DNA from: Candidatus Omnitrophota bacterium | GTDB taxonomy: Bacteria; Omnitrophota; Gorgyraeia; Gorgyraeales; Gorgyraeaceae | Length of the DNA stretch: 64,000 nucleotides | Reading direction: 5' to 3' | NCBI GenBank assembly: GCA_043814965.1 | Contig: JBDRJN010000003.1 | Location: 136,677 to 200,676, forward strand | Part shown: positions 1 to 64,000 of the stretch, piece after piece | How positions within the stretch are numbered: position 1 is the first letter of the stretch | Layout: each line of letters starts with the position of its first letter | The notes under the pieces: generated by a model | Told to the model about the DNA's origin: nothing | The model's input: the letters and a program-made list of their open reading frames with translations, nothing else | Database searches by the model: none | Position numbers and translations under genes: made by a program

Positions 1-11
1 CCAGACCTTAG

Positions 12-47
12 TTAAGGTAGGGGAGCTTTAAAGCTCCCCTACCTTAA
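12..47. repeat. Palindromic element copy 1 of a multi-copy GTAGGGGAG...CTCCCCTAC family, here TTAAGGTAGGGGAGCTTTAAAGCTCCCCTACCTTAA
   Basis: Perfect 36-bp palindrome read directly. The same arms recur at 17431, 17658, 18351 and 18482. No U-tract follows on either strand. Confidence 0.7.
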
Positions 48-62
48 ATCGCGTCTATAGGC

Positions 63-932
63 TTAGTTTTCGAGTGACGATCTTGCAAAGGGCTTTGATA
101 TTACATCCTTAAAGCCTATGTCTTTTGCCATCACCGCAAATTCATCAAATTCTTCTGGGGCTAAAAATCTCTTTACCTCTACTGAATCAGATCTTGGCCT
201 TAGGTATTGGCCTATTACTATAATATCACACCCTGAAGCCTTGAGATCCCTCATCGTGTTATATATCTCTTCTTTGTCCTCGCCTAGTCCTGCCATCAAG
301 CCGCTCTTAGTAGTAATAAAAGGGCTTGTTGACTTAGCTTGTTTAATAACGCCCAAGGACCTGTCGTAATCAGCTTCTTTCCGTATGTCGCCATACAGCC
401 TGGGCACTGTCTCAATATTGTGAGAAAATACATTAGGCCCGGCAAGGACTACTTTTTCTATAGACTCCCTATTTCCTCCAAAATCTGGCACCAGCACTTC
501 TATATGCAATAGACTCTCAAACCCTCTTAATATCTCTACGGCCTTGGCAAAATGTTTTGCGCCCCCATCTTCTAGATCGTCTCTTGTGACAGAAGTTATG
601 GTAACTCTCTTAGCGCCCATTCTCCTGACAGCCTCCTTTATATTTAAGAGTTCTGTCGGATCTGGCCTTTCTAGGCCTACCTTTTTTGTATCTATCGCGC
701 AAAATGCGCAATTCCTTGTGCAGAATTTTCCCAATATAAGAAAAGTGCACTTCTTCTTCGAAAAACATTCATGTATGTTGGGGCATCTCGCGCTTTGACA
801 GACAGTATTTAACTCCAAGTCTTTCAACAGCATGCTAGTCTCTTTTATGGATATATTATTTTTTACTGACTGCCTTATCCAACAGGGAAATCTCTTCGAA
901 TGAGGCAATGGCTTTAGCTTTAGCATCCTCAA
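63..932 (-). CDS. lipA: Lipoyl synthase
   Basis: Radical-SAM motif CAFC within CTRNCAFC and N-terminal cluster CPNIHEC. LipA-like N-terminus. Overlaps lipB by 77 bp; an alternative start at M34 (about 833) would remove the overlap. Confidence 0.85.
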   Translation of the reverse strand: MRMLKLKPLPHSKRFPCWIRQSVKNNISIKETSMLLKDLELNTVCQSARCPNIHECFSKKKCTFLILGKFCTRNCAFCAIDTKKVGLERPDPTELLNIKEAVRRMGAKRVTITSVTRDDLEDGGAKHFAKAVEILRGFESLLHIEVLVPDFGGNRESIEKVVLAGPNVFSHNIETVPRLYGDIRKEADYDRSLGVIKQAKSTSPFITTKSGLMAGLGEDKEEIYNTMRDLKASGCDIIVIGQYLRPRSDSVEVKRFLAPEEFDEFAVMAKDIGFKDVISKPFARSSLEN

Positions 933-1503
933 AACCTATCTTTCTGCCCAATATATCAGTTAAAGATGTCATGTTTACACTTTCGATACCGCAGGGCCTT
1001 ATAAAAGAAAAACCATCTTTATCTGATGTTATATTAATAGCCATGCCATGATAAGTAGTCCACTTCTTTACGCCTATCCCTATAGAAGCTATTTTATCCT
1101 GGCCTACCCAAACACCTCTAAAACCGTGTTTTCTTACCCCGAACACACCATACTTGGAAAGGAATCTTATGCCTACTTCTTCCAGGTATTCCAAAAATAA
1201 ATGTATATCTCTTGCTTCGTTTTCCAGCCTGACTATAGGGTACAAGACTAATTGTCCAAACCCATGATAAGTAACATCCCCGCCCCTATCGATATTTACA
1301 ATATTGATGCCTTTCGATAAGAGCTCTTCTTCTGAAAGCAGGATATTACCAGCATCGCTGAGCCTTCCAGCAGTTATTACAGGGTAATGCCGAGTGACTA
1401 GAACTGTATTGTCTCTCTTTTTCTCTGAGACATCCTGTACCAGATCAAGCTGTATCTTATATGTATCTAAAAATTCGGTTAGCCCAAGATCAATAATATT
1501 CAT
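856..1503 (-). CDS. lipB: Octanoyltransferase (lipoyl(octanoyl) transferase)
   Basis: 215 aa with LipB-like core (FHGMAINI..., KIASIG) and lipB-lipA gene order. Confidence 0.7.
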   Translation of the reverse strand: MNIIDLGLTEFLDTYKIQLDLVQDVSEKKRDNTVLVTRHYPVITAGRLSDAGNILLSEEELLSKGINIVNIDRGGDVTYHGFGQLVLYPIVRLENEARDIHLFLEYLEEVGIRFLSKYGVFGVRKHGFRGVWVGQDKIASIGIGVKKWTTYHGMAINITSDKDGFSFIRPCGIESVNMTSLTDILGRKIGFEDAKAKAIASFEEISLLDKAVSKK

Positions 1504-1505
1504 CT

Positions 1506-2726
1506 TTATTTAAACCTGACCTTGTATGATTCAAGATGATGTGTCAAACCTTCTATCTTGGTCATCTTCTCGATCGCTACCTTTTCTTTTTCAAGGGCCT
1601 TCTTGGAATAGTTGATAGTATGAGAGCTTTTAAGAAAACTCCTTACATTAAGCCCTGAAAAAAACCTTGCTGTCCCTCCAGTAGGAAGTACGTGGCTTGG
1701 GCCAGCGACATAATCCCCTATACATACAGGAGAATAAGGGCCTATGAATATAGCCCCTGCATTTCTTATAAGCCTCAGGACCTTGTTGGGCCTTTTGACC
1801 AATATCTCTAGATGCTCGGGCGCTATTCTATTGATCACTTCAGCTGCCTGTTCTACATTCTTTGCAAGCACAATATAGCCTTTATCTATCTCTTTTTTTA
1901 TCATATTAGCGAATTTTTTAGAAGTAGTGACTAGTATGCCAGTGCCTTTCAAGTGTTCTCTCTGAGCCAATAGATCCTCTACTACATAATCCTTGTCTGA
2001 AAATTGATTTGCAAATACTACCACTTCGCTAGGGCCAGCGAGCATATCTATATCAACATATCCGAACACCTGCCTCTTGGCCTCTGTCACATAATCATTG
2101 CCAGGCCCGACTATCTTGTCGACCTTAGGGATGGTCTTTGTGCCAAAAGCAAGCGCTGCTATAGCCTGCGCGCCCCCAACTTTATATATCTCATCTACTT
2201 TTAATAGATTTGCGACTGCCAGTATATGAGGATCAATAAATCCGTCTTTATTGGGCGGGGTGGCGAGGATTATCCTTTTTACGCCTGCTATCTTTGCAGG
2301 CAGCACGCTCATATAGACGCTTGATACCAAAGGCGCGGTCCCTGCAGGTACATATATGCCAACTGTCTCTATAGGCCTAAATATCTCTCCGAGCTCTACG
2401 CCTTCATCCTGTTTTATCTTCCATGCCTTGGGAAATTGCTTTTTGTGAAATTTTTCTATATTGCCTATTATACCCTTAAGGCTAGATATAAAATCTGTAT
2501 CGATGTTCTGGTAAGCCCCGTTTATCTCACCTGCGGTAACCCTAAGATCCTTAGGGGAAAGTTTTACACGGTCGAATTTTCTAGTATACCTAAGGACTGC
2601 CTTGTCTCCATTATCCCTGACATCTTCTATTATCCTGCGGACTTTTTCTGTGACCCTTTTTTTATTGCAATAATATCTTTCACATAGGTTGCGTATTTCT
2701 TTGCTGGACAGTTTTAAGATCTTCAT
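1506..2726 (-). CDS. hisD: Histidinol dehydrogenase
   Basis: Motifs VGIYVPAGTAPLVSSVYMSVLPAKIAGV, GGAQAIAALAFGT, IDMLAGPSEVVV and GPSHVLPTGGTARF are typical of HisD. Confidence 0.8.
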   Translation of the reverse strand: MKILKLSSKEIRNLCERYYCNKKRVTEKVRRIIEDVRDNGDKAVLRYTRKFDRVKLSPKDLRVTAGEINGAYQNIDTDFISSLKGIIGNIEKFHKKQFPKAWKIKQDEGVELGEIFRPIETVGIYVPAGTAPLVSSVYMSVLPAKIAGVKRIILATPPNKDGFIDPHILAVANLLKVDEIYKVGGAQAIAALAFGTKTIPKVDKIVGPGNDYVTEAKRQVFGYVDIDMLAGPSEVVVFANQFSDKDYVVEDLLAQREHLKGTGILVTTSKKFANMIKKEIDKGYIVLAKNVEQAAEVINRIAPEHLEILVKRPNKVLRLIRNAGAIFIGPYSPVCIGDYVAGPSHVLPTGGTARFFSGLNVRSFLKSSHTINYSKKALEKEKVAIEKMTKIEGLTHHLESYKVRFK

Positions 2727-2729
2727 GGA

Positions 2730-5312
2730 TCACCTCATCATATTTTTTAGGACAGCTTTTCCTTTTTTTAATATCTCATCTATATCCTGGCCAGGCCTTC
2801 CTCCAGCCTGGGCAAAATCCTTCCTGCCGCCGCCTTTTATGCCAAAACTCGATCCTATTTCATTAAGGATAGTTACAGAATCTATCTTGTCATCTTTTAA
2901 GTCCTGAGAATACCCGATAATCAGTGCAAGTTTTCCATCTTTTTCTGAGGCAAGAATAAAAATAGTATTTTTTGATCTACCCTTGATAGTATCAGATGTC
3001 TTTCTAAGAAGCCCCATGTCAGCATTCTTTATCTCAGAGATGATCACTTCATGGTTCCCTATTCTTTCTTTATTATCCAGCATATCGCCTATATTTGACT
3101 GTGCTATCTTCTGGCCCAACGTCTCAAGATCCTTTTCTATTCTTTTGATCTTACTGGACGACTCTTCTATGGTTCTTTCAATGTGCGCAGGGTCTGTACC
3201 TAGGATAGCCGCTATCTCCAATATCAGGTCATTTTTTTCTTTCACCTTCTTTAATGCCTCGTCGCTTGTAGCAGCCTCGATCCTTCTTATCCCGCTCGCG
3301 ATCGAAGACTCGGACAATATCTTAAATAAACCTATACTGCCTGTTTCTTTTACGTGGCATCCGCCGCAAAGCTCCTTGCTGTACTCTCCAACGCTTACCA
3401 TCCTTACTTCATCTGAATATTTCTCGCCAAAGAGCGCCATTGCGCCCTGTTTTTTTGCATCCTCTAAAGGCATTGACTTTTTATTGACTATGCTGTTCTT
3501 TTTTATGGCTCTATTTACTATTTCTTCTATTCTGGATATCTCATCGCTTGTTAAAGCCTTGAAATGCGTAAAATCGAACCTGAGCCTGTCTGGCGCTACT
3601 AATGAGCCAGCCTGTTTTACATGCTCTCCCAGGACTTTTCTAAGCGCATAGTGAAGAATATGTGTCGCTGTATGGTTCTTCTTTATTTTTTCCCTGCGGG
3701 ATGCATCGACCCTCAACAAGACCTCTTCTCCTTTTTTTAGAGAGCCTTCTTTTACAATGACTTCGTGCTTGACAGCTCCTCCGACATCAACCGCATCCTT
3801 TATTTCTGCTATATTCTTATCGTGTTTTAGTATCTGGCCTGTATCACCTACCTGTCCGCCTTTTTCACCATAAAAATTAGTCTCTTTAAAAAATAAACTA
3901 CCCTTTTCGCCTTTTTGAAGTTCTCCTACTATACTGTTATCCTTTATGAGTTCTTCTATCTTGGCCTTTATCTCGAGCCTATCTTCTATGAACCTGGTTT
4001 CGCCCAATTTTAATCTATCCTCCACTGATACGTTATCGAATATGCTGCTTTTGATCTTGCTCTTTTCCCTTGATTTAGCCCTCTGTTCCTCCATGCAATC
4101 TTCGAATTCTTTAGTATCCACTGCCTTATTATTTGATTCCACTATCTCCTTGGTCAGCTCAAGCGGAAAACCATAAGTATCATAGAGCTTAAAAGCGTCT
4201 TTTCCTGAAAGCCTTTTCGAAGCCCCCTTGATCATTTCATTTAGATTAAGCAATCCTTCTTGAAGAGTTGCCTTGAACCTGTCTTCTTCTGCTTGGACAA
4301 CCTGAGAGATGCCTTCTTTATGTTTACTGATCTCTGGGTATGGCCTTTCCATGACTTTAGCAACTACGGGAACGATTCTATATAAAAATGGCTCTTTCAG
4401 GCCAAGCGATCTTCCATACCAAAAAGCCTTTCTTATGAGCTTGCGTATCACATAACCTCTTCCTTCGTTAGAGGGCAGTACTCCATCGCTTATTGCAAAT
4501 GTCACTGCCCTTACATGGTCAGCTATCGCGCTGATATATTTTACCAGGTCTTCCTTTGGGGAGGCCTGGATAGACTCTATTGAAAGATCCTTTATCATAT
4601 TTACGATAGGCGTGAATGAATCTATCTGGAAATTCGTAGATTTACCCTGTATGACCCTTGCAATTCTTTCCAACCCCATGCCAGTATCTATGTTTTTATT
4701 TGGAAGAGGTTCTAATTTTCCTCCATCATGCCTATCAAACTGGGTAAATACCAGGTTCCAGACTTCTACGCCATCCGCCCCGCCAAAAAAAATCTCCGAG
4801 CACGGCCCGCACGGCCCATTTGGGCCTTCTGTAGGCGCGTTCGCAGGCCAAAAATTATCCTTTTCACCTAATTTCAAGATATTTTCTTTAGGGATCCTTA
4901 TAATATCTTTCCAGATACTGTAGGCTTCCGGGTCATCTTTATATACAGATACCCACAGGTCTTTTTCCTTTAACCCGAGGTCTTTTGTAAGAAATTCCCA
5001 CGCCCAGGATATAGCCTCTTTTTTAAAATAATCCCCAAATGAAAAATTCCCGAGCATCTCAAAAAATGTATGGTGCCCTGCAGTCTTTCCAACATTATAA
5101 AGGTCACCAGTGCGAAGACACTTTTGGCATGTAGCAGCCCTGCGGGAGCCTTTGACTCTTCCTAAAAATTCATCTTTAAATTGATTCATGCCAGCTCCTG
5201 TAAAAAGGAGCGTAGGGTCATTGGAAGGGACCAGCGAATCGCTCGGATGTATAGCGTGCCCTCTATCTTTGAAAAAATCTAAGAATCTATCTCTTATCTC
5301 ATCTACTATCAT
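2730..5312 (-). CDS. alaS: Alanine--tRNA ligase
   Basis: 860 aa with FTGAGMNQFKD, HHTFFEMLGNFSFGDYFK and the editing-domain HxxxH/CGGCH motifs. Confidence 0.9.
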   Translation of the reverse strand: MIVDEIRDRFLDFFKDRGHAIHPSDSLVPSNDPTLLFTGAGMNQFKDEFLGRVKGSRRAATCQKCLRTGDLYNVGKTAGHHTFFEMLGNFSFGDYFKKEAISWAWEFLTKDLGLKEKDLWVSVYKDDPEAYSIWKDIIRIPKENILKLGEKDNFWPANAPTEGPNGPCGPCSEIFFGGADGVEVWNLVFTQFDRHDGGKLEPLPNKNIDTGMGLERIARVIQGKSTNFQIDSFTPIVNMIKDLSIESIQASPKEDLVKYISAIADHVRAVTFAISDGVLPSNEGRGYVIRKLIRKAFWYGRSLGLKEPFLYRIVPVVAKVMERPYPEISKHKEGISQVVQAEEDRFKATLQEGLLNLNEMIKGASKRLSGKDAFKLYDTYGFPLELTKEIVESNNKAVDTKEFEDCMEEQRAKSREKSKIKSSIFDNVSVEDRLKLGETRFIEDRLEIKAKIEELIKDNSIVGELQKGEKGSLFFKETNFYGEKGGQVGDTGQILKHDKNIAEIKDAVDVGGAVKHEVIVKEGSLKKGEEVLLRVDASRREKIKKNHTATHILHYALRKVLGEHVKQAGSLVAPDRLRFDFTHFKALTSDEISRIEEIVNRAIKKNSIVNKKSMPLEDAKKQGAMALFGEKYSDEVRMVSVGEYSKELCGGCHVKETGSIGLFKILSESSIASGIRRIEAATSDEALKKVKEKNDLILEIAAILGTDPAHIERTIEESSSKIKRIEKDLETLGQKIAQSNIGDMLDNKERIGNHEVIISEIKNADMGLLRKTSDTIKGRSKNTIFILASEKDGKLALIIGYSQDLKDDKIDSVTILNEIGSSFGIKGGGRKDFAQAGGRPGQDIDEILKKGKAVLKNMMR

Positions 5313-5392
5313 TACATCTCAAAAGTTAGCAAAAGATACCTTATCAAACAGGCTTGAATTATTGTTCGGACAGCCTATAAAAATAAATAGTC

Positions 5393-6436
5393 TTAAGTTT
5401 TTGCCGGGGATTTGGCAAGTACAGTCTGTTTTATCTTTTTCTCTATTTCACTGCTCATCTTGATATTGTTCCTTAAATACTCTCTGGCTGATTCTCTTCC
5501 CTGGCCGATCTTTTCACTGTTATATGTAAGCCATGATCCGCTTTTCTCAAGTACGCCGGTCTCAACTCCCAGATCAAGTATACTTCCAGACCTGGAGATA
5601 CCTTCGTCATGCATGATATCGAACTCTGCTTTCTTAAAAGGCGGGGCGACTTTATTTTTTACTACCTTTGCCCTTATTCTTGCGCCTATCACATCGTCGC
5701 CTGTCTTTAATGCGCCGATCTTTCTAAGGTCTATCCTTACGGATGCGTAGAACTTTAAAGCCCTTCCTCCAGTAGTAGTCTCAGGATTTCCGAACATTAC
5801 GCCTATTTTTTCTCTTATCTGATTTATAAATATAACGCATGTATTGGTCTTGGAAATAATAGCTGTGAGTTTTCTTAAGGCCTGTGACATGAGGCGAGCT
5901 TGTAAGCCAATATGCCTATCGCCCATTTCGCCCTCTATCTCTGCTTTTGGTACTAATGCTGCAACAGAATCCACTACTATCAGATCCACTGCATTACTCC
6001 TAACGAGCATCTCGGCTATATCCAATGCCTGCTCGCCTGTATCAGGCTGGGAGATCAAAAGATCATCAAGATTGACACCTAGTTTTTTTGCATATGTAGG
6101 GTCAAGCGCGTGTTCAGCATCTATAAACGCAGCTACACCGCCTTGTTTCTGCACCTGAGAGATTATACTTAAGGTCAAAGTAGTCTTTCCTCCTGCCTCA
6201 GGCCCAAATATCTCAACGATCCTTCCTCTAGGCACTCCTCCTACGCCTAAAGCCAGGTCCAGAGATAATGCTCCTGTAGAGATCGAATCTACTTCAAAGT
6301 TTGTGCCCTGCCCTAGCTTCATAATAGAGCCTTTACCGAATTGTTTTTCTATCTGTGAAACCGCTGTATTCAATGCCTTGAGCTTATCATCAGTAGATAT
6401 TGTCTTTTTCTCGCTCTTTTCCATCTTTTTTACCAT
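5393..6436 (-). CDS. recA: Recombinase RecA
   Basis: Walker [13 protein letters not shown] and a RecA core conserved throughout. Confidence 0.92.
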
Positions 6437-6497
6437 GACTTCCTCCTATTGTGATACAGATTGACCTACCATAAATTTTGGCGGGTGAGTTCAGCCA

Positions 6498-6529
6498 GCG
6501 GTTTATGTTTACTTCGTTCCATAAACCGC
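6498..6529. promoter_or_regulatory. Perfect 10-bp inverted repeat GCGGTTTATG-N12-CATAAACCGC in the recA/cinA divergent intergenic region; candidate operator (LexA-type or other)
   Basis: Read directly at 6498-6507 and 6520-6529. Lies about 60-90 bp upstream of the recA start. No U-tract, so unlikely to be a terminator. Confidence 0.3.
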
Positions 6530-6816
6530 GACTTCATTCAAATTATACAACTCTATCCAGTCAATGTAAAGTAATTATTAATAATATGATATATATATAC
6601 CATATGGGCATTTTATTCTCAACTGTTTTCTATCGGACCACCTCCCCCTACTATATAAGACAATTCTAGAGGCTGTTTTCTTTCAAGAAAAATAACTTTT
6701 TTAGGATATGACACCTTCCCGATTGGGCGGGAAACAGCTTCCTTCACGGGTTGGAAAACGTCTCTGATTAGGATTAGGGCTTGATTATATAGCGCTTATT
6801 ACTTATAATAACTGCT

Positions 6817-8055
6817 ATGGATATAAAAGCTACGATAATATGTATAGGAAATGAAATAATGCTGGGGCATATTGCTAATACCAATGCCCAGTACATATCC
6901 AGCGCCCTATCAACCATAGGCATAAAGACTGTAAAGCAGCTCTCTATCCCCGATAACATTGAAGCAATATCCCTAGCAACAACAAAATCTCTCTATCACT
7001 CCAACATTGTCATAGTTACAGGCGGGTTAGGCCCAACAGTGGATGATATAACGCTTGAGTCTATTTCAAAAGCTCTCAATAAAAAATTGATACTCAATGA
7101 AACAGTCGCCAGACATATAAAGGATCATTTCAAAAAAAGGCATCTAGCGATGCCAAAAAACAACATGCGTCAGGCCCTGGTCCCGGAAGAAGCTACTTAT
7201 ATACTGAATAATGTAGGTACTGCGCCTGGGATAGTAATAACGCTTCCCAATAGATTGCTGATAGCTCTTCCAGGAGTGCCATTTGAGATGATGCCGATGA
7301 TGGATGATTTTGTGCTAAGTTATCTAAAAAAACATTTCAAGACAAATAGCACTATAAAATCCCGAGTCATAAAGATGACTGGTTTACCTGAATCAAAAGT
7401 AAATGAAAAACTAGAAGACATACTCAGGCTTTCCGGAAATATAGAGATGGGCATATACCCCTACCCCGAAGAGATAATAGTAAAGATAACTGCGCAGGAA
7501 GAAAACCTAAAAAAAGCTGCCAAGGCCATAGAAGAAATAGAAAAAAAGATACTATCCCGGATGAAAGACTATATATTCGGCTATGACAATGATACCCTGG
7601 AAGAGATCGTAGGTAAACTCCTCTCGAAAAAGAAAAACACTTTATCTATAGCTGAATCATGCACAGGGGGGCTGCTCGCAAATAGGATCACCAATGTTCC
7701 AGGGAGCTCCAGTTACTTTAAGGTGGGGATAGTAACATACTCGAATGAATCAAAAAACAAATCTCTAAATATACCTTTTTCTCTTATTAAAAAACATGGT
7801 GCCGTGTCTAAAGAAATCACTACCCTAATGGCAAAAAACATAAGACTGCTTTCGAGTAGCAGCATTGGCATAGGTATCAGTGGTATTGCCGGCCCTGGAG
7901 GAGGCACAAAAACTAAGCCCGTGGGACTTGTATATATAGCGCTTTCGACCAAAAATAGGACTATATGTAAAAGGTTCGGATTTTTAGGCCAGCGGAATAT
8001 TGTAAAGCAAAAAGCAACACAAGCTGCGCTCAATATGATCAGAACCAGCTTATGA
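6817..8055 (+). CDS. cinA: Competence/damage-inducible protein CinA (MocF-like N-domain plus C-terminal PncC-like NMN deamidase domain)
   Basis: 412 aa. N-terminus IICIGNEIMLGHIANTNAQYIS is CinA-like. C-terminal domain has SIAESCTGGLLA and GPGGGTKTKPVGLVYIAL. Confidence 0.8.
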   Translation: MDIKATIICIGNEIMLGHIANTNAQYISSALSTIGIKTVKQLSIPDNIEAISLATTKSLYHSNIVIVTGGLGPTVDDITLESISKALNKKLILNETVARHIKDHFKKRHLAMPKNNMRQALVPEEATYILNNVGTAPGIVITLPNRLLIALPGVPFEMMPMMDDFVLSYLKKHFKTNSTIKSRVIKMTGLPESKVNEKLEDILRLSGNIEMGIYPYPEEIIVKITAQEENLKKAAKAIEEIEKKILSRMKDYIFGYDNDTLEEIVGKLLSKKKNTLSIAESCTGGLLANRITNVPGSSSYFKVGIVTYSNESKNKSLNIPFSLIKKHGAVSKEITTLMAKNIRLLSSSSIGIGISGIAGPGGGTKTKPVGLVYIALSTKNRTICKRFGFLGQRNIVKQKATQAALNMIRTSL

Positions 8056-8624
8056 ACACCATACGCGCTTTTATAGCTGTAGAGATCCCTCTTGCTATAA
8101 AAGAAAAACTTTCTCTCCTTATAAGCGATTTAAAAAAATCCAATGCTAATGTAAAATGGGTGGGCATAGAAGGCCTGCACTTTACCTTGAAATTCCTGGG
8201 CGATATTGAAAAAGATAAAGTAGGCGATATATCAAAAGAACTAAAAAAGATATCTAGTTCCTCTTCTATATTCTCTGTAAAGTTCTCAAAAATAGGCGCT
8301 TTTCCAAACATGAATAAACCCAGGGTGATATGGCTAGGAATAAGCCAGGGTGAGAATAACCTAATATCTCTTAATAAAAAAATAGAACTTTCTATGGAGG
8401 AACTGGGATTTCAGAAAGAAGGCCGTGAATATAAGGCTCATCTTACGTTAGGAAGGGTAAGGTCCTTTGAGAATATCTCTCAGCTTGCAAAGATAATAAA
8501 TTCTTTAAAAATACACATCAAAGGATCAGTTGAGATAAATAAAATAGTCCTTTATCAAAGCACGCTTACCCCAAAAGGCGCTATCTACACTCCTCTATCA
8601 GATCATACCCTTACAATATCGTAA
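8052..8624 (+). CDS. thpR: RNA 2',3'-cyclic phosphodiesterase (2'-5' RNA ligase family, 2H phosphoesterase)
   Basis: Two H-x-T-x motifs (HFTLKFLG and HLTLGRV). 190 aa. 4-bp overlap with cinA. Confidence 0.7.
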   Translation: MNTIRAFIAVEIPLAIKEKLSLLISDLKKSNANVKWVGIEGLHFTLKFLGDIEKDKVGDISKELKKISSSSSIFSVKFSKIGAFPNMNKPRVIWLGISQGENNLISLNKKIELSMEELGFQKEGREYKAHLTLGRVRSFENISQLAKIINSLKIHIKGSVEINKIVLYQSTLTPKGAIYTPLSDHTLTIS

Positions 8625-8656
8625 AAAGACATGTCCCCGGATAACATGCTCCAGGA

Positions 8657-9118
8657 TTATTTTGAGAACTCAAATACAAAATAATATATACCCTGCATGG
8701 TGAGATTCGCGTATATAGCTGCCAGGACATCGTCCAGGATTATTCCATGGGGGGACTTGAGCTTTTCAAGTTTAAATATCGGCCAAGGCTTGACCACATC
8801 AAAAAGCCTGAAAAAGAAATACGCTCCCGCCACGATCACTGGTTTTAATGGCAAAAGATACAATGCTATGAGCATCCCTATAAATTCATCCAGTACGATC
8901 TCCCTGGGATCCTCCCTGCCAAACTCTTTTTCAGCTTGTTTAATAGTCAAAAATCCTGCTATAAAGGACAATATGATCATTAAACTGTGTAAGGCAATAT
9001 TACCTCTTATAAAATAATATACTACTACAAGGCCTACAAAACTAGCCGCACTACCTGAAGCAAACGGCGCATATCCTACCCCAAATAAGCTGGCAATGGC
9101 CCTGGAAAACTTTTTCAT
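8657..9118 (-). CDS. pgpA: Phosphatidylglycerophosphatase A
   Basis: 153-aa membrane protein with a PgpA-family pattern (GSAASF...DEFIGM). Confidence 0.65.
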   Translation of the reverse strand: MKKFSRAIASLFGVGYAPFASGSAASFVGLVVVYYFIRGNIALHSLMIILSFIAGFLTIKQAEKEFGREDPREIVLDEFIGMLIALYLLPLKPVIVAGAYFFFRLFDVVKPWPIFKLEKLKSPHGIILDDVLAAIYANLTMQGIYYFVFEFSK

Positions 9119-9684
9119 GACTTATCCCCCATAAATATATACTTATTCTTTAGCATAAAAGATACTCCGGATATCAAGGTCATGAGCACTGTTATAAACA
9201 TCAGTATATGAACACCCACAGCATAATAATCTATATAGCGAAAACTAAAACCGCTGTCCCTGATTACCAAAAATATAAGTATCGATATCACAGCCACCAT
9301 CTGCGATACGGTCTTGTGTTTTCCCGCGACCTCAGCTGAGAGCACTTTTTTCTGCGATAGAGCGTGTATCCTTATACCAGTAATAATAAACTCCCTTGTT
9401 ATGATCACCATCACCATCCACGCCGGCACTATCTTCATCTCGACAAATGCTAAAAACGCGCCCAACACCAGTATCTTATCCGCGATAGGGTCCATTAACT
9501 TGCCGAACGTGGTCATGAGGTTCAGCTTTCTTGCTAGAAGGCCATCGTAATAATCTGTGATGCACGCTGTTAAAAATAGCGCTAAAGCCGCAAACTTGGC
9601 GCCGGCGCCCCTGATAAATAAAAACAGTATAAAAAATACTGCTATCACGATCCTGGAAACAGTCAATTTATTGGGCAGGTTCAT
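9115..9684 (-). CDS. pgsA: CDP-diacylglycerol--glycerol-3-phosphate 3-phosphatidyltransferase
   Basis: CDP-alcohol phosphatidyltransferase motif DYYDGLLARK...GKLMDPIADK. Overlaps pgpA by 4 bp. Confidence 0.75.
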   Translation of the reverse strand: MNLPNKLTVSRIVIAVFFILFLFIRGAGAKFAALALFLTACITDYYDGLLARKLNLMTTFGKLMDPIADKILVLGAFLAFVEMKIVPAWMVMVIITREFIITGIRIHALSQKKVLSAEVAGKHKTVSQMVAVISILIFLVIRDSGFSFRYIDYYAVGVHILMFITVLMTLISGVSFMLKNKYIFMGDKS

Positions 9685-10940
9685 TGGGTGACCTCTCCTA
9701 CAAGGTCATATTCATATGTATCTATTATACGGGCATTATAGAATTTTCCAATATTTAATTTTTTATTTTTACTTTTTATATACACCAGGCCATCTACCTC
9801 TGGGGCGTCGTATTCGGTCCTACCTATAAAATCACCGTTAGACTCTTCCTCTACCAATACCTTTAAGACCTTTCCCTTAAGACCTTCATTGATGGTCTTT
9901 GATATAGCCTGCTGAGTGGCCATAGCCTCCTTAAAACGCTCTTCTTTTATATCCTCAGGCACTTGGCCTTTAAAACTATAAGCAGGGGTACTCTCTTCCC
10001 TGGAATATTTAAAAAGTCCGAGCCTTTCAAATCTTATATCTTCTATAAAATCCATCAGCTCTTCAAAATCTTTATCAGTCTCCCCGGGAAAACCAACTAT
10101 AAGAGATGTCCTAAGCGCTGATCCAGGTATCTTGGTACGTATATGATCTATCAAGGAAAGAATATCTTTTTTAGTGGTCTTACGGCCCATACCCTTAAGG
10201 ATCTTACTTGAGACATGTTCTATTGGAAGGTCTATATATCTACAGATATGATGGGAATCTTTTATAATATCTATGGTATCTTTATCAAGATTCTTGGGAT
10301 GGCAGTATAAAAGCCTTATCCAGTTATTATCTGACATGGAATCCAGCTTTTTAAGAAGCTCTCCCAGCCTTCTTTTCTTATACATATCCGTACCATATAA
10401 GGATGTATCCTGCCCTACTAAGACTATCTCTTTTATTCCATTTTTAATAGACGCTTCAGCTTCCTTGATGATATTATCCATAGGTTTACTTTTGTATGGG
10501 CCTTTTAGATAAGGGATAATGCAATATGTACACCTATTGAGGCAACCCTCTGAGATCTTGAGATATGCATAATAGCTGGGGGTCAAGAGTCTTTCTGGAG
10601 GGTCATTAAAAGTAGATTTAAAATCCAGCACTCCCCTAAATTCATCTACTTCCTTAAGTTCTTTCTTGAGCTCTTTCTGGTATCTCTCGCTCAAGCATCC
10701 GGCGACGATGATCCTCTTGATATCGCCTGACTTTTTGGCGTCAATGACCTTTAGGATAGTATCTATGGATTCCTTTTTGGCATCCTCTATAAAACTACAT
10801 GTATTTATGACCACAGTATCGGATCCTAGGGATTCATCCTTAAACACATAACCCTTTTTTTTGAATTCACCGGCTATATGCTCTGAATCCACCAGGTTTC
10901 TGGGGCACCCCAAGCTAATAATACTAAAAGTTTTCTTCAT
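9681..10940 (-). CDS. rimO: Radical-SAM methylthiotransferase of the MiaB/RimO family (probably ribosomal protein S12 methylthiotransferase RimO)
   Basis: N-terminal MTTase domain SLGCPRNLVDSE, radical-SAM CLNRCTYCIIP and a C-terminal TRAM-like domain. 419 aa. Confidence 0.65.
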   Translation of the reverse strand: MKKTFSIISLGCPRNLVDSEHIAGEFKKKGYVFKDESLGSDTVVINTCSFIEDAKKESIDTILKVIDAKKSGDIKRIIVAGCLSERYQKELKKELKEVDEFRGVLDFKSTFNDPPERLLTPSYYAYLKISEGCLNRCTYCIIPYLKGPYKSKPMDNIIKEAEASIKNGIKEIVLVGQDTSLYGTDMYKKRRLGELLKKLDSMSDNNWIRLLYCHPKNLDKDTIDIIKDSHHICRYIDLPIEHVSSKILKGMGRKTTKKDILSLIDHIRTKIPGSALRTSLIVGFPGETDKDFEELMDFIEDIRFERLGLFKYSREESTPAYSFKGQVPEDIKEERFKEAMATQQAISKTINEGLKGKVLKVLVEEESNGDFIGRTEYDAPEVDGLVYIKSKNKKLNIGKFYNARIIDTYEYDLVGEVTQ

Positions 10941-10944
10941 AATA

Positions 10945-10972
10945 GAATAAAAAATAGGGGCGATCGCCCCTT
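10945..10972 (-). terminator. Rho-independent terminator (GGGGCGATCGCCCC hairpin plus U-tract) after the RodZ-like gene
   Basis: Perfect 14-bp palindrome at 10957-10970. The minus strand has a UAUUUUUUAUU tract immediately after it. Confidence 0.55.
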
Positions 10973-11000
10973 TATGTAATATATGACCTTTCCTTCTAGA

Positions 11001-11867
11001 TTACTGTTTTTTTACGCCATCTTTTGCAACCGATAGGATCATCTTCTCTCCTTTTTGCCCAGGAGAGCCCAAGGCCTTGTTATCAAGTTTTAAAAGCACT
11101 GCGCCAGCGTTGCCGACTTTTACTTTTATGGATCTTTCTGCATGCCAGGTGTTTTTTTCATCTTTTTTTAGTATCCCCCTGTACTGCAGCTTATCATCGC
11201 TTACTACTTCCAGCCATACATTGTACCTGGCAAATATCTCAAAATCAAAGTCTGTCTCTATCTTGATCGGTTCTTCTTTAGGTTTCTCGGGTTCTGGGGC
11301 TGGGGTCTCTAAGACAGGTTTTGCTGGTTCCCCTGGAACTTCTTTTGCAAGGGCTGCTTCTTTGGGTTTGATACCTACGAGTTTTTCTTTTTTGACTTCT
11401 TTTTTGTCTTCCTTGGCCAGGGCTCTTTTATAAGCCATCTTTTCCCTGTAGGCGATCAGTGGTTTCCCAGCTATATTCTTTATGCCTAATATACCTAAAA
11501 ATAATATCCATATACCGACTATCGTGACAAATCCTGTCAATAACTGCTGTTTATGGGACGTAAACCAGACAAATAAGGCCCTTGGCTCTACTGGGGGGCG
11601 GGCTTTTATCTCTAAAATAGGGTCGTCTTTTTTGGGTACAGTTTCCAGAAAATCTTTTACAGCCTTTTCATTCTCTGCTCCCAAAAACTTGGAATAAGAC
11701 CTTACAAAATTTCTTGTATAAAAAGCCGACGCTATCTCGCTAAGCCTGTTCTCCTCTATCTTCATGAGGATGTCTTTTGTGATACGGGTCCTCTCTGCCG
11801 CATCTTCCAGAGAAAGATCCTTTGACTCTCTTATATTTCTTAAGACATCCCCCAGGACTTCTGCCAT
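11001..11867 (-). CDS. rodZ: RodZ-like cytoskeleton protein (XRE-type HTH, TM segment, Pro/Lys-rich linker, DUF4115-like C-domain)
   Basis: N-terminal HTH LSLEDAAERTRITKDILMKIEEN, one TM helix, a PEPEKPKEEP linker and a C-terminal beta-rich domain. Confidence 0.55.
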   Translation of the reverse strand: MAEVLGDVLRNIRESKDLSLEDAAERTRITKDILMKIEENRLSEIASAFYTRNFVRSYSKFLGAENEKAVKDFLETVPKKDDPILEIKARPPVEPRALFVWFTSHKQQLLTGFVTIVGIWILFLGILGIKNIAGKPLIAYREKMAYKRALAKEDKKEVKKEKLVGIKPKEAALAKEVPGEPAKPVLETPAPEPEKPKEEPIKIETDFDFEIFARYNVWLEVVSDDKLQYRGILKKDEKNTWHAERSIKVKVGNAGAVLLKLDNKALGSPGQKGEKMILSVAKDGVKKQ

Positions 11868-11872
11868 TTATG

Positions 11873-14074
11873 CTATTCCTCTTGCGAGACTTCGTCTGCT
11901 TCTGTCTTATACTCTTTTATAAGTATCTCTCTTGGTTTACTGCCTCTATAAGAACCTACTATTCCTTCCTCTTCCATGGCATCTATAAGCCTCGCGGCCC
12001 TGGTATAGCCCAGACGAAGCCTTCTCTGAAGCATTGATACAGATGCCTGTCCTGTTTCCATGACCATCTTTACAGCTTCATCAAAATATTCGTCCTTTTC
12101 AAATCCAGCTTTTCCAGTAACACTCTTTTTTTGCTGTTCGAGGATCTCATCATCATAAAAAGGCTCTCTTTGTTCCTTTATAAAATTCACTACCTTCTCT
12201 ATCTCTATGTCTGAGAGTAATGTACCCTGCGCCCTTATAGGCTTTGCATTTCCCGGCTGCATGAACAGCATATCGCCTTTCCCCAGCAGTTTATCAGCGC
12301 CATTCATATCAAGGACAGTTCTCGAATCTACTTTTGAAGCTACCTTAAATGATATCCTCGCTGGAAAATTCGCCTTGATGACCCCTGTCACTACATCTAC
12401 TGACGGCCTCTGTGTTGCCAAGATTATATGTATACCTACAGCTCTTGAGAGCTGGGCAAGCCTGGTAATAGCATTTTCTACATCCTGCTGCGCTATCATC
12501 ATCAGATCCGCCAGTTCATCTATGATCACGACTATATAAGGAAGCCTTTCTTCGTTTTCTACTTTTTTATTGAACGCGTCTATGTTTCTAACTGAAAGTT
12601 TTGCGAGTTTCTTGTATCTCTCTTCCATCTCATTGACTACCCATGCCAAGGCGCCCGCGGCTTTTTTAGAATCAGTCACCACTGGGCAAAGCAAATGCGG
12701 CAGCCCGTTATAGATAGCCAGCTCCACCATCTTTGGGTCTACCATGATAAACTTCAGCTCATCCGGCGTAGCATTGTATATCATACTCATTATAAGTGAA
12801 TTTACGCAAACTGTCTTGCCAGACCCTGTAGTGCCGGCAATAAGTAAATGCGGCATATCCCCAAGATCAGTTACAACGCTCTTGCCTGATATATCTTTTC
12901 CCAGGGCCATTGTAAGCTTTGATAGCTTTGCTTTTTTCTGGTATTCGCTGGACTCCAGTATCTCTCTCAAGGAAACAAGAGAACTGCTTTGGTTTGGGAC
13001 CTCTATGCCAACAGCGGATTTTCCAGGGATAGGCGCGACTATCCTGACAGTAGTAGCCTTCATCGTGAGCGCGATATCATCACTTAAAGAAGTGATCCTA
13101 TTGACCTTTACGCCAGGGGCTGGCTGAAGCTCGTATCTGGTGATAACAGGCCCCTTGCTTACATCCACCACTTTTGCCTCTATACTGAAATCCCTCAGGG
13201 TATCCTCTAATATCCTGGAAGAAGCTTCCAGGTCTTCATCTATCAATATTCCTGGATCAGATAAACCTATCTCCAAGAGATCCAGCGGCGGCATATTGTA
13301 GTCTCCGACAACCCTGGGCTCTATCTTGATAGGTTTTTTAGGAGCTGGCTTGGGAGCCAATTTTATCCTGGGCATAGATATCTTTGGCGCCTGACTCGGT
13401 TCTTCCTCTATATCAACCCCACCTAGCCCCTTTGGCTTTTTATCTACTTTGACTGCTGGTTTCAATCTTGGCCTTGGTCTAAGAGAAAGTATCTTCTCAG
13501 TGACTAATTTTTTCTCGAGCCTTTTTACCTTAAGGTCTTTTATCAGATTCCACATACGCAGTACCAGGAAAGATGCGAGAGGCACTAGCAAAAATTCCGT
13601 GACGAGTAGAAGCGCCAATACGCTCAACGCAAAAGTCACTATATATCCACCGACTACTCCTATATATTTAAGGAGCAAACTCGATGCAAGATAACCCAAC
13701 AAACCTCCTCTTTCCACCATCAATACAGAGTCTTCGCCTCCTGTCAGGCTGAATAAACTAGCTGAAGAAGAAAAGAAAAGCATGAGCCCCAATATCCTCA
13801 CACCTATCCTCTGCTCAAACCTCTCGGCAAGTATCCCTATACCCCACACAAGGCATAAAAATGGCACAAAAAACCCAGCATAACCTACGGCCTTGAAGAT
13901 AAACCAGGCAATATGCGCTCCGACAATACCTGTATAGTTCCTTATGTGTAAGTTTGGAGTTGAAGTCTCAAAGCCGATATCATAGGGAGAGTACGAGAAC
14001 ATTGCGGCAAGCAAAAATACCATCAGTGTAAATAGTCCCAGCGATTTTATAAGGTCGAATTTGTCTCTTTTCAT
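11873..14074 (-). CDS. ftsK: DNA translocase FtsK
   Basis: N-terminal polytopic membrane domain, Walker A GTTGSGKTVCVNS, and a C-terminal gamma winged-helix (SVSMLQRRLRLGYTRAARLIDAMEEEGIV). Confidence 0.9.
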   Translation of the reverse strand: MKRDKFDLIKSLGLFTLMVFLLAAMFSYSPYDIGFETSTPNLHIRNYTGIVGAHIAWFIFKAVGYAGFFVPFLCLVWGIGILAERFEQRIGVRILGLMLFFSSSASLFSLTGGEDSVLMVERGGLLGYLASSLLLKYIGVVGGYIVTFALSVLALLLVTEFLLVPLASFLVLRMWNLIKDLKVKRLEKKLVTEKILSLRPRPRLKPAVKVDKKPKGLGGVDIEEEPSQAPKISMPRIKLAPKPAPKKPIKIEPRVVGDYNMPPLDLLEIGLSDPGILIDEDLEASSRILEDTLRDFSIEAKVVDVSKGPVITRYELQPAPGVKVNRITSLSDDIALTMKATTVRIVAPIPGKSAVGIEVPNQSSSLVSLREILESSEYQKKAKLSKLTMALGKDISGKSVVTDLGDMPHLLIAGTTGSGKTVCVNSLIMSMIYNATPDELKFIMVDPKMVELAIYNGLPHLLCPVVTDSKKAAGALAWVVNEMEERYKKLAKLSVRNIDAFNKKVENEERLPYIVVIIDELADLMMIAQQDVENAITRLAQLSRAVGIHIILATQRPSVDVVTGVIKANFPARISFKVASKVDSRTVLDMNGADKLLGKGDMLFMQPGNAKPIRAQGTLLSDIEIEKVVNFIKEQREPFYDDEILEQQKKSVTGKAGFEKDEYFDEAVKMVMETGQASVSMLQRRLRLGYTRAARLIDAMEEEGIVGSYRGSKPREILIKEYKTEADEVSQEE

Positions 14075-14811
14075 AAGAATATAAGTACCAGCATCCCAGC
14101 TATAATACAGTAAAAACCGAATATATAAAGCTTGTTTTTATAAAGCACCTTTAATAATAATCTTAATGAAAATATCCCCACGATACAAGATGTAATAAAT
14201 CCAAATATATAATTTATGCTAAAACCCTCCAAGCCGCCTTGCTTTACTTTGAGTATAAAAGCGCCTACTATAGCAGGGATACTAAGTAAAAATGAAAATC
14301 TCACCGCAGAATTAGGAGATAGCCCCAGGAACATCGCAGTAGATATCGTAGCCCCGCTTCTAGAGATACCAGGTATAGCCGCTATCCCCTGGCTAATACC
14401 TACGATGACAGACTTGATCCCCGATAGAGTCTCTCCGCCAAACCTTACGAATACTCCTACAAAAAGCCAAACACCAGTAAGTACAAGCATCACACCTACT
14501 AATTTTACATCGCTAAATACACGCTCTATACCCTTGCCAAATATAACCACAAATACCCCTGTAACTAGCGTTGCTATCAATAGATGTATGATATTCCTTT
14601 TTCTTATTGTAAATAGGTCCACTATATCTCTTGCAAACACTATGACTATGGCTAAAAGTGTCCCTAGGTGAAGGAATATATCGAATAAGATCTGAGGTTC
14701 TTTCAGGCCAAATAGATTATGCAGGATAACCAGGTGCCCTGAGCTTGATATAGGAAGGAATTCTGTTAAACCCTGGATAATGCCGGAAAGTACAGCCTCT
14801 AAAAAATTCAT
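14071..14811 (-). CDS. uppP: Undecaprenyl-diphosphatase
   Basis: GLTEFLPISSSGHL and PGISRSGATI motifs. 246-aa polytopic membrane protein. Confidence 0.85.
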   Translation of the reverse strand: MNFLEAVLSGIIQGLTEFLPISSSGHLVILHNLFGLKEPQILFDIFLHLGTLLAIVIVFARDIVDLFTIRKRNIIHLLIATLVTGVFVVIFGKGIERVFSDVKLVGVMLVLTGVWLFVGVFVRFGGETLSGIKSVIVGISQGIAAIPGISRSGATISTAMFLGLSPNSAVRFSFLLSIPAIVGAFILKVKQGGLEGFSINYIFGFITSCIVGIFSLRLLLKVLYKNKLYIFGFYCIIAGMLVLIFL

Positions 14812-14903
14812 GATTCGTAATGTGTGATGCGTAATAAGTAACCTTGCTCTGTAGCCCCCTGCCTGCCGGCAGTCAGGCGTTACCCTTAACCCATTACCCG
14901 TTT

Positions 14904-16976
14904 TTATTCCTGAGCTTGCTTCATGCTAAGGTTGAGCCTGCCCATCTCATCTATCTTTACCAGCTTTACCTTAACCTTATCTCCGACCTTGACAACATCC
15001 TCTACATTCTTTACAAAACCATTCTTTAATTCAGAGACATGCACCAGGCCTTCTCTGCCTGGAAATATCTCACAAAACGCCCCAAAATTCATTATACGGG
15101 TAATAGTGCCATCAAAGATCGTGCCGGGCTCAAGTTCTCCTGCAATACCCTTGACTGCTTCAACAGCCCTTCTGATAGCTTCTTCTTTGTCAGACGAGAT
15201 AGCTACTTTACCATCATCGTCCACTTCGATAGTCGCGCCTGTCTCCTTGATGATCTTTTTTATTATCTTGCCTCCAGGGCCTATAAGATCCCTTATCTTA
15301 TCTTTATCGATCATGAGAGTAATGATCTTTGGCGCATAAGCTGAAAGGTCTTTTCTGGGCTTGTCTATAGCCTCTGCCATCTTATCAAGGATAAATTTCC
15401 TCGCAGGCTTAGTATGCTCCATTATCTCTTTTATCAGATCAATAGAGATACCATCTATCTTCAGGTCCATCTGAAGCGCAGTAAGCCCATCCTCTGTGCC
15501 AGCTGCTTTAAAATCCATATCCCCGAAATGGTCCTCTGAACCTGCTATATCTGTCAGTATCGCGTATTTATCTTTTTCCTTTACCAAGCCCATTGCAATA
15601 CCTGATACAGGTTTTTTGATAGGCACCCCTGCATCCATAAGTGAAAGTGTACTTGCGCACACTGTTGCCATAGAGCTAGAACCATTGGACTCCAGTATCT
15701 CTGATACGATCCTTATGGTATACGGGAACTCTTCGGATTGAGGTATGACTGCCTTTAAAGCCTTTTCAGCTAATGCGCCATGCCCTATCTCACGCCTTCC
15801 AGGGCCTCTGGCAGGGCCTACCTCTCCCACGCTAAAAGCTGGAAAATTATAATGCAGCATGAAGGTCTTGAATCTTTCACCTTCGAGCGCATCCAATCTC
15901 TGCTCATCCTGGCTTGTGCCAAGAGTTGTTGTAGACAGGCTCTGCGTCTCGCCTCTTGTAAATAAACCCGAACCATGGGTCCTGGGCAGTACCCCTACTT
16001 CACAAGCAATAGGCCTTATCTCGGTGTAAGGCCTGCCGTCTGTCCTCTTCGAGTTGCCCAATATGTATTTTCGGATCTCTTCTTTCTCTACCTTATATAA
16101 AGCGTTCTTAATATCTATGTCTTCGAGTGTTTCATCTTCTTTTTTTAATTTTTCCATGACCTCTTTGCCAAGAGCTATCCTCTCCTCGGTCCTTTTTTCT
16201 TTTGTAGGCAATGCGCTGATCTTCTGGATCTCTTTTGCAGCAATATGCTTTACCTTTTCATAGAGTTCTTTTTTGACTGTCTTTAGTTCTGGTTTGAGTT
16301 TTTCCCTGCCGCATTTTTTCTGAAGCTCTTCCTGCAATGCTATAGTATCAGCAATATGCTTTTGGGCAAATTCTATTGCTTCAAGCATCTTTTCTTCAGA
16401 TATCTCATTAGCCCCTGCCTCGATCATGACTACTTTATCTTTTGTACCTACCATGACCAGATTGAGTTCGCTTTTTTCCAGTTCCTGGAAAGTAGGGTTC
16501 ACTATAAATTCATTATCTATAAGCCCTATCTTTACAGCTCCTATCGGGCCTAAGAACGGTATATCTGATATTGTCAACGCTGCTGATGCCCCGACCAAGG
16601 CTGGTATATCAGAGTCATTTGCCCCATCGCTTGACAGCACTGTAGCGAACACCTGCACATCATTTGTATACCCGTCAGGGAAAAGCGGCCTTATGGGCCT
16701 GTCTATGAGGCGGGCAGTAAGTATCTCTTTTTCTGTGGGACGGCCTTCTCTCTTAAAGTAACCTCCAGGGATCCTGCCTGCCGCGTATGTCTTTTCCTTG
16801 TACTCGACTATCAGAGGAAAAAAATCTATCCCCTCCTTGGCCTCTTTTGAACATACTGCTGTCACCAGCACCACGGTCCCGCCATACTGCACGCACACTG
16901 CGCCATTAGCCTGTTTTGCAAGCTTGCCTGTTTCTATTATTAAATTCTCTCTTCCTATTCCTTTTTCAACTTTCAT
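14904..16976 (-). CDS. pnp: Polyribonucleotide nucleotidyltransferase (PNPase)
   Basis: 690 aa with two RNase PH domains and C-terminal KH and S1 domains (FGAFCEIFPGREGLVHVSEL). Confidence 0.92.
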   Translation of the reverse strand: MKVEKGIGRENLIIETGKLAKQANGAVCVQYGGTVVLVTAVCSKEAKEGIDFFPLIVEYKEKTYAAGRIPGGYFKREGRPTEKEILTARLIDRPIRPLFPDGYTNDVQVFATVLSSDGANDSDIPALVGASAALTISDIPFLGPIGAVKIGLIDNEFIVNPTFQELEKSELNLVMVGTKDKVVMIEAGANEISEEKMLEAIEFAQKHIADTIALQEELQKKCGREKLKPELKTVKKELYEKVKHIAAKEIQKISALPTKEKRTEERIALGKEVMEKLKKEDETLEDIDIKNALYKVEKEEIRKYILGNSKRTDGRPYTEIRPIACEVGVLPRTHGSGLFTRGETQSLSTTTLGTSQDEQRLDALEGERFKTFMLHYNFPAFSVGEVGPARGPGRREIGHGALAEKALKAVIPQSEEFPYTIRIVSEILESNGSSSMATVCASTLSLMDAGVPIKKPVSGIAMGLVKEKDKYAILTDIAGSEDHFGDMDFKAAGTEDGLTALQMDLKIDGISIDLIKEIMEHTKPARKFILDKMAEAIDKPRKDLSAYAPKIITLMIDKDKIRDLIGPGGKIIKKIIKETGATIEVDDDGKVAISSDKEEAIRRAVEAVKGIAGELEPGTIFDGTITRIMNFGAFCEIFPGREGLVHVSELKNGFVKNVEDVVKVGDKVKVKLVKIDEMGRLNLSMKQAQE

Positions 16977-17003
16977 AACGACTCCTTTTAGATTGCTTTA
17001 TAG

Positions 17004-17077
17004 TAAAAAAAGCGGATCTTAAAGACTTTCTTCGTGAGCGATTTAAATCCAAAAAAAGTCCTTAAAAAAATCCGCTT
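17004..17077 (-). terminator. rpsO terminator / pnp leader: long hairpin (8-bp stem AAGCGGAU/AUCCGCUU enclosing about 52 nt) followed by a U-run of 7 or more
   Basis: Inverted repeats at 17010-17017 and 17070-17077. The minus-strand U-tract follows at 17004-17009. Position matches the classic rpsO-pnp RNase III/attenuator hairpin. Confidence 0.5.
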
Positions 17078-17079
17078 CT

Positions 17080-17349
17080 TTACTTCTTTAGATTTAGTTT
17101 TTCTATGAGATCCCTGTATTTACTGACATCTTCTCTTTTTAAATATTCCAAGAGCCTTTTTCTCTGGCTTACCAAGCGCAATAACCCTACCCTTGAAGCA
17201 AAATCTTTTCTATGGACCTTAAAGTGTTCTGTAAGGCCGTTGATCCTGTCCGTAAGCAGCGCTACCTGGACACTGCATGAACCCGTGTCCTTTTCATGCT
17301 GAGAAAAATCTCTGATGATCTCTGACTTTTGTCTTATTTGTAGTACCAT
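17080..17349 (-). CDS. rpsO: 30S ribosomal protein S15
   Basis: [27 protein letters not shown]...[15 protein letters not shown] is S15. The track ORF starts at a GTG at 17361, but GGAGGAG sits 5 nt before the ATG at 17349, giving the canonical 89-aa S15. Confidence 0.88.
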
Positions 17350-17369
17350 TTTCTCCTCCACAATGCAAA

Positions 17370-17398
17370 ATTATACTATTTATAACACGCTACGTCAA
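17370..17398 (-). promoter_or_regulatory. Consensus sigma70-type promoter for rpsO: TTGACG, 17-nt spacer, TATAAT
   Basis: Minus strand reads TTGACGtagcgtgttataaatagTATAAT. The -10 lies at 17370-17375 and the -35 at 17393-17398. Confidence 0.6.
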
Positions 17399-17430
17399 GC
17401 ATTTCTTTATATTATTATACAACCCTAATC

Positions 17431-17487
17431 GTAGGGGAGCCTTACCTGTCCTCCGTAGCTTTAGCGGAGGAGGAAGGCTCCCCTACC
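17431..17487. repeat. Palindromic element copy 2 (GTAGGGGAGCCTT...AAGGCTCCCCTAC with a 31-bp internal insert); overlaps the 3' end and stop of the GT2 gene
   Basis: Same arms as the other copies. The GT2 reading frame terminates inside it. Confidence 0.7.
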
Positions 17488-18449
17488 ACTCCCTTAAACA
17501 TTACATTTTTTATATTAACATAAGCCATATAGGTCATAAGTAAAATATCATAGCTCAATATAAAAGGAGAGTTTATTAAATAATTTTTAAAAGTATCGTT
17601 TTTCCTCATACATAAGTAGCGGTTCTTGATATATTCTTCTTTTAGTTCATCCGATAAGTAGGGGAGGCTTAAGCCTCCCCTACGATCTTTATCAGCTCCT
17701 CTAACCGCTGTCCCGCCACGTCTATGATACGCTACAGCCTTAGGAGTGTAATATGCTTTCCATCCTGCCCTGGCTGCTCTCCAGGATACATCAAGGTCTT
17801 CGTAGTACATCCTGAACCTTCTGTCAAAATATCCGTATTGGTCCTTTATATCCTCAAGCATACTTTTTCTATAAAATGCGCACGCCCCGCTCACGCCAAA
17901 TATATATTCTTCTTTATCATACTGCCCCGTACCCCGTAACCCGTAACCCGTAACCCTTTTCCCGTATCCCCTCTCGACAGGCTTTCTATTTCTTCCCAGC
18001 ATTAGTCCAGTTGAATCGATTGTGGACTTATCTTCCCGCAAGATCTTCCCTGACACCATACCGATGCTATCATCCTTACCTATTGCGCACGAAACTTCCT
18101 TTAAATAATCTTTATCCAGATATACATCATTATTGATGCAAAGTATGAATTTTCCCGAAGATCTTTTTATGCCTTCGTTATATGCTTTAGAAAAAAATAA
18201 GTTAGTTGTATTTTGAATAAGCTTTGCTTCAGGGAAATGCGTCCGCACCATCTCTACACTATTATCAGTGGAGGCATTATCTACTACAATTAATTCTATT
18301 TGTTTACCCGCATTGTTCTGTTTATCCGCATTACTCTGTTTATCCGTATTGTAGGGGAGGCTTAAGCCTCCCCTACAAGCTTTTACAGATTCCAGGCATC
18401 GCTTCAATAGATCCGCTTTATTATAATTTACAACTATTACTGATATCAT
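17442..18449 (-). CDS. Family 2 glycosyltransferase with three palindromic element copies and two tandem-repeat tracts in its reading frame
   Basis: GT2 N-terminus VIVVNYNKADLLKRCLESV...IELIVVDNASTDNS and C-terminal YHRRGGTA core. RGGLSLPY, the translated palindrome, occurs twice in the protein. Confidence 0.7.
   Translation of the reverse strand: MISVIVVNYNKADLLKRCLESVKACRGGLSLPYNTDKQSNADKQNNAGKQIELIVVDNASTDNSVEMVRTHFPEAKLIQNTTNLFFSKAYNEGIKRSSGKFILCINNDVYLDKDYLKEVSCAIGKDDSIGMVSGKILREDKSTIDSTGLMLGRNRKPVERGYGKRVTGYGLRGTGQYDKEEYIFGVSGACAFYRKSMLEDIKDQYGYFDRRFRMYYEDLDVSWRAARAGWKAYYTPKAVAYHRRGGTAVRGADKDRRGGLSLPYLSDELKEEYIKNRYLCMRKNDTFKNYLINSPFILSYDILLMTYMAYVNIKNVMFKGVVGEPSSSAKATEDR
17658..17683. 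repeat. Palindromic element copy 3 (GTAGGGGAGGCTTAAGCCTCCCCTAC), in frame inside the GT2 coding sequence
   Basis: Perfect 26-bp palindrome, translated as RRGGLSLPY. Confidence 0.75.
17925..17959. repeat. Heptanucleotide tandem repeat, about 5 copies of (C/A)CCCGTA, inside the GT2 coding sequence
   Basis: ccccgta ccccgta acccgta acccgta acccgta read directly. Encodes GYGKRVTGYGLRGTG. Confidence 0.8.
18299..18351. repeat. Three imperfect tandem copies of an 18-bp unit (TCTGTTTAYCCGYATTRY) inside the GT2 coding sequence
   Basis: Encodes the hexapeptide repeats NTDKQS, NADKQN and NAGKQ near the N-terminus of the GT2. Confidence 0.7.
18351..18376. repeat. Palindromic element copy 4 (GTAGGGGAGGCTTAAGCCTCCCCTAC), in frame in the GT2 N-terminal region
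   Basis: Identical to copy 3. Translated as ACRGGLSLPY. Confidence 0.75.
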
Positions 18450-18481
18450 CTGTTGTGCCTTAATTTTTATACCTCATATAA

Positions 18482-18511
18482 ATGTAGGGCAGGTTTCAAC
18501 CTGCCCTACAT
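18482..18511. repeat. Palindromic element copy 5, variant ATGTAGGGCAGGTTtcAACCTGCCCTACAT, between the ABC exporter stop and the GT2 start
   Basis: Perfect palindrome with 14-bp arms. It is related to the other copies by a G-to-C change in the arm. It may double as a terminator for the ABC gene. Confidence 0.6.
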
Positions 18512-18531
18512 CACACAGTCCTTCAATAAAC

Positions 18532-20307
18532 CTATGTTAAAACCTTATCCTCTGTCTGATCTCTAAATAAATCCTGGAATTCTTTATTATTGCCAAGGAG
18601 TTCTTCTACATTGCCGATCACCATCTCTCCTGAACTATTCAAAAAATACACTAGCTCTGACCGTTTTACAGTAGATAAGCGGTGGGAGACGCTGATAAGC
18701 GTGATATCCTTAGCATATCCCCTGATATTCTCTATTATCCTATCTTCACTCAGGGAATCCATGGAAGCAAATGCCTCATCAAGTATTAAGATCTTTGGCT
18801 TTTTTATAAGCGCGCGCGCAATAGCTATCTTCTGCTTTTGTCCTTCTGATATCTTACATGCATTTTCACCGATTATTGTTTCATACTTATCATGCAGCTT
18901 TTCAGTAAACTCATCTACCAGGGCTATCTTAGCGCACTTTATAACATCTTCAAAGCTAGCCAGGTTATTTCCATAAAGGATATTATTTTTTATGCTATCA
19001 TTAAAGAGGTTCGGCTCCTGCAGCGCCATTCCAATACTATTTTTAAGCGAATTTAGGGACACATCCCTAATATTTTGCCCATCTATTATTATCTCGCCTC
19101 CATCGACCTCGTACAGCCTGGCGATCAGATTCAGGATCGTGGTCTTACCCTGCCCTGAAGGCCCAGCCAAGCTAATGTGCGTTCCCCCTTTTATCTTAAG
19201 ATCGAGGCCTTTTAAAATAAGTTGATCTTTCGAGTATCCAAAATTTACTTTTTTAAATTCTATCTCGCCTTTAGTTACAATAATATATTTTGCGTCTTCC
19301 CTGTCTGCTATCTCCTCTTTTTCATTCAAGATATTCTCTACTCTCTCACATGATACAAGGCCCAGGACAGTGCTTTGAAAAAACGATATAAAGCCGTATT
19401 GCATGTTCACTAGCTGGCCTAGATACACCAGGATCGCTGTGAGAGTGCCAAAGCTTATCTCACCTCTTATCACATGATAGCCTCCATAAAATGTAATAAG
19501 CCCTATTATGACCTTATCCAATACTTTGGCTGAAAACCCGCTAAAGATATCTAGTTTTGTACTGCTTTTTTCTAGCTCAATATTGTTTTTTAAGATGTTT
19601 AGGTATTTTTCTTTTTCATCTTTTTCCTTGCCAAATACCTTTATTAAATACGAGTGAGAAAAACTCTCCTGCAGGAATTTAAATATGCTTTGAGAGCACT
19701 CTATTAGCTTCTCCCAGATCGATCTACGTTTTTTGATAAAATAATACGGCCCTATATAAAGGAATGGCGCTAAAAAAAGTGAAAATAACGCTATCTTCCA
19801 GTTTAGCTTTAATATAATAATAAATATAAAAGCAATCCTAGGGAAAAGCATCACTGCCTTTGGGGGGATGCTTGTAATAAGCGTATTTACCCTATCTATA
19901 TCGCTGCTTATCTTATAGATATTTTCACCTGTTGATCTATCTCTAAACCATGCGAGAGACAACTTATTGATCTTACTAAACACCGCATTATTTAGGCTGT
20001 ATTTGACATCCAGGCTTACTTTTTTCTCTAGATATTCCTTGAGACCTTCTATCGCGCCAAGCGCAATAAATACCAATATCCCTAGGCTAGCAAGCAGCAC
20101 AAACTGCCTCAGGTCTTTTTTTATTATCCCTTCATCAACTATTAGTTTTGTTATATATGGATTTACTACGCTTAATAAGCTCCAGAAACTACCTAATAAG
20201 ATTATTAAAACCCACTTTGCCTTGTGAGGCAGGATAAGCCTTACAAATCTAAAAAAAAGCTGGGTCTGACTTTTTGCCTGATCAAGTTTTGGCTGGAATT
20301 TTCTCAT
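18532..20307 (-). CDS. ABC exporter with fused permease and ATPase (MsbA/type I exporter-like)
   Basis: Six predicted TM helices followed by Walker A LAGPSGQGKTT, signature LSEGQKQKIAIARAL and Walker B ILILDEAFASMD. No N-terminal C39 peptidase domain. 4-bp overlap with the AbiEii gene. Confidence 0.8.
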   Translation of the reverse strand: MRKFQPKLDQAKSQTQLFFRFVRLILPHKAKWVLIILLGSFWSLLSVVNPYITKLIVDEGIIKKDLRQFVLLASLGILVFIALGAIEGLKEYLEKKVSLDVKYSLNNAVFSKINKLSLAWFRDRSTGENIYKISSDIDRVNTLITSIPPKAVMLFPRIAFIFIIILKLNWKIALFSLFLAPFLYIGPYYFIKKRRSIWEKLIECSQSIFKFLQESFSHSYLIKVFGKEKDEKEKYLNILKNNIELEKSSTKLDIFSGFSAKVLDKVIIGLITFYGGYHVIRGEISFGTLTAILVYLGQLVNMQYGFISFFQSTVLGLVSCERVENILNEKEEIADREDAKYIIVTKGEIEFKKVNFGYSKDQLILKGLDLKIKGGTHISLAGPSGQGKTTILNLIARLYEVDGGEIIIDGQNIRDVSLNSLKNSIGMALQEPNLFNDSIKNNILYGNNLASFEDVIKCAKIALVDEFTEKLHDKYETIIGENACKISEGQKQKIAIARALIKKPKILILDEAFASMDSLSEDRIIENIRGYAKDITLISVSHRLSTVKRSELVYFLNSSGEMVIGNVEELLGNNKEFQDLFRDQTEDKVLT

Positions 20308-21077
20308 TTCATGCTTTTTATATACTCACAAAAATACAGCACCTTCTTTGAATCGCTTGGTTTAAATAAAAAAGGTTCTACATCTTTTGACAAGTGTTTA
20401 AAATCCAACTTTTTACATTTTAATAAAAGTTTCTCTTTTAACTCATCTATATCCTTAATGCCTGGCTTCGCTCTTAAATAATCAAAATTAGGCCTTGCCT
20501 TGCCAAAAAGATAAATGGCATCATAAAAATCCCTCCCCATTGCGCGCTTACGTTTAAGGATAGCATATATCTTTTGCGCCAGCAATATGTCAGGCGGCAC
20601 TATATTTATCCGCAAAAATACGTCAAATTTATTTATAATAACTTTGTCAGGGGCATAATCAAAATTCTGGGGTTCAGCATCTAGCTGGATTAGTATCTTT
20701 TCCTCTTTATGCCAGGATAATCCACTTTCAAAAAGTACATTCGGGATCCTTAAATAAGCCCTGTAAGCGCCTTTAAAAACATTCCTGGCCTCTGATATAT
20801 ATCCCTGTAAGGCCAATTGCCTTTTTACTAACCCTGCCAATCGCTCAAATTCTCTTTTATTTAGCCCTAGATTATCAAAATCCAAATCTTCTGAAAACCT
20901 TGTGTTTGAATGTATAATGCGTATAGCTGTCCCTCCCATAAAAGAGAGTTTCCCCCCAAATCTTGAATTAAAAATAATCTCGAGTATTTTATACTGCAGG
21001 TATTCGCGTAGTAAATTTCTCTTAAAAACCTTAAGATATTCAGGATAAAAAGACTCTATCTCTCTTATATCAAGCAT
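20304..21077 (-). CDS. AbiEii/AbiGii-family nucleotidyltransferase toxin (type IV toxin-antitoxin)
   Basis: LSFMGGTAIRIIHSNTRFSEDLDFD matches the DUF1814/AbiEii core. 8-bp overlap with the upstream antitoxin. Confidence 0.65.
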   Translation of the reverse strand: MLDIREIESFYPEYLKVFKRNLLREYLQYKILEIIFNSRFGGKLSFMGGTAIRIIHSNTRFSEDLDFDNLGLNKREFERLAGLVKRQLALQGYISEARNVFKGAYRAYLRIPNVLFESGLSWHKEEKILIQLDAEPQNFDYAPDKVIINKFDVFLRINIVPPDILLAQKIYAILKRKRAMGRDFYDAIYLFGKARPNFDYLRAKPGIKDIDELKEKLLLKCKKLDFKHLSKDVEPFLFKPSDSKKVLYFCEYIKSMK

Positions 21078-21687
21078 GGCTCATAAACCTCAAGAAAGAC
21101 TCTGATCTTTTTCTTAATGCCTTCTGATTAAACCTCTCAAGAAACATATATAGCTTTTCTTTGCTAAGCTGCTTAAAAAACATATCCTTATTTATGCGTA
21201 AACTCGCAAAACCATCTTCATCTTTTATGTTCGGATTAATATATAAATAATCCAAAATAGCCTTTTCCATGCTGGCAATCTTAAAATATTTATCCCCATA
21301 TTTTACCAAAATATACCCAAAAAAAAGCCTGGGCGTTACAGTCCTATATATAAATTCTGCTATCCGGGTCTTGAATCTATATGTCCTGCGGGTAGAAACA
21401 GCGGTAATTCCGTAGACGCTTTCAGGGATCAACTGGTAATAAGAAAGCGCCATCTCAAAAGAAATATATGAAGGAGGATATATCTTGTTGGAGATCTCGA
21501 AAAGCGCCTTTTCATTAAGCTTTAAATCAGAAAAGACATAATACCCCCTCACTACCTTTATAATATACCCCTTATCCTGCCATTCATTCAGCCTTGTGCG
21601 GAAAAAATTACCTTTAAGGGATTTAATGTCATTAAAGGAAAATATCGTGAAGTCCTTTAGGGCATTTCTTAATTCAAGATAGTGCAT
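21070..21687 (-). CDS. AbiEi-family antitoxin / transcriptional regulator
   Basis: 205 aa immediately upstream of and overlapping AbiEii. N-terminal winged-helix-like region (RTRLNEWQDKGYIIKVVRGYYVF). Confidence 0.55.
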   Translation of the reverse strand: MHYLELRNALKDFTIFSFNDIKSLKGNFFRTRLNEWQDKGYIIKVVRGYYVFSDLKLNEKALFEISNKIYPPSYISFEMALSYYQLIPESVYGITAVSTRRTYRFKTRIAEFIYRTVTPRLFFGYILVKYGDKYFKIASMEKAILDYLYINPNIKDEDGFASLRINKDMFFKQLSKEKLYMFLERFNQKALRKRSESFLRFMSHA

Positions 21688-21770
21688 TATATTTCTCCAA
21701 GATACTATTTTTAGTACTTATACGAAATATATTACCCTATTTATGGGGAAAATGCAAGGAATTTTTCATT

Positions 21771-22901
21771 TTAAACTTTTAACTTTTTCGCATCCTCCAG
21801 CATCTTCGCCCTCGCATGCGCCACTTCGCAGAAATAATCTATCGGCTTATCGAGCTCTCCACACTCAAGATGCGCATGAGCAGGACACCATAAACATAGG
21901 TTCACAATATTACAAACCTTACATTTCTCAAGAAATTCTTTCCTGTTTGAAGTCATTGCTCTTACGTTAGGTACAAAGTTCTCCCAAGCATCCCTAAGAG
22001 TCCCTTTTCTTAGATCATACATACATTTAGGATTGTGCAGAGATGAACAAAGCTTGAACATGCCTTCATAGCTGATATCAAAGTTACTATTACCTGCGCC
22101 GCAATAAAATATATTATTTCCATCAGAATGTGAATCTTTAGATAAAATAAGACTTGAACAGTTTTTCTCCAAAAACTGAAACCTCTTGGAGTCCTGACTT
22201 TCTACTATAATTATCTCATCAGGAGAAAGTCTTTCTAAAGATATTTCTTGATTCCTTTTTTTGTCAGAATCAAATCTCATGTGCAGAAAAGGATCAAAAC
22301 GAAAATAATCAGTAGTCCTTTCTCTACAAAAACTAGCTATTTGAGGTAACTCATCAACATTAGAGTGTAGTGCCATTGCTTTAAAACGTACTTTTATCTT
22401 ATTTTTAAGCAATATATCAAGTCCTTTCATAAATGCCTCGAAAGAACCAGGCTTTCTAGTAACCTTTTCATAGGTTTTTTTCGTAACACCATATACTGTC
22501 ACTTCCAGGTTTCTCGGAGGATATTTTTTAAATAAATCTATATGTCTGTCAGTTATCAACGTAGCATTAGTAAACACTGACACAAATAATCCCATTTTTT
22601 TAAGTAATATATAAACCTCAAAAAAATCCTCTCTCAATAATGGCTCACCGCCTGTTATAAGACACCATACAGCCCCCATATTCACTGCTTGAGTTGCTAT
22701 ATGTTCTATCTCGCTAATAGTTAATTCTTTCTTTTTTGCATCAGCATCATTTTTAGGTAGGTTTATATAGCAGTGTCTGCAATTATTATTACATCTTGCG
22801 GTAAGTTCTAGATTAAAAGAAATGATATTCATTCCTTCTTTCATCTTATCCCACATCTTAAAATCAGGTAATTTCTTACGCTTTACGAAAGGACTATCCA
22901 T
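21771..22901 (-). CDS. Radical SAM/SPASM-domain peptide-modifying enzyme (paralog A)
   Basis: CNNNCRHC CX3CX2C motif and GGEPLL. C-terminal Cys-rich SPASM region (CKVCNIVNLCLWCP...CGEL...YFCEVAHA). 8-bp overlap with the peptidase gene. Confidence 0.8.
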   Translation of the reverse strand: MDSPFVKRKKLPDFKMWDKMKEGMNIISFNLELTARCNNNCRHCYINLPKNDADAKKKELTISEIEHIATQAVNMGAVWCLITGGEPLLREDFFEVYILLKKMGLFVSVFTNATLITDRHIDLFKKYPPRNLEVTVYGVTKKTYEKVTRKPGSFEAFMKGLDILLKNKIKVRFKAMALHSNVDELPQIASFCRERTTDYFRFDPFLHMRFDSDKKRNQEISLERLSPDEIIIVESQDSKRFQFLEKNCSSLILSKDSHSDGNNIFYCGAGNSNFDISYEGMFKLCSSLHNPKCMYDLRKGTLRDAWENFVPNVRAMTSNRKEFLEKCKVCNIVNLCLWCPAHAHLECGELDKPIDYFCEVAHARAKMLEDAKKLKV

Positions 22902-23427
22902 TTAACACTACCTTCTTGATCCGATCTCTTATAAAAAGTGGTATCAATATTCTCCATAGATATATAAAAAGATTAATAAGCCTGGTCTTTGTTAAAAAAA
23001 AGATCAGAAAACGCGTTCTCCTGTTGCCAAAAAAAATATTCTTATTATTTCTTTCTATTTTTTCTACAAATGCCAGCATATCTTCTTTTTTAATTATGCC
23101 ATCTATCCATAACATACTATCGCCTTTTAAGACATAACAGTCTCTTTTTCTTCCTATTATTCTATGAACAGTAAGCCGCCTTGTAACAGGATGTATAAAA
23201 GCAGCCATATCTCCAAGACAAAAATCACCTTTGTCGTTTAATCGACAAAGTGTTATTGTATCCCCATCCATAATAAAAGGTGACATACTAAACCCCTTTG
23301 CCTTAAACCTAAATCCAGCGTTTTTGTTTAACGTTACTTTGAGTAACTCTATAAAAGCTGAGCTGTCAAAAACGATGTCCTGTCCTTCTTTTATAAAATA
23401 ACTAGCTTTATTTCTTTCGATTTTCAA
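22894..23427 (-). CDS. S26-family signal peptidase-like protein, probably ER/SipW-type S26B (candidate leader peptidase)
   Basis: GFSMSPFIMDGD (Ser box) and TVHRIIGRKRD (His in place of the box-D Lys, as in S26B). 177 aa. Translationally coupled within the operon. Confidence 0.5.
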   Translation of the reverse strand: MKIERNKASYFIKEGQDIVFDSSAFIELLKVTLNKNAGFRFKAKGFSMSPFIMDGDTITLCRLNDKGDFCLGDMAAFIHPVTRRLTVHRIIGRKRDCYVLKGDSMLWIDGIIKKEDMLAFVEKIERNNKNIFFGNRRTRFLIFFLTKTRLINLFIYLWRILIPLFIRDRIKKVVLNG

Positions 23428-23758
23428 TCACCATCTTTCTTTTTAAAAGCTCATTCGTCAATCCTAGCACATCTTCCTTGATCTCGTCTTTCCCTCCCTC
23501 AAACTTTTCAGCTAGCCGTCCTATGACTTCTTCAAGTGTACTCTTGCCATCAAGCTCATTCCATATGGCCCTACCAGTCTCATTCAGAGTAAATATCTCG
23601 TCCTCCATATCCCCTACTCCGGAAGTTATAGGGATTATTATAAATTCCCCTTGTATTTCGCGAGCCACCACAGCTTCCGATATCTTATAAGTTTTTTTAA
23701 TATCAAGCGCTGTTTTCATAAATCGTCTCCTTTTTTTAAAAAACCTTTTTATTGACAA
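23408..23758 (-). CDS. PqqD-family peptide chaperone (stand-alone RiPP recognition element)
   Basis: 116 aa. VVAREIQGEFIIIPI...FTLNETGRAIWNELDGKSTLEEVIGRLAEKFEG follows the PqqD pattern. Confidence 0.7.
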   Translation of the reverse strand: MSIKRFFKKRRRFMKTALDIKKTYKISEAVVAREIQGEFIIIPITSGVGDMEDEIFTLNETGRAIWNELDGKSTLEEVIGRLAEKFEGGKDEIKEDVLGLTNELLKRKMVIENRKK

Positions 23759-24935
23759 ACCTATCTATTCTTTTTTTCCAATCTTTAACTTCCCATGCAT
23801 TTTCGCTTTTTCCTATAAGACCTAGAAATCTAGCCTGAACATGGGCAATTTTACACAAGTATTCTACAGGAGTATCTAGAGTTCCATGCTCTGACCAGGA
23901 CTTCCCAGGACATTGTTCACATAGGCCTTTTAAAAAACACCTGGCACACCGAGACAGATATTCTGGATCTTTAGCTTTTATCTTTCTTATTTTTGGAAAA
24001 AAATTAATGACAGCATCTCTTAGGGAGCCTTTTTTGAGATCATAAACTAAGTCGGGATGCCTCACCAGCATACAAGGCTGAAAATTGCCATAACTATCCA
24101 CGCAACCGCTATCTTTTCCTGATCCGCAAGAAAAGATATACTCACCTGAAGGATGCATGAACTTTGAACAAAATTCCTGCATACTTTTGATATGGTTTTT
24201 TTGCTTTCCTTTGGAAATATCCAAACTTTCTTTAGGTACAACTCTAAGTTTTTTTATGATATCATTCTTTTTAGTATCATCTCTGCGAGACCTCAGGTCA
24301 AAAGATGCTGAATATGATGGCTTTTTTTTGTCCATCCATGGAATAGTACTAGTCCATTTTTCAAATTCTTCCATGTCTTTTTTATTGGTAGGTAAAAGCG
24401 TTCCTTTAACAATAAAAGGAATATTGTGTTTCAATAATAGGTCTATTCCCCTCTTAAAATCCTTAAAAGACCCTTTGATCCGTGTACAAGCTTCATAAGA
24501 AGACTCTTTCATACCATAGACGCTTACTTCTATTTTTTTTAATGGCGGAATATCATTAAAGAGCTCTGCTAAATGAGGGGTGATCAAGGTAGCATTTGTA
24601 AATAAGATGACCTTTAGCCCTAACTTTCTTGCGTATACATAAAGCTCTTCAAAATCCTCTCTTAAAAGCGGCTCCCCTCCTGTAAATCTTACAACCATAC
24701 AACCAAGCTCAACTGCTTCTTTTAATATGGTCTTTATCTTATCTGTCGAGAGCTCTCTTTTTTTAGCATCTCTGTCATCGATGGGTAGATTTATATAGCA
24801 ATGTATACAATTGCTATTACACCTTTCCGTAATTTCAATGTCAAGATGAGGCAGGGGAGAAGTTTTTATTCTCCAATAAAAATCCTTACCTATTATCTTC
24901 TTAGTAGCATAAGAAATATTCTTTTTCATTATCAC
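23736..24935 (-). CDS. Radical SAM/SPASM-domain peptide-modifying enzyme (paralog B, PqqE-like)
   Basis: CNSNCIHCYINLP and GGEPLLREDF. Closely similar to paralog A over the first 120 aa or so. C-terminal SPASM cysteines (CARCFLKGLCEQCPG...YLCKIAHV). Confidence 0.8.
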   Translation of the reverse strand: MIMKKNISYATKKIIGKDFYWRIKTSPLPHLDIEITERCNSNCIHCYINLPIDDRDAKKRELSTDKIKTILKEAVELGCMVVRFTGGEPLLREDFEELYVYARKLGLKVILFTNATLITPHLAELFNDIPPLKKIEVSVYGMKESSYEACTRIKGSFKDFKRGIDLLLKHNIPFIVKGTLLPTNKKDMEEFEKWTSTIPWMDKKKPSYSASFDLRSRRDDTKKNDIIKKLRVVPKESLDISKGKQKNHIKSMQEFCSKFMHPSGEYIFSCGSGKDSGCVDSYGNFQPCMLVRHPDLVYDLKKGSLRDAVINFFPKIRKIKAKDPEYLSRCARCFLKGLCEQCPGKSWSEHGTLDTPVEYLCKIAHVQARFLGLIGKSENAWEVKDWKKRIDRFVNKKVF

Positions 24936-24950
24936 TGTATATCAGCTGAA

Positions 24951-26918
24951 CTATATATCTTGTAATATGTTCAATATATTTCCGCTTTTGTCAAAATAAA
25001 GATTATAAAATGTACCTTCATCGGCCATTTTTTCGATAAACTGGAGGGATTTTTCCCACCACTCTACCGTAACGAATGGCTTTATTAAACGCGGAAGAAG
25101 CTTTCTGGTTATTTCTCTTTTATCATTGATCAATTCTATCTTATTTTCCTTTGATTTATTCAGAAAAAATACCCCTTTTAGTAGAGCCGAAGCATTAGAG
25201 ACTTCAGGTATCTCACCATGGCTCCATGTACCATACATCTTAAACCCTTCAGGCTGCTTCCTAACGATAATTCTATCATCGCAGAGTATTTTTGAGCTGC
25301 CTTTTAGCATTTTTATCATTGTGGATTTACCAGCTCCTGACACACCAACAAAAAGCAACCCCTTCCCTTCGAGTTCAACGCCACTTGCGTGCAAGACACA
25401 GCCCTCTCTATCTGCCAATAATCTTGCTAAAAATATTTGATCTGTTGGGAGAAGGCTGAGGGTTTGTAAACCTCCTTTAGAAAAATGCTTTCCTATGTTA
25501 CTATACACACTAATGCTGGTATGCTCATTATTGAATACTACTATCTTATGGATCTTTTTTTCTATATTATCCGGCAATATCCCCATATATATCCAGGAAA
25601 GGCCTTTCTTATATATTGCCCAAGGGAGTCTTTTATAATATAGCTCCCCTAAATCCTTTTCCTTAAGATCAGGTAATTTAAAATGATGTCTTATCTTAAC
25701 GATATCTTTCCCTGGTTTATTTACTTCAAATTGCTTAAACTTAGCGCTAAATGTCTTATTATTTATAGGCATATCTGAGTCTACTCGTATTGTTACATCT
25801 GCGATATTAAAATAGCGCCTGTTATTTTTCTTCCAATCTTCTTTAAGCTTCCTATTTTCTTTTGCCATATCACACAGATAGTCGATCTTTTTGCTAAATT
25901 TACGGTGCTCAAGATAACTATACACAGGACAGATAAGGCAATTGCTTTTCAAATCACACTTGCCGCAATTCCTTAAATAATCTTTCGTAACCTTTATCTT
26001 ATCTGCCAAAGATGGGATAAGCTCTTCCCAGACTTTTTTAAAACTGCTTTTTTTTAAACTATACCTAAGGCCAGGTTCTTTGACAAACGAGCAAAAACTC
26101 ATCCCACCATAAGGATCTATATGAAATTCTCTTCTATTCTTTATGCACGAAGAAAAAAGGTGTGTCTCTGGTTTTGGACAAAGACCAGTATTTCTATTAT
26201 CCTCGGTAGATAAATCTATTGTATCAAGCCTTGCTGCCTCTTTCGGCGAAAGACGCTGGTAAATTATCTCTTTATTGACTTTTTCATCACCGCTTGCTGA
26301 TAAAAAAAGCCAGGCTGCTCCTATCCTATAGTGTTTACTCAAAGACCGGGCCAATAGTTTCATTTTCTCAAATTCATGGTAATTATCTCTCATAGGGACA
26401 AGCTGTATCATAAAACCAGCTCTTGCCTCTTTTAGATATCTAATGCCTTGCATGGTAGCCTCAAAAGAACCTGGATTTCTCGTAATATGATCATGCACTT
26501 TGGCTGTAGCGCCATAAAGCGCTATCATCTTTGCTCCGATCCTTTTAAAAAGTCCTGCGATCTTTTTTGTAATAAGTGACCCATTAGTATTAATACTATA
26601 TGATCTTGAATTAGAGGTTATATAATCGAATATCTCTAAAAAATCAGGCCTTAGTATTGGTTCACCGCCTGATATAGACCATTTGTGACAACCCATAGTC
26701 TTTGCATCATCTACTATTTTTTTTATATCTTCCAAGGAAAGTTCATGTCTTTTGTCTTTAGAATCAGGCGATATCCTAAGCCAGCAATGTCTGCAATTAT
26801 TATTACAACGGTATGTCAAGTCAATAATCCCTTCAAAAGGAAGTCTCGGCATATTAAATGACCTTTTCATTAAAACATATCTATCCTGATGTCTATTAGA
26901 TTTTATAAGATTACTCAT
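24951..26918 (-). CDS. Fusion protein: N-terminal radical SAM/SPASM enzyme plus a C-terminal HPr-kinase-like P-loop domain
   Basis: CNNNCRHCW and GGEPIL. SPASM region CGKCDLKSNCLICP...YLCDMAKE. The C-terminal roughly 280 aa carry VLHASGVELEGKGLLFVGVSGAGKST...ILCDDRIIV, matching the HprK C-domain Walker A and LxxDD pattern. Confidence 0.75.
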   Translation of the reverse strand: MSNLIKSNRHQDRYVLMKRSFNMPRLPFEGIIDLTYRCNNNCRHCWLRISPDSKDKRHELSLEDIKKIVDDAKTMGCHKWSISGGEPILRPDFLEIFDYITSNSRSYSINTNGSLITKKIAGLFKRIGAKMIALYGATAKVHDHITRNPGSFEATMQGIRYLKEARAGFMIQLVPMRDNYHEFEKMKLLARSLSKHYRIGAAWLFLSASGDEKVNKEIIYQRLSPKEAARLDTIDLSTEDNRNTGLCPKPETHLFSSCIKNRREFHIDPYGGMSFCSFVKEPGLRYSLKKSSFKKVWEELIPSLADKIKVTKDYLRNCGKCDLKSNCLICPVYSYLEHRKFSKKIDYLCDMAKENRKLKEDWKKNNRRYFNIADVTIRVDSDMPINNKTFSAKFKQFEVNKPGKDIVKIRHHFKLPDLKEKDLGELYYKRLPWAIYKKGLSWIYMGILPDNIEKKIHKIVVFNNEHTSISVYSNIGKHFSKGGLQTLSLLPTDQIFLARLLADREGCVLHASGVELEGKGLLFVGVSGAGKSTMIKMLKGSSKILCDDRIIVRKQPEGFKMYGTWSHGEIPEVSNASALLKGVFFLNKSKENKIELINDKREITRKLLPRLIKPFVTVEWWEKSLQFIEKMADEGTFYNLYFDKSGNILNILQDI

Positions 26919-27050
26919 GTAAAGTTAATATATTTACTCTTGGGCCTTTGGCGGGAAACAAAATGTGAATAATAAAAACAAGACCAGGCTACTAAGTAAT
27001 TTCCTAGTCACAACTGCTTCATCGATAAAATATCAAGCAATGATTAAAAA

Positions 27051-27254
27051 TCAAGACTGATCAAGATTATAACAAACTGCGCATTCTCGCGGCCATGAAA
27101 TCGCAGTAAAAGACTGACAGCCGCCAAATACTGAGCCTGCATAGATATAATATGTCTCATCCTTCTTACAGATCGTCAAGACATTTTCACCCTTGGCTTT
27201 TACCATTACGACCAGATTTGGTTTTTTCCACTTGTTTCTTGGTTTCTTCACCAT
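27051..27254 (-). CDS. Candidate RiPP precursor peptide (67 aa) with a PqqA-like leader (KWKKP...), a Cys-containing core and a C-terminal Ser
   Basis: First gene of the operon. RBS AGAGGGA sits 6 nt before the ATG. Leader MVKKPRNKWKKPNLVVMVKAKGENVLTICKKDET is shared with a paralog at 33999-34223. Core ends ...RECAVCYNLDQS. Confidence 0.55.
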   Translation of the reverse strand: MVKKPRNKWKKPNLVVMVKAKGENVLTICKKDETYYIYAGSVFGGCQSFTAISWPRECAVCYNLDQS

Positions 27255-27410
27255 CTTATCCCTCTAACCTCAATATTATAAGAAGTTACATATATCATTT
27301 TCTTTATTAAAGAGTACATTATATATGTTAGATTGTCAAGAGAATTTGTTACTTCTATTACCCAATAATATATATTGCTTTATACCTAGCTATATGCTAT
27401 TTATTATAGT

Positions 27411-28403
27411 ATGGAAAAGAATAAAAAAAGCATACTTTTACTCTGCAAAATAGATTTGACTGGATCTGAAAAAAAAGAGATATCTATATCATTTAACACA
27501 GAAGGCTTCTGGGCTGATTTGGACAAATTCGCCGAGATTAACCGCGTGTACCCTCTAATATATTCTCAACTTAAAAAAATAGACTCTGACCTTATTATCC
27601 CTGAAAAAATGACAAAAATTTATCTTTATAGCTTAAAAATAAATACTTTATTAAAAAAAGAATTTTTATCCGTGCGAGATAAGCTATTGGAAAACAAAAT
27701 ACCTGTGATCCCTCTGAAAGGAATAGACCTAGAAGATAGGATATATAAAAACATTGGCGCAAGAAATATGGTAGATATCGATATATTAGTCAAAAAGGAG
27801 GATTCGGAAAAAGCAAAAACAGTGCTCAAAAGTCTGTCTTACAGCGCTTATCCAAAAATATCACCAGAATCTCAAATAATACTATCGAAAAAGATGTCTC
27901 CCAGTGTTATCTCTAACATAGACCTTCACTGGGAGATTTTTCCTCCCAGGCCATACAAGATCAGCTTGCCTGGCATATGGACCTCTGACAAACTAAGGCT
28001 TGAAGATGCGGTCATTGTTACGACACTTCATATTAGACGCCATATTAGACAAGCTACTTTTAAAGATTTTTGCGATGTCCTCAATATCTTAGAACAAAAA
28101 GAATCTAATATTGACTATTCGTACCTTAAAAAAATTGCTAAAAAAAATCATATCAAAAACTGCCTTAGCTTCTCTATCTTCGCTATCAATAACATATTCG
28201 GGACTGACTTACCTCAACTTTTTAAGATAAGCTCTTTTAGAAAAAAAATATTACTTTACCTTTTCCCTCAAGACATATTTTTCAAAGAAACAAAAAATAA
28301 AGTCAAGCTATCCATTTTAAGGATTTTTCTATTCGATTCGATCATAGACATCATTGTTTACATTGTCAGGGTCAGTTTATTCGAAAGAAGATTCAAGATA
28401 TGA
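27411..28403 (+). CDS. Nucleotidyltransferase-family protein (uncharacterised NTase family resembling those beside HPr-kinase-like genes in lasso-peptide clusters)
   Basis: N-terminus ILLLCKIDLTGSEKKEI...FWADLDKFAEINRVYPLIYSQL and LKGIDLEDRIY...DIDILV match that family pattern as recalled. Divergent from the precursor gene. Confidence 0.5.
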   Translation: MEKNKKSILLLCKIDLTGSEKKEISISFNTEGFWADLDKFAEINRVYPLIYSQLKKIDSDLIIPEKMTKIYLYSLKINTLLKKEFLSVRDKLLENKIPVIPLKGIDLEDRIYKNIGARNMVDIDILVKKEDSEKAKTVLKSLSYSAYPKISPESQIILSKKMSPSVISNIDLHWEIFPPRPYKISLPGIWTSDKLRLEDAVIVTTLHIRRHIRQATFKDFCDVLNILEQKESNIDYSYLKKIAKKNHIKNCLSFSIFAINNIFGTDLPQLFKISSFRKKILLYLFPQDIFFKETKNKVKLSILRIFLFDSIIDIIVYIVRVSLFERRFKI

Positions 28404-29515
28404 TAATCTCCCATATTGGTTCAAGAGGTATCCCTGCTGTGTATAGTGGGGTCGAAAACGCCATAGAAGAACTTTCAAAACGCCTAGTAGAGCAAGGTAT
28501 TGATATAACTGTATACTGCCATTCAAAAAAAATAAAAACATCCTATTACAGCTTTACAAAACTGATAGAACTTCCTACTATACATACAAAACACCTTGCA
28601 ACCATTGTCCATTCCCTTATATCGACTATTCATGTAATATTTACAGATACTGACATAGTACATTACCATGGGATCGGCTCGTCAATCTTTTCATTTATCC
28701 CTCGCATATTTGGCAAAAAAACTATTGTGACCGTACACGCCCTGGACTGGAAAAGAAAAAAATGGAATAAACTCGTACAATTTTTATTAAAACTGTGTGA
28801 GATAAGCGCCTTATATTTCCCAAACAAAACAATAGTAGTGTCAAAGCATCTAAAAAATTATTTTAAAAATAAGTATAATAAAGAAACTTATTTCATTCCC
28901 AATGGTGTAAATATACAAAAAGGTCTCCAGGATACCCCATCAGAAGACTATATACTCTTTGTTGGACGACTAGTACCAGAGAAGGGTATACAATATTTAA
29001 TAAGGGCATTTAACGATATAAATACCGATAAAGAACTTTGGATAGCAGGCCAAGCTAGTTATACTGATTGGTATTTCAGGGAATTAAAAAAAATCTCTCA
29101 AAAAAATATAAGGTTTTTAGGGCCTATTTATGGGGAAAAACTGTCTGCTTTATACAATAATGCCTATATATTCGTATTGCCTTCTGAAATAGAGGGCTGC
29201 CCTATAGCGCTTTTGGAAGCAATGTCACACAAAAAATGCTGCCTAATAAGTAATATACCTGAATGTGTAGAAATAGGCTCTGATTGCACCATGACTTTTG
29301 AAAATAAAGATCATGCTGATCTAAAGAAAAAACTAGAATTGCTTCTAAATGACCCTCAGTTGGTATATGACTTAGGTAAAAAGGCTTGGGGGAAAATAAA
29401 GATAGATTACGACTGGGGTAATATAGTCCTAACATTAAAAAACATCTATCTTTCGCTAGATGAAATCTCTCTATCAAAAGATATTATTAGACCGATGACT
29501 AACCAAAATAAATAA
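28400..29515 (+). CDS. GT4 (group 1) glycosyltransferase
   Basis: 371 aa with a GT-B fold pattern and the E-x7-E region (SEIEGCPIALLEAMSHKKCC). 4-bp overlap with the NTase gene. Confidence 0.7.
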   Translation: MIISHIGSRGIPAVYSGVENAIEELSKRLVEQGIDITVYCHSKKIKTSYYSFTKLIELPTIHTKHLATIVHSLISTIHVIFTDTDIVHYHGIGSSIFSFIPRIFGKKTIVTVHALDWKRKKWNKLVQFLLKLCEISALYFPNKTIVVSKHLKNYFKNKYNKETYFIPNGVNIQKGLQDTPSEDYILFVGRLVPEKGIQYLIRAFNDINTDKELWIAGQASYTDWYFRELKKISQKNIRFLGPIYGEKLSALYNNAYIFVLPSEIEGCPIALLEAMSHKKCCLISNIPECVEIGSDCTMTFENKDHADLKKKLELLLNDPQLVYDLGKKAWGKIKIDYDWGNIVLTLKNIYLSLDEISLSKDIIRPMTNQNK

Positions 29516-30699
29516 AAAGAAGTTTTCCATAAGAATGCATCAAATGTATTCACGTTGAATAACATAGCTGTAAAACCTATCAAAACAACTGAAAACATCT
29601 CTTTTCTATATCCTTCTGATTTCTTGTAGCACAAAAAAGACCTTTTTATAATGCTCTCCAGAAATATTATAAAACCTACAGAACCTATCACCCCTGTCTC
29701 CGCCAAATGCATAAGATAGACACTATCAGGTATCATAAGTTCATGTGGAAGTCTTAGGCTTGAGTATTCGTTAAAAACCAACCTGAAGTTATTAAGCCCT
29801 ATGCCTACGAAAGGGTGGTGTCTTAACATGTTCCATGTAACAAGATACGCGCCAGTCCTATGCCCTGTGCTCAAATAGCTCCATAACCTTTGTATGCTGA
29901 ACCTATGTGTAAACTCTGAGATAACATATAACCTGAGTGAACAAAAAATAATAAACAAAATCCCTAAACACAGAACAAAAATTACAGTTTTAAATCTCTT
30001 CTTTAAGATCAGTAAAATCAAAAATGTCAGAAATCCTGCCAGATAGGTGCCTCTTGAAAAAGTAAAGACCATTGCGGAAAATATAACTAAAAATACTGTG
30101 AAATTAAAATTCTTTAGCGTTTTTCTCTTCTCACTTTTATAAAAATAATACGCTAACGGCAAGCAAGTTATAAGGTAAGACCCCAATATGTTAGGGTGTG
30201 CCAATGTCGACATCATGCGTTTTTCTTCTATTAAATACCTATGATAAAAATAGTTACTTATATATCTTTCGTATATTATATTGCGTTCGAACAGCATCTC
30301 TAAGAAACCAAAAAATGCTACTAGTCCAGCACATATACATAAAACATATAAGACGCTCTTTACATTTTTAGAATTAATTTCGTTTCTAGCCAAATAATAT
30401 ATCGGGATTGCGCTAAGGACAAAATCTCTATAATAAACATAGGAAGATAGTTTATTTTGAGAAAAGTATATGTTTATAGAAAAAAGAAAAAGATATACCC
30501 AGAAAAATTTACCATTATCAAGAAAATATTCTTTAAAATCATGCCTTTTTTTAAAGAAACTGACTAAAAACAAAATCCATAATATTATATTAAATACATT
30601 ATTATACTGAAATTTTATTGGGTCTGGGACAAAAGATATCCAAATGATAAATAGGATCATAAAAAAAAGAACTATTCTTTCACTAGATATTTTCGACAT
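29446..30699 (-). CDS. O-antigen ligase / Wzy_C-domain polytopic membrane protein (paralog 1)
   Basis: 417 aa, 10 or more TM helices, and a periplasmic loop with H-x-x-L-x-x-L-x-E-x-G-x-x-G (HLAETGVIGSVGF). Confidence 0.6.
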   Translation of the reverse strand: MSKISSERIVLFFMILFIIWISFVPDPIKFQYNNVFNIILWILFLVSFFKKRHDFKEYFLDNGKFFWVYLFLFSINIYFSQNKLSSYVYYRDFVLSAIPIYYLARNEINSKNVKSVLYVLCICAGLVAFFGFLEMLFERNIIYERYISNYFYHRYLIEEKRMMSTLAHPNILGSYLITCLPLAYYFYKSEKRKTLKNFNFTVFLVIFSAMVFTFSRGTYLAGFLTFLILLILKKRFKTVIFVLCLGILFIIFCSLRLYVISEFTHRFSIQRLWSYLSTGHRTGAYLVTWNMLRHHPFVGIGLNNFRLVFNEYSSLRLPHELMIPDSVYLMHLAETGVIGSVGFIIFLESIIKRSFLCYKKSEGYRKEMFSVVLIGFTAMLFNVNTFDAFLWKTSFYLFWLVIGLIISFDREISSSER

Positions 30700-31927
30700 T
30701 CTCTTCTCTTCCAGTCAATGACATTATAATGCCGCAATAAAACCAGAACATAAAATATGGAGTCCTCCAGTACAGTGAATCATACGTCATCATAGTTACT
30801 AATATCGCTACCATCCCTCCCAATGCAATAGAAATAACCTCTTTATACTTAGAAGACATTCTTATCATCGGTAAAGCCCTTGAAATAATCAGAAACAAAA
30901 AACCAATAAAAGACAATAATCCTAAAACACCACTTTCACAAAGCATCATAAGAAACATATTTTCCGGAGTTTTCCTGTATTCATTATGCTCCTTGGGCTC
31001 TTTATCATATTTATTGAATACAATCTTATAATTACCCAATCCAACACCCCAAATAATGTTATGTCTAGCAATAGTCCCAGCAATCTCAAATCTAGTAATT
31101 CTATACTTATGATACTCCTTATTAAAAAATCCGTATCTACCTATGCTGATCCTTTGCTTATTGATATCTTTACTTGATGAAAACACTAATAGTAAGCTAA
31201 ATATAAATAAGAGAAAAATCAGGGCTATCTTTTTATTTTTAAATACTAGATATATAAAAGTTGCGGCGGTAAAAGCGCAGATCGCAACTCGCTCTAGAGA
31301 TAAAAAAGCTCCTACGAGAATAAATAACCAACAAAAAATACCTATTAGAATCAATGATTTTTTATTTGCATTGAAAGCTAGAAAACAAGCAAAAGGTGAA
31401 CTCGCAGCTAAGTAAGTCCCAAAAACTTGAGGAACGTATTGGGTAGACATTACCCTACCTTGAGAAAGATAATAGATATAATACTGATTTTTAATAAAAA
31501 TCTCGTATATTAAATTTCTATGGAATATATGCTCCAGTATCCCAATAAAACCAACTATAGCTCCTAATATGCATATAGTTAAAGCTACCTCGTTTTTATT
31601 TTTAAATAAATAAATGTTACTTTTAAAGAAAAAATAGACTACTAATGCTGGGATCGCATAATCGTAGTATTTATTTATGGCTATATCTCTATTCTGCGCA
31701 AAGTTCAATCCTATTGTTAATATAAATATATAACTCCATAAAAATAGATCATTTTTATCAATAAACAGTCTCTTAATATTAATCTTATCTAAAAAAATAA
31801 TGCTTATAAAACCAAAAAAAAGAATTATAACTATATATTTAGGTTGTATCAGGCTAGAAAAAAATGATATCCATATAAAAAATAGTATAAAAATAACAAG
31901 AAATATAGTTTCGGATATCTTTTTCAT
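30683..31927 (-). CDS. O-antigen ligase / Wzy_C-domain polytopic membrane protein (paralog 2)
   Basis: 414 aa. ARHNIIWGVGLGNY...MLCESGVLGLLSF. Confidence 0.6.
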   Translation of the reverse strand: MKKISETIFLVIFILFFIWISFFSSLIQPKYIVIILFFGFISIIFLDKINIKRLFIDKNDLFLWSYIFILTIGLNFAQNRDIAINKYYDYAIPALVVYFFFKSNIYLFKNKNEVALTICILGAIVGFIGILEHIFHRNLIYEIFIKNQYYIYYLSQGRVMSTQYVPQVFGTYLAASSPFACFLAFNANKKSLILIGIFCWLFILVGAFLSLERVAICAFTAATFIYLVFKNKKIALIFLLFIFSLLLVFSSSKDINKQRISIGRYGFFNKEYHKYRITRFEIAGTIARHNIIWGVGLGNYKIVFNKYDKEPKEHNEYRKTPENMFLMMLCESGVLGLLSFIGFLFLIISRALPMIRMSSKYKEVISIALGGMVAILVTMMTYDSLYWRTPYFMFWFYCGIIMSLTGREENVENI

Positions 31928-32115
31928 ATTAAATTATAAAGTTAGAATAATAAAAATCTGGCAGTCACTGCTGCTGATCTTTTCTGTTCTCTAACGCTTT
32001 TTTTATCAACAGTATACTTCAGATTTAGATTTATAAAATCCATGTAATCCTCCATGGATAACCATTTGGAAGGAATATCTTTAGATTTAGTGACAGGCAA
32101 GTTTAATTTTTCCAT

Positions 32116-32658
32116 CTATGCTTTCTCCAGTATCTTGTTGTAAAGCTCTTCTGTACCATATGTAAGGCATATGTCTTTGAACTCGGTATCTTTGACATCG
32201 ATTTTATTGACATTGATCAATTGAATGATATCCGGCATGTCCCTATATTCTCGAATAGACGGGTTATACTTTATCGCGTGTAGTTTCAGTGCGATCAGAT
32301 GACTTAGGCTTGGTACGATAAACTTTTGTTTTGCGATAGAGATCTTTTTCCCATCTTTAATGATCTTATCCAACGTATCCTTATCTACAAACATAAAATC
32401 TGTATCCATTAGATAGGGCTCATCTCCTAAAAGCCTCGTGAATACTTCATGCTCATAGTCTTTCTTAAATCCTTTTTTTATCAATATATCCGATATTTTC
32501 TCAAAATCCTCTTTAGTGATCAAAAAATCTATATCTGCTGTCTGCCGGCTTACCTTATAGTAATTCACCGCAAAACCACCTATCAAAACACAATTCACTT
32601 TGCTCTTAGAAAATATATCCGAAAAAAGATGGAAAATACTAGGGTATTGTCTGGCCAT
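32116..32658 (-). CDS. Small nucleotidyltransferase-fold protein (Pol-beta superfamily, putative)
   Basis: LIGGFAVNYYKVSRQTADIDFLI resembles the G-[GS]/D-x-D minimal NTase motif. 180 aa. Confidence 0.35.
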   Translation of the reverse strand: MARQYPSIFHLFSDIFSKSKVNCVLIGGFAVNYYKVSRQTADIDFLITKEDFEKISDILIKKGFKKDYEHEVFTRLLGDEPYLMDTDFMFVDKDTLDKIIKDGKKISIAKQKFIVPSLSHLIALKLHAIKYNPSIREYRDMPDIIQLINVNKIDVKDTEFKDICLTYGTEELYNKILEKA

Positions 32659-32781
32659 TTCTTATCTATCGATTCTCCTTTATATTATATTGTACCATAA
32701 AATTAAAAATACGGTATAAATGTTTGATAAATTTACTATTGTAATTACCAAAAATAGTGCTATTATTAGACTAATCATACC

Positions 32782-34068
32782 ATGCAAAAATTAAACTCAA
32801 AACCCATATCGCCTATTATACTTTCAATACTTGCTTTCTTTATCTTTATCCGGCCCTTCTTCTCTGGTCTTGTCTATCCCCTTCTAGAGTTATACTATGA
32901 AGTCGCTTTAATTATGCTAGGATTCATAACTCTTTTTATCTATAGGAAATATGAATTCAAGAGTCCTTTTGTGATGCCTATAGCTATTATGCTTTTGTCT
33001 TATCTTATATCGCATATATTTTCAGTAAATTTTGAAAATTCTACAAAAGAGATCATTAGGTTTATTAGCTATATAATGATATTTTCTATGGTGGGGTTGT
33101 CAAATCGGTCTCAAAAAGACACCCTTATAAAGATCATGGTATTTTCAGCCTCTATTGTAAGCATCTATGCAATATACCAATACTTTTGGGGATATGACAT
33201 CCTTCTAAATGGCTTAAACTCTACTCAGAATTTTCTAGTCTCCAATTCTTCATACGCCAAAGATATCCTTATAGGGAAACGAGCTATAAGCACCTTTCCC
33301 TCTCCTAACATATTAGGAGGATATCTAATAATGATGTTCTTTCTGGCTTTATATCTATCAAAAAGATATAAAATAGCTTTAATAGCCGTGATCCTTATAT
33401 CCTTTGCGCTTCTTTTAACAAAATCAATGGGCGCATGGCTCAGCCTTATAGTTGCATTAATTATTTATGTGGTAGTTGGCTATAAAACATTAAGATTTGA
33501 AAAAAGAATCGCTATTATCTCTTCCATCTTCATAGTATTAGCCCTAATATTTATCCTACTAAGTCGTGGGGAAAGATTAATAAACCTTGAAAACCCGCAA
33601 AATTCCATCACCCAACGCATAGCATACTGGAAAACTGCTATCAATATCATAAAGTATCATCCAATATTCGGGGTCGGTCCTGGAAATTTTCAGGAAGTCT
33701 TTTTAAAATATAAAATCGGATCAGATACAGATACTAGATACGCTCATAATCTATTTTTGCAGATTTGGGTCGAGCTTGGGATTCTAGGCTTAATAGGTCT
33801 AATATATCTATTATCTATGATTGTAAAAAATTTAAGGACAAAACTTCAAAATAACCTAATACTATTTGTCAGCATTGTCTTCATGATGCATAATATAATA
33901 GATATAACTTATTTTATCCCTCAGGTATCTTTTTTTTGGTGGGTAATCTTAGGTATACTATTAAGAGTGACTACGGAATCACTGAATAGATCTTTGCCTT
34001 ATGATGGGCCAAGTTCTGAACAAAAGTTACAGACTTCATCTGGCGCAGGGCCTCCGACACGGATATAA
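32782..34068 (+). CDS. O-antigen ligase family protein (paralog 3)
   Basis: 428 aa. YAHNLFLQIWVELGILGLIGL is the Wzy_C signature. Its C-terminal tail overlaps the precursor paralog antisense by about 70 bp. Confidence 0.6.
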   Translation: MQKLNSKPISPIILSILAFFIFIRPFFSGLVYPLLELYYEVALIMLGFITLFIYRKYEFKSPFVMPIAIMLLSYLISHIFSVNFENSTKEIIRFISYIMIFSMVGLSNRSQKDTLIKIMVFSASIVSIYAIYQYFWGYDILLNGLNSTQNFLVSNSSYAKDILIGKRAISTFPSPNILGGYLIMMFFLALYLSKRYKIALIAVILISFALLLTKSMGAWLSLIVALIIYVVVGYKTLRFEKRIAIISSIFIVLALIFILLSRGERLINLENPQNSITQRIAYWKTAINIIKYHPIFGVGPGNFQEVFLKYKIGSDTDTRYAHNLFLQIWVELGILGLIGLIYLLSMIVKNLRTKLQNNLILFVSIVFMMHNIIDITYFIPQVSFFWWVILGILLRVTTESLNRSLPYDGPSSEQKLQTSSGAGPPTRI

Positions 34069-34223
34069 CATGAAAAATGTAAAAAATTAGGTCCATATTT
34101 AGCATACTCTCTCGGCACCGTATCGTCATCGGTACTGCAAAAAGCAAGCACTGCTTCTTGCTTATCACCTCTTATTAAAACAATAAGCTCCGGCCTATCC
34201 CATTTAAGTTTCTTTTTTGCCAC
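33999..34223 (-). CDS. Second candidate RiPP precursor peptide (74 aa), paralog of 27051-27254; GTG start
   Basis: Strong RBS GGGGAGG 6 nt before the GTG. Leader MAKKKLKWDRPELIVLIRGDKQEAVLAFCSTDDDT aligns with the first precursor. Divergent Cys-containing core ending ...EVCNFCSELGPS, also with a C-terminal Ser. Confidence 0.5.
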   Translation of the reverse strand: MAKKKLKWDRPELIVLIRGDKQEAVLAFCSTDDDTVPREYAKYGPNFLHFSCYIRVGGPAPDEVCNFCSELGPS

Positions 34224-34280
34224 CTCAAACCTCCCCAGGAATGATTGTATTACTTATATCCAATAAGATAAGTATATACC

Positions 34281-35576
34281 TTATAAGATTTTTGTCAATA
34301 CTTTCGAGTCTATAGTTTCTTGACGTTTAACCAATAAACTATAGATCTTCTCTATTTCCACTGCATCCTCTTTGATATCTTTTACAGTAGTTACTGCGGG
34401 ATTATGCTCGTTTAGCTTATCCGAATTATCAATAAAGAACTTTATCTTGTTATAAAGCTCTTCTACATTGCCTCGTTCAAATAAAAAAAAGCTATCTTTT
34501 ATAAGTTCAGACACTCCCCCTACTTTACTAGCTAAGATAGGTGTATTTGATAATATCGCTTCATGCAATATCAAAGGTGAGTTTTCTTCCCACATGGATG
34601 GAAATATTAAAACATCTATATCTTTAAATACTTTCGCTATATCCTTATTGTCAAAGCTTCCCATAAAATAAATATTTTTATTACCTCTTACAATTCTCTT
34701 TATTTTTTTATAATAACTAAATATTCCATTGTTCACAGGAGGTTTTCCATAAATTTTAAGCATTACATTACTCTCTTCTATCTTATTAAAAGCCTTTATT
34801 GCTACATGAACTCCTTTGGTAGGTATAAGAGTACCTATAAAGCCAAATCTTACTTTATCTGATAAAGTTTTTTTAATATCCTTGAATAAATCAGCGTTCA
34901 TTCCATAATCCGAATATCTGATTTTCCCCTGCGGCATACCCAACTCTATAAATCTATTCCTTAAAAACTTTGAAGGCGCTATAAATAAATCGACCTTATC
35001 GAAAACTTCACTAAGTTCAACATTATATCTTTTGGAAATTTTTCTAGGGATACTAAACGTGAATATTTTTCTGCTAATGTTACTCGGACTCATACCAGAT
35101 ATTAAGCAATATAAACAATTAGAATTAACTGGATCACTGCATAGTCTCGAATTAGGCTTTAATAATTGACCCCTAGGACACATAAGCCAATAATCGTGCA
35201 GAGTAAAAACTATAGGTATATTGCGTTCTTTGATTATATCTATAATGCCTAGCGATAAGAACAATAGATGGTGTATATGAACTATATCTGGCTTAACCTC
35301 ATCTAGGACTTTAATAAAAATATCTTCAATGTTTTTATTTTTATATATATTTTCAAGCGTAGTATATCTATTAAGGATATTGTTTACTTTATAGACGCTT
35401 AACCCGTCGTAATTCCCTTTGACCAATTCATAGTTTTTTCTTGATCTATCGTTAATCCTATAAAAAATACTTATGTCATGAGATTTTGACAGTTCTTTTG
35501 AGAGGTTATACGCATATATTTCAGAACCAGACATGCTCTCAGGAGGAAAACAATGGATTATGTTAAGCATTTTCAT
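34281..35576 (-). CDS. GT4 glycosyltransferase
   Basis: 431 aa. EENSPLILHEAILSNTPILASKVGGVSELI is the GT4 EX7E region. Confidence 0.7.
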   Translation of the reverse strand: MKMLNIIHCFPPESMSGSEIYAYNLSKELSKSHDISIFYRINDRSRKNYELVKGNYDGLSVYKVNNILNRYTTLENIYKNKNIEDIFIKVLDEVKPDIVHIHHLLFLSLGIIDIIKERNIPIVFTLHDYWLMCPRGQLLKPNSRLCSDPVNSNCLYCLISGMSPSNISRKIFTFSIPRKISKRYNVELSEVFDKVDLFIAPSKFLRNRFIELGMPQGKIRYSDYGMNADLFKDIKKTLSDKVRFGFIGTLIPTKGVHVAIKAFNKIEESNVMLKIYGKPPVNNGIFSYYKKIKRIVRGNKNIYFMGSFDNKDIAKVFKDIDVLIFPSMWEENSPLILHEAILSNTPILASKVGGVSELIKDSFFLFERGNVEELYNKIKFFIDNSDKLNEHNPAVTTVKDIKEDAVEIEKIYSLLVKRQETIDSKVLTKIL

Positions 35577-35582
35577 AAAAAG

Positions 35583-37160
35583 TTAGATATTGGTTAGAAA
35601 GCCGTCTTTTGCACAATTATAGCAATGTTCAAAACGCCCCTCTTCCACAAAAGTCTCTCTCATTTTTTGATAAACCTCTCCATTCCAGATGCTTTCAAAA
35701 CTAGCTATCTCTATATTTCCTGCTATTGGTGGTTCAGGTGCGCAGCAAGGTAATATCGTTCCTTTATTATTTATAAAGACTTGATCCCATAAGAATGGAC
35801 ATTGTTTTAATTTTTTGCTACATGAAAGACTCTCCGCATCTATCTTAGGCTGGACGTCATCTTTAAATTGTCCAATATTTATATGATTGGGATATAGATA
35901 CTTATGATAAAAAGGTGCTGAGTGAAAAGTAATATCTAGTTCTTTAGCCAGTTTTATTGCCTTTTTTAAATATAGAACAACCTCTTCCGTGTTATCATCT
36001 AATGACTCTTCTTTCATGCCATCAAAATGCATAACTATTCTAGGGGCAACTAAAACATCAACTCCAATTTTTTTGGCAAACTCAACCATTTGAGGTAATT
36101 CTTTAAAATTCCTTTTCATTAATACCATGACTAAAACAAAATAAGGCCTATTGTTTTCTGGTAACTGGTATTTGTATTTTTGAAATAGGCCAATATTTTC
36201 TATAACCTCTGAGTAATTTGCTCCTATTCTAATACTTTCATAAGTCTCTTTGATTGGCGAATCAAAAGATAATGTAAATTTTTTAGTACACTGCGTTAAT
36301 CTCTTAAGGCGACCCTTTTTCGCATTTAGCAATGTACCATTAGTTATAAGATCAAGTCTAACCTTGTATCTATCAGCTAATTCCAACTCTAAGTCAAATG
36401 TTCGTGACATTAATGGTTCACCCGCTGTGTTTAATCTCAAAACTTGCGCCGTTGGAAAAACCTCCTCTGCGAATTTAATCAGGCTCCTCTCGTTAATTCC
36501 TTTCGACATAAGCATATTTAAATCACTGTCATTTACTGTCCTCTGTATACACATACGACACCTTAGATTGCATAAATAATCTGTTGCCAAAGATGGCACT
36601 ATAGGAAACGATCGCAATATAGACCTTTTCTCAGCTATATCTTGTTGCAAGAGTATGTGGTTTTGATGTTTTAATCTTTTAAGAAGGGCTTCCGACATGC
36701 TACTCTTTTCAAAAAAACAACACCACCATGATCCATCTTTTTTATAAAAACTATCCAATCTTATATCGTGAAGCCGTATGCCTAAATCTCTAATGTCAGA
36801 GTTGTTCAACATTATCCTTGGAGACCATAATTCTGAAACTTCCAGCCTAACATTTGACGTTCCTTCTGGAACATTTATAGTACTTATGTTTTCTGAAAGC
36901 TGATAAATACTGTTAAATTGTTTTGTTTCATCAAAGAGAGATAATTCTATTTTCTTTCCTTTCACTGGACAACCGGAAAGATCGATACTTACTCCCTTAT
37001 GATTTTCTGGAAATTTTAAAAAAGCTACTTTTTTAGACCATACCCAAATAGAAGCAACATCTGATTCAATGTCGTACCAGCCTTCGCCTAACATATCTTT
37101 TAAATAACCAGGCTCGAATAAACCTTTATCGCCATTTTTATTTTTCATTTGGATCTCCAT
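35583..37160 (-). CDS. Radical SAM/SPASM-domain protein with a roughly 170-aa N-terminal extension
   Basis: CNLRCRMC CX3CX2C motif. C-terminal CPFLWDQVFINNKGTILPCCAPEPP is a SPASM/twitch-type Cys cluster. 525 aa. Confidence 0.65.
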   Translation of the reverse strand: MEIQMKNKNGDKGLFEPGYLKDMLGEGWYDIESDVASIWVWSKKVAFLKFPENHKGVSIDLSGCPVKGKKIELSLFDETKQFNSIYQLSENISTINVPEGTSNVRLEVSELWSPRIMLNNSDIRDLGIRLHDIRLDSFYKKDGSWWCCFFEKSSMSEALLKRLKHQNHILLQQDIAEKRSILRSFPIVPSLATDYLCNLRCRMCIQRTVNDSDLNMLMSKGINERSLIKFAEEVFPTAQVLRLNTAGEPLMSRTFDLELELADRYKVRLDLITNGTLLNAKKGRLKRLTQCTKKFTLSFDSPIKETYESIRIGANYSEVIENIGLFQKYKYQLPENNRPYFVLVMVLMKRNFKELPQMVEFAKKIGVDVLVAPRIVMHFDGMKEESLDDNTEEVVLYLKKAIKLAKELDITFHSAPFYHKYLYPNHINIGQFKDDVQPKIDAESLSCSKKLKQCPFLWDQVFINNKGTILPCCAPEPPIAGNIEIASFESIWNGEVYQKMRETFVEEGRFEHCYNCAKDGFLTNI

Positions 37161-38638
37161 TTAAATATAAATTTCAAAATAGATAAAAAAGGCCAGATAA
37201 TAGGTCTTATAAAAAATCTATAACTTTCTGAATGATATACACACTCTAACTCTTTGGTTAATAAATCAATTTTCTGATCCTTTAAATTTATATCTTTCTC
37301 TAAATCTGAAGCCTTTAACTGCCATTGAGACTTTGAATTTAAATCATTTTCTTTTTGATTCTCATGTGAATTATTAATATTATTCGTTAATTTTTTAAAA
37401 GGGATTTCTCTTAAGAGGTTATTTTTAATTTCGAGAGAGTCTAATTTTCTATTCAAAACCTTGCTCAGGCAATCCTTATCCTTTTTTTTTGCTCTTAATA
37501 TTTCATGATAAGTTGCTACTGCTTTTGTAAAATTTAAATGCTTTTCAGAGTACTCGATAAAAGCATTTTTCTTTTTGTCGTAATATTCTTTTATAAAGTA
37601 CTTTTTTAGAATTTTAGTTAGTTCATCTTTCATATTAACAAGAGGCACTTTATCAACAAAGCCCGGTAATTCGCTGTACCAACCCGTTTTACTCACAATG
37701 ACAGGTATTGCCCGTTGAATAGCTCGCATTACTACCCCAGAGGTCTCTCCCATAGTTGGATTTCTTAAGGACACAACAACATCTGACTGCGCTAAAAGTT
37801 CCTCAAATTTTTCTAAATCTACTCTGCCAAAAATATAAACTTTCTTAGAAATACCTAGCCTATTGACTAGTTTATAAATATCTACGCAATCGCAACCCAC
37901 TTGCCCCGCTATATACAGCTCAAGTTCAAAGCCTTCTTTTAATAACTGAGCGCAGGACATAATAATCATATCTACATGTCTATTTTTCTCTACTCCGCCA
38001 AAAACGCCTATCCTAAATGTCTTTTTTTTATTATCATGTAAGGTTTTTATTATGTTTTGGTTGTAAAATAAATGGTCTATACGATGAGTTTCTATATAAG
38101 GAAAAACATTTCTAATTCTCTTTTTAACATACTCTGAATGCACAATACATGAATCAGCGTGTTGAAGCACTTCTTCAAACATTGGAATGTGCGTTACAAT
38201 ATCTTCATATAAAAAAGTATTATCTAATTTTATCAATTTTTGAAATAACAATGAGATTGTTTTACCATACCACTTATCAACGGAAGAACTTAACTCAAGC
38301 AAGTTAGACTTTTTATGTGCTATCATCATATGAAGAAGTACCATGTCATGAAGATGCACTACTCCTCCATGTTTTTTAAGTAAGTCGATTATGTATCCAT
38401 GATATTCAATATTATTTCCTATATGATAAACTATAAGATCATAATCGTCTCTACTATTGATTGCTGTCTCGTTGATATTAAAAACATTTACTCTATCTAG
38501 TTTCTTAGGGGTTTGACAATTAGAATACACTTCTATCTGGATATCAAATTTCGACAAACCTTTTATCAAATCATATACATAATCAGATATACCGCTTTTC
38601 TGTGGCGGCCATGGGGTAACAAAAGCTATTTTTTTCAT
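37145..38638 (-). CDS. GT4 glycosyltransferase with a C-terminal coiled-coil and a conserved RPIIWP tail
   Basis: 497 aa. GT-B core followed by a Lys/Glu-rich coiled-coil and ...SESYRFFIRPIIWPFLSILKFIFKWRSK. Confidence 0.65.
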   Translation of the reverse strand: MKKIAFVTPWPPQKSGISDYVYDLIKGLSKFDIQIEVYSNCQTPKKLDRVNVFNINETAINSRDDYDLIVYHIGNNIEYHGYIIDLLKKHGGVVHLHDMVLLHMMIAHKKSNLLELSSSVDKWYGKTISLLFQKLIKLDNTFLYEDIVTHIPMFEEVLQHADSCIVHSEYVKKRIRNVFPYIETHRIDHLFYNQNIIKTLHDNKKKTFRIGVFGGVEKNRHVDMIIMSCAQLLKEGFELELYIAGQVGCDCVDIYKLVNRLGISKKVYIFGRVDLEKFEELLAQSDVVVSLRNPTMGETSGVVMRAIQRAIPVIVSKTGWYSELPGFVDKVPLVNMKDELTKILKKYFIKEYYDKKKNAFIEYSEKHLNFTKAVATYHEILRAKKKDKDCLSKVLNRKLDSLEIKNNLLREIPFKKLTNNINNSHENQKENDLNSKSQWQLKASDLEKDINLKDQKIDLLTKELECVYHSESYRFFIRPIIWPFLSILKFIFKWRSK

Positions 38639-39687
38639 AAATTATCTAAGACCAACCTTTTTATTATATTATCCCAAGTAATATTTTTAGCTAACTCATA
38701 TCCCCGCATACTGATATTTTCTAATTCTTTATCGTTCATATCGTAGACCTTATTAATATTTTTTGCAATCTCTTCAGGATCACTATTAGACAAAAAGCCT
38801 GCGCCTGTTTCTTCAATGAATGTCCTTATCTCTCCGCTATCAATACAGCTTATGACAGGTTTTTTTGCTAAAAACGCCTCTATTGTAATAAACCCGTAAT
38901 CCTCGTCTAATGGCGCATAGAATACCGCCCTTGCTTTTGAAAGGCGGGATATAAGCTCTTCGTCTTTCAAAAATCCAAGAATTTCACATCTATCAAAAAG
39001 ATCATAATCATTGATCAGGCCTTGTAAGCTCTTCGAGTAATCTTCAGGACCTGCCCCGATAATAGAAATTTTTGCTTTTTTTACATATTTAATGGCTTTT
39101 ATCAATAAATCTGGTCTTTTAAGTTCGTTTAATCTGCCTATATAAAGAATTCTATCGTCATATGGTCCTGGCAAAATCCTGTCAGCAAGCCTGGGCGGCG
39201 GAAATAAAGGCGTACTATCGATCTCGCAAAACCTGCTTAATCTATTGGTGACATTTCTTGATATAGTAAATCTAGGACTGCACTCATATATAAATTTCTT
39301 ATCAAGGGCCCTGATTTCGTTCCTCAATATATAAGCATCTTTTGAAGATCTCATGAAATCAAATTCTGTGTTTTCTAAATCATAAAAGATCCTATGCTGA
39401 TGAAACAACCACAATACTTTTTTACTATGTTCCACAGCATATGTAGGGAATTTTGTTCCAATTATAAGGTCTATTGCTTTACCATCAGATCCTGACAAAT
39501 CCAATAATCTCCACGAAATAACATTATTTAAAATTTCTTCTTCTGGATACCATTTAAAAGGAACCTGCACTAATTCTGCCTGAATACCCTCTAACTGATT
39601 TATCTCGTTAACAAGGCTTTGATTTAAAAATTCAGCACCACCTTGAACAAATGGCACTTGTGCCCCTAAAACAATTACTTTTTTCAT
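38635..39687 (-). CDS. GT4 glycosyltransferase
   Basis: 350 aa with a GT-B C-domain (RLNELKRPDLLIKA...GFITIEAFLAKKPVI). Confidence 0.65.
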   Translation of the reverse strand: MKKVIVLGAQVPFVQGGAEFLNQSLVNEINQLEGIQAELVQVPFKWYPEEEILNNVISWRLLDLSGSDGKAIDLIIGTKFPTYAVEHSKKVLWLFHQHRIFYDLENTEFDFMRSSKDAYILRNEIRALDKKFIYECSPRFTISRNVTNRLSRFCEIDSTPLFPPPRLADRILPGPYDDRILYIGRLNELKRPDLLIKAIKYVKKAKISIIGAGPEDYSKSLQGLINDYDLFDRCEILGFLKDEELISRLSKARAVFYAPLDEDYGFITIEAFLAKKPVISCIDSGEIRTFIEETGAGFLSNSDPEEIAKNINKVYDMNDKELENISMRGYELAKNITWDNIIKRLVLDNL

Positions 39688-39700
39688 TTTTTAACCTAAT

Positions 39701-40978
39701 TCAGTTTTTGCTGTTACAAATCTTAGTATAAACATCTATGACTTTTTCGCCTACCTTATCCATGTTATACTCCTGACAAAGCCTGTCCCAACCTCTTCTG
39801 CCTAGCTCTTCTGATAGATTTTTATTATATAATATCCTACTGATTTTATCTTTTAAATCTGCAGTATCTCCAAGCTTTGATATAAGGCCTGCTTCTTTTA
39901 TTATCTCAGAAATAGCCCCTCCATCAGAACCAACAACGGGTTTTTTACATCTCCATGCTTCCAAAAAAACTATACCAAAAGACTCAAATCTAGATGGTAA
40001 TGCTAATAAATCTGACATTTTTATCAAAAACTCTTTCTTTTTGCTGTCAATAACTCCAAAATTGATAACTTTCAGTTTTTTTATACACTTGCCTTCAAAT
40101 ATCCCATATTTATTAATAAACTCATCAGTATCTGGACCGACCAAAAAAAGATTTAAATATATGTTTTTTTCTCTGGCTATCTCACTTAAAGCATTAATGA
40201 GTAAATCTATTCCCTTGTATGGCTCTTTTCTGCCTATAAAAATTATATTCCTATCGTTTTCTCTAATGCCATATTTGCTGGTCACGGTATTTCTAAAAAC
40301 ATCAAAATCATCGTATCCACAGCCCCTACTGTCTTCAGTTATAGAACATCCTGTCACATAAATCTTGAATGGATCAATCCCTTTATCAATAAGATACTTC
40401 TTTTCATAACTAGTCAATGCTATAACAGCGTCACATTTCTTTAAGATGTTTAAGATAATATTTTTTTCATATAAAGAATGTCCTGTATGAAAATAAGGTG
40501 TACTAACAATTTTTTTATGGAGCATTTTAGCAGCAAAAAACCCCGCTATGTTATGAAAATAAGGCATTGTATGCAAATGCACCACGTCTATATCTTTCAT
40601 TTCCTTAAAAAAATTTAAATACATCCATAAAGAATGAGGGCTATGCTTAAATATTTTTCCCAAATCTATCTTTTCGAACCCTAATTTATTTAATAATATT
40701 CTTGCAATTACTGCATCCGGCCTATAAGAATGCAGCTTCCATAACTTATATCTCTTTATGGTGATTTTACTGTTTTCGGATATTTCATAACGTTTCAACA
40801 TTATATTGTTTCTTCTGTTATAATGCGGTTTATAAAATTCCTCCAGATCACACATATCAAGTGTTAAAACTTTACTACTAATATCATGTTTGGATAAAAA
40901 ATCGCATATATTTTTACACCAAACCTCTGATCCGCCAATGGCAGGAGAATAGCGCTGAATCACATGCAATATCTTCAT
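39701..40978 (-). CDS. GT4 glycosyltransferase
   Basis: 425 aa. ESFGIVFLEAWRCKKPVVGSDGGAISEII. Confidence 0.7.
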   Translation of the reverse strand: MKILHVIQRYSPAIGGSEVWCKNICDFLSKHDISSKVLTLDMCDLEEFYKPHYNRRNNIMLKRYEISENSKITIKRYKLWKLHSYRPDAVIARILLNKLGFEKIDLGKIFKHSPHSLWMYLNFFKEMKDIDVVHLHTMPYFHNIAGFFAAKMLHKKIVSTPYFHTGHSLYEKNIILNILKKCDAVIALTSYEKKYLIDKGIDPFKIYVTGCSITEDSRGCGYDDFDVFRNTVTSKYGIRENDRNIIFIGRKEPYKGIDLLINALSEIAREKNIYLNLFLVGPDTDEFINKYGIFEGKCIKKLKVINFGVIDSKKKEFLIKMSDLLALPSRFESFGIVFLEAWRCKKPVVGSDGGAISEIIKEAGLISKLGDTADLKDKISRILYNKNLSEELGRRGWDRLCQEYNMDKVGEKVIDVYTKICNSKN

Positions 40979-40982
40979 AAAT

Positions 40983-42554
40983 TTATTTCTTTTTAATACG
41001 AATTATCTTTTTTATAAGTCTTAATATAGGCCAAATAATAGGTCTCACAACAAATCTAAAGCTTTCTGAATCATAAATAGACTGTATTTCTTTTTCCTTC
41101 TTGTACACTTCCACATCTTTAGCTATTACCGCACAATTCAAATCATCTATATGCTGCATTTTTAATTTCAGTTCATTATTATTCTTTGCCATTACATCAT
41201 CCATATGGAAAATAATCTTTTTAAAACTATCTTCTCTTGTTTCTAATGTTTTTTCAAAGATCTTTATACTTTCGTCTTTAGATACAATCTCTTTCTCTAG
41301 GTTAGCTGTATACTCTTTTTTTTCTCGAAACTCGGATTCTTTATGTGCGAGGTTAATATTTTTTTCATCTATTGATTTCATTAGATTGTTTATATGTTTG
41401 TCTCTATCTCTAATAAATCCGTCTTGTTCAGCTAGGATTTTATCTCTTTTTAATATTTCTTCTTTTAGTTTCTCAATGTGGCCCAAGGCATCACTTAAGG
41501 ATTGATTAATGCTTACTATAGAGCGATCTTTTTCCTTTATAGACTCTTCTAAATTTAAAATTTTTGTTTTTCTCTCACTCAGAGTATTCTTGATATTTTC
41601 TAGTTCATTGCGTAGATTGTGGAGGTTGAGCGCTGTAACCTTATCTACACTTTCGCATAGCTTAGAAAGTATATCATAAACTTTTGATGCCTTATGATGC
41701 TTAGTCAGCTTTTTTGCTATAGAAAACAGTATCTCAAGATTTTTAGAATCATTTAACGTCCAAATCATATCATCGCCTTTTAATAAATCAGGAAGCTTAT
41801 CTGGAAAATGCTTAGCAAGAAACAAAAGACGATTTCTTTCACTGTAAAATCGCCTATCCTCTGTTTTCATAGAAGTACCATGAAGCCTATGGTAAACAAT
41901 ACTATTTGGTGCATATAGTATTGTTTTCTTTTTCTCTCTAAGGCGATAACATAGGTCAACGTCTTCCATATACATAATATAATCCTCGTCTAACATTCCT
42001 ACATCTAATAAAAATCTTCTACTATATAATGCAGCGCAATTTGATATGCTTTTGACCTCACATATCTCATCGTAATTCTCTCTCTTATCCAATAACCCTC
42101 TATCTCCATAATAAAAATGAGGAAATTCCTGATGCCCTGCACTTTGTAGTCTCCCATCCATAAATAAAATCCTGCTTCCAACAGCAGCTACTTTTTTATC
42201 CTTATCAAATAATCTCACTGATTCTTTTAAACAATTTTTATCAAGCTTCGTATCGTTATTTATCAAAAAGATATAGTCGCTTCTTGACTGCCTAATTGCT
42301 ATATTATTAGCTCTACAGAAATTATTAATATCATTTTTTATAATATTAACTTTTGGATATATTTTAGACACATACCCTATAGAGTCATCGCTAGAGCCAT
42401 TATCAACCATAGTTACTTTTAGTTTATTTTGTGAATAATTTAAATTAAAAACAGAATCGAAAAAAATTCTTAAATGTTTTTTTCCATTCAAATTAACTGT
42501 AATTATATCTACTGAGGGGTATTTCATCTGATTGCTTTCTCTTTTATACTCCAA
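40983..42554 (-). CDS. GT2 glycosyltransferase with a C-terminal coiled-coil and the same RPIIWP tail
   Basis: SVDIITVNLNGKKHL...VTMVDNGSSDDS GT2 core, followed by about 200 aa of coiled-coil and ...SESFRFVVRPIIWPILRLIKKIIRIKKK. Confidence 0.7.
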   Translation of the reverse strand: MEYKRESNQMKYPSVDIITVNLNGKKHLRIFFDSVFNLNYSQNKLKVTMVDNGSSDDSIGYVSKIYPKVNIIKNDINNFCRANNIAIRQSRSDYIFLINNDTKLDKNCLKESVRLFDKDKKVAAVGSRILFMDGRLQSAGHQEFPHFYYGDRGLLDKRENYDEICEVKSISNCAALYSRRFLLDVGMLDEDYIMYMEDVDLCYRLREKKKTILYAPNSIVYHRLHGTSMKTEDRRFYSERNRLLFLAKHFPDKLPDLLKGDDMIWTLNDSKNLEILFSIAKKLTKHHKASKVYDILSKLCESVDKVTALNLHNLRNELENIKNTLSERKTKILNLEESIKEKDRSIVSINQSLSDALGHIEKLKEEILKRDKILAEQDGFIRDRDKHINNLMKSIDEKNINLAHKESEFREKKEYTANLEKEIVSKDESIKIFEKTLETREDSFKKIIFHMDDVMAKNNNELKLKMQHIDDLNCAVIAKDVEVYKKEKEIQSIYDSESFRFVVRPIIWPILRLIKKIIRIKKK

Positions 42555-44197
42555 AGATGTGGCATATATACAATCCCATGGTCTTTCTTATCAAAAAATA
42601 CTGTAAATTCTTTTGGCTTATCTTTGGATAACAAGACACTGCTGTTCTTGTCCTTTATCTCTATTGATATATAATACTCTCCTGCCAATAGGTTTAATTC
42701 TTCAATGTCAACCTCAAGCCTTACCGTACCTTTCTTTATAAACGGACTCTTTATTTTTTCTTTGATAACAAAACACAATGTCTTGTCTTTTCTATAGACT
42801 TTTGCAATGATCTCTCTTATATTTTCTATATAATCTGTTTCTATCAGCATCTTTACAAAATCCTCTGTATTGAATACTTGTTTTTCTTTTCCGTTCTTAT
42901 CAGCAAGCTTTATAGATATATCATCTTCCTTAAGCCTTGCAGTATCTTTATCCAAAAACTCCGGACTGCTTTTATATGGTTGAAAAAACAAGGCCCTATT
43001 GTTATCACCGTTTATAATGATTTTGTAACGCGCACAGTGATAGTCATAGGGGAAACTTTCTTCCTTTTCCCAGATAGCCGCTGAAAGACAATAAACGCCT
43101 GGGGATAACAATAGTTTTGGATAATACAGAGAGACTGTACCTTCCCCCTGGCATAATCTATCTATCAGAAAATTATCGAATCGCGTATTGGGACCATAAC
43201 AATAAAGTTTGTCTTTCCTGAATATAGCTACTCCAAAATGTGGGTCCAAGATCTCTTTATTTACCTTATAGGATATATCTATTCTTAACACATCTAAAGT
43301 ATTAATAGAATTTATCTCGTTATCTTCTTTATCATAAAAAGCTACTTTTGTTATTTCTACATCTTTATTTCCGAGACATTTGCCCCAGGTAGGTTCCACT
43401 CTATACGGAGATTCTCTTTCTTTTTTCTCTCTCATAGACTCGCTTAAAGCGTTCTTGTCAAAAAGTTTTACAGTTCTTTTTGCAGAATCTTCATACATCC
43501 TGGTTATCCTTGAAGACTCCCCTATTCCTTCAAGCCTGCCCTTTTTAAGATATAGGGCCTTATCTGTGACGTCTCTTATAAAATCAACTACCTGGGAAGC
43601 TATGACCAGATTCTTGCCTTGCACTTTGAATTCCTTTAGTTTTGCAGTGCATTTTTCTGAAAAACCAAGGTCCCCTACGCCTATGATCTCATCTATTAAA
43701 AGCACATCAAAATCAACATGTATCGCTATTGAAAACCCTAGCCTCATAAGCATACCTGTAGAATAGGTCTGGATAGGCGCGTCTATAAATCCGTCTAGCT
43801 CTGAGAAATCCACTATCGACTTATACTTTTCCCTTATCTCTTTTAATGACATGCCTAGGATAGTAGCGTTTAAATAGATATTCTCTTCCCCCGTAAGCTC
43901 CATATTAAACCCCGCGCCAAGAGTAAGAAGTGTAGAGACCCTGCCTTTTAGTTCTACGATGCCGCTTGTAGGGCTAGTAATACCAGCCAATACATTTAAA
44001 AGCACACTTTTACCTGCTCCGTTTAAGCCTACTATACCGAGCGATTCTCCCTTTTTTAGGCTAAAACTTATGTCCTTTAGAGCCCAGAGCTCTTCCCTCT
44101 GGACAGGCTTTATGAGTGTCGGAAGAATTGACCTAATAAGCGCGTCCTTTTCATGCGATACGATAAATTTTTTACTTAGATTTTTTACTTCTATCAT
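42524..44197 (-). CDS. wzt: Polysaccharide ABC transporter ATP-binding protein (Wzt/TagH-like) with a large C-terminal extension
   Basis: Walker A GLNGAGKSVLLNVLAG and signature YSTGMLMRLGFSIA. The roughly 300-aa C-terminal domain is like the glycan-binding domains of Wzt. Confidence 0.75.
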   Translation of the reverse strand: MIEVKNLSKKFIVSHEKDALIRSILPTLIKPVQREELWALKDISFSLKKGESLGIVGLNGAGKSVLLNVLAGITSPTSGIVELKGRVSTLLTLGAGFNMELTGEENIYLNATILGMSLKEIREKYKSIVDFSELDGFIDAPIQTYSTGMLMRLGFSIAIHVDFDVLLIDEIIGVGDLGFSEKCTAKLKEFKVQGKNLVIASQVVDFIRDVTDKALYLKKGRLEGIGESSRITRMYEDSAKRTVKLFDKNALSESMREKKERESPYRVEPTWGKCLGNKDVEITKVAFYDKEDNEINSINTLDVLRIDISYKVNKEILDPHFGVAIFRKDKLYCYGPNTRFDNFLIDRLCQGEGTVSLYYPKLLLSPGVYCLSAAIWEKEESFPYDYHCARYKIIINGDNNRALFFQPYKSSPEFLDKDTARLKEDDISIKLADKNGKEKQVFNTEDFVKMLIETDYIENIREIIAKVYRKDKTLCFVIKEKIKSPFIKKGTVRLEVDIEELNLLAGEYYISIEIKDKNSSVLLSKDKPKEFTVFFDKKDHGIVYMPHLWSIKEKAIR

Positions 44198-44201
44198 AGT
44201 C

Positions 44202-45029
44202 TTACTTCACCAAATCTATATAAATACTTTCTCTCTTCTTAAAATACCTGTAGCCTATTAAAAATATAGCTATTGAGCATATTGCTGAATACAAGATCAC
44301 TTTACCTAGGGCTATTTCTTTTGGCACTGAATTTAAGTAGGTATTTCCTAATAAAGATACCCTATATAAAGATATAAGACCTACAAATGGATTTACTGAA
44401 TAGAGATTAAAGGCATTTCTTGATATATTGATCACAAGCTCCAGTGGATAGAATATAGGGCTTAAATAAAACCAAAAAAGTAAGCCCACCTCTACCAGGA
44501 ACTTGACATCCCTATGCAGCACTTGAGCGCCTGCGACTATAAGGGCTAAACCGCTTATTAAAAGTATCTGCAGGATAAAAGCTACTGGAAGCAGTAATAA
44601 ATAAATGCTTGGTTTGATACCAAATATAATGACAAACAATACCACTATGACCAGAGTAAATAAGAAATTTATCACATTTGCCAGGACTATTGATAGAGGC
44701 ACTATCTCGCGTGGGAAATATACCTTTTTTATAAGCGCCCCTCCTTCCAATATGCTCATACAGGATGCTGAAAAAGTAAGAGCAAATAAGTTCCAAGGAA
44801 AAAGCCCGGTTATTAAAAATATAAAAAATGGATAACCCCTTACAGGTACTTTGAATAATCTGGTAAATACGAACATAAATATAAGGGTCATGAATATTGG
44901 TACGAGTAGTGCCCACAAAAACCCTAGTATCGGCTCTTTATATTTGACCCTTATCTCTTTCCAGGCAAGCATAAGAAGCAGTTCCCTATGTTTGATCAAC
45001 TCTTTGATATCTTTAACCCATACGTTCAT
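44202..45029 (-). CDS. wzm: ABC-2 type polysaccharide export permease (Wzm/TagG-like)
   Basis: 275 aa with six TM helices. Immediately upstream of the ATPase gene. Confidence 0.7.
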   Translation of the reverse strand: MNVWVKDIKELIKHRELLLMLAWKEIRVKYKEPILGFLWALLVPIFMTLIFMFVFTRLFKVPVRGYPFFIFLITGLFPWNLFALTFSASCMSILEGGALIKKVYFPREIVPLSIVLANVINFLFTLVIVVLFVIIFGIKPSIYLLLLPVAFILQILLISGLALIVAGAQVLHRDVKFLVEVGLLFWFYLSPIFYPLELVINISRNAFNLYSVNPFVGLISLYRVSLLGNTYLNSVPKEIALGKVILYSAICSIAIFLIGYRYFKKRESIYIDLVK

Positions 45030-45417
45030 AATAGCCTTTCGTAAATATGTCTTTTTTTCGTTTTACCCAATAGCTAGCAATATTCTTATCAATAGTTTCA
45101 TTCAATAAGTCTTTTTTGAATATCTTAAGTAAGATCGAGACAGGTGTAAAAATGAGATAAAACCCTACGCTCAGCGTAACTACAGTAACTATCCGGTTTA
45201 GAAGAAATATTACCTTATCTATGATATATTTTAAGGGTTTTAAAATATGAGGCTCCAATATAGCTAATATAAAAACTGAGGAACCTATGAGAGAAAAATA
45301 GATAAAATGCCCCCTCCCTCTATAAAACATGATACATCCCAGGATATTCATGCCCAGGGCCATGTTAAACCCGAATTTTCGTAACTCAGTCGAGCTCAAA
45401 ATATTCCTCCTTATCAA
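45013..45417 (-). CDS. Small membrane protein, SxtJ-like (often paired with carbamoyltransferases)
   Basis: 134 aa with two to three TM helices. Immediately downstream of and overlapping the carbamoyltransferase gene. Confidence 0.35.
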   Translation of the reverse strand: MIRRNILSSTELRKFGFNMALGMNILGCIMFYRGRGHFIYFSLIGSSVFILAILEPHILKPLKYIIDKVIFLLNRIVTVVTLSVGFYLIFTPVSILLKIFKKDLLNETIDKNIASYWVKRKKDIFTKGYYERMG

Positions 45418-47197
45418 GATATGTATCTGGCTGCTCTCTTTTATCTAGTATAAAACTTCCCAAAACCAGGTAATCCATCTCTGTCCTCATAAAACACCTA
45501 TAAGAATCCTCGGGCGTACATACTATAGGCTCCCCTCTTACATTAAAAGATGTATTGATCACAACAGGGCAATTTGTCTTTTTATCAAGTTCCTTTAAAA
45601 GCTCGTAATACATATGATTTGGGCTGTCTTTGGATATAGTCTGCACTCTCGCTGAATAATCTACATGTGTCACAGCCGGGATAGTAGAGCGAGAGATCTT
45701 GAGCCTTTCAAAGCCCTTAGGTTCTTCGTAGGGCCTTGGCTCCAGCTTATCCTCTTTTACCTTTGCTACCAAAAGCATATAAGGGCTTTCCGAAGATATA
45801 TCAAAATACTCCCCTACTTTTTCAGCTAATACGCTTGGCGCAAAGGGCCTGAAAGATTCTCTAAATTTTATCTTTAAGTTTATCCTGGACTGCATGTCTT
45901 GACTTCTTGCGTCCCCCAGGATGCTTCTACCTCCAAGCGCCCTAGGCCCAAACTCCATCCTGCCCTGGAACCAGCCTATGACTTTTTCATCGATTATAAG
46001 CTCAGCTGTCTTCTTTAAAAGATCTTCTTTGGGGTATTTTTTAAAAGGGATATTACATCTAGTTAGATATTCTTCTATATATTCATCAGAAAAAGACGGC
46101 CCAAGAAAAGAGCCTTTTTGGCTGTCCCCATTAGAAACATGTCTAGGTTTATCGAGATATTTATGCCATATCCTTAATGCTGCTCCTATGGCTCCTCCCG
46201 CGTCCCCAGCTGCTGGCTGGATCCAGATATTTTTAAAAGGCCCTTCTTTTAGTACTTTTCCATTTGCTACACAATTAAGCGCCACTCCTCCTGCTAGACA
46301 TAGATTCTCCATGCCAGTTACTCTATGTACATACTTTACAGTCCTTAGCATGGCCTCTTCAGTCACTGCCTGGATAGACCTAGCCAGGTCCATGTCCTTC
46401 TGAGTGATCTTAGTCTCTTGCCTTCTGGGAGGGCCTCCAAATAGCTTGTTAAACCGATCATTTGTCATTGTAAGGCCCACACAGTAATTGAAATAATCCA
46501 TATTGAGCTTAAAAGAACCGTCTTCCTTGAGATCTATAAGGTTCTCTAGTATCAGGTCCTTATATTTAGGCTCACCATAAGGCGCAAGGCCCATGACCTT
46601 GTACTCAGCTGAATTTACCTTAAAACCTGTATAATAAGTAAACGCTGAATACAAAAGACCTAAAGAATGAGGGAATTTTATCTCATACATAAGGTCCAGG
46701 TCATTGCCGCTGCCTTTGCCAAAACTCGCTGTAGCCCATTCCCCCACGCCATCCATAGTGATAATAGCTGCTTCTTTGAATGGTGATGGATAAAAAGCAG
46801 AAGACGCATGAGACTCATGATGTTCCAGATATAGGATCTTTCCATGGTAATCAAGCTCTTCAGATATAAGAGACGGGATCCAAAGCCTTTCCTTAAGCCA
46901 TAAAGGTATTGCCTTGTAAAAAGACCTGAATCCAGAAGGCGCGTATGAAAGATATGTGGAAAGTATCCTCTCGAATTTTAAAAATATCTTATCATAAAAT
47001 GCTACATAGCTTAGGTCCTTTGCCTTGATACCAGTTTCCTTGAAGCAATATTGAATAGCATTTTTTGGAAAATTAAAATCCTGCTTTTTGCGTGTAAAGC
47101 GCTCTTCCTGCGCTGCGGCAATGATCTCGCCGTCTTTAATAAGAGCGCATGCTGAGTCATGATAAAAACAAGATATCCCAAGTATATAATTATTCAT
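45386..47197 (-). CDS. Carbamoyltransferase (NodU/CmcH family)
   Basis: N-terminus ILGISCFYHDSAACLIKDGEIIAAAQEERFTRKK is typical. 603 aa with an N-terminal YrdC-like/Kae1-like architecture. Confidence 0.8.
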   Translation of the reverse strand: MNNYILGISCFYHDSACALIKDGEIIAAAQEERFTRKKQDFNFPKNAIQYCFKETGIKAKDLSYVAFYDKIFLKFERILSTYLSYAPSGFRSFYKAIPLWLKERLWIPSLISEELDYHGKILYLEHHESHASSAFYPSPFKEAAIITMDGVGEWATASFGKGSGNDLDLMYEIKFPHSLGLLYSAFTYYTGFKVNSAEYKVMGLAPYGEPKYKDLILENLIDLKEDGSFKLNMDYFNYCVGLTMTNDRFNKLFGGPPRRQETKITQKDMDLARSIQAVTEEAMLRTVKYVHRVTGMENLCLAGGVALNCVANGKVLKEGPFKNIWIQPAAGDAGGAIGAALRIWHKYLDKPRHVSNGDSQKGSFLGPSFSDEYIEEYLTRCNIPFKKYPKEDLLKKTAELIIDEKVIGWFQGRMEFGPRALGGRSILGDARSQDMQSRINLKIKFRESFRPFAPSVLAEKVGEYFDISSESPYMLLVAKVKEDKLEPRPYEEPKGFERLKISRSTIPAVTHVDYSARVQTISKDSPNHMYYELLKELDKKTNCPVVINTSFNVRGEPIVCTPEDSYRCFMRTEMDYLVLGSFILDKREQPDTYLDKEEYFELD

Positions 47198-47241
47198 CTA
47201 TCCTTTTTGTTGGTTTCAAGACACAAGACACATGTCACAAG

Positions 47242-47592
47242 TTAAAAGCTTTTATATAGCTTGTATAGCAAACCGCCGACATCCGATCTTATACTTTCTA
47301 AACTATTAAAAACTTCATTATTTAAATATCCTAATTGAAAACAAAATTCTAGCAAATATTCAGTTTCAGCCAATGAACCCAATGCTACGTTAACAAATTG
47401 CTTAAACTCTCCCTTGTTTTGGCGCCCTGAGCCTTCAACTATATTTGTCGGAACTGACAAAGATGCCCTGCGCAATTGTGAAGTCACTCCATACATCTCA
47501 TCTTTTGGAAAATTTTTAGTAACTAAATAAACTTTGTAGGCCAAATCATGAGCCTTCTGCCATACTAATAACTTCTTATATCCTTTTTCCAT
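47242..47592 (-). CDS. Four-helix-bundle protein (23S rRNA intervening-sequence protein family)
   Basis: YKKLLVWQKAHDLAYKVYLVTKNFPKDEMYGVTSQLRRASLSVPTNIVEG is diagnostic of this family. Confidence 0.8.
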   Translation of the reverse strand: MEKGYKKLLVWQKAHDLAYKVYLVTKNFPKDEMYGVTSQLRRASLSVPTNIVEGSGRQNKGEFKQFVNVALGSLAETEYLLEFCFQLGYLNNEVFNSLESIRSDVGGLLYKLYKSF

Positions 47593-48917
47593 TTTCTTTC
47601 TTTGCTTGTGTCTTGCAACTTTTTAGCTGTTTCTTTTCCATCCAAGATAACATCTTCCATAGACATATATCTCCATGAGCCATATCTACCTGCTAGATGT
47701 ATATCAAAACCTTCAAGATAACCTTTTATCTTGTCTAGCGCGCTAGTCCTATGCTTATCGTAGACAACATATCCGTATTTTATATCTATTGGCACGCATG
47801 TCTCAATATCGCTTTCATTTTCTATGATATGCGTCTTCTTTAGAGACCTTGTTACATCATCCACTATCTTTTCTTTATTAATAGCGTCTTTTTCTACATA
47901 AGAGACTTCAGCATATAAAGAGGTCCTGCCTTGAGGCGCTACGCTCGTTGAAAAATTTGTAGGAAAACCCAATCTATAGAAATCCACGGACTCTTCAGGG
48001 TAATAGACCCAATGCTTATCTACAATGTCATCTTTTTTAATACCCAGATTGACAACATAGATAGATATATATTTAAGCATCGAGACTGCCTCTTTTATAT
48101 CGCTAGGCACATCATTTAAAAGGCTTATTAGTTCAGGTAGAGGAATGCTTGAAATAAGCCTTTCATAGCGCCTAGTGTCTTTATCTTTAAAATGTATCTT
48201 TTTATTGTATTGATCTATTGATAAAGCATGTTTTTCTAGATAGACATTATCCAGTGTTTTAGAAAAACTTTTTACTAATTCTGATATGCCTCCTTTTATC
48301 GGATACCAGAATCTCGCATTGTAACCATACGGCTTAGTATTTGAAGAAATAGCGCCTGTCACAGTGTCTTCAAGGCTTGGTACTGGGATAAAGCCATCCA
48401 GCCAGTCGCAGGTAATATCTCTCGGCTCTTCTCTCCAGAATTTTCTATTGTAGGGGAGCATAAAATGCTCTGCTATGCCATCACCAAACGTCTTTCTGAT
48501 CCAGTTCTCGAAATTTCCATTTAACTTTACATTGCCAGCCTTGACCTCTCCTCTGGCATTTATAAAACCGACCAGGCATTCTTTTACTATATCCTTTGGA
48601 AGGCCGTAAAGATTAGCCTGAAAAGGGTACCTTGTAAAACTTCCTTTGGAATATATCCATGAATTTCTCTTATGAGGAGCAAGATTCCCCTCTAAAAGTT
48701 CATTAAGCAATGAAAATACGTACTCTCCTCTAAAATGGAGCAGGTGTCCGTCATAATCAAATATATAGCCATCCTTGGCTATGGACCTAGCCATACCGCC
48801 TAATTCAGATTCCTTCTCGAACAGCGCGTAATCTTTTTTAAGGTGATAGGCTGAGCTAAGGCCTGCCAGCCCTCCCCCCAAGATAAGAACATTTTCTCTT
48901 TTTTCATCCATAAACAT
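47565..48917 (-). CDS. FAD/NAD(P)-dependent oxidoreductase of the amine-oxidase / UDP-galactopyranose-mutase-like superfamily
   Basis: N-terminal Rossmann motif VLILGGGLAGLSSAY and GG-x9-G...DYDGHLLHF. 450 aa. Confidence 0.45.
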   Translation of the reverse strand: MFMDEKRENVLILGGGLAGLSSAYHLKKDYALFEKESELGGMARSIAKDGYIFDYDGHLLHFRGEYVFSLLNELLEGNLAPHKRNSWIYSKGSFTRYPFQANLYGLPKDIVKECLVGFINARGEVKAGNVKLNGNFENWIRKTFGDGIAEHFMLPYNRKFWREEPRDITCDWLDGFIPVPSLEDTVTGAISSNTKPYGYNARFWYPIKGGISELVKSFSKTLDNVYLEKHALSIDQYNKKIHFKDKDTRRYERLISSIPLPELISLLNDVPSDIKEAVSMLKYISIYVVNLGIKKDDIVDKHWVYYPEESVDFYRLGFPTNFSTSVAPQGRTSLYAEVSYVEKDAINKEKIVDDVTRSLKKTHIIENESDIETCVPIDIKYGYVVYDKHRTSALDKIKGYLEGFDIHLAGRYGSWRYMSMEDVILDGKETAKKLQDTSKERKWKKDIRSY

Positions 48918-48954
48918 TTAAACCTTTAGACCTTTAAACTTTTAGACTTTTAAA

Positions 48955-49953
48955 CTAATCCTCTATCCTGACCATCCCGACTTTTTTACCCATGATAAAA
49001 AAAAGCATTACTACTATTAAAAGAATAATACCTGCTGCCTTAGTAGAGCCAAATGCGACTATAAGCGAAGAAACCGCAATGACAATGCTAAAAAAATACA
49101 TCGCCAGCACGCTCTTTCTGACACTATACCCCATAGTGACTAACCTCAGCGCTATATGGTCATCTGACTTTTTAAAAACTATTTTCTTCTTCTTCATCCT
49201 CATAAATACCAAAAATAAAGTGTCATATATAGGTAAGCTTAAAACAACTATAGGGGTAAGCAATGCTATAGGCCTATTAATAGGAGCATAGCTGATATTT
49301 ATAGAGGCCACTCCCAATAAAAACCCCAAAAATAAGCTTCCTGTATCCCCCATATATAACTTAGCGGGATTAAAATTATACAATAAAAATCCAAGATTAG
49401 CGCCTATAAATCCAGCAAGGACTATGCTGGACAAACTATCCCCTTTTATGGCTGATATCACCAAAAGGCTCGAGGATATGATGACCGCAAGCCCTGATGC
49501 CAGGCCATCCGCGATATCCAAAAGATTAAACGCATTTATTATAAAGATCATCCATGCGACTGTAAGTAGTATATTGAGAAAACCCGGTAAATATACGGTC
49601 TTTATATGTATACCAAAAAATATCATTATAGCTATAGCAATAAGCTCTACTATGATCTTTTTAAAGGGCGATAGGTCCTTCATGTCATCCAAAAATCCTA
49701 AAGCCACTATTAAACCCGAAGAAACCACTAGTCCTATCAATTTAACGCCAAAGCCATTTACATATTTATAAAATAACGCCATCGCTATAATAAAAGAGAC
49801 AAATATAGCTATCCCTCCCAGGCAAGGCATGCGCTTATCGCTATCTTTTTTAGGCCTTGAAAATATATCAAGCCCTTTACTGATCTTTATGGTAAAAGGC
49901 GTAAGAAAGACTGCTATAATGAATGTTACTAAGATACATATTAGATAGATCAA
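48955..49953 (-). CDS. wecA: Undecaprenyl-phosphate sugar-1-phosphate transferase (MraY/WecA family); initiating enzyme
   Basis: 332-aa polytopic membrane protein. DDMKDLSP and NAFNLLDIADGLASG motifs. Confidence 0.7.
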   Translation of the reverse strand: MIYLICILVTFIIAVFLTPFTIKISKGLDIFSRPKKDSDKRMPCLGGIAIFVSFIIAMALFYKYVNGFGVKLIGLVVSSGLIVALGFLDDMKDLSPFKKIIVELIAIAIMIFFGIHIKTVYLPGFLNILLTVAWMIFIINAFNLLDIADGLASGLAVIISSSLLVISAIKGDSLSSIVLAGFIGANLGFLLYNFNPAKLYMGDTGSLFLGFLLGVASINISYAPINRPIALLTPIVVLSLPIYDTLFLVFMRMKKKKIVFKKSDDHIALRLVTMGYSVRKSVLAMYFFSIVIAVSSLIVAFGSTKAAGIILLIVVMLFFIMGKKVGMVRIED

Positions 49954-51083
49954 TTTACACCCCTATATAAAAGATCCGTATCTTTTACCATCCTACTGAT
50001 ACAAAAAGAATCATCCATGGATGCCTTTGCCTTATTTTTCATAGCATCAAGCTGTTCAATATCTTTCAGTAAATAAACTACCCTGCTGGCGATCTCGGAA
50101 GGGTTTCCCTTTTTAGTGATAAATCCTGTCTCTCCGTCTCTTACCAGCTCTCTTACGCCTCCTGTATCAGTTGCAACAACTACGCATCCTTTTACGAGCG
50201 ACTCTATAACTGCCATAGGAAGCCCTTCCCACTTACTTGTCAGGATAGATATATCCATGAGATCTATTATCTCTTTAATATCCCTTCTCCATCCAAGCAT
50301 CTTGAACCTTACATCAAGGCTGGAGTCTTTTAAAAGTTTTTCGCATAGAGGACGCAACCTACCATCCCCTATAAGCAGAAAATTGACTTTATCTATGTTT
50401 TTATAGATATCAAGGGACGCCTTTATATAATCCTGGGGGGATTTTTGAGGCTTCAGGCAAGAGATCATGCCGACTATAGGATCATTATTCAATATCCCGA
50501 GCTCTCTTCTCTTGCTTGATACATCAGTTGTATTATTCTTGAATCTCGCCAGGTCTATTCCGTATTTTATGAGTATAAATTTTTCTTTTGGGGCTATCTT
50601 ATGCTTCAGGCCTAAGTCAATATCACTATTGGATACACAGATTATCTTTTCTGTAAAAAGGCTGCATATCCTCTCCAGCAATATATAAACTTTCTTAATA
50701 AATAAATTCTGGTAGTCATTAAAAGGCCAGCCATGCACTGTATGATATATATGCTGTACGCCTGCTAGCTTAGCTGTAAAGCGTCCCAATATGCCAGCCT
50801 TTGAGCTATGTGTATGAACTATATCATATTTATGGGTTATATATATAAGCCATATATTAATAGAAACCAATATATCAAGTATTGGATTAATATGCCTTAC
50901 TAATAATAGCAGCATAAAGACCTTTACGCCTAAGAGGCGCTCAAAGTCGTCCTTAATAGTGCCTCTTGAAGAAGTAATGATGGATAATTCGTATTTATCC
51001 TTTGGAAGGTTTTTTAATAGGCTAAGTGTCGAAAGCTGGGCTCCGCCAAGCTCTGGTTTTGTTATAATATGGCAGACTTTCAT
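49950..51083 (-). CDS. GT4 glycosyltransferase
   Basis: 377 aa. MKVCHIITKPELGGAQ N-terminus and EGLPMAVIESLVKGCVVVATDTGGVRELV. Confidence 0.7.
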   Translation of the reverse strand: MKVCHIITKPELGGAQLSTLSLLKNLPKDKYELSIITSSRGTIKDDFERLLGVKVFMLLLLVRHINPILDILVSINIWLIYITHKYDIVHTHSSKAGILGRFTAKLAGVQHIYHTVHGWPFNDYQNLFIKKVYILLERICSLFTEKIICVSNSDIDLGLKHKIAPKEKFILIKYGIDLARFKNNTTDVSSKRRELGILNNDPIVGMISCLKPQKSPQDYIKASLDIYKNIDKVNFLLIGDGRLRPLCEKLLKDSSLDVRFKMLGWRRDIKEIIDLMDISILTSKWEGLPMAVIESLVKGCVVVATDTGGVRELVRDGETGFITKKGNPSEIASRVVYLLKDIEQLDAMKNKAKASMDDSFCISRMVKDTDLLYRGVN

Positions 51084-51149
51084 ATTTGTCCATCAGTATA
51101 ACAAAGAAAAAATATATTGTCAATTTATGTTCGCTCAACCTTAAACTTA

Positions 51150-51662
51150 CTACTTCCTCTCCAAGCTAAAGGTCAGAAGCAGGCCGAATCCTCCGCTTAT
51201 TATATTCAGGAGGACGTCTGTAGCCTGGTAATAACGGTTTGGCAGGAGATATTGGATACCCTCGTCTATCCACCCCACTATCGAGGTAAGCAAAAAAGCT
51301 GCTATGTATAGTAAAACACCTTTTAGGCTGGGCTTAAGCGCTTTTAAAAATAGGTATGATAAAAATCCATATTCTACGAGATGTATCTTTTCTTCCGGAT
51401 ATTCTATATATCTAAGGGAGATCGCGTATAAAATTATCACCAATATAAATAAGGCCTTACTGGAAAGCTGCTTTTCTAATAATCTCTTCCTAAAAACTAT
51501 CACTATACCGATAAATACACTTAAAAGCCCTATTAATATCAAAAACTCGAACTCAGTATTCCTTTTAAGGAAATTGCATATGGGCCTGACGACATAAAGC
51601 GTTGAGTATATTAGGAGTATCCAGGAGATAGAAAATACCCAGTATCTTCTATCAGTCTTCAT
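51150..51662 (-). CDS. VanZ-family membrane protein
   Basis: WIDEGIQYLLPNRYYQATDVLLNIISGGFG matches the VanZ signature. 170 aa. Confidence 0.55.
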   Translation of the reverse strand: MKTDRRYWVFSISWILLIYSTLYVVRPICNFLKRNTEFEFLILIGLLSVFIGIVIVFRKRLLEKQLSSKALFILVIILYAISLRYIEYPEEKIHLVEYGFLSYLFLKALKPSLKGVLLYIAAFLLTSIVGWIDEGIQYLLPNRYYQATDVLLNIISGGFGLLLTFSLERK

Positions 51663-52530
51663 TGACTACCTTTACATTCTCGCCATCACTTTCCAATACA
51701 ATAGTGCCCAGGACATCCGTCCTCAAGACAAAACCTATTAATTTATCAAGTTCTTTCTGGTAAGGTTTATGGAATTTATTTTCCCCGGAAGATACTATAA
51801 AGATCTTGTCTACAAAAAATCCTGCGAATTCATCTGTTATAAATCCGCCATGATGGGGCACCTGTACTACGTTAGCTAACTTTATATAAGGAAAACTAGT
51901 TATAAGCACTAACTGCTGTCCTACCTGGATATCAGACGTAAAAAGGAATGAAGTGTCCTTGAATGTAAAATAACTTACTATGCTATTCTCATTAGCTTTA
52001 CCTGAGAGGCCTTTTGGGTTCAATATCTCTAGTTTTATATCCTTTTGATCACTGAAAAGCGTGTCCCCTCTCTTTAATACCTTGGTTGGGATATTTTTTT
52101 CTTTTACTTTCTCCATAACTTCCTTATAGCCCTCTTCAGCACGTGATACATCATCATTGATATAAAAATTATGAACCTTGCATTTTTCGATGAGGCTCTC
52201 TATGCCGCTAAAGTGATTCTCATGGGGATGGGTCAATATAAGGGTATCTATATCTTTTATATGTATATCTTCCAGATATTTGATAAATTCCTGTACATAT
52301 TCGCTGGTACCTGTATCTATAAGGATGATTTTTTTGCTAGGAAGCTCTATTAATATAGAATCTCCATATCCTACATCTATGACATGCACTTTTACTGTTT
52401 CTTTTTGTTTTTTTGTGTAGGAGTAGGTAGGCTTGATAGCTACAGCAAAACAGACAGCAAAAGCTATAGATAGGATCAGAAAAAACTTCAGGGAGATTTT
52501 TCTTTTTGAGGTTATTTTGTCGTGGACCAT
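51652..52530 (-). CDS. MBL-fold metallo-hydrolase (ComEC C-terminal lactamase-like domain homolog) with a signal/TM anchor
   Basis: DTLILTHPHENHFSG and HHGG motifs. 292 aa. Confidence 0.6.
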   Translation of the reverse strand: MVHDKITSKRKISLKFFLILSIAFAVCFAVAIKPTYSYTKKQKETVKVHVIDVGYGDSILIELPSKKIILIDTGTSEYVQEFIKYLEDIHIKDIDTLILTHPHENHFSGIESLIEKCKVHNFYINDDVSRAEEGYKEVMEKVKEKNIPTKVLKRGDTLFSDQKDIKLEILNPKGLSGKANENSIVSYFTFKDTSFLFTSDIQVGQQLVLITSFPYIKLANVVQVPHHGGFITDEFAGFFVDKIFIVSSGENKFHKPYQKELDKLIGFVLRTDVLGTIVLESDGENVKVVNED

Positions 52531-53117
52531 TTATTTAAAGACTCACTTAAGCCTTTTAGGTCGGATTGCATGGCATCTATTGAAGATTCTATGTCTGAGC
52601 GGTTCCACGAGTCTTTGGAAAACTCATTCTTTGTATTATCCATGCGTTTTTGTATCTTAAAGGCTATCTCTTTACTGATAGATATGTCTTTATCTACTGC
52701 CTCGACCATAGTGTTTATTGTATCAGCGAGATCCCATAGTTCGTCACCAGTCCTCAGCTTGATCCTTTTTGCCAGATTACCCTTTCTGATCTCATCTATA
52801 GTGCGCTCTATCCTCAATACAGGGCCTGCTATCTTATGTGAAAACAGCACTGCAAGAAGGAATACTATGGGTAATATAAATAAAAGATTTTTAAGCAGCG
52901 CCAAATTTATACCTCTAAGGACGTACAAGAGCCTCCCTTGAGGATAGACAGCAGCGAGTTTTTGAGTAAAAAGCGACCAACCTGTGACAAAAACAGTAAA
53001 CCCTGAAACAGAAAACGCAAACAACACCAAGGCAAGCACGACTCCTACATACCTAAATTGCAACCCTGTCTTGACTATATATTCTCTTCTTCTTTTAATA
53101 AAGATCGGGCCTGTCAT
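52512..53117 (-). CDS. Membrane protein with a HAMP-like domain
   Basis: Two TM helices followed by an amphipathic HAMP-like region (AGPVLRIERTIDEIRKGNLAKRIKLRTGDELWDLADTIN). Confidence 0.4.
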   Translation of the reverse strand: MTGPIFIKRRREYIVKTGLQFRYVGVVLALVLFAFSVSGFTVFVTGWSLFTQKLAAVYPQGRLLYVLRGINLALLKNLLFILPIVFLLAVLFSHKIAGPVLRIERTIDEIRKGNLAKRIKLRTGDELWDLADTINTMVEAVDKDISISKEIAFKIQKRMDNTKNEFSKDSWNRSDIESSIDAMQSDLKGLSESLNKWSTTK

Positions 53118-54079
53118 AAGTCACCTTCTCTCCTCAAGGTTATATTCCTCCTGACCGTAAAATCAATTGTATTGTTTTCTATCGACTTTTTATCGATAAG
53201 ATCTATGGCATCATCCAGCGGAAGATACCTTGTGTTATACCCTCCTATTGCGATTATCAGGTCTCCTTTTTTTAGACCAGAGGATTCTGAGATACCGCCC
53301 TCCTCAATATCTTTTATCTGAAGCCCATCGTACTCAAATCCGAGATCAATGCCAAGATTTTGATATATATTTGGCTCTTTTGATCTTATAGGTACAGTGA
53401 CTTCTCTTTCTATATCTATCTTCACCTCTGAATACTTAGGGCCTTTCAGCTCTTCTACTATATAATCCAGCTCGGCAAAACTCACCATCTTGCCCCATAC
53501 AGCAACAAGTACATCGTTTGCTTTTAGCCTTGCGCGAGAAGAAGATGAATAAGGCTTGATCTCATCTATAATAAATATGCCTTTTTTCTCGACTAACCTA
53601 AAACCTAAGATATCCCATAATAAAGAGATCTTATCTTTCTCGGTAGAGGGCGTTATCTTTTCTCTTTTGTGCCAGTTGACTACCATATCCCTGCGCGCGA
53701 TCTCTTTTCTGACCAGTTTATCTTTTTCGCGGAGCAGCTTATCATGCGTTGCTATATAAGCCATACGAGCGTCCTTGTATTCTGGGTTTATCTTCATAGC
53801 CTCTCTATAATAAAACGCGGCATTTTCATACATGCCCCTCTCATCATAGAGCCTCCCCAGCTGTAAATAACTATGTTCTTTAGCATCATACTGGATATCT
53901 TTTATGTCGTTTCTAAGTATCTTTTTTTCACCATCTACTGTACTAAACACGACCCTATCCTTATATTCTTCCACCACAAGCCCCTTGATAGAAGTATTAT
54001 CTTTTAAGGTAATAGTATCTGCGTAGCTAAATGAAACCATCATAGCCATAGTGATCATAACAAGGCTTATTTTCCACAT
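53114..54079 (-). CDS. Secreted PDZ-domain protein with a TPR-like segment
   Basis: Signal peptide, a TPR-like region (GMYENAAFYYREAMKINPEYKDA) and PDZ-like GLKKGDLIIAIGG. Confidence 0.45.
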   Translation of the reverse strand: MWKISLVMITMAMMVSFSYADTITLKDNTSIKGLVVEEYKDRVVFSTVDGEKKILRNDIKDIQYDAKEHSYLQLGRLYDERGMYENAAFYYREAMKINPEYKDARMAYIATHDKLLREKDKLVRKEIARRDMVVNWHKREKITPSTEKDKISLLWDILGFRLVEKKGIFIIDEIKPYSSSSRARLKANDVLVAVWGKMVSFAELDYIVEELKGPKYSEVKIDIEREVTVPIRSKEPNIYQNLGIDLGFEYDGLQIKDIEEGGISESSGLKKGDLIIAIGGYNTRYLPLDDAIDLIDKKSIENNTIDFTVRRNITLRREGDL

Positions 54080-54202
54080 ATCTCAAAATATATCATATAG
54101 TTGGATAAATTACAAGGCGCATCTAACCAGGTTATCAGAATGATTTTCAAAAATCTTTGTTAGAGTAACCTGGTCAAATAACTTTTTTGGGGGGATGAAA
54201 AT

Positions 54203-54654
54203 ATGGCGTAGGCCTATAAGCCGGGTTCTGTTCCGCCCAAGGCGGATGATAGCTATCTATCTAGCCTTGGCATTGCTGCCAAGATCTTGCAACCTACCCG
54301 TCTCGCTATTACGAACGGGCCGTTCTTCTTAGCGAGACCTATTTGGTTTTGCTCCGCATAGAGATTGCCGCGTTTCACCCTAAAGAAACAGTGACGCATG
54401 CTTAAGCATTATACGTCACTAAAGAGCTTCTTTAGACTCGTCTCTGTGGCTCTCCCGAATATCAGACTTACTAGAAGCATGACGCTCGGGATCCCGAGGC
54501 ACCATTGCTTGATTTTATGTGCCGAGGGATGATCCGTCCCGAGCCAGCCATAGATATTGGCTGACGAGGGAGACGGGTATTACCCGCTATACTGCCCTGT
54601 GGAGCCCGGACTTTCCTCCCATCTATAAAGACAGGCAGCTATCCAGCCTACGCC
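54203..54654 (-). ncRNA. rnpB: RNase P RNA, bacterial type A
   Basis: Minus strand contains GGAGGAAAGUCCGGGCUCCACAGGGCAG (P4 5' strand) and ACAGAACCCGGCUUAUAGG (P4 3' strand). A P1 helix GGCGUAGGC/GCCUACGCC closes the molecule at about 452 nt. Confidence 0.88.
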
Positions 54655-54656
54655 AA

Positions 54657-55091
54657 TTATTCAGTTTTTAAAGAATTGTCGAATCTTGCATCTATAGCAT
54701 TGTTTGCGAGTTTGTCTGCTATAGTATTGTCTTCTCTGGGTATTGTGACTATATCTATCTTTTGAAAACCCCTTTTTAGATGCTGGTACATATCAAAATA
54801 CATCCTTAGGTTTTCATTTTTTACCTTGTATTCACCTCTTAGCTGCTTTGTAAGAAGTTCACTGTCAGATCTTACAGTCACTTCTTCATATCTATCAATG
54901 ACCGCTTCCTGCAAGGCATATATAAGGGCACTATACTCGGCTATATTGTTTGTAGTATCTCCTATGAACTTATATATCTTTTTCAGGACTTTCTTGTCTT
55001 TGCCAACAAAAGCTATGCCTATCCCCGAAGGGCCGGGATTCCCCCTAGAAGCGCCATCTATGAATAGCTCAATCGATCTCGACATCGTCAT
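54657..55091 (-). CDS. rnhA: Ribonuclease HI
   Basis: IELFIDGASRGNPGPSGIGIAF (Asp1), SDSELL and NTIADKLAN motifs. 144 aa. Its stop lies 2 nt from the rnpB 5' end. Confidence 0.8.
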   Translation of the reverse strand: MTMSRSIELFIDGASRGNPGPSGIGIAFVGKDKKVLKKIYKFIGDTTNNIAEYSALIYALQEAVIDRYEEVTVRSDSELLTKQLRGEYKVKNENLRMYFDMYQHLKRGFQKIDIVTIPREDNTIADKLANNAIDARFDNSLKTE

Positions 55092-55806
55092 CTATATATA
55101 GTATCCTTGAGCAGCTTCCGCAGCTCACAATGTTCTCTTTTATTTTTGCTTCACTTACAACCTGTGGAGGAAGGTTCATATGACACCCCCCGCATGAGCC
55201 GTTTTCAACACACACTATAGCAAGGCCTCCTCTATTATCAAGGACCTTCTCGTAATGCTTTAATATAACACTCTCTACGTTCGGTGCTATGACTTCTCTC
55301 CTGGATAGAAGCTCCTTTAATTTGGCGTCTATCTCTTTATCCCTTTTAAAGACCTCTTCCTTCTTTACCTTAAAATCTTCTTCTTCTTTCTTAAATAACT
55401 CTTTCTCTTCGAGGACGTTTTTCTTGGAAGCATCTATAGCATCCATTGTCTTTAATATATCTTCTTCTATCAATGAATTGTCCGCCTTGATACCTTCTAT
55501 CTCTCTAAGCATCGCGGAATATTCTTTATTTGTCTTTATCTGTGAGAGCTGGGAGTCCAGTTTCTTGATCTGTCCTTCTTTTTGTTGAAGCGTGATCTCT
55601 TTTTCTTTTAACTTTATCTGTAAAGACCTTAGATCGTCGTCTGCTTTTTTTATGCCTTCTTTTTTTGATTCCAGGCTGGTTTCTATATCTTTTATAAATT
55701 TTGGGGTCTTTTCTTTCTCGCTCTTTAATTCATAGATCTCCAAGTCCAAGACTTGCAATTCCTTAAGAAGCAGTATCTGTTCTTTTGTCGATTTTTTTTT
55801 AGTCAA
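55069..55806 (-). CDS. Coiled-coil protein with a C-terminal C4 zinc-ribbon (COG1579 family)
   Basis: Long coiled-coil followed by CGGCHMNLPPQ...CGSCSRILY. Confidence 0.55.
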   Translation of the reverse strand: MTKKKSTKEQILLLKELQVLDLEIYELKSEKEKTPKFIKDIETSLESKKEGIKKADDDLRSLQIKLKEKEITLQQKEGQIKKLDSQLSQIKTNKEYSAMLREIEGIKADNSLIEEDILKTMDAIDASKKNVLEEKELFKKEEEDFKVKKEEVFKRDKEIDAKLKELLSRREVIAPNVESVILKHYEKVLDNRGGLAIVCVENGSCGGCHMNLPPQVVSEAKIKENIVSCGSCSRILYIDDDVEID

Positions 55807-55842
55807 AACTTTCTATCCCTTCTTTGGTTGTTACCTCTGAAT

Positions 55843-55928
55843 CTTTATGCCCCTCGCGACATACTTTCAAACAATAGTCTCTCGGGACGAATTTGCCTGT
55901 AATCACATTTCCAGCAAATTCGATGGGC
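55843..55928. repeat. tRNA-trailer repeat, copy 1 (no tRNA body; retains only TGGGC of a tRNA 3' end)
   Basis: About 86 bp almost identical to 55945-56030 and 56446-56531. Tandem with copy 2. Confidence 0.75.
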
Positions 55929-55929
55929 T

Positions 55930-56025
55930 AGTCACTGATTATTTCTTTATGCCCCTCGCGACATACTTTCAAACAATAGTCTCTCGGGACGAATTTGCCT
56001 GTAATCACATTTCCAGCAAATTCGG
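55930..56025. repeat. tRNA-trailer repeat, copy 2 (96 bp, directly 3' of tRNA-Val on the minus strand)
   Basis: Contains the hairpin CGAATTTGC-N17-GCAAATTCG. Identical to copy 3 over the full 96 bp. Confidence 0.8.
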
Positions 56026-56099
56026 TGGGCAATACTGGACTCGAACCAGTGACCTCTGCCATGTGAGGGCAGCACTCTAACCAGCTGAGCTAATTGCCC
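56026..56099 (-). tRNA. tRNA-Val (anticodon CAC)
   Basis: Reverse complement GGGCAATTAGCTCAGCTGGTTAGAGTGCTGCCCTCACATGGCAGAGGTCACTGGTTCGAGTCCAGTATTGCCCA folds as a cloverleaf: 7-bp acceptor stem, anticodon loop CUCACAU, T-loop TTCGAGT. Confidence 0.85.
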
Positions 56100-56132
56100 C
56101 AGAATACTTCCCCCGATCAATGTAAAGAACCT

Positions 56133-56390
56133 TTAATTTTTTCCAAATTTTATAAGACCGTCCTTTTCTTTTTTACTTAGGCTTTTTATCTCGCACTCTC
56201 TCTTAAGCGCCTGGCTTTTGGAGCTAAGATCTTCTGCATATATCAATCTTAGAGGCCTTCTAGATCTTGTATATTTTGAAGCTTTTCCCTCATTATGCCG
56301 CAACAGCCTTTTATTAACATCTGTCGATATACCTGTATATAAGGACTTGCGAGCTCGTCGCAGACGAGCGAGTCCCGAGGCATCCCAGCC
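56133..56390 (-). pseudogene. GIY-YIG nuclease family (UPF0213-like) gene fragment lacking its N-terminus and start codon
   Basis: Minus-strand frame encodes ...SLYTGISTDVNKRLLRHNEGKASKYTRSRRPLRLIYAEDLSSKSQALKRECEIKSLSKKEKDGLIKF. Two in-frame stops fall where the YVYIL... N-terminus should be. No ATG, GTG or TTG start. Confidence 0.5.
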
Positions 56391-56430
56391 CTAGCACTAT
56401 TTGCCGAGGGAAACCTTTACAGTAACCCAT

Positions 56431-56526
56431 AGTCACTGATTATTTCTTTATGCCCCTCGCGACATACTTTCAAACAATAGTCTCTCGGGACGAATTTGCC
56501 TGTAATCACATTTCCAGCAAATTCGG
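56431..56526. repeat. tRNA-trailer repeat, copy 3 (96 bp, directly 3' of tRNA-Met on the minus strand)
   Basis: Identical to copy 2. Confidence 0.8.
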
Positions 56527-56600
56527 TGGGCCTGCAAGGACTTGAACCTTGGACCCTCTGATTATGAGTCAGATGCTCTAACCAACTGAGCTATGGGCCC
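56527..56600 (-). tRNA. tRNA with anticodon CAT (elongator tRNA-Met, or tRNA-Ile2 if lysidinylated)
   Basis: Reverse complement GGGCCCATAGCTCAGTTGGTTAGAGCATCTGACTCATAATCAGAGGGTCCAAGGTTCAAGTCCTTGCAGGCCCA. G1 and C72 are paired and the anticodon stem lacks three G-C pairs, so it is not an initiator. Confidence 0.8.
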
Positions 56601-56687
56601 TCTCTACAGAAAAATAATTATACCATCTTGCCCATACCATGACAAGAAGAAACTTTCTAAAAAAACGGTCACTGTCCCTATTTTAAT

Positions 56688-57278
56688 TTATGATATGATC
56701 GCTATAGTTATCATATCCAGGCTCTTGTCGTATATTACTTTTATTGACCTTCCTCCAAAATGCAAACTATCTTCCTTCTTCATGCCAGCTCCCAATCCAT
56801 CGAATTCATCTATTAGTTCTTGTGTTTTTTCGAACCAGTCGCCATAAGCTGGCGCGCAATTTCTTAAAAATCTTGTCATTATTGCTGTGTTCAGGTCTTT
56901 ATCTGATTCGTTTATATTGGAGGGGTATAAAAACGTAATGGAAACTTCTTGCATGTCATCCTTGCGCCCGACAGCCTCAAACACTACAAGACTATTCCCT
57001 GATCTACCAGAAAATCTAGGGATACCTGCCACATTTCCGCTAGCCTTGACATCTATAAATTCATCTATTAAATGAATTGCATCATCCAAGCTTATACCAA
57101 GCCCCTTTTTCGGTTTTGGGGCCTCCTTCTCAGGTTCCTTGGCCTTAACAGGCTCTTCTTCTTTCTTGACTATTATGCTTTGTGTCTTTTTATCCTCTAT
57201 AACAAGTTCTGATGTCTGGACACATCCTGATATAAAAGACGCAGCAACTAAAAAAATTATTATCGATCTCACTTTCAT
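56688..57278 (-). CDS. Lipoprotein of unknown function
   Basis: Signal peptide with lipobox ISGC (MKVRSIIIFLVAASFISGC). 196 aa. Confidence 0.5.
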   Translation of the reverse strand: MKVRSIIIFLVAASFISGCVQTSELVIEDKKTQSIIVKKEEEPVKAKEPEKEAPKPKKGLGISLDDAIHLIDEFIDVKASGNVAGIPRFSGRSGNSLVVFEAVGRKDDMQEVSITFLYPSNINESDKDLNTAIMTRFLRNCAPAYGDWFEKTQELIDEFDGLGAGMKKEDSLHFGGRSIKVIYDKSLDMITIAIIS

Positions 57279-57296
57279 GATAATCTCCTCCTATAT

Positions 57297-57327
57297 AAAA
57301 AAAGGGGCTAGATATAAATCCAGCCCC
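57297..57327 (-). terminator. Rho-independent terminator downstream of rpoD
   Basis: GGGGCUGGAUUUAUAUCUAGCCCC hairpin (57304-57327) followed on the minus strand by UUUUUUUAUAUAGG. Confidence 0.65.
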
Positions 57328-57352
57328 TTTGCCCTCGCCTTTGTCTTTATCT

Positions 57353-58933
57353 TTATATAACATCCTGACTAAATGCCATCTCAAGAAAACTTTTTAAACG
57401 CCTGCTTCTGATAGGGTGTCTTAATTTCCTTAATGCCTTTGCTTCTATCTGCCTTACTCTTTCTCTAGTCACATTAAAGATACTCCCCACTTCTTCGAGT
57501 GTCCTTGGATAACCATCACCTATTCCGAACCTTAACCTTAATACCCTCTTTTCTCTTTCTGTAAGAGTATCAAGCGTCTTATCCATCTCTTCCTTAAGCA
57601 TAGTATAAGCAGTTGCATTAGCCGGTGAAACTGCTTTCTTATCTTCTATAAAATCACCGAAGCTAGTATCACCTTCATCTCCTATAGGTGTCTGTAGAGA
57701 TATAGGCTCCTGAGCGATCTTTAAGATACTTCTTACTTTTTCAACGCTCATTCTTATCTCAGATGCTATCTCTTCAGCAGCAGGTTCTCTCCCGTTTTCC
57801 TGGACAAGTATCCTGGAGACCCTTATCAACTTGTTTATAGTCTCTGTCATGTGTACAGGTATCCTGATGGTCCTAGCCTGGTCAGCTATAGAACGTGTCA
57901 CAGCCTGCCTTATCCACCATGTAGCATACGTAGAGAACTTATAACCACGTCTATATTCAAACTTCTCTACTGCCTTCATCAGGCCGATATTGCCTTCCTG
58001 TATAAGATCCAGGAATGAAAGCCCTCTATTAGTGTATTTCTTAGCAATACTTACTACGAGCCTTAAGTTCGCCTCGACCATAGCCTTTTTCACTCTGTTG
58101 AATTTCAGGGCTTGTCTTCTGATCAGAGAAAAATCCCTCTTTGCATCTTCATGTTTCTTGCCGAACTTTGATTCTATCTCTTTCTTCCTCTTTTCAAAGC
58201 TGTTTATACCTCCCCTGATCCTACGTTTTCTCATCCTGAGTATTTCTCTGTCAATAGAATCCATCTCAGCGATCGCAGATCCTATGTCCTTGGAGAAATT
58301 CTCTATCGCAGATGTGCAGAGGTTGAAGTTTAGACAGATATTCAGTATAGACCTGCCTTTTTTGGAAGCCCTTATCTTTCTTACTAGCTTCTCTATCCTC
58401 TTGAACGTATCTTCCTCTTTCTTTATGTCAGTAGGCTCTTCCTTCATAACCTCTTCCATATTGATACGTCTATCTAATATGTCATTTGTAAGGGCTAATA
58501 TAGAATCCTTTATGTGAGGAGAAGAAAGCACAATGTTCTTATAGTCTTCCTCTGCTTTCTCTATCTCCTTCGCGAGCCTTATCTCCTCTTCCCTTGTAAG
58601 TAGAGGGATCTGGCCCATCTGCCTGAGATACATCTTGACAGGGTCTTCTATGCTCACAATTTCACTACGCTTCTCAGAACTTGGTTTGACTTTTTCAACC
58701 CCTGAGGTCTTTTTCTTCTCTTTATATTCTTCTTCTGAGTCAACTATGGATATCTTTTCATTGTCGAGAATAGTAAACACCTTCTCTATATCAGGTTCTG
58801 ATATCACGTTCTCTGGAAGATGATTATTTATCTCTTCGTAAGTCAAGAAGCCTTTTTTATTGCCCAGCGCTATGAGTTTGTCAAAATACTTTTCCGAAGA
58901 AGTATTTCTTTCCTTCTTTGCTATCTTTTTCAT
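57353..58933 (-). CDS. rpoD: RNA polymerase sigma factor RpoD (sigma-70)
   Basis: Region 2 [36 protein letters not shown]. Region 4 [28 protein letters not shown]. Confidence 0.92.
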
Positions 58934-58936
58934 TCT

Positions 58937-60703
58937 TTACGCTCCTTTTTTTATAAGCCTATTGAACTCTTCTAAAAGACTTTTAGTTTCACCTTCATGA
59001 CCATTCTTTTGTGCTATTACTAATCTATTTTGAATATCCTTAAGCCTCAGATCCCTTCTATCTTTCTTTATGCTGTTTATACAATCAGAAACATTCTTGC
59101 CCTTGTCCCTTATGTTCATATCCTCGTTTACAAGAAAAGAGATCAGATGCGGCTCTACCTTGTTCTCAAGATAATTAATAAGTTTTCCTGCATCCATTGA
59201 AGAAATATCCTTGTCCAGACTAAAAAGCGTCTCCACAAGATGTCTTATGCTTGAATTCTTAAAATCAAAAGGTTTTAAATTGTCCCTTACTACATCTATT
59301 ACTTTTATATCCTCTAGCATGAGCCTTAACAATATCTTCTCTGCGGGTGTCACAGTTATGTCTTTCTTTGGTTCTTCTTTTCCTCTAGGCCTGATAGGTT
59401 CGCTTATTCTGGGCTTCTTAAGCTTTTTAAGTTCCTCCCATACCATCTCTTCCTTAGTTGAAAGTTCCTGTGCAAGCCTCTTTATATACTCTGCCTTTAA
59501 TACAGAATTCCGGACCTTGCATATAGTAAAAAGCATCTCCTTCGAGATCTCTGTCTTACCTTCTGGTTCTTCGATATTATATTTTTCCTTTAGAATGTTC
59601 AATTTATAGGTAAAAAGGCTCTCTGACTTCTTTATCGCCTGGATAAGCCCTCTAGGCCCGAACTTACGGATAAAACTGTCAGGATCATGGCCTTTATCTA
59701 AACTAGCTACTTTAACGCTCATGCCTTCTTCCAAAAATAGGTCCAATCCTCTCAGTGTAGCCATCTCTCCAGCCTGGTCAGCATCATATACCATGACTAC
59801 ATGACGGGTATATTTTCTAAGAAGCCTTATCTGCTCCACTGTAAGGGCTGTCCCCGATGAAGAGATCGCATTGCATATCCCATACTGATGACTTGTTATG
59901 ACATCCAGGTATCCCTCGCATATGATAGCAAAGCCTTTTTCTCTTATAAAAGAACGCGCTAGATCCAGTCCATACAAGCTCTGTGCTTTTTTATACACTG
60001 CTGTCTCTGGAGAATTGATATATTTAGGGAGACTGTCATCTAAAACCCTGGCCCCAAAACCTATGACCTTGCCCCTGGCATCATGTATAGGAAAAGTAAG
60101 CCTTTTCCTGAAAAGGTCATAAAAAGAATTCTCCTTGCCTTTTAATATCAATCCTGCTTTCAGCGCTATATCCTTAGCTATGCCTCTCTTTAATAGATAT
60201 TCACAGAGTGAACTCCAAGACTGCTCTGCATACCCTATCTTGAACTTTTTAATAGTCGCTTCTTCTAGTCCTCTTCTTTCGATGTAGCGTTTTATATCTG
60301 AGGATTGAGGAGCGTTCTTAAGTTTTTCACTATAAAAATTTGCTGCTAGTTCATTGACGTTATAAATGCTTGCTACCAGTGAAGTTTCTTCAAAGCTCAC
60401 ATCTTTATATTTAGGCAGCTTCACCCCTACTTTTTCTGCGAGCATCTTCACTGCATCGATAAAATCAACTTTTTCATACTCTTTTATGAAATTAAAGACA
60501 TTGCCTCCTGAGTTACAACCAAAACAATGGTATATCTGCTTGTCAGGGCTCACTATAAAAGACGGCGTCTTCTCGTGGTGGAATGGACACTGCGTCTTAA
60601 AGTTCCTGCCAGCTGATTTTAGAGGGATATAGCTTGATATTACTTCTACTATATCGCATCTATCCTGTATCTCATTTAGTATGTGTTCTGGTATTTTTCC
60701 CAT
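58937..60703 (-). CDS. dnaG: DNA primase
   Basis: Zinc-binding CPFHHEKTPSFIVSPDKQIYHCFGC and a Toprim domain (EGYLDVI...VYDADQAGEMAT). Canonical dnaG-rpoD order. Confidence 0.9.
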   Translation of the reverse strand: MGKIPEHILNEIQDRCDIVEVISSYIPLKSAGRNFKTQCPFHHEKTPSFIVSPDKQIYHCFGCNSGGNVFNFIKEYEKVDFIDAVKMLAEKVGVKLPKYKDVSFEETSLVASIYNVNELAANFYSEKLKNAPQSSDIKRYIERRGLEEATIKKFKIGYAEQSWSSLCEYLLKRGIAKDIALKAGLILKGKENSFYDLFRKRLTFPIHDARGKVIGFGARVLDDSLPKYINSPETAVYKKAQSLYGLDLARSFIREKGFAIICEGYLDVITSHQYGICNAISSSGTALTVEQIRLLRKYTRHVVMVYDADQAGEMATLRGLDLFLEEGMSVKVASLDKGHDPDSFIRKFGPRGLIQAIKKSESLFTYKLNILKEKYNIEEPEGKTEISKEMLFTICKVRNSVLKAEYIKRLAQELSTKEEMVWEELKKLKKPRISEPIRPRGKEEPKKDITVTPAEKILLRLMLEDIKVIDVVRDNLKPFDFKNSSIRHLVETLFSLDKDISSMDAGKLINYLENKVEPHLISFLVNEDMNIRDKGKNVSDCINSIKKDRRDLRLKDIQNRLVIAQKNGHEGETKSLLEEFNRLIKKGA

Positions 60704-61646
60704 ATCTCCTGAATCCTGAACAGTTAATTACGTTTAATCTCTCTTTTTTCTCTATCTCATCTATCACCAGATTGATGCCGATATTGTCACTTGCTATATG
60801 CCCTGCGACTATCACGTTCATATGTTCAGCTTGTGCTTTTTTAAAATGCTCTTCACTTAGGTGCATGCATACCATGGTAGATACGCCAGCTTGCGAGAGT
60901 TTATTGAATATATCCTTAGAGCCTTCTGTGCCGCCTGTCATATCTACGAAGATCTTGCCAGAGTTGCTGGAAGAAGATCCTCTTATGATCTTAGGAGGCG
61001 CGTTATTAGCTGCAGCATCTTTATACTCGGGTATCCCGATCAGGATGTCTATGATGTCTCCTAGAGTATCTGGCTTTTTCTTATCCATCAGGCCTTGTAA
61101 ATATGTTGCCACACAGTTATCAGCTGGAGTATGGCATGTCATAAAAGGTATATTAAGAAGCTTGGCTGCATCTACTGCCCTAGAATGATTAGCAGGAAGA
61201 ACTCTCCTTTCAACCTCTTTAATACGATCTTTCATCAATGATTCAGCTATATTTATAGGTACGCCAAGTTTATTTAATATTCCTATCTGCATGTACATCA
61301 CATTATAAAATCCTGCAAGAGCTGTCCCTTCAGGGTGATGCCCTATCAAAAGATCTATCTTCTTGCCTTTTTGATTAAGCCTGTCAGCTAAAACTACTTC
61401 CCCTACTTCAACATCTACCCCCACCATCACTGTCTTTACGTTGAGGTTTTTCTCGCCAAAAAGTATTCTAGTATCAGCATAAGGGTGGACCAATCTCTCT
61501 TTGTCATAATAAGCCTTGGCTTTTTTATCAAGTGCCTCATACTCCTTATTAGCTCTTTTCAGTTCTTTTTTTACTGACTCTATCCCTCGTGGGTCTTTCT
61601 TCATCCCAAAATCAACTATTTGTTTATAAAGGTCTCCTAATTTCAT
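60672..61646 (-). CDS. Nif3-like dinuclear-metal-centre protein (GTP cyclohydrolase 1 type 2 homolog family)
   Basis: KIDLLIGHHPEG and VIVAGHIASDNIG correspond to the NIF3 His clusters. 324 aa. Confidence 0.5.
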   Translation of the reverse strand: MKLGDLYKQIVDFGMKKDPRGIESVKKELKRANKEYEALDKKAKAYYDKERLVHPYADTRILFGEKNLNVKTVMVGVDVEVGEVVLADRLNQKGKKIDLLIGHHPEGTALAGFYNVMYMQIGILNKLGVPINIAESLMKDRIKEVERRVLPANHSRAVDAAKLLNIPFMTCHTPADNCVATYLQGLMDKKKPDTLGDIIDILIGIPEYKDAAANNAPPKIIRGSSSSNSGKIFVDMTGGTEGSKDIFNKLSQAGVSTMVCMHLSEEHFKKAQAEHMNVIVAGHIASDNIGINLVIDEIEKKERLNVINCSGFRRYGKNTRTHTK

Positions 61647-62398
61647 CTATCCTCCGTATTTTTATTTATTATTTCAACTACCGGCGTCTCTATCTTTTCT
61701 CCTGGGTAACAATTTATCCCATACCTATATATAGTAGGTAGCACATCCTGGATATATTTAGCTGAGAAAGCGTTTTCTTTTGTGCTTAAAATAAGGTACT
61801 CAAAAGGACTATTAATAAATAAGGTATAAACAAGGCTTATTACTAATAAACCTCTAGCAAAACCGAACAAAACCCCTATTACCCTGCTTGATAAAGGCAC
61901 GTTCTTGGTGCCTACGAGTAGACCAATAAGTACAGCTAATATCTTAAAGATCAATAATATGACAAAAAATTCGAATACGAACGATAAAACTTCTAGTTTT
62001 TCTACTTCCAACTTAGTGCGGTCAGCTATGTATTGGGCTAGCAAAATATAGTTATTAAAAGTGAAAATTACTGCGCAAAAAATTCCTACCAGCCTAAAAA
62101 ACTCTGGCAGTAGGCCTTTTCTAAAACTTATGTAACCTATTCTAATTAATATGGTTACAAAAAGAATATCGACCCAGTTGAAATTAATATGAGGCATATA
62201 TGATAACGCGGGTAAAAAAATTATGTAATATAAGTATAGCACATGTTTCCGATTTGTCAAGGTGGGCAAAGGCCTTATTTTATCGACGACATAAACCCTG
62301 TCCTCTATATTAATTAAATCTAAAAGGAGCTCTGTCCGCTCATATGAAAATTTCCCCATACCGGACCCGGGGTCCCGGGGTCGCCTTTTATTCAGCAT
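61643..62398 (-). CDS. cvpA: CvpA-family membrane protein (colicin V production protein homolog); true start probably the internal Met near 62194
   Basis: NWVDILFVTILIRIGYISFRKGLLPEFFRLVGIF matches the CvpA N-terminus. The first 68 aa or so of the track ORF are not CvpA-like and overlap a GC-rich structured element. Confidence 0.6.
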   Translation of the reverse strand: MLNKRRPRDPGSGMGKFSYERTELLLDLINIEDRVYVVDKIRPLPTLTNRKHVLYLYYIIFLPALSYMPHINFNWVDILFVTILIRIGYISFRKGLLPEFFRLVGIFCAVIFTFNNYILLAQYIADRTKLEVEKLEVLSFVFEFFVILLIFKILAVLIGLLVGTKNVPLSSRVIGVLFGFARGLLVISLVYTLFINSPFEYLILSTKENAFSAKYIQDVLPTIYRYGINCYPGEKIETPVVEIINKNTEDR

Positions 62399-62585
62399 TT
62401 TTCGGGGCTCGAAGAACTTGCCACCGCAAAATCTGGCGCGGTGGCTTCGAACAACTTCGAGCCTTTTCGCCTCATGGAATGTGGCATAAAAACCGAAAAT
62501 TGCTTCATAAAAGTCTAAATTTCAAATTCGCAGACAGAGTCTCCATTTTAGCTTTAACTGATATGTATGGCAGGCAAGTTGATAG

Positions 62586-63737
62586 TTATTTTGTCATTAA
62601 GTCTTGCAGGTATTCATGGAGTTTTTTGGAGTCGTAGTCCCCTGCTTTTTGCCGATTATTGGCTCCAAACTTATGCCTGAGATCAGCATGATCCACTAAG
62701 AGCCTTATAGCTTTTGCTAAACTAGCAGCATCCCCAGGAGGGACAAGTATACCATTCACATCATTCTTTATCAATTCTCTGTGAGCAGGCAGGTCTGTTG
62801 CAATTATCGGCAAGCCGCATGCCATTGCTTCCAGGATAGTGATATTAAACGATTCATCGAGCGAGGGTGTTATAAATATATCTGCTTCTTTATAATATAA
62901 AGGAAGGCTCTTCCTATCCATCCAGCCTAAAAATGATACTTTCCTCTTTATGTCCAAATCCTTTGCCTGTTGTGCTAAACTCCATCTCTCTGGTCCATCC
63001 CCGATCAATTTCAGGGAAAAATGCAGGCCTATACTCCATTTATTTAACAAGGAAAGGGCTTCTAGTAAAAAAGTAAGTCCCTTTTGCTTGTTTAACCTTC
63101 CTATAAAAACAAGTTTCGGCTCATGATCATCCGTGCCTGCCACTGCAGGAGAAAAGCTTTCCAGATCAATAACATTTGGTATGACATGGATCTCTTTTTT
63201 ATCATAGGTCTTTAGCGCCAGATCTTTAAAGCTCTGGCTATTAGCGACTACCTTATCTGCATTAGCCCAGACATATCTTATCAGCGGGCTCAACAACTTA
63301 TTTAAAAAACTAAACCTTCCCCCATAGAAACCCGGCACATCAATGCCGCGTAAAAAAACATAATAAGGTATCTTGTAAAGTTTTTTTACGAACAGAGCTA
63401 AAAAACCCGCCGGAAGAGTAAAAAAAGCAAGCACCAGGTCAGGCCTCTCGTGTTTTTCCCCGAGGCTTCTTAAAAAATACCACATACCGTGCAGCATAAA
63501 TATCGCTACTTCTAAAAGTCTTCCAGCATATAAGTATTTTCTTGTACCTATAGCCCTTTTTACTTTATAACCATCCAGGTTTTCTTCGGACTTCATATCC
63601 TTTGACCTGGAGGTGACCACTTCTACATTATAACCCTCTGACGAAAGAGCCTCGGCAAAATTCTTAGTAGCCATAGACGCGCCCCCGCCTACAGGAGGAA
63701 ATTCATGATTGATTATAGTTATCTTCTTTTTATCCAT
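62586..63737 (-). CDS. GT4 glycosyltransferase
   Basis: ITIINHEFPPVGGGASMAT N-terminus and ESFNITILEAMACGLPIIATDLPAHRELI. Confidence 0.7.
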   Translation of the reverse strand: MDKKKITIINHEFPPVGGGASMATKNFAEALSSEGYNVEVVTSRSKDMKSEENLDGYKVKRAIGTRKYLYAGRLLEVAIFMLHGMWYFLRSLGEKHERPDLVLAFFTLPAGFLALFVKKLYKIPYYVFLRGIDVPGFYGGRFSFLNKLLSPLIRYVWANADKVVANSQSFKDLALKTYDKKEIHVIPNVIDLESFSPAVAGTDDHEPKLVFIGRLNKQKGLTFLLEALSLLNKWSIGLHFSLKLIGDGPERWSLAQQAKDLDIKRKVSFLGWMDRKSLPLYYKEADIFITPSLDESFNITILEAMACGLPIIATDLPAHRELIKNDVNGILVPPGDAASLAKAIRLLVDHADLRHKFGANNRQKAGDYDSKKLHEYLQDLMTK

Positions 63738-64000
63738 CTCTTATACCATAACTCAAACATCAATATTGTCCAGAGTTTTTTTCTATTATCTTTCTTCATG
63801 TTAAAATGCTCATTCAATAAAAGCTGCACGTGGTCTGGGTTCAATATGCCTTCATTCTTTATCTTCTCGTAGGAAAGTTCTTCCCTCACTAGATCCTTAA
63901 GGTCATCTTTTATCCACTTAGCTATAGGCACTCCAAATCCTTTTTTAGGCCTTTTGGTCACAAAGCTCGGCAGATATGGTTTCATAGCTTTTTTTAAGAT
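63719..64000 (-). CDS. asnB: Asparagine synthetase (glutamine-hydrolysing) family protein, C-terminal fragment; the gene continues beyond the window
   Basis: KKGFGVPIAKWIKDDLKDL...KLWTILMFELWYKRWI is the AsnB C-terminal region. The ORF remains open at position 64000. Confidence 0.55.
   Translation of the reverse strand: MLKKAMKPYLPSFVTKRPKKGFGVPIAKWIKDDLKDLVREELSYEKIKNEGILNPDHVQLLLNEHFNMKKDNRKKLWTILMFELWYKRWIKRR

Follow-up and report, generated by a model that had tools for sequence, protein, structure and literature searches.

The gene with which this analysis is concerned, hereafter peptide 2, lies on the reverse strand at positions 33999..34223 of a window (i.e., the entire stretch of Candidatus Omnitrophota DNA analyzed, 64 kb in length, to which all coordinates refer) and consists of a 74-codon ORF that begins with GTG (34223..34221) and ends with a TAA stop (34001..33999). 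Its predicted product, MAKKKLKWDRPELIVLIRGDKQEAVLAFCSTDDDTVPREYAKYGPNFLHFSCYIRVGGPAPDEVCNFCSELGPS, comprises a leader corresponding approximately to residues 1–30 (KW-D-R-P-E-L-I-V-L-I-R-G...E-A-V-L-A-F-C-S) and a core containing C52, the pair C65-x2-C68 and a C-terminal Ser74. The strong ribosome-binding site that a preliminary description of this DNA had reported is indeed present: the Shine–Dalgarno sequence GGGGAGG, as read off the reverse strand at 34230..34236, is located 6 nt 5′ of the GTG. Farther upstream is a sigma-70-like promoter match, TTGACA-16 nt-TATACT (34271..34298, reverse strand, 11/12), which is a match to the consensus only, the promoters of Omnitrophota being uncharacterized; its −35 hexamer falls within the final codons of the preceding gene. 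An intrinsic terminator was sought 3′ of peptide 2 and none was found.

The gene directly upstream (34281..35576, reverse strand) encodes a GT4 protein, and 57 nt separate its stop codon from the GTG of peptide 2; that peptide 2, which is in the same frame, might merely prolong this gene by read-through was considered and is ruled out by two intervening in-frame stops. Upstream of GT4, on the same strand, a gene at 35583..37160 encodes a 525-aa protein with Radical_SAM and SPASM domains and weak matches to peptide maturases. The preliminary description was incomplete in this respect.

At its 3′ end peptide 2 overlaps a convergent gene (32782..34068, forward strand) encoding a Wzy_C/O-antigen-ligase-like membrane protein (Pfam Wzy_C, E 1.6e-29), and the antisense overlap previously put at about 70 bp is exactly 70 nt (33999..34068), only 70 of the 225 nt of the peptide 2 ORF being shared with the ligase ORF. 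Read on the peptide strand, these bases specify the terminal serine together with three of the four cysteines conserved in the family; on the other strand they encode the last 23 codons of the Wzy_C ORF, a non-conserved tail that is absent from the four other Wzy_C homologues with which the protein was aligned, all of which stop 8–13 residues past the last helix. Because the overlapped ligase tail is not conserved and the peptide strand encodes Cys and Ser there, the overlap is no argument against peptide 2. As to codon usage, the peptide 2 frame is the best of the six (0.245 bits/codon vs. −0.046 or lower) and, within the overlap itself, scores 0.14 as compared to −0.15 for the ligase frame.

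A second small ORF with the same type of leader, peptide 1 (27051..27254, reverse strand, 67 aa), is found in the window. The leader similarity between the two peptides, for which a pairwise alignment had been proposed as a check, proved significant, BLASTP giving 14/34 identities in the leader with E 7e-7. Six-frame scanning of the 64-kb window with the leader motif KW.[KR]P.[LIV] returned these two ORFs only, as did scanning with the motif C-x2-C-x5-S-stop, the ending by which the otherwise different core of peptide 2 had been characterized. Furthermore, when a family HMM, built with 108 homologues from other genomes and with both window peptides excluded, was run on the 445 small ORFs (25–150 aa) of the window, peptide 2 scored 47.6 bits (E 3e-14) and peptide 1 46.6 bits, vs. 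5.4 bits for the best remaining ORF. Thus, the 64-kb window, which is part of a 213-kb contig, contains exactly two precursor copies and, as far as sequence comparison goes, peptide 2 is confirmed as a genuine paralog of peptide 1 and hence a second precursor, whose core is different.

The candidate maturation and export genes of the cluster are located on the reverse strand, on the far side of peptide 1. The marker gene of the family (24951..26918, 655 aa) encodes a radical SAM/SPASM maturase fused to a C-terminal ScmC/HPr-kinase-like P-loop kinase domain. It is followed by the genes of a second radical SAM(/SPASM) enzyme (23736..24935, reverse strand), of a PqqD-family RiPP recognition element, presumed to act as a leader-binding chaperone (23408..23758, reverse strand; Pfam PqqD, E 1.5e-15; NCBIfam lasso_PqqD_Bac, E 1e-6, and ScmD, E 6e-6, both under their cut-offs), of an S24/S26 (signal-peptidase-I-like) peptidase that represents a candidate leader peptidase (22894..23427, reverse strand; Pfam Peptidase_S24, E 2e-5; NCBIfam signal peptidase I, E 8e-5), of a third radical SAM/SPASM enzyme (21771..22901, reverse strand) and of an ABC exporter with fused membrane and ATPase domains (18532..20307, reverse strand). 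Among 80 genomic loci anchored on the fusion protein, the second and third radical SAM enzymes are encoded by separate genes in at least 69 and at least 59 loci, respectively, whereas the PqqD-like protein is present in 64, the peptidase in 50 and a homologue of the exporter in 20.

Several lines of evidence bear on the nature of the domain fused to the maturase. Besides Radical_SAM, Pfam detects Hpr_kinase_C (E 8e-4), and the NCBIfam matches are ScmC (E 1e-10), HprK_rel_B (3.7e-10) and HPr(Ser) kinase (1.9e-6); PF27840 (ScmC) is precomputed on P0001, a protein record 100% identical to the window fusion protein, and on all listed homologues. Residues H510, K531, D547 and D548 show no variation across 30 homologues, nor do they in a further alignment, and the DDR of the fusion protein aligns with the ADDRV of HPrK. 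Searching PDB with the profile of the fusion protein yields HPrK (E 0.0016), whereas Foldseek comparison of an AF2 model of medium confidence (pLDDT 64 overall, 80–93 in the core) retrieves PEPCK (E 8e-7) and the HPrK/P structures 1ko7 (E 7e-6) and 1kkl (E 3e-5). From these below-cut-off profile matches and this model of medium confidence we infer that the domain is an HPr-kinase-like kinase. The fusion is by no means rare: of the candidates scored, over 1,600 qualify as its homologues at E ≤ 1e-5, and it is found in Omnitrophota, Aminicenantes, Desulfobacterota-type lineages, Chlorobiaceae, Victivallales and Methanomicrobiales archaea.

Of the 80 loci anchored on the fusion, 65 contain precursors, and the 108 peptides found outside the window constitute, together with peptides 1 and 2, a family of 110 members. 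Their leader can be written K-W-x-K-P-x-L-I-V-L-x-R-G..E..V-L-x-x-C-K and their final residue is Ser in 104 cases and Thr in 6, with no exception, a constancy that probably allows the fused kinase to phosphorylate the last residue. With regard to the cysteines, the first is at W+21 in 87/109 members, four are present in 79/109, the last two are arranged as C-x2-C (57) or C-x3-C (36), these two spacings together accounting for 93/109, and six residues follow the last Cys in 81/109. Peptide 2, whose leader is recognized by the profile built without the window peptides, has its cysteines at W+21, +44, +57 and +60, followed by six residues of which the last is Ser74, and therefore fits the family pattern. 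It departs from the family in one feature, the first Cys being followed by Ser, as in three other members, instead of by the Lys found in 93/109; CK is therefore a frequent but not invariant feature of the family, all other hallmarks of which are found in peptide 2. Its core is also longer than most, with 67 residues counted from the Trp vs. a mode of 56.

The preliminary description had further remarked that peptide 2 lies 7 kb from the maturases and had invoked the servicing of two precursors by a single maturase set; the first point is confirmed and the second is plausible, neither multiple nor distant precursors being unusual in this family. The distance to the fusion gene is 7.1 kb: within the ±10 kb fetched around each fusion gene, precursors are found at a median distance of 1.4 kb and a maximum of 9.2 kb, 28 of the 108 being more than 3 kb away. 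As to the number of precursors, 22 of 66 family sources carry 2 to 10 copies.

When 1.84 billion proteins were searched exhaustively, 17 called peptides were obtained at E < 1e-3, every one of which ends with S or T; the two top matches (P0121 and P0122), both long repeat proteins, were discarded as spurious. The peptide designated P0126 resembles peptide 2 over its full length, including the core (GPN..CY...GP.P..VC..CS.L..S, E 4e-15), and the closest relatives of the peptide 2 leader (P0123 and P0138) adjoin ScmC fusion genes. P0126 sits on a 938-nt contig, whose genomic context is uninformative. Queried with peptide 2, a word index of 5.8 billion proteins returned no candidate; scanning metagenomes with this peptide alone revealed no relative, and the same scan with a narrower peptide alignment found three short loci only. 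No orthologue of peptide 2 was found in the collections searched, and neither peptide 2, nor peptide 1, nor the fusion protein P0001 proved to be on record when looked up by its exact sequence. No Pfam or NCBIfam model matched the precursors and literature searches found no paper describing this precursor family or system; the family is widespread but apparently unstudied.

The DNA comprised between the two precursors is occupied by genes of glycan type. An NTP_transf_5 (PF14907) nucleotidyltransferase-fold protein (27411..28403, forward strand; Pfam E 3.4e-34), which represents a candidate phospho-Ser tailoring enzyme and is present in 17/80 loci, is followed, with a 4-nt overlap, by the gene of a GT4 glycosyltransferase of the DUF1972 type (28400..29515, forward strand). 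Then come two paralogous Wzy_C-like membrane proteins (29446..30699 and 30683..31927, both reverse strand), a short nucleotidyltransferase-fold protein of 180 aa (32116..32658, reverse strand; AbiEii/NTP_transf_5-like), whose membership in the system is uncertain and of which no homologue was found among the 80 loci, and the Wzy_C protein whose gene overlaps peptide 2. The preliminary description regarded peptide 2 as an orphan inside a polysaccharide locus, a view that is not upheld by the comparison with other Omnitrophota loci. Indeed, in one of them (L011) NTP_transf_5, GT4 and Wzy_C genes are found within the RiPP operon, which is bounded by housekeeping genes and whose GT4 is 43.6% identical to the product of 28400..29515; in four others (L005, L006, L020 and L024) such genes adjoin the RiPP core genes, and homologues of the Wzy_C-like protein encoded at 29446..30699 adjoin core genes in all five loci. 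Since NTP_transf_5, GT4 and Wzy_C are linked to the RiPP core elsewhere, peptide 2 marks the far edge of an extended cluster. This association is confined to a minority of the family, Wzy_C accompanying the system in only 5/80 loci in addition to the window, and most family loci having neither Wzy_C nor GT4.

The set of genes is reminiscent of several known systems without coinciding with any of them. The first is the SynChlorMet (SCM) cassette, defined by the models ScmC (TIGR04249), ScmD (PqqD-like, TIGR04248) and ScmE/ScmF (radical SAM/SPASM, TIGR04250/04251), with which the window shares a ScmC/HPr-kinase-like protein, a PqqD-like chaperone and several PqqE-like radical SAM/SPASM enzymes; moreover, ScmC is the best NCBIfam match of the C-terminal domain of the fusion, and Syntrophorhabdales, Chlorobiaceae and Methanomicrobiales, in keeping with the name of the cassette, are represented among the 80 loci. 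On the other hand, the window proteins all fall far short of the curated cut-offs (ScmC 41.5 vs. 125, ScmD 26.4 vs. 100, ScmE 67 vs. 400, ScmF 89 vs. 400), the ScmC domain of the window forms a single protein with a radical SAM enzyme, the radical SAM genes number three, and the core includes an S24/S26-like peptidase. To our knowledge, the SCM cassette has not been characterized experimentally and no precursor has been assigned to it.

A resemblance also exists with ranthipeptide and sactipeptide systems (PapB, AlbA, StsB, RumMC), which likewise combine cores containing Cys with radical SAM/SPASM maturases that depend on a PqqD/RRE, and whose clusters have several precursors as well as an ABC exporter; the corresponding profile matches are weak and remain far below the cut-offs (PapB 62–64 bits vs. 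340, AlbA 50–63 vs. 850, StsB 57–89 vs. 625), and ranthipeptide and sactipeptide systems are not known to include a kinase domain or to require Ser at the C-terminus. As to the three Wzy_C-domain membrane proteins encoded between the precursors, they can be likened to Wzy_C ligases and O-oligosaccharyltransferases (WaaL, PglL, TfpO/TfpM), in spite of scores far under the equivalog cut-offs (TfpM 19 vs. 600, RfaL 26 vs. 277). Enzymes of the TfpO type glycosylate the C-terminal Ser of pilin.

The systems that offer a precedent for modification of the terminal residue are the kinase-tailored lasso peptides, namely paeninodin (PadeK), those of ThcoK and SyanK, and pseudomycoidin (PsmK together with the putative NTP transferase PsmN). 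The lasso kinases, which belong to the HprK superfamily, have been shown experimentally to phosphorylate the precursor on its conserved C-terminal Ser, after which PsmN places a hexose on the phosphate (PMC6993621). An H-K-D-D motif is essential for these kinases (PMC9266682), and the invariant H510/K531/D547/D548 of the window fusion may be likened to it, as the terminal Ser/Thr of 110/110 precursors and the PqqD-like RRE may be to their lasso counterparts. The NTP_transf_5 protein of the window and of the 17 loci would be the functional, inferred analogue of PsmN (PMC6993621). The differences are that the window kinase is fused to a radical SAM/SPASM scaffold enzyme and that the cores have four conserved cysteines; neither a lasso cyclase (Asn-synthase-like) nor a B2 transglutaminase-like peptidase was found among the genes from 17.4 to 39.7 kb.

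Taken together, these data make it probable that a RiPP cluster with two substrates, including the polysaccharide-like genes, extends from approximately 18.5 to 34.3 kb of the window and that peptide 2 is its functional second precursor, serviced most plausibly by the maturase set at 21.7–27 kb. In the pathway that can be proposed, transcription of peptide 2 would start at the promoter-like site in front of it or else reach it by read-through of the upstream GT4 gene, and translation would start at the GTG behind the strong Shine–Dalgarno sequence. Its leader (W-x-R-P-x-L-I-V-L) would be bound in trans by the PqqD protein (23408..23758), since PqqD-type B1 proteins are known to bind leaders with nM affinity (PMC5067487), and the Cys-containing core would be modified by the three radical SAM enzymes, thioether-type crosslinks being the likeliest chemistry. 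The kinase domain of the fusion would then phosphorylate the side chain of Ser74, as PadeK, ThcoK and PsmK do on lasso precursors, and in the Omnitrophota sub-lineage to which the window belongs one or more sugars may be added to the phosphate by NTP_transf_5 and GT4, perhaps together with the Wzy_C proteins; finally, the S24/S26-like peptidase would cut off the leader and the ABC transporter would export the product. Glycosylation of the peptide, or its attachment to a glycan, has real but indirect backing, consisting of gene linkage and of the lasso-peptide precedent. A more ambitious proposal, to which we assign a low probability, is that the family provides the substrates of ScmC-type radical SAM cassettes and that here the phospho-Ser serves as a handle for glycan building or ligation by NTP_transf_5, GT4 and Wzy_C (WaaL/PglL-like), yielding a ribosomal peptide–glycan conjugate of which peptide 2, situated where the cluster carries its glycan genes, would be one of two substrates.

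Could peptide 2 be instead a decaying or silent duplicate, i.e., a genuine family homologue that has lost expression or processing? The CS in place of CK, the unusually long core, the 7.1 kb that separate it from the fusion maturase gene and the 70-nt overlap with a convergent gene are all compatible with decay, as is the lack of a record of its product, which applies equally to peptide 1 and to the fusion protein. This explanation is nevertheless unlikely when set against an intact ORF that is preceded by a strong Shine–Dalgarno sequence and a promoter-like site, outscores the five other frames in codon usage, has a leader scoring as high as that of peptide 1, and retains all other hallmarks, including the terminal Ser and the exact spacing of the cysteines; CS, moreover, occurs in three other family members. 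Even less probable is that peptide 2 belongs to a separate small RiPP module, being the substrate of the upstream GT4 (34281..35576) and of the 525-aa radical SAM/SPASM protein (35583..37160). The common strand, the 57 nt between GT4 stop and GTG and the domains and weak peptide-maturase matches of the 525-aa protein would suit such a module, but the 80 loci with their 108 precursors contain a single match to the 525-aa protein (23% identity, 4 kb from a fusion gene) and a single match to GT4 (26%), and the two proteins are rejected as a separate maturase set for peptide 2, since no other precursor has them conserved in its vicinity. Furthermore, the leader of peptide 2 is of the PqqD-type family and there is no second PqqD gene nearby, its nearest leader relatives adjoin ScmC fusion genes, and two in-frame stops as well as the promoter-like site lie between the GT4 gene and peptide 2. 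Finally, that a chance ORF antisense to the ligase end should resemble peptide 1 by coincidence, small ORFs being abundant (445 in the window), is virtually excluded by the E of 3e-14 obtained with a profile devoid of window sequences, by the two-ORF outcome of both motif scans, by the small fraction of the ORF that lies within the ligase and by the presence of all family hallmarks but CK, with P0126 matching through the core.

With peptide 2 regarded as the probable second substrate of the cluster, a precursor family is now defined for a very common set of enzymes. Because the terminal Ser/Thr is absolutely conserved and an HPr-kinase-like domain is fused to a radical SAM enzyme, the data suggest that the logic of C-terminal phosphorylation and glycosylation of a few lasso peptides is used far more widely, on a radical-SAM scaffold.

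Peptide 2 is encoded on the minus strand (33999..34223) by a GTG-initiated ORF of 74 codons whose product is MAKKKLKWDRPELIVLIRGDKQEAVLAFCSTDDDTVPREYAKYGPNFLHFSCYIRVGGPAPDEVCNFCSELGPS. The ORF and the strong ribosome-binding site ascribed to it in the preliminary description can both be read in the sequence, a Shine-Dalgarno-type GGGGAGG lying 6 nt 5' of the GTG, and a sigma-70-like promoter match (34298..34271; TTGACA-16-TATACT, 11/12) is found ~48 nt upstream of this codon; the GT4 gene that precedes peptide 2 shares its reading frame, with two in-frame stop codons intervening. Codon-usage scoring trained on the long genes of the window places the peptide 2 frame first among the six (0.245 vs ≤ -0.046 bits per codon), and the frame of the other precursor ORF present in the sequence, peptide 1 (27051..27254, minus strand), is likewise top-ranking. 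The G+C content of both precursor genes is ~41% vs 30-33% in the flanking genes, that of the window being 37%.

The leader that the two peptides had been said to share is statistically significant on pairwise alignment (BLASTP, 14/34 identities across the leader, E 7e-7 for this single comparison), and six-frame scans of the 64 kb find the motif KW.[KR]P.[LIV] in these two ORFs only and confirm for both the ending C-x2-C-x5-S followed by a stop, which is equally unique to them within the window. A family profile built without peptides 1 and 2 assigns 47.6 bits to peptide 2 (E 3e-14 over the 445 small ORFs of the window) and 46.6 bits to peptide 1; the next-best ORF reaches 5.4 bits, so that exactly two precursor copies exist in the 64-kb window. 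By this score and by the family hallmarks described below, peptide 2 is, as originally proposed, a real second precursor as judged from its sequence. The two leaders are 41% identical and that of peptide 2 (RGDKQE) is nearer to RGDRQE-type peptides of other organisms (P0123, P0125, P0133 and P0140) than to peptide 1, indicating that the two copies do not stem from a recent duplication.

Since no word-sharing homologue of peptide 2 was found in the indexed protein database, the enzymes encoded nearby were used as the way into the family. One of them, encoded at 24951..26918 (minus strand) and 655 aa long, is a fusion of a radical SAM/SPASM part with a P-loop domain at the C-terminus; it has >1,600 homologues of about 55-63% identity as well as a 100% identical record (P0001) from a Candidatus Omnitrophota MAG, and its scan of species-representative genomes yielded 80 loci from Omnitrophota, Aminicenantes, Thermodesulfobacteriota and other former Deltaproteobacteria, Chlorobiaceae, Victivallales, Acidobacteriota and Methanomicrobiales archaea. 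In these loci, a motif scan and then a local HMM search covering every small ORF (E<1e-8) uncovered 108 further precursor peptides, at least one being present in 66 of the 81 sources (80 loci plus the window), and none is matched by a Pfam or NCBIfam model. In MAGs of Methanomicrobiales, Methanoregula and Methanolinea (L032, L040, L041, L051, L062) precursors accompany a fusion enzyme of 51-54% identity, so that, provided the binning is correct, the system occurs on both sides of the divide between bacteria and archaea.

The leader consensus is M-(K)n-W-x-K-P-x-L-I-V-L-x-R-G-x-P-E-E-x-V-L-x-x-C-K, the W-x-K-P-x-L part of which presumably resembles the Y-x-x-P-x-L of lasso leaders, and the cores are hypervariable. 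Within a set of 109 members, the first Cys is at W+21 in 87, four Cys are present in 79, the last two Cys are spaced by two residues in 57 and by three in 36, and six residues follow the last Cys in 81; the terminal residue is Ser in 104 family peptides and Thr in 6, with no exception. Peptide 2 displays every hallmark save one, its first Cys being followed by Ser instead of Lys, a feature found in three other members. An exhaustive phmmer search with peptide 2 of 1.84 billion representative proteins retrieved 17 called peptides (59-76 aa, E<1e-3), all terminating in S or T; P0126, one of the 17, can be aligned from end to end, core included (GPN..CY...GP.P..VC..CS.L..S; pairwise E 4e-15). Among the closest leader relatives, P0123 heads a tandem array of four small genes (66-71 aa) placed immediately 5' of a fusion gene and P0138 lies 2.5 kb downstream of another, past two toxin-antitoxin pairs; no orthologue of peptide 2 was found in the protein and metagenome collections searched. 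The top scores of the exhaustive search belong to long tandem-repeat proteins (P0121, P0122, P0136) that match through repeated short stretches and are likely repeat-scoring artefacts.

Multiple and distant precursors are normal in this family: 2-10 copies are carried by 22 of the 66 sources, 28 of the 108 precursors lie >3 kb from the fusion gene (maximum 9.2 kb, a limit set by the fetched flanks) and 12 are on the opposite strand. A MAG contig labelled Dehalococcoidia (L018, 11586..19221, plus strand) has at least 10 tandem or near-tandem precursor genes with nearly identical leaders (MKK.W.KPELVVLVRN.PEE) and diverse cores, a combinatorial-library-like layout.

The core of the cluster, as defined by tblastn of the window proteins against the 80 loci, consists of the fusion enzyme (80/80), two further radical SAM enzymes (all three being separate genes in 56 loci, most of the others being short contigs), PqqD (64/80), an S24/S26 signal-peptidase-like protein (50/80), an ABC exporter (20/80) and NTP_transf_5 (PF14907; 17/80). 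Five Omnitrophota loci (L005, L006, L011, L020, L024) have homologues of Wzy_C, the O-antigen-ligase-like membrane proteins, near core genes, and all of these loci also carry NTP_transf_5 (hypergeometric p ~2.6e-4 for 5/5 among 17/80, uncorrected for shared ancestry). In L011 the genes all share a strand and run in the order NTP_transf_5, Wzy_C, Wzy_C, GT4, ABC exporter, precursor, fusion, radical SAM, PqqD, S24 and radical SAM, with PhoU/PHO4 bordering the series at one end and a tRNA-binding-domain gene at the other; the L011 GT4, of the DUF1972 type, is 43.6% identical to that at window 28400..29515. The same accessory set, rearranged and with an extra Wzy_C and a short nucleotidyltransferase, separates peptides 1 and 2. 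The view that peptide 2 is an orphan within a polysaccharide locus must therefore be abandoned, the intervening genes being of the kinds that lie within the L011 RiPP operon, and peptide 2 lies at the outer end of an extended RiPP cluster. Directly upstream of it, the GT4 gene and that of the 525-aa radical SAM/SPASM enzyme were not found near other precursors in the 80 loci and probably belong to a neighbouring glycan locus. The latter enzyme (35583..37160, minus strand), located amid GT4 genes (34281..39687), has an unassigned ~190-residue N-terminal extension and its best matches, far below cut-off, are tungsten-cofactor and metalloenzyme maturase models. Two further minus-strand genes without homologue in the 80 loci are lodged in the cluster, flanked by the third radical SAM gene and the ABC exporter: one resembles the AbiEi antitoxin (21070..21687), the other is a nucleotidyltransferase gene resembling the AbiEii toxin (20304..21077). 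In L084 two NTP_transf_2/HEPN-type pairs likewise separate the fusion gene from its precursors.

The antisense overlap with the 3' end of the convergent Wzy_C gene (32782..34068, plus strand), estimated at ~70 bp, is exactly 70 nt. Within it the codon scores are 0.14 for the peptide frame and -0.15 for the ligase frame, weak evidence given the 22 codons. When the three paralogs of the window are aligned with two from L011, the other four proteins stop 8-13 residues past the last transmembrane helix, and the overlapping part corresponds to an extra tail of ~20 residues; read in the peptide direction, this stretch specifies C52, C65, C68 and Ser74. The overlap is most readily explained by a ligase ORF that continues to the first available stop, and it does not count against the peptide 2 gene. 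The three Wzy_C paralogs (29446..34068) are diverged (21-26% mutual identity within 4.6 kb), and one matches TIGR03097, an exosortase-A-associated putative O-glycosylation ligase, below cut-off (E 6e-15).

At its C-terminus the fusion enzyme carries a domain that matches, below the curated NCBIfam cut-offs, ScmC (E 1e-10), HprK-related kinase B (3.7e-10), HPr(Ser) kinase (1.9e-6) and HprK-related kinase A (7e-4), and Pfam PF27840, named ScmC, is assigned on its homologues. HPrK/P is found by sequence in the PDB (E 0.0016-0.0035), and Foldseek with the AlphaFold model (mean pLDDT 64, kinase core 80-93) retrieves the related PEP-carboxykinase and HPrK/P folds (E 8e-7 to 1e-4). None of the residues H510, K531, D547 and D548 varies among 30 homologues. 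[quoted passage not shown] In pseudomycoidin the uncharacterised nucleotidyltransferase-like PsmN adds 1-2 hexoses to the Ser phosphate (PMC6993621), and PqqD-like B1 proteins, which have nanomolar affinity for lasso leaders, present these to the enzymes (PMC5067487). The invariant terminal Ser/Thr, the universal HPrK-like domain, PqqD and, in a subset, NTP_transf_5 point to the C-terminal tailoring logic of lasso kinases, here seemingly grafted onto a radical SAM scaffold.

Going beyond what is documented here, namely sequence hallmarks and genetic linkage, we infer a mechanism in which the kinase-like domain would phosphorylate the terminal Ser/Thr, as in lasso precursors, the S24/S26-like peptidase would be the obvious candidate for removing the leader and the ABC exporter that for moving the product out. 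The least certain step is the installation by the three radical SAM/SPASM enzymes of thioether-type crosslinks, suggested by their number and by the four conserved Cys. A glycan link of the peptide 2 product is a plausible hypothesis.

The closest curated system is the experimentally uncharacterised SynChlorMet cassette (ScmC, ScmD, ScmE, ScmF), whose component types match those of the window cluster; however, none of the window proteins comes near the equivalog cut-offs, and the cluster differs in architecture by its fusion, third radical SAM enzyme and peptidase. Kinase-tailored lasso peptides offer an analogous C-terminal logic, but the cluster, which has neither cyclase nor B2 peptidase, does not qualify as a lasso system; ranthipeptide and sactipeptide maturase models are matched weakly. 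No paper on this radical SAM–ScmC fusion/precursor system was found in the literature, and no radical SAM system features among the phosphorylated bacterial natural products that a November 2025 paper lists as examples (PMC12639078). We rate the system as a putative RiPP pathway combining radical SAM maturation with HPrK-type C-terminal tailoring, the interest of which lies mainly in the size and neglect of the precursor family and in a prediction about the terminal Ser that can be tested.
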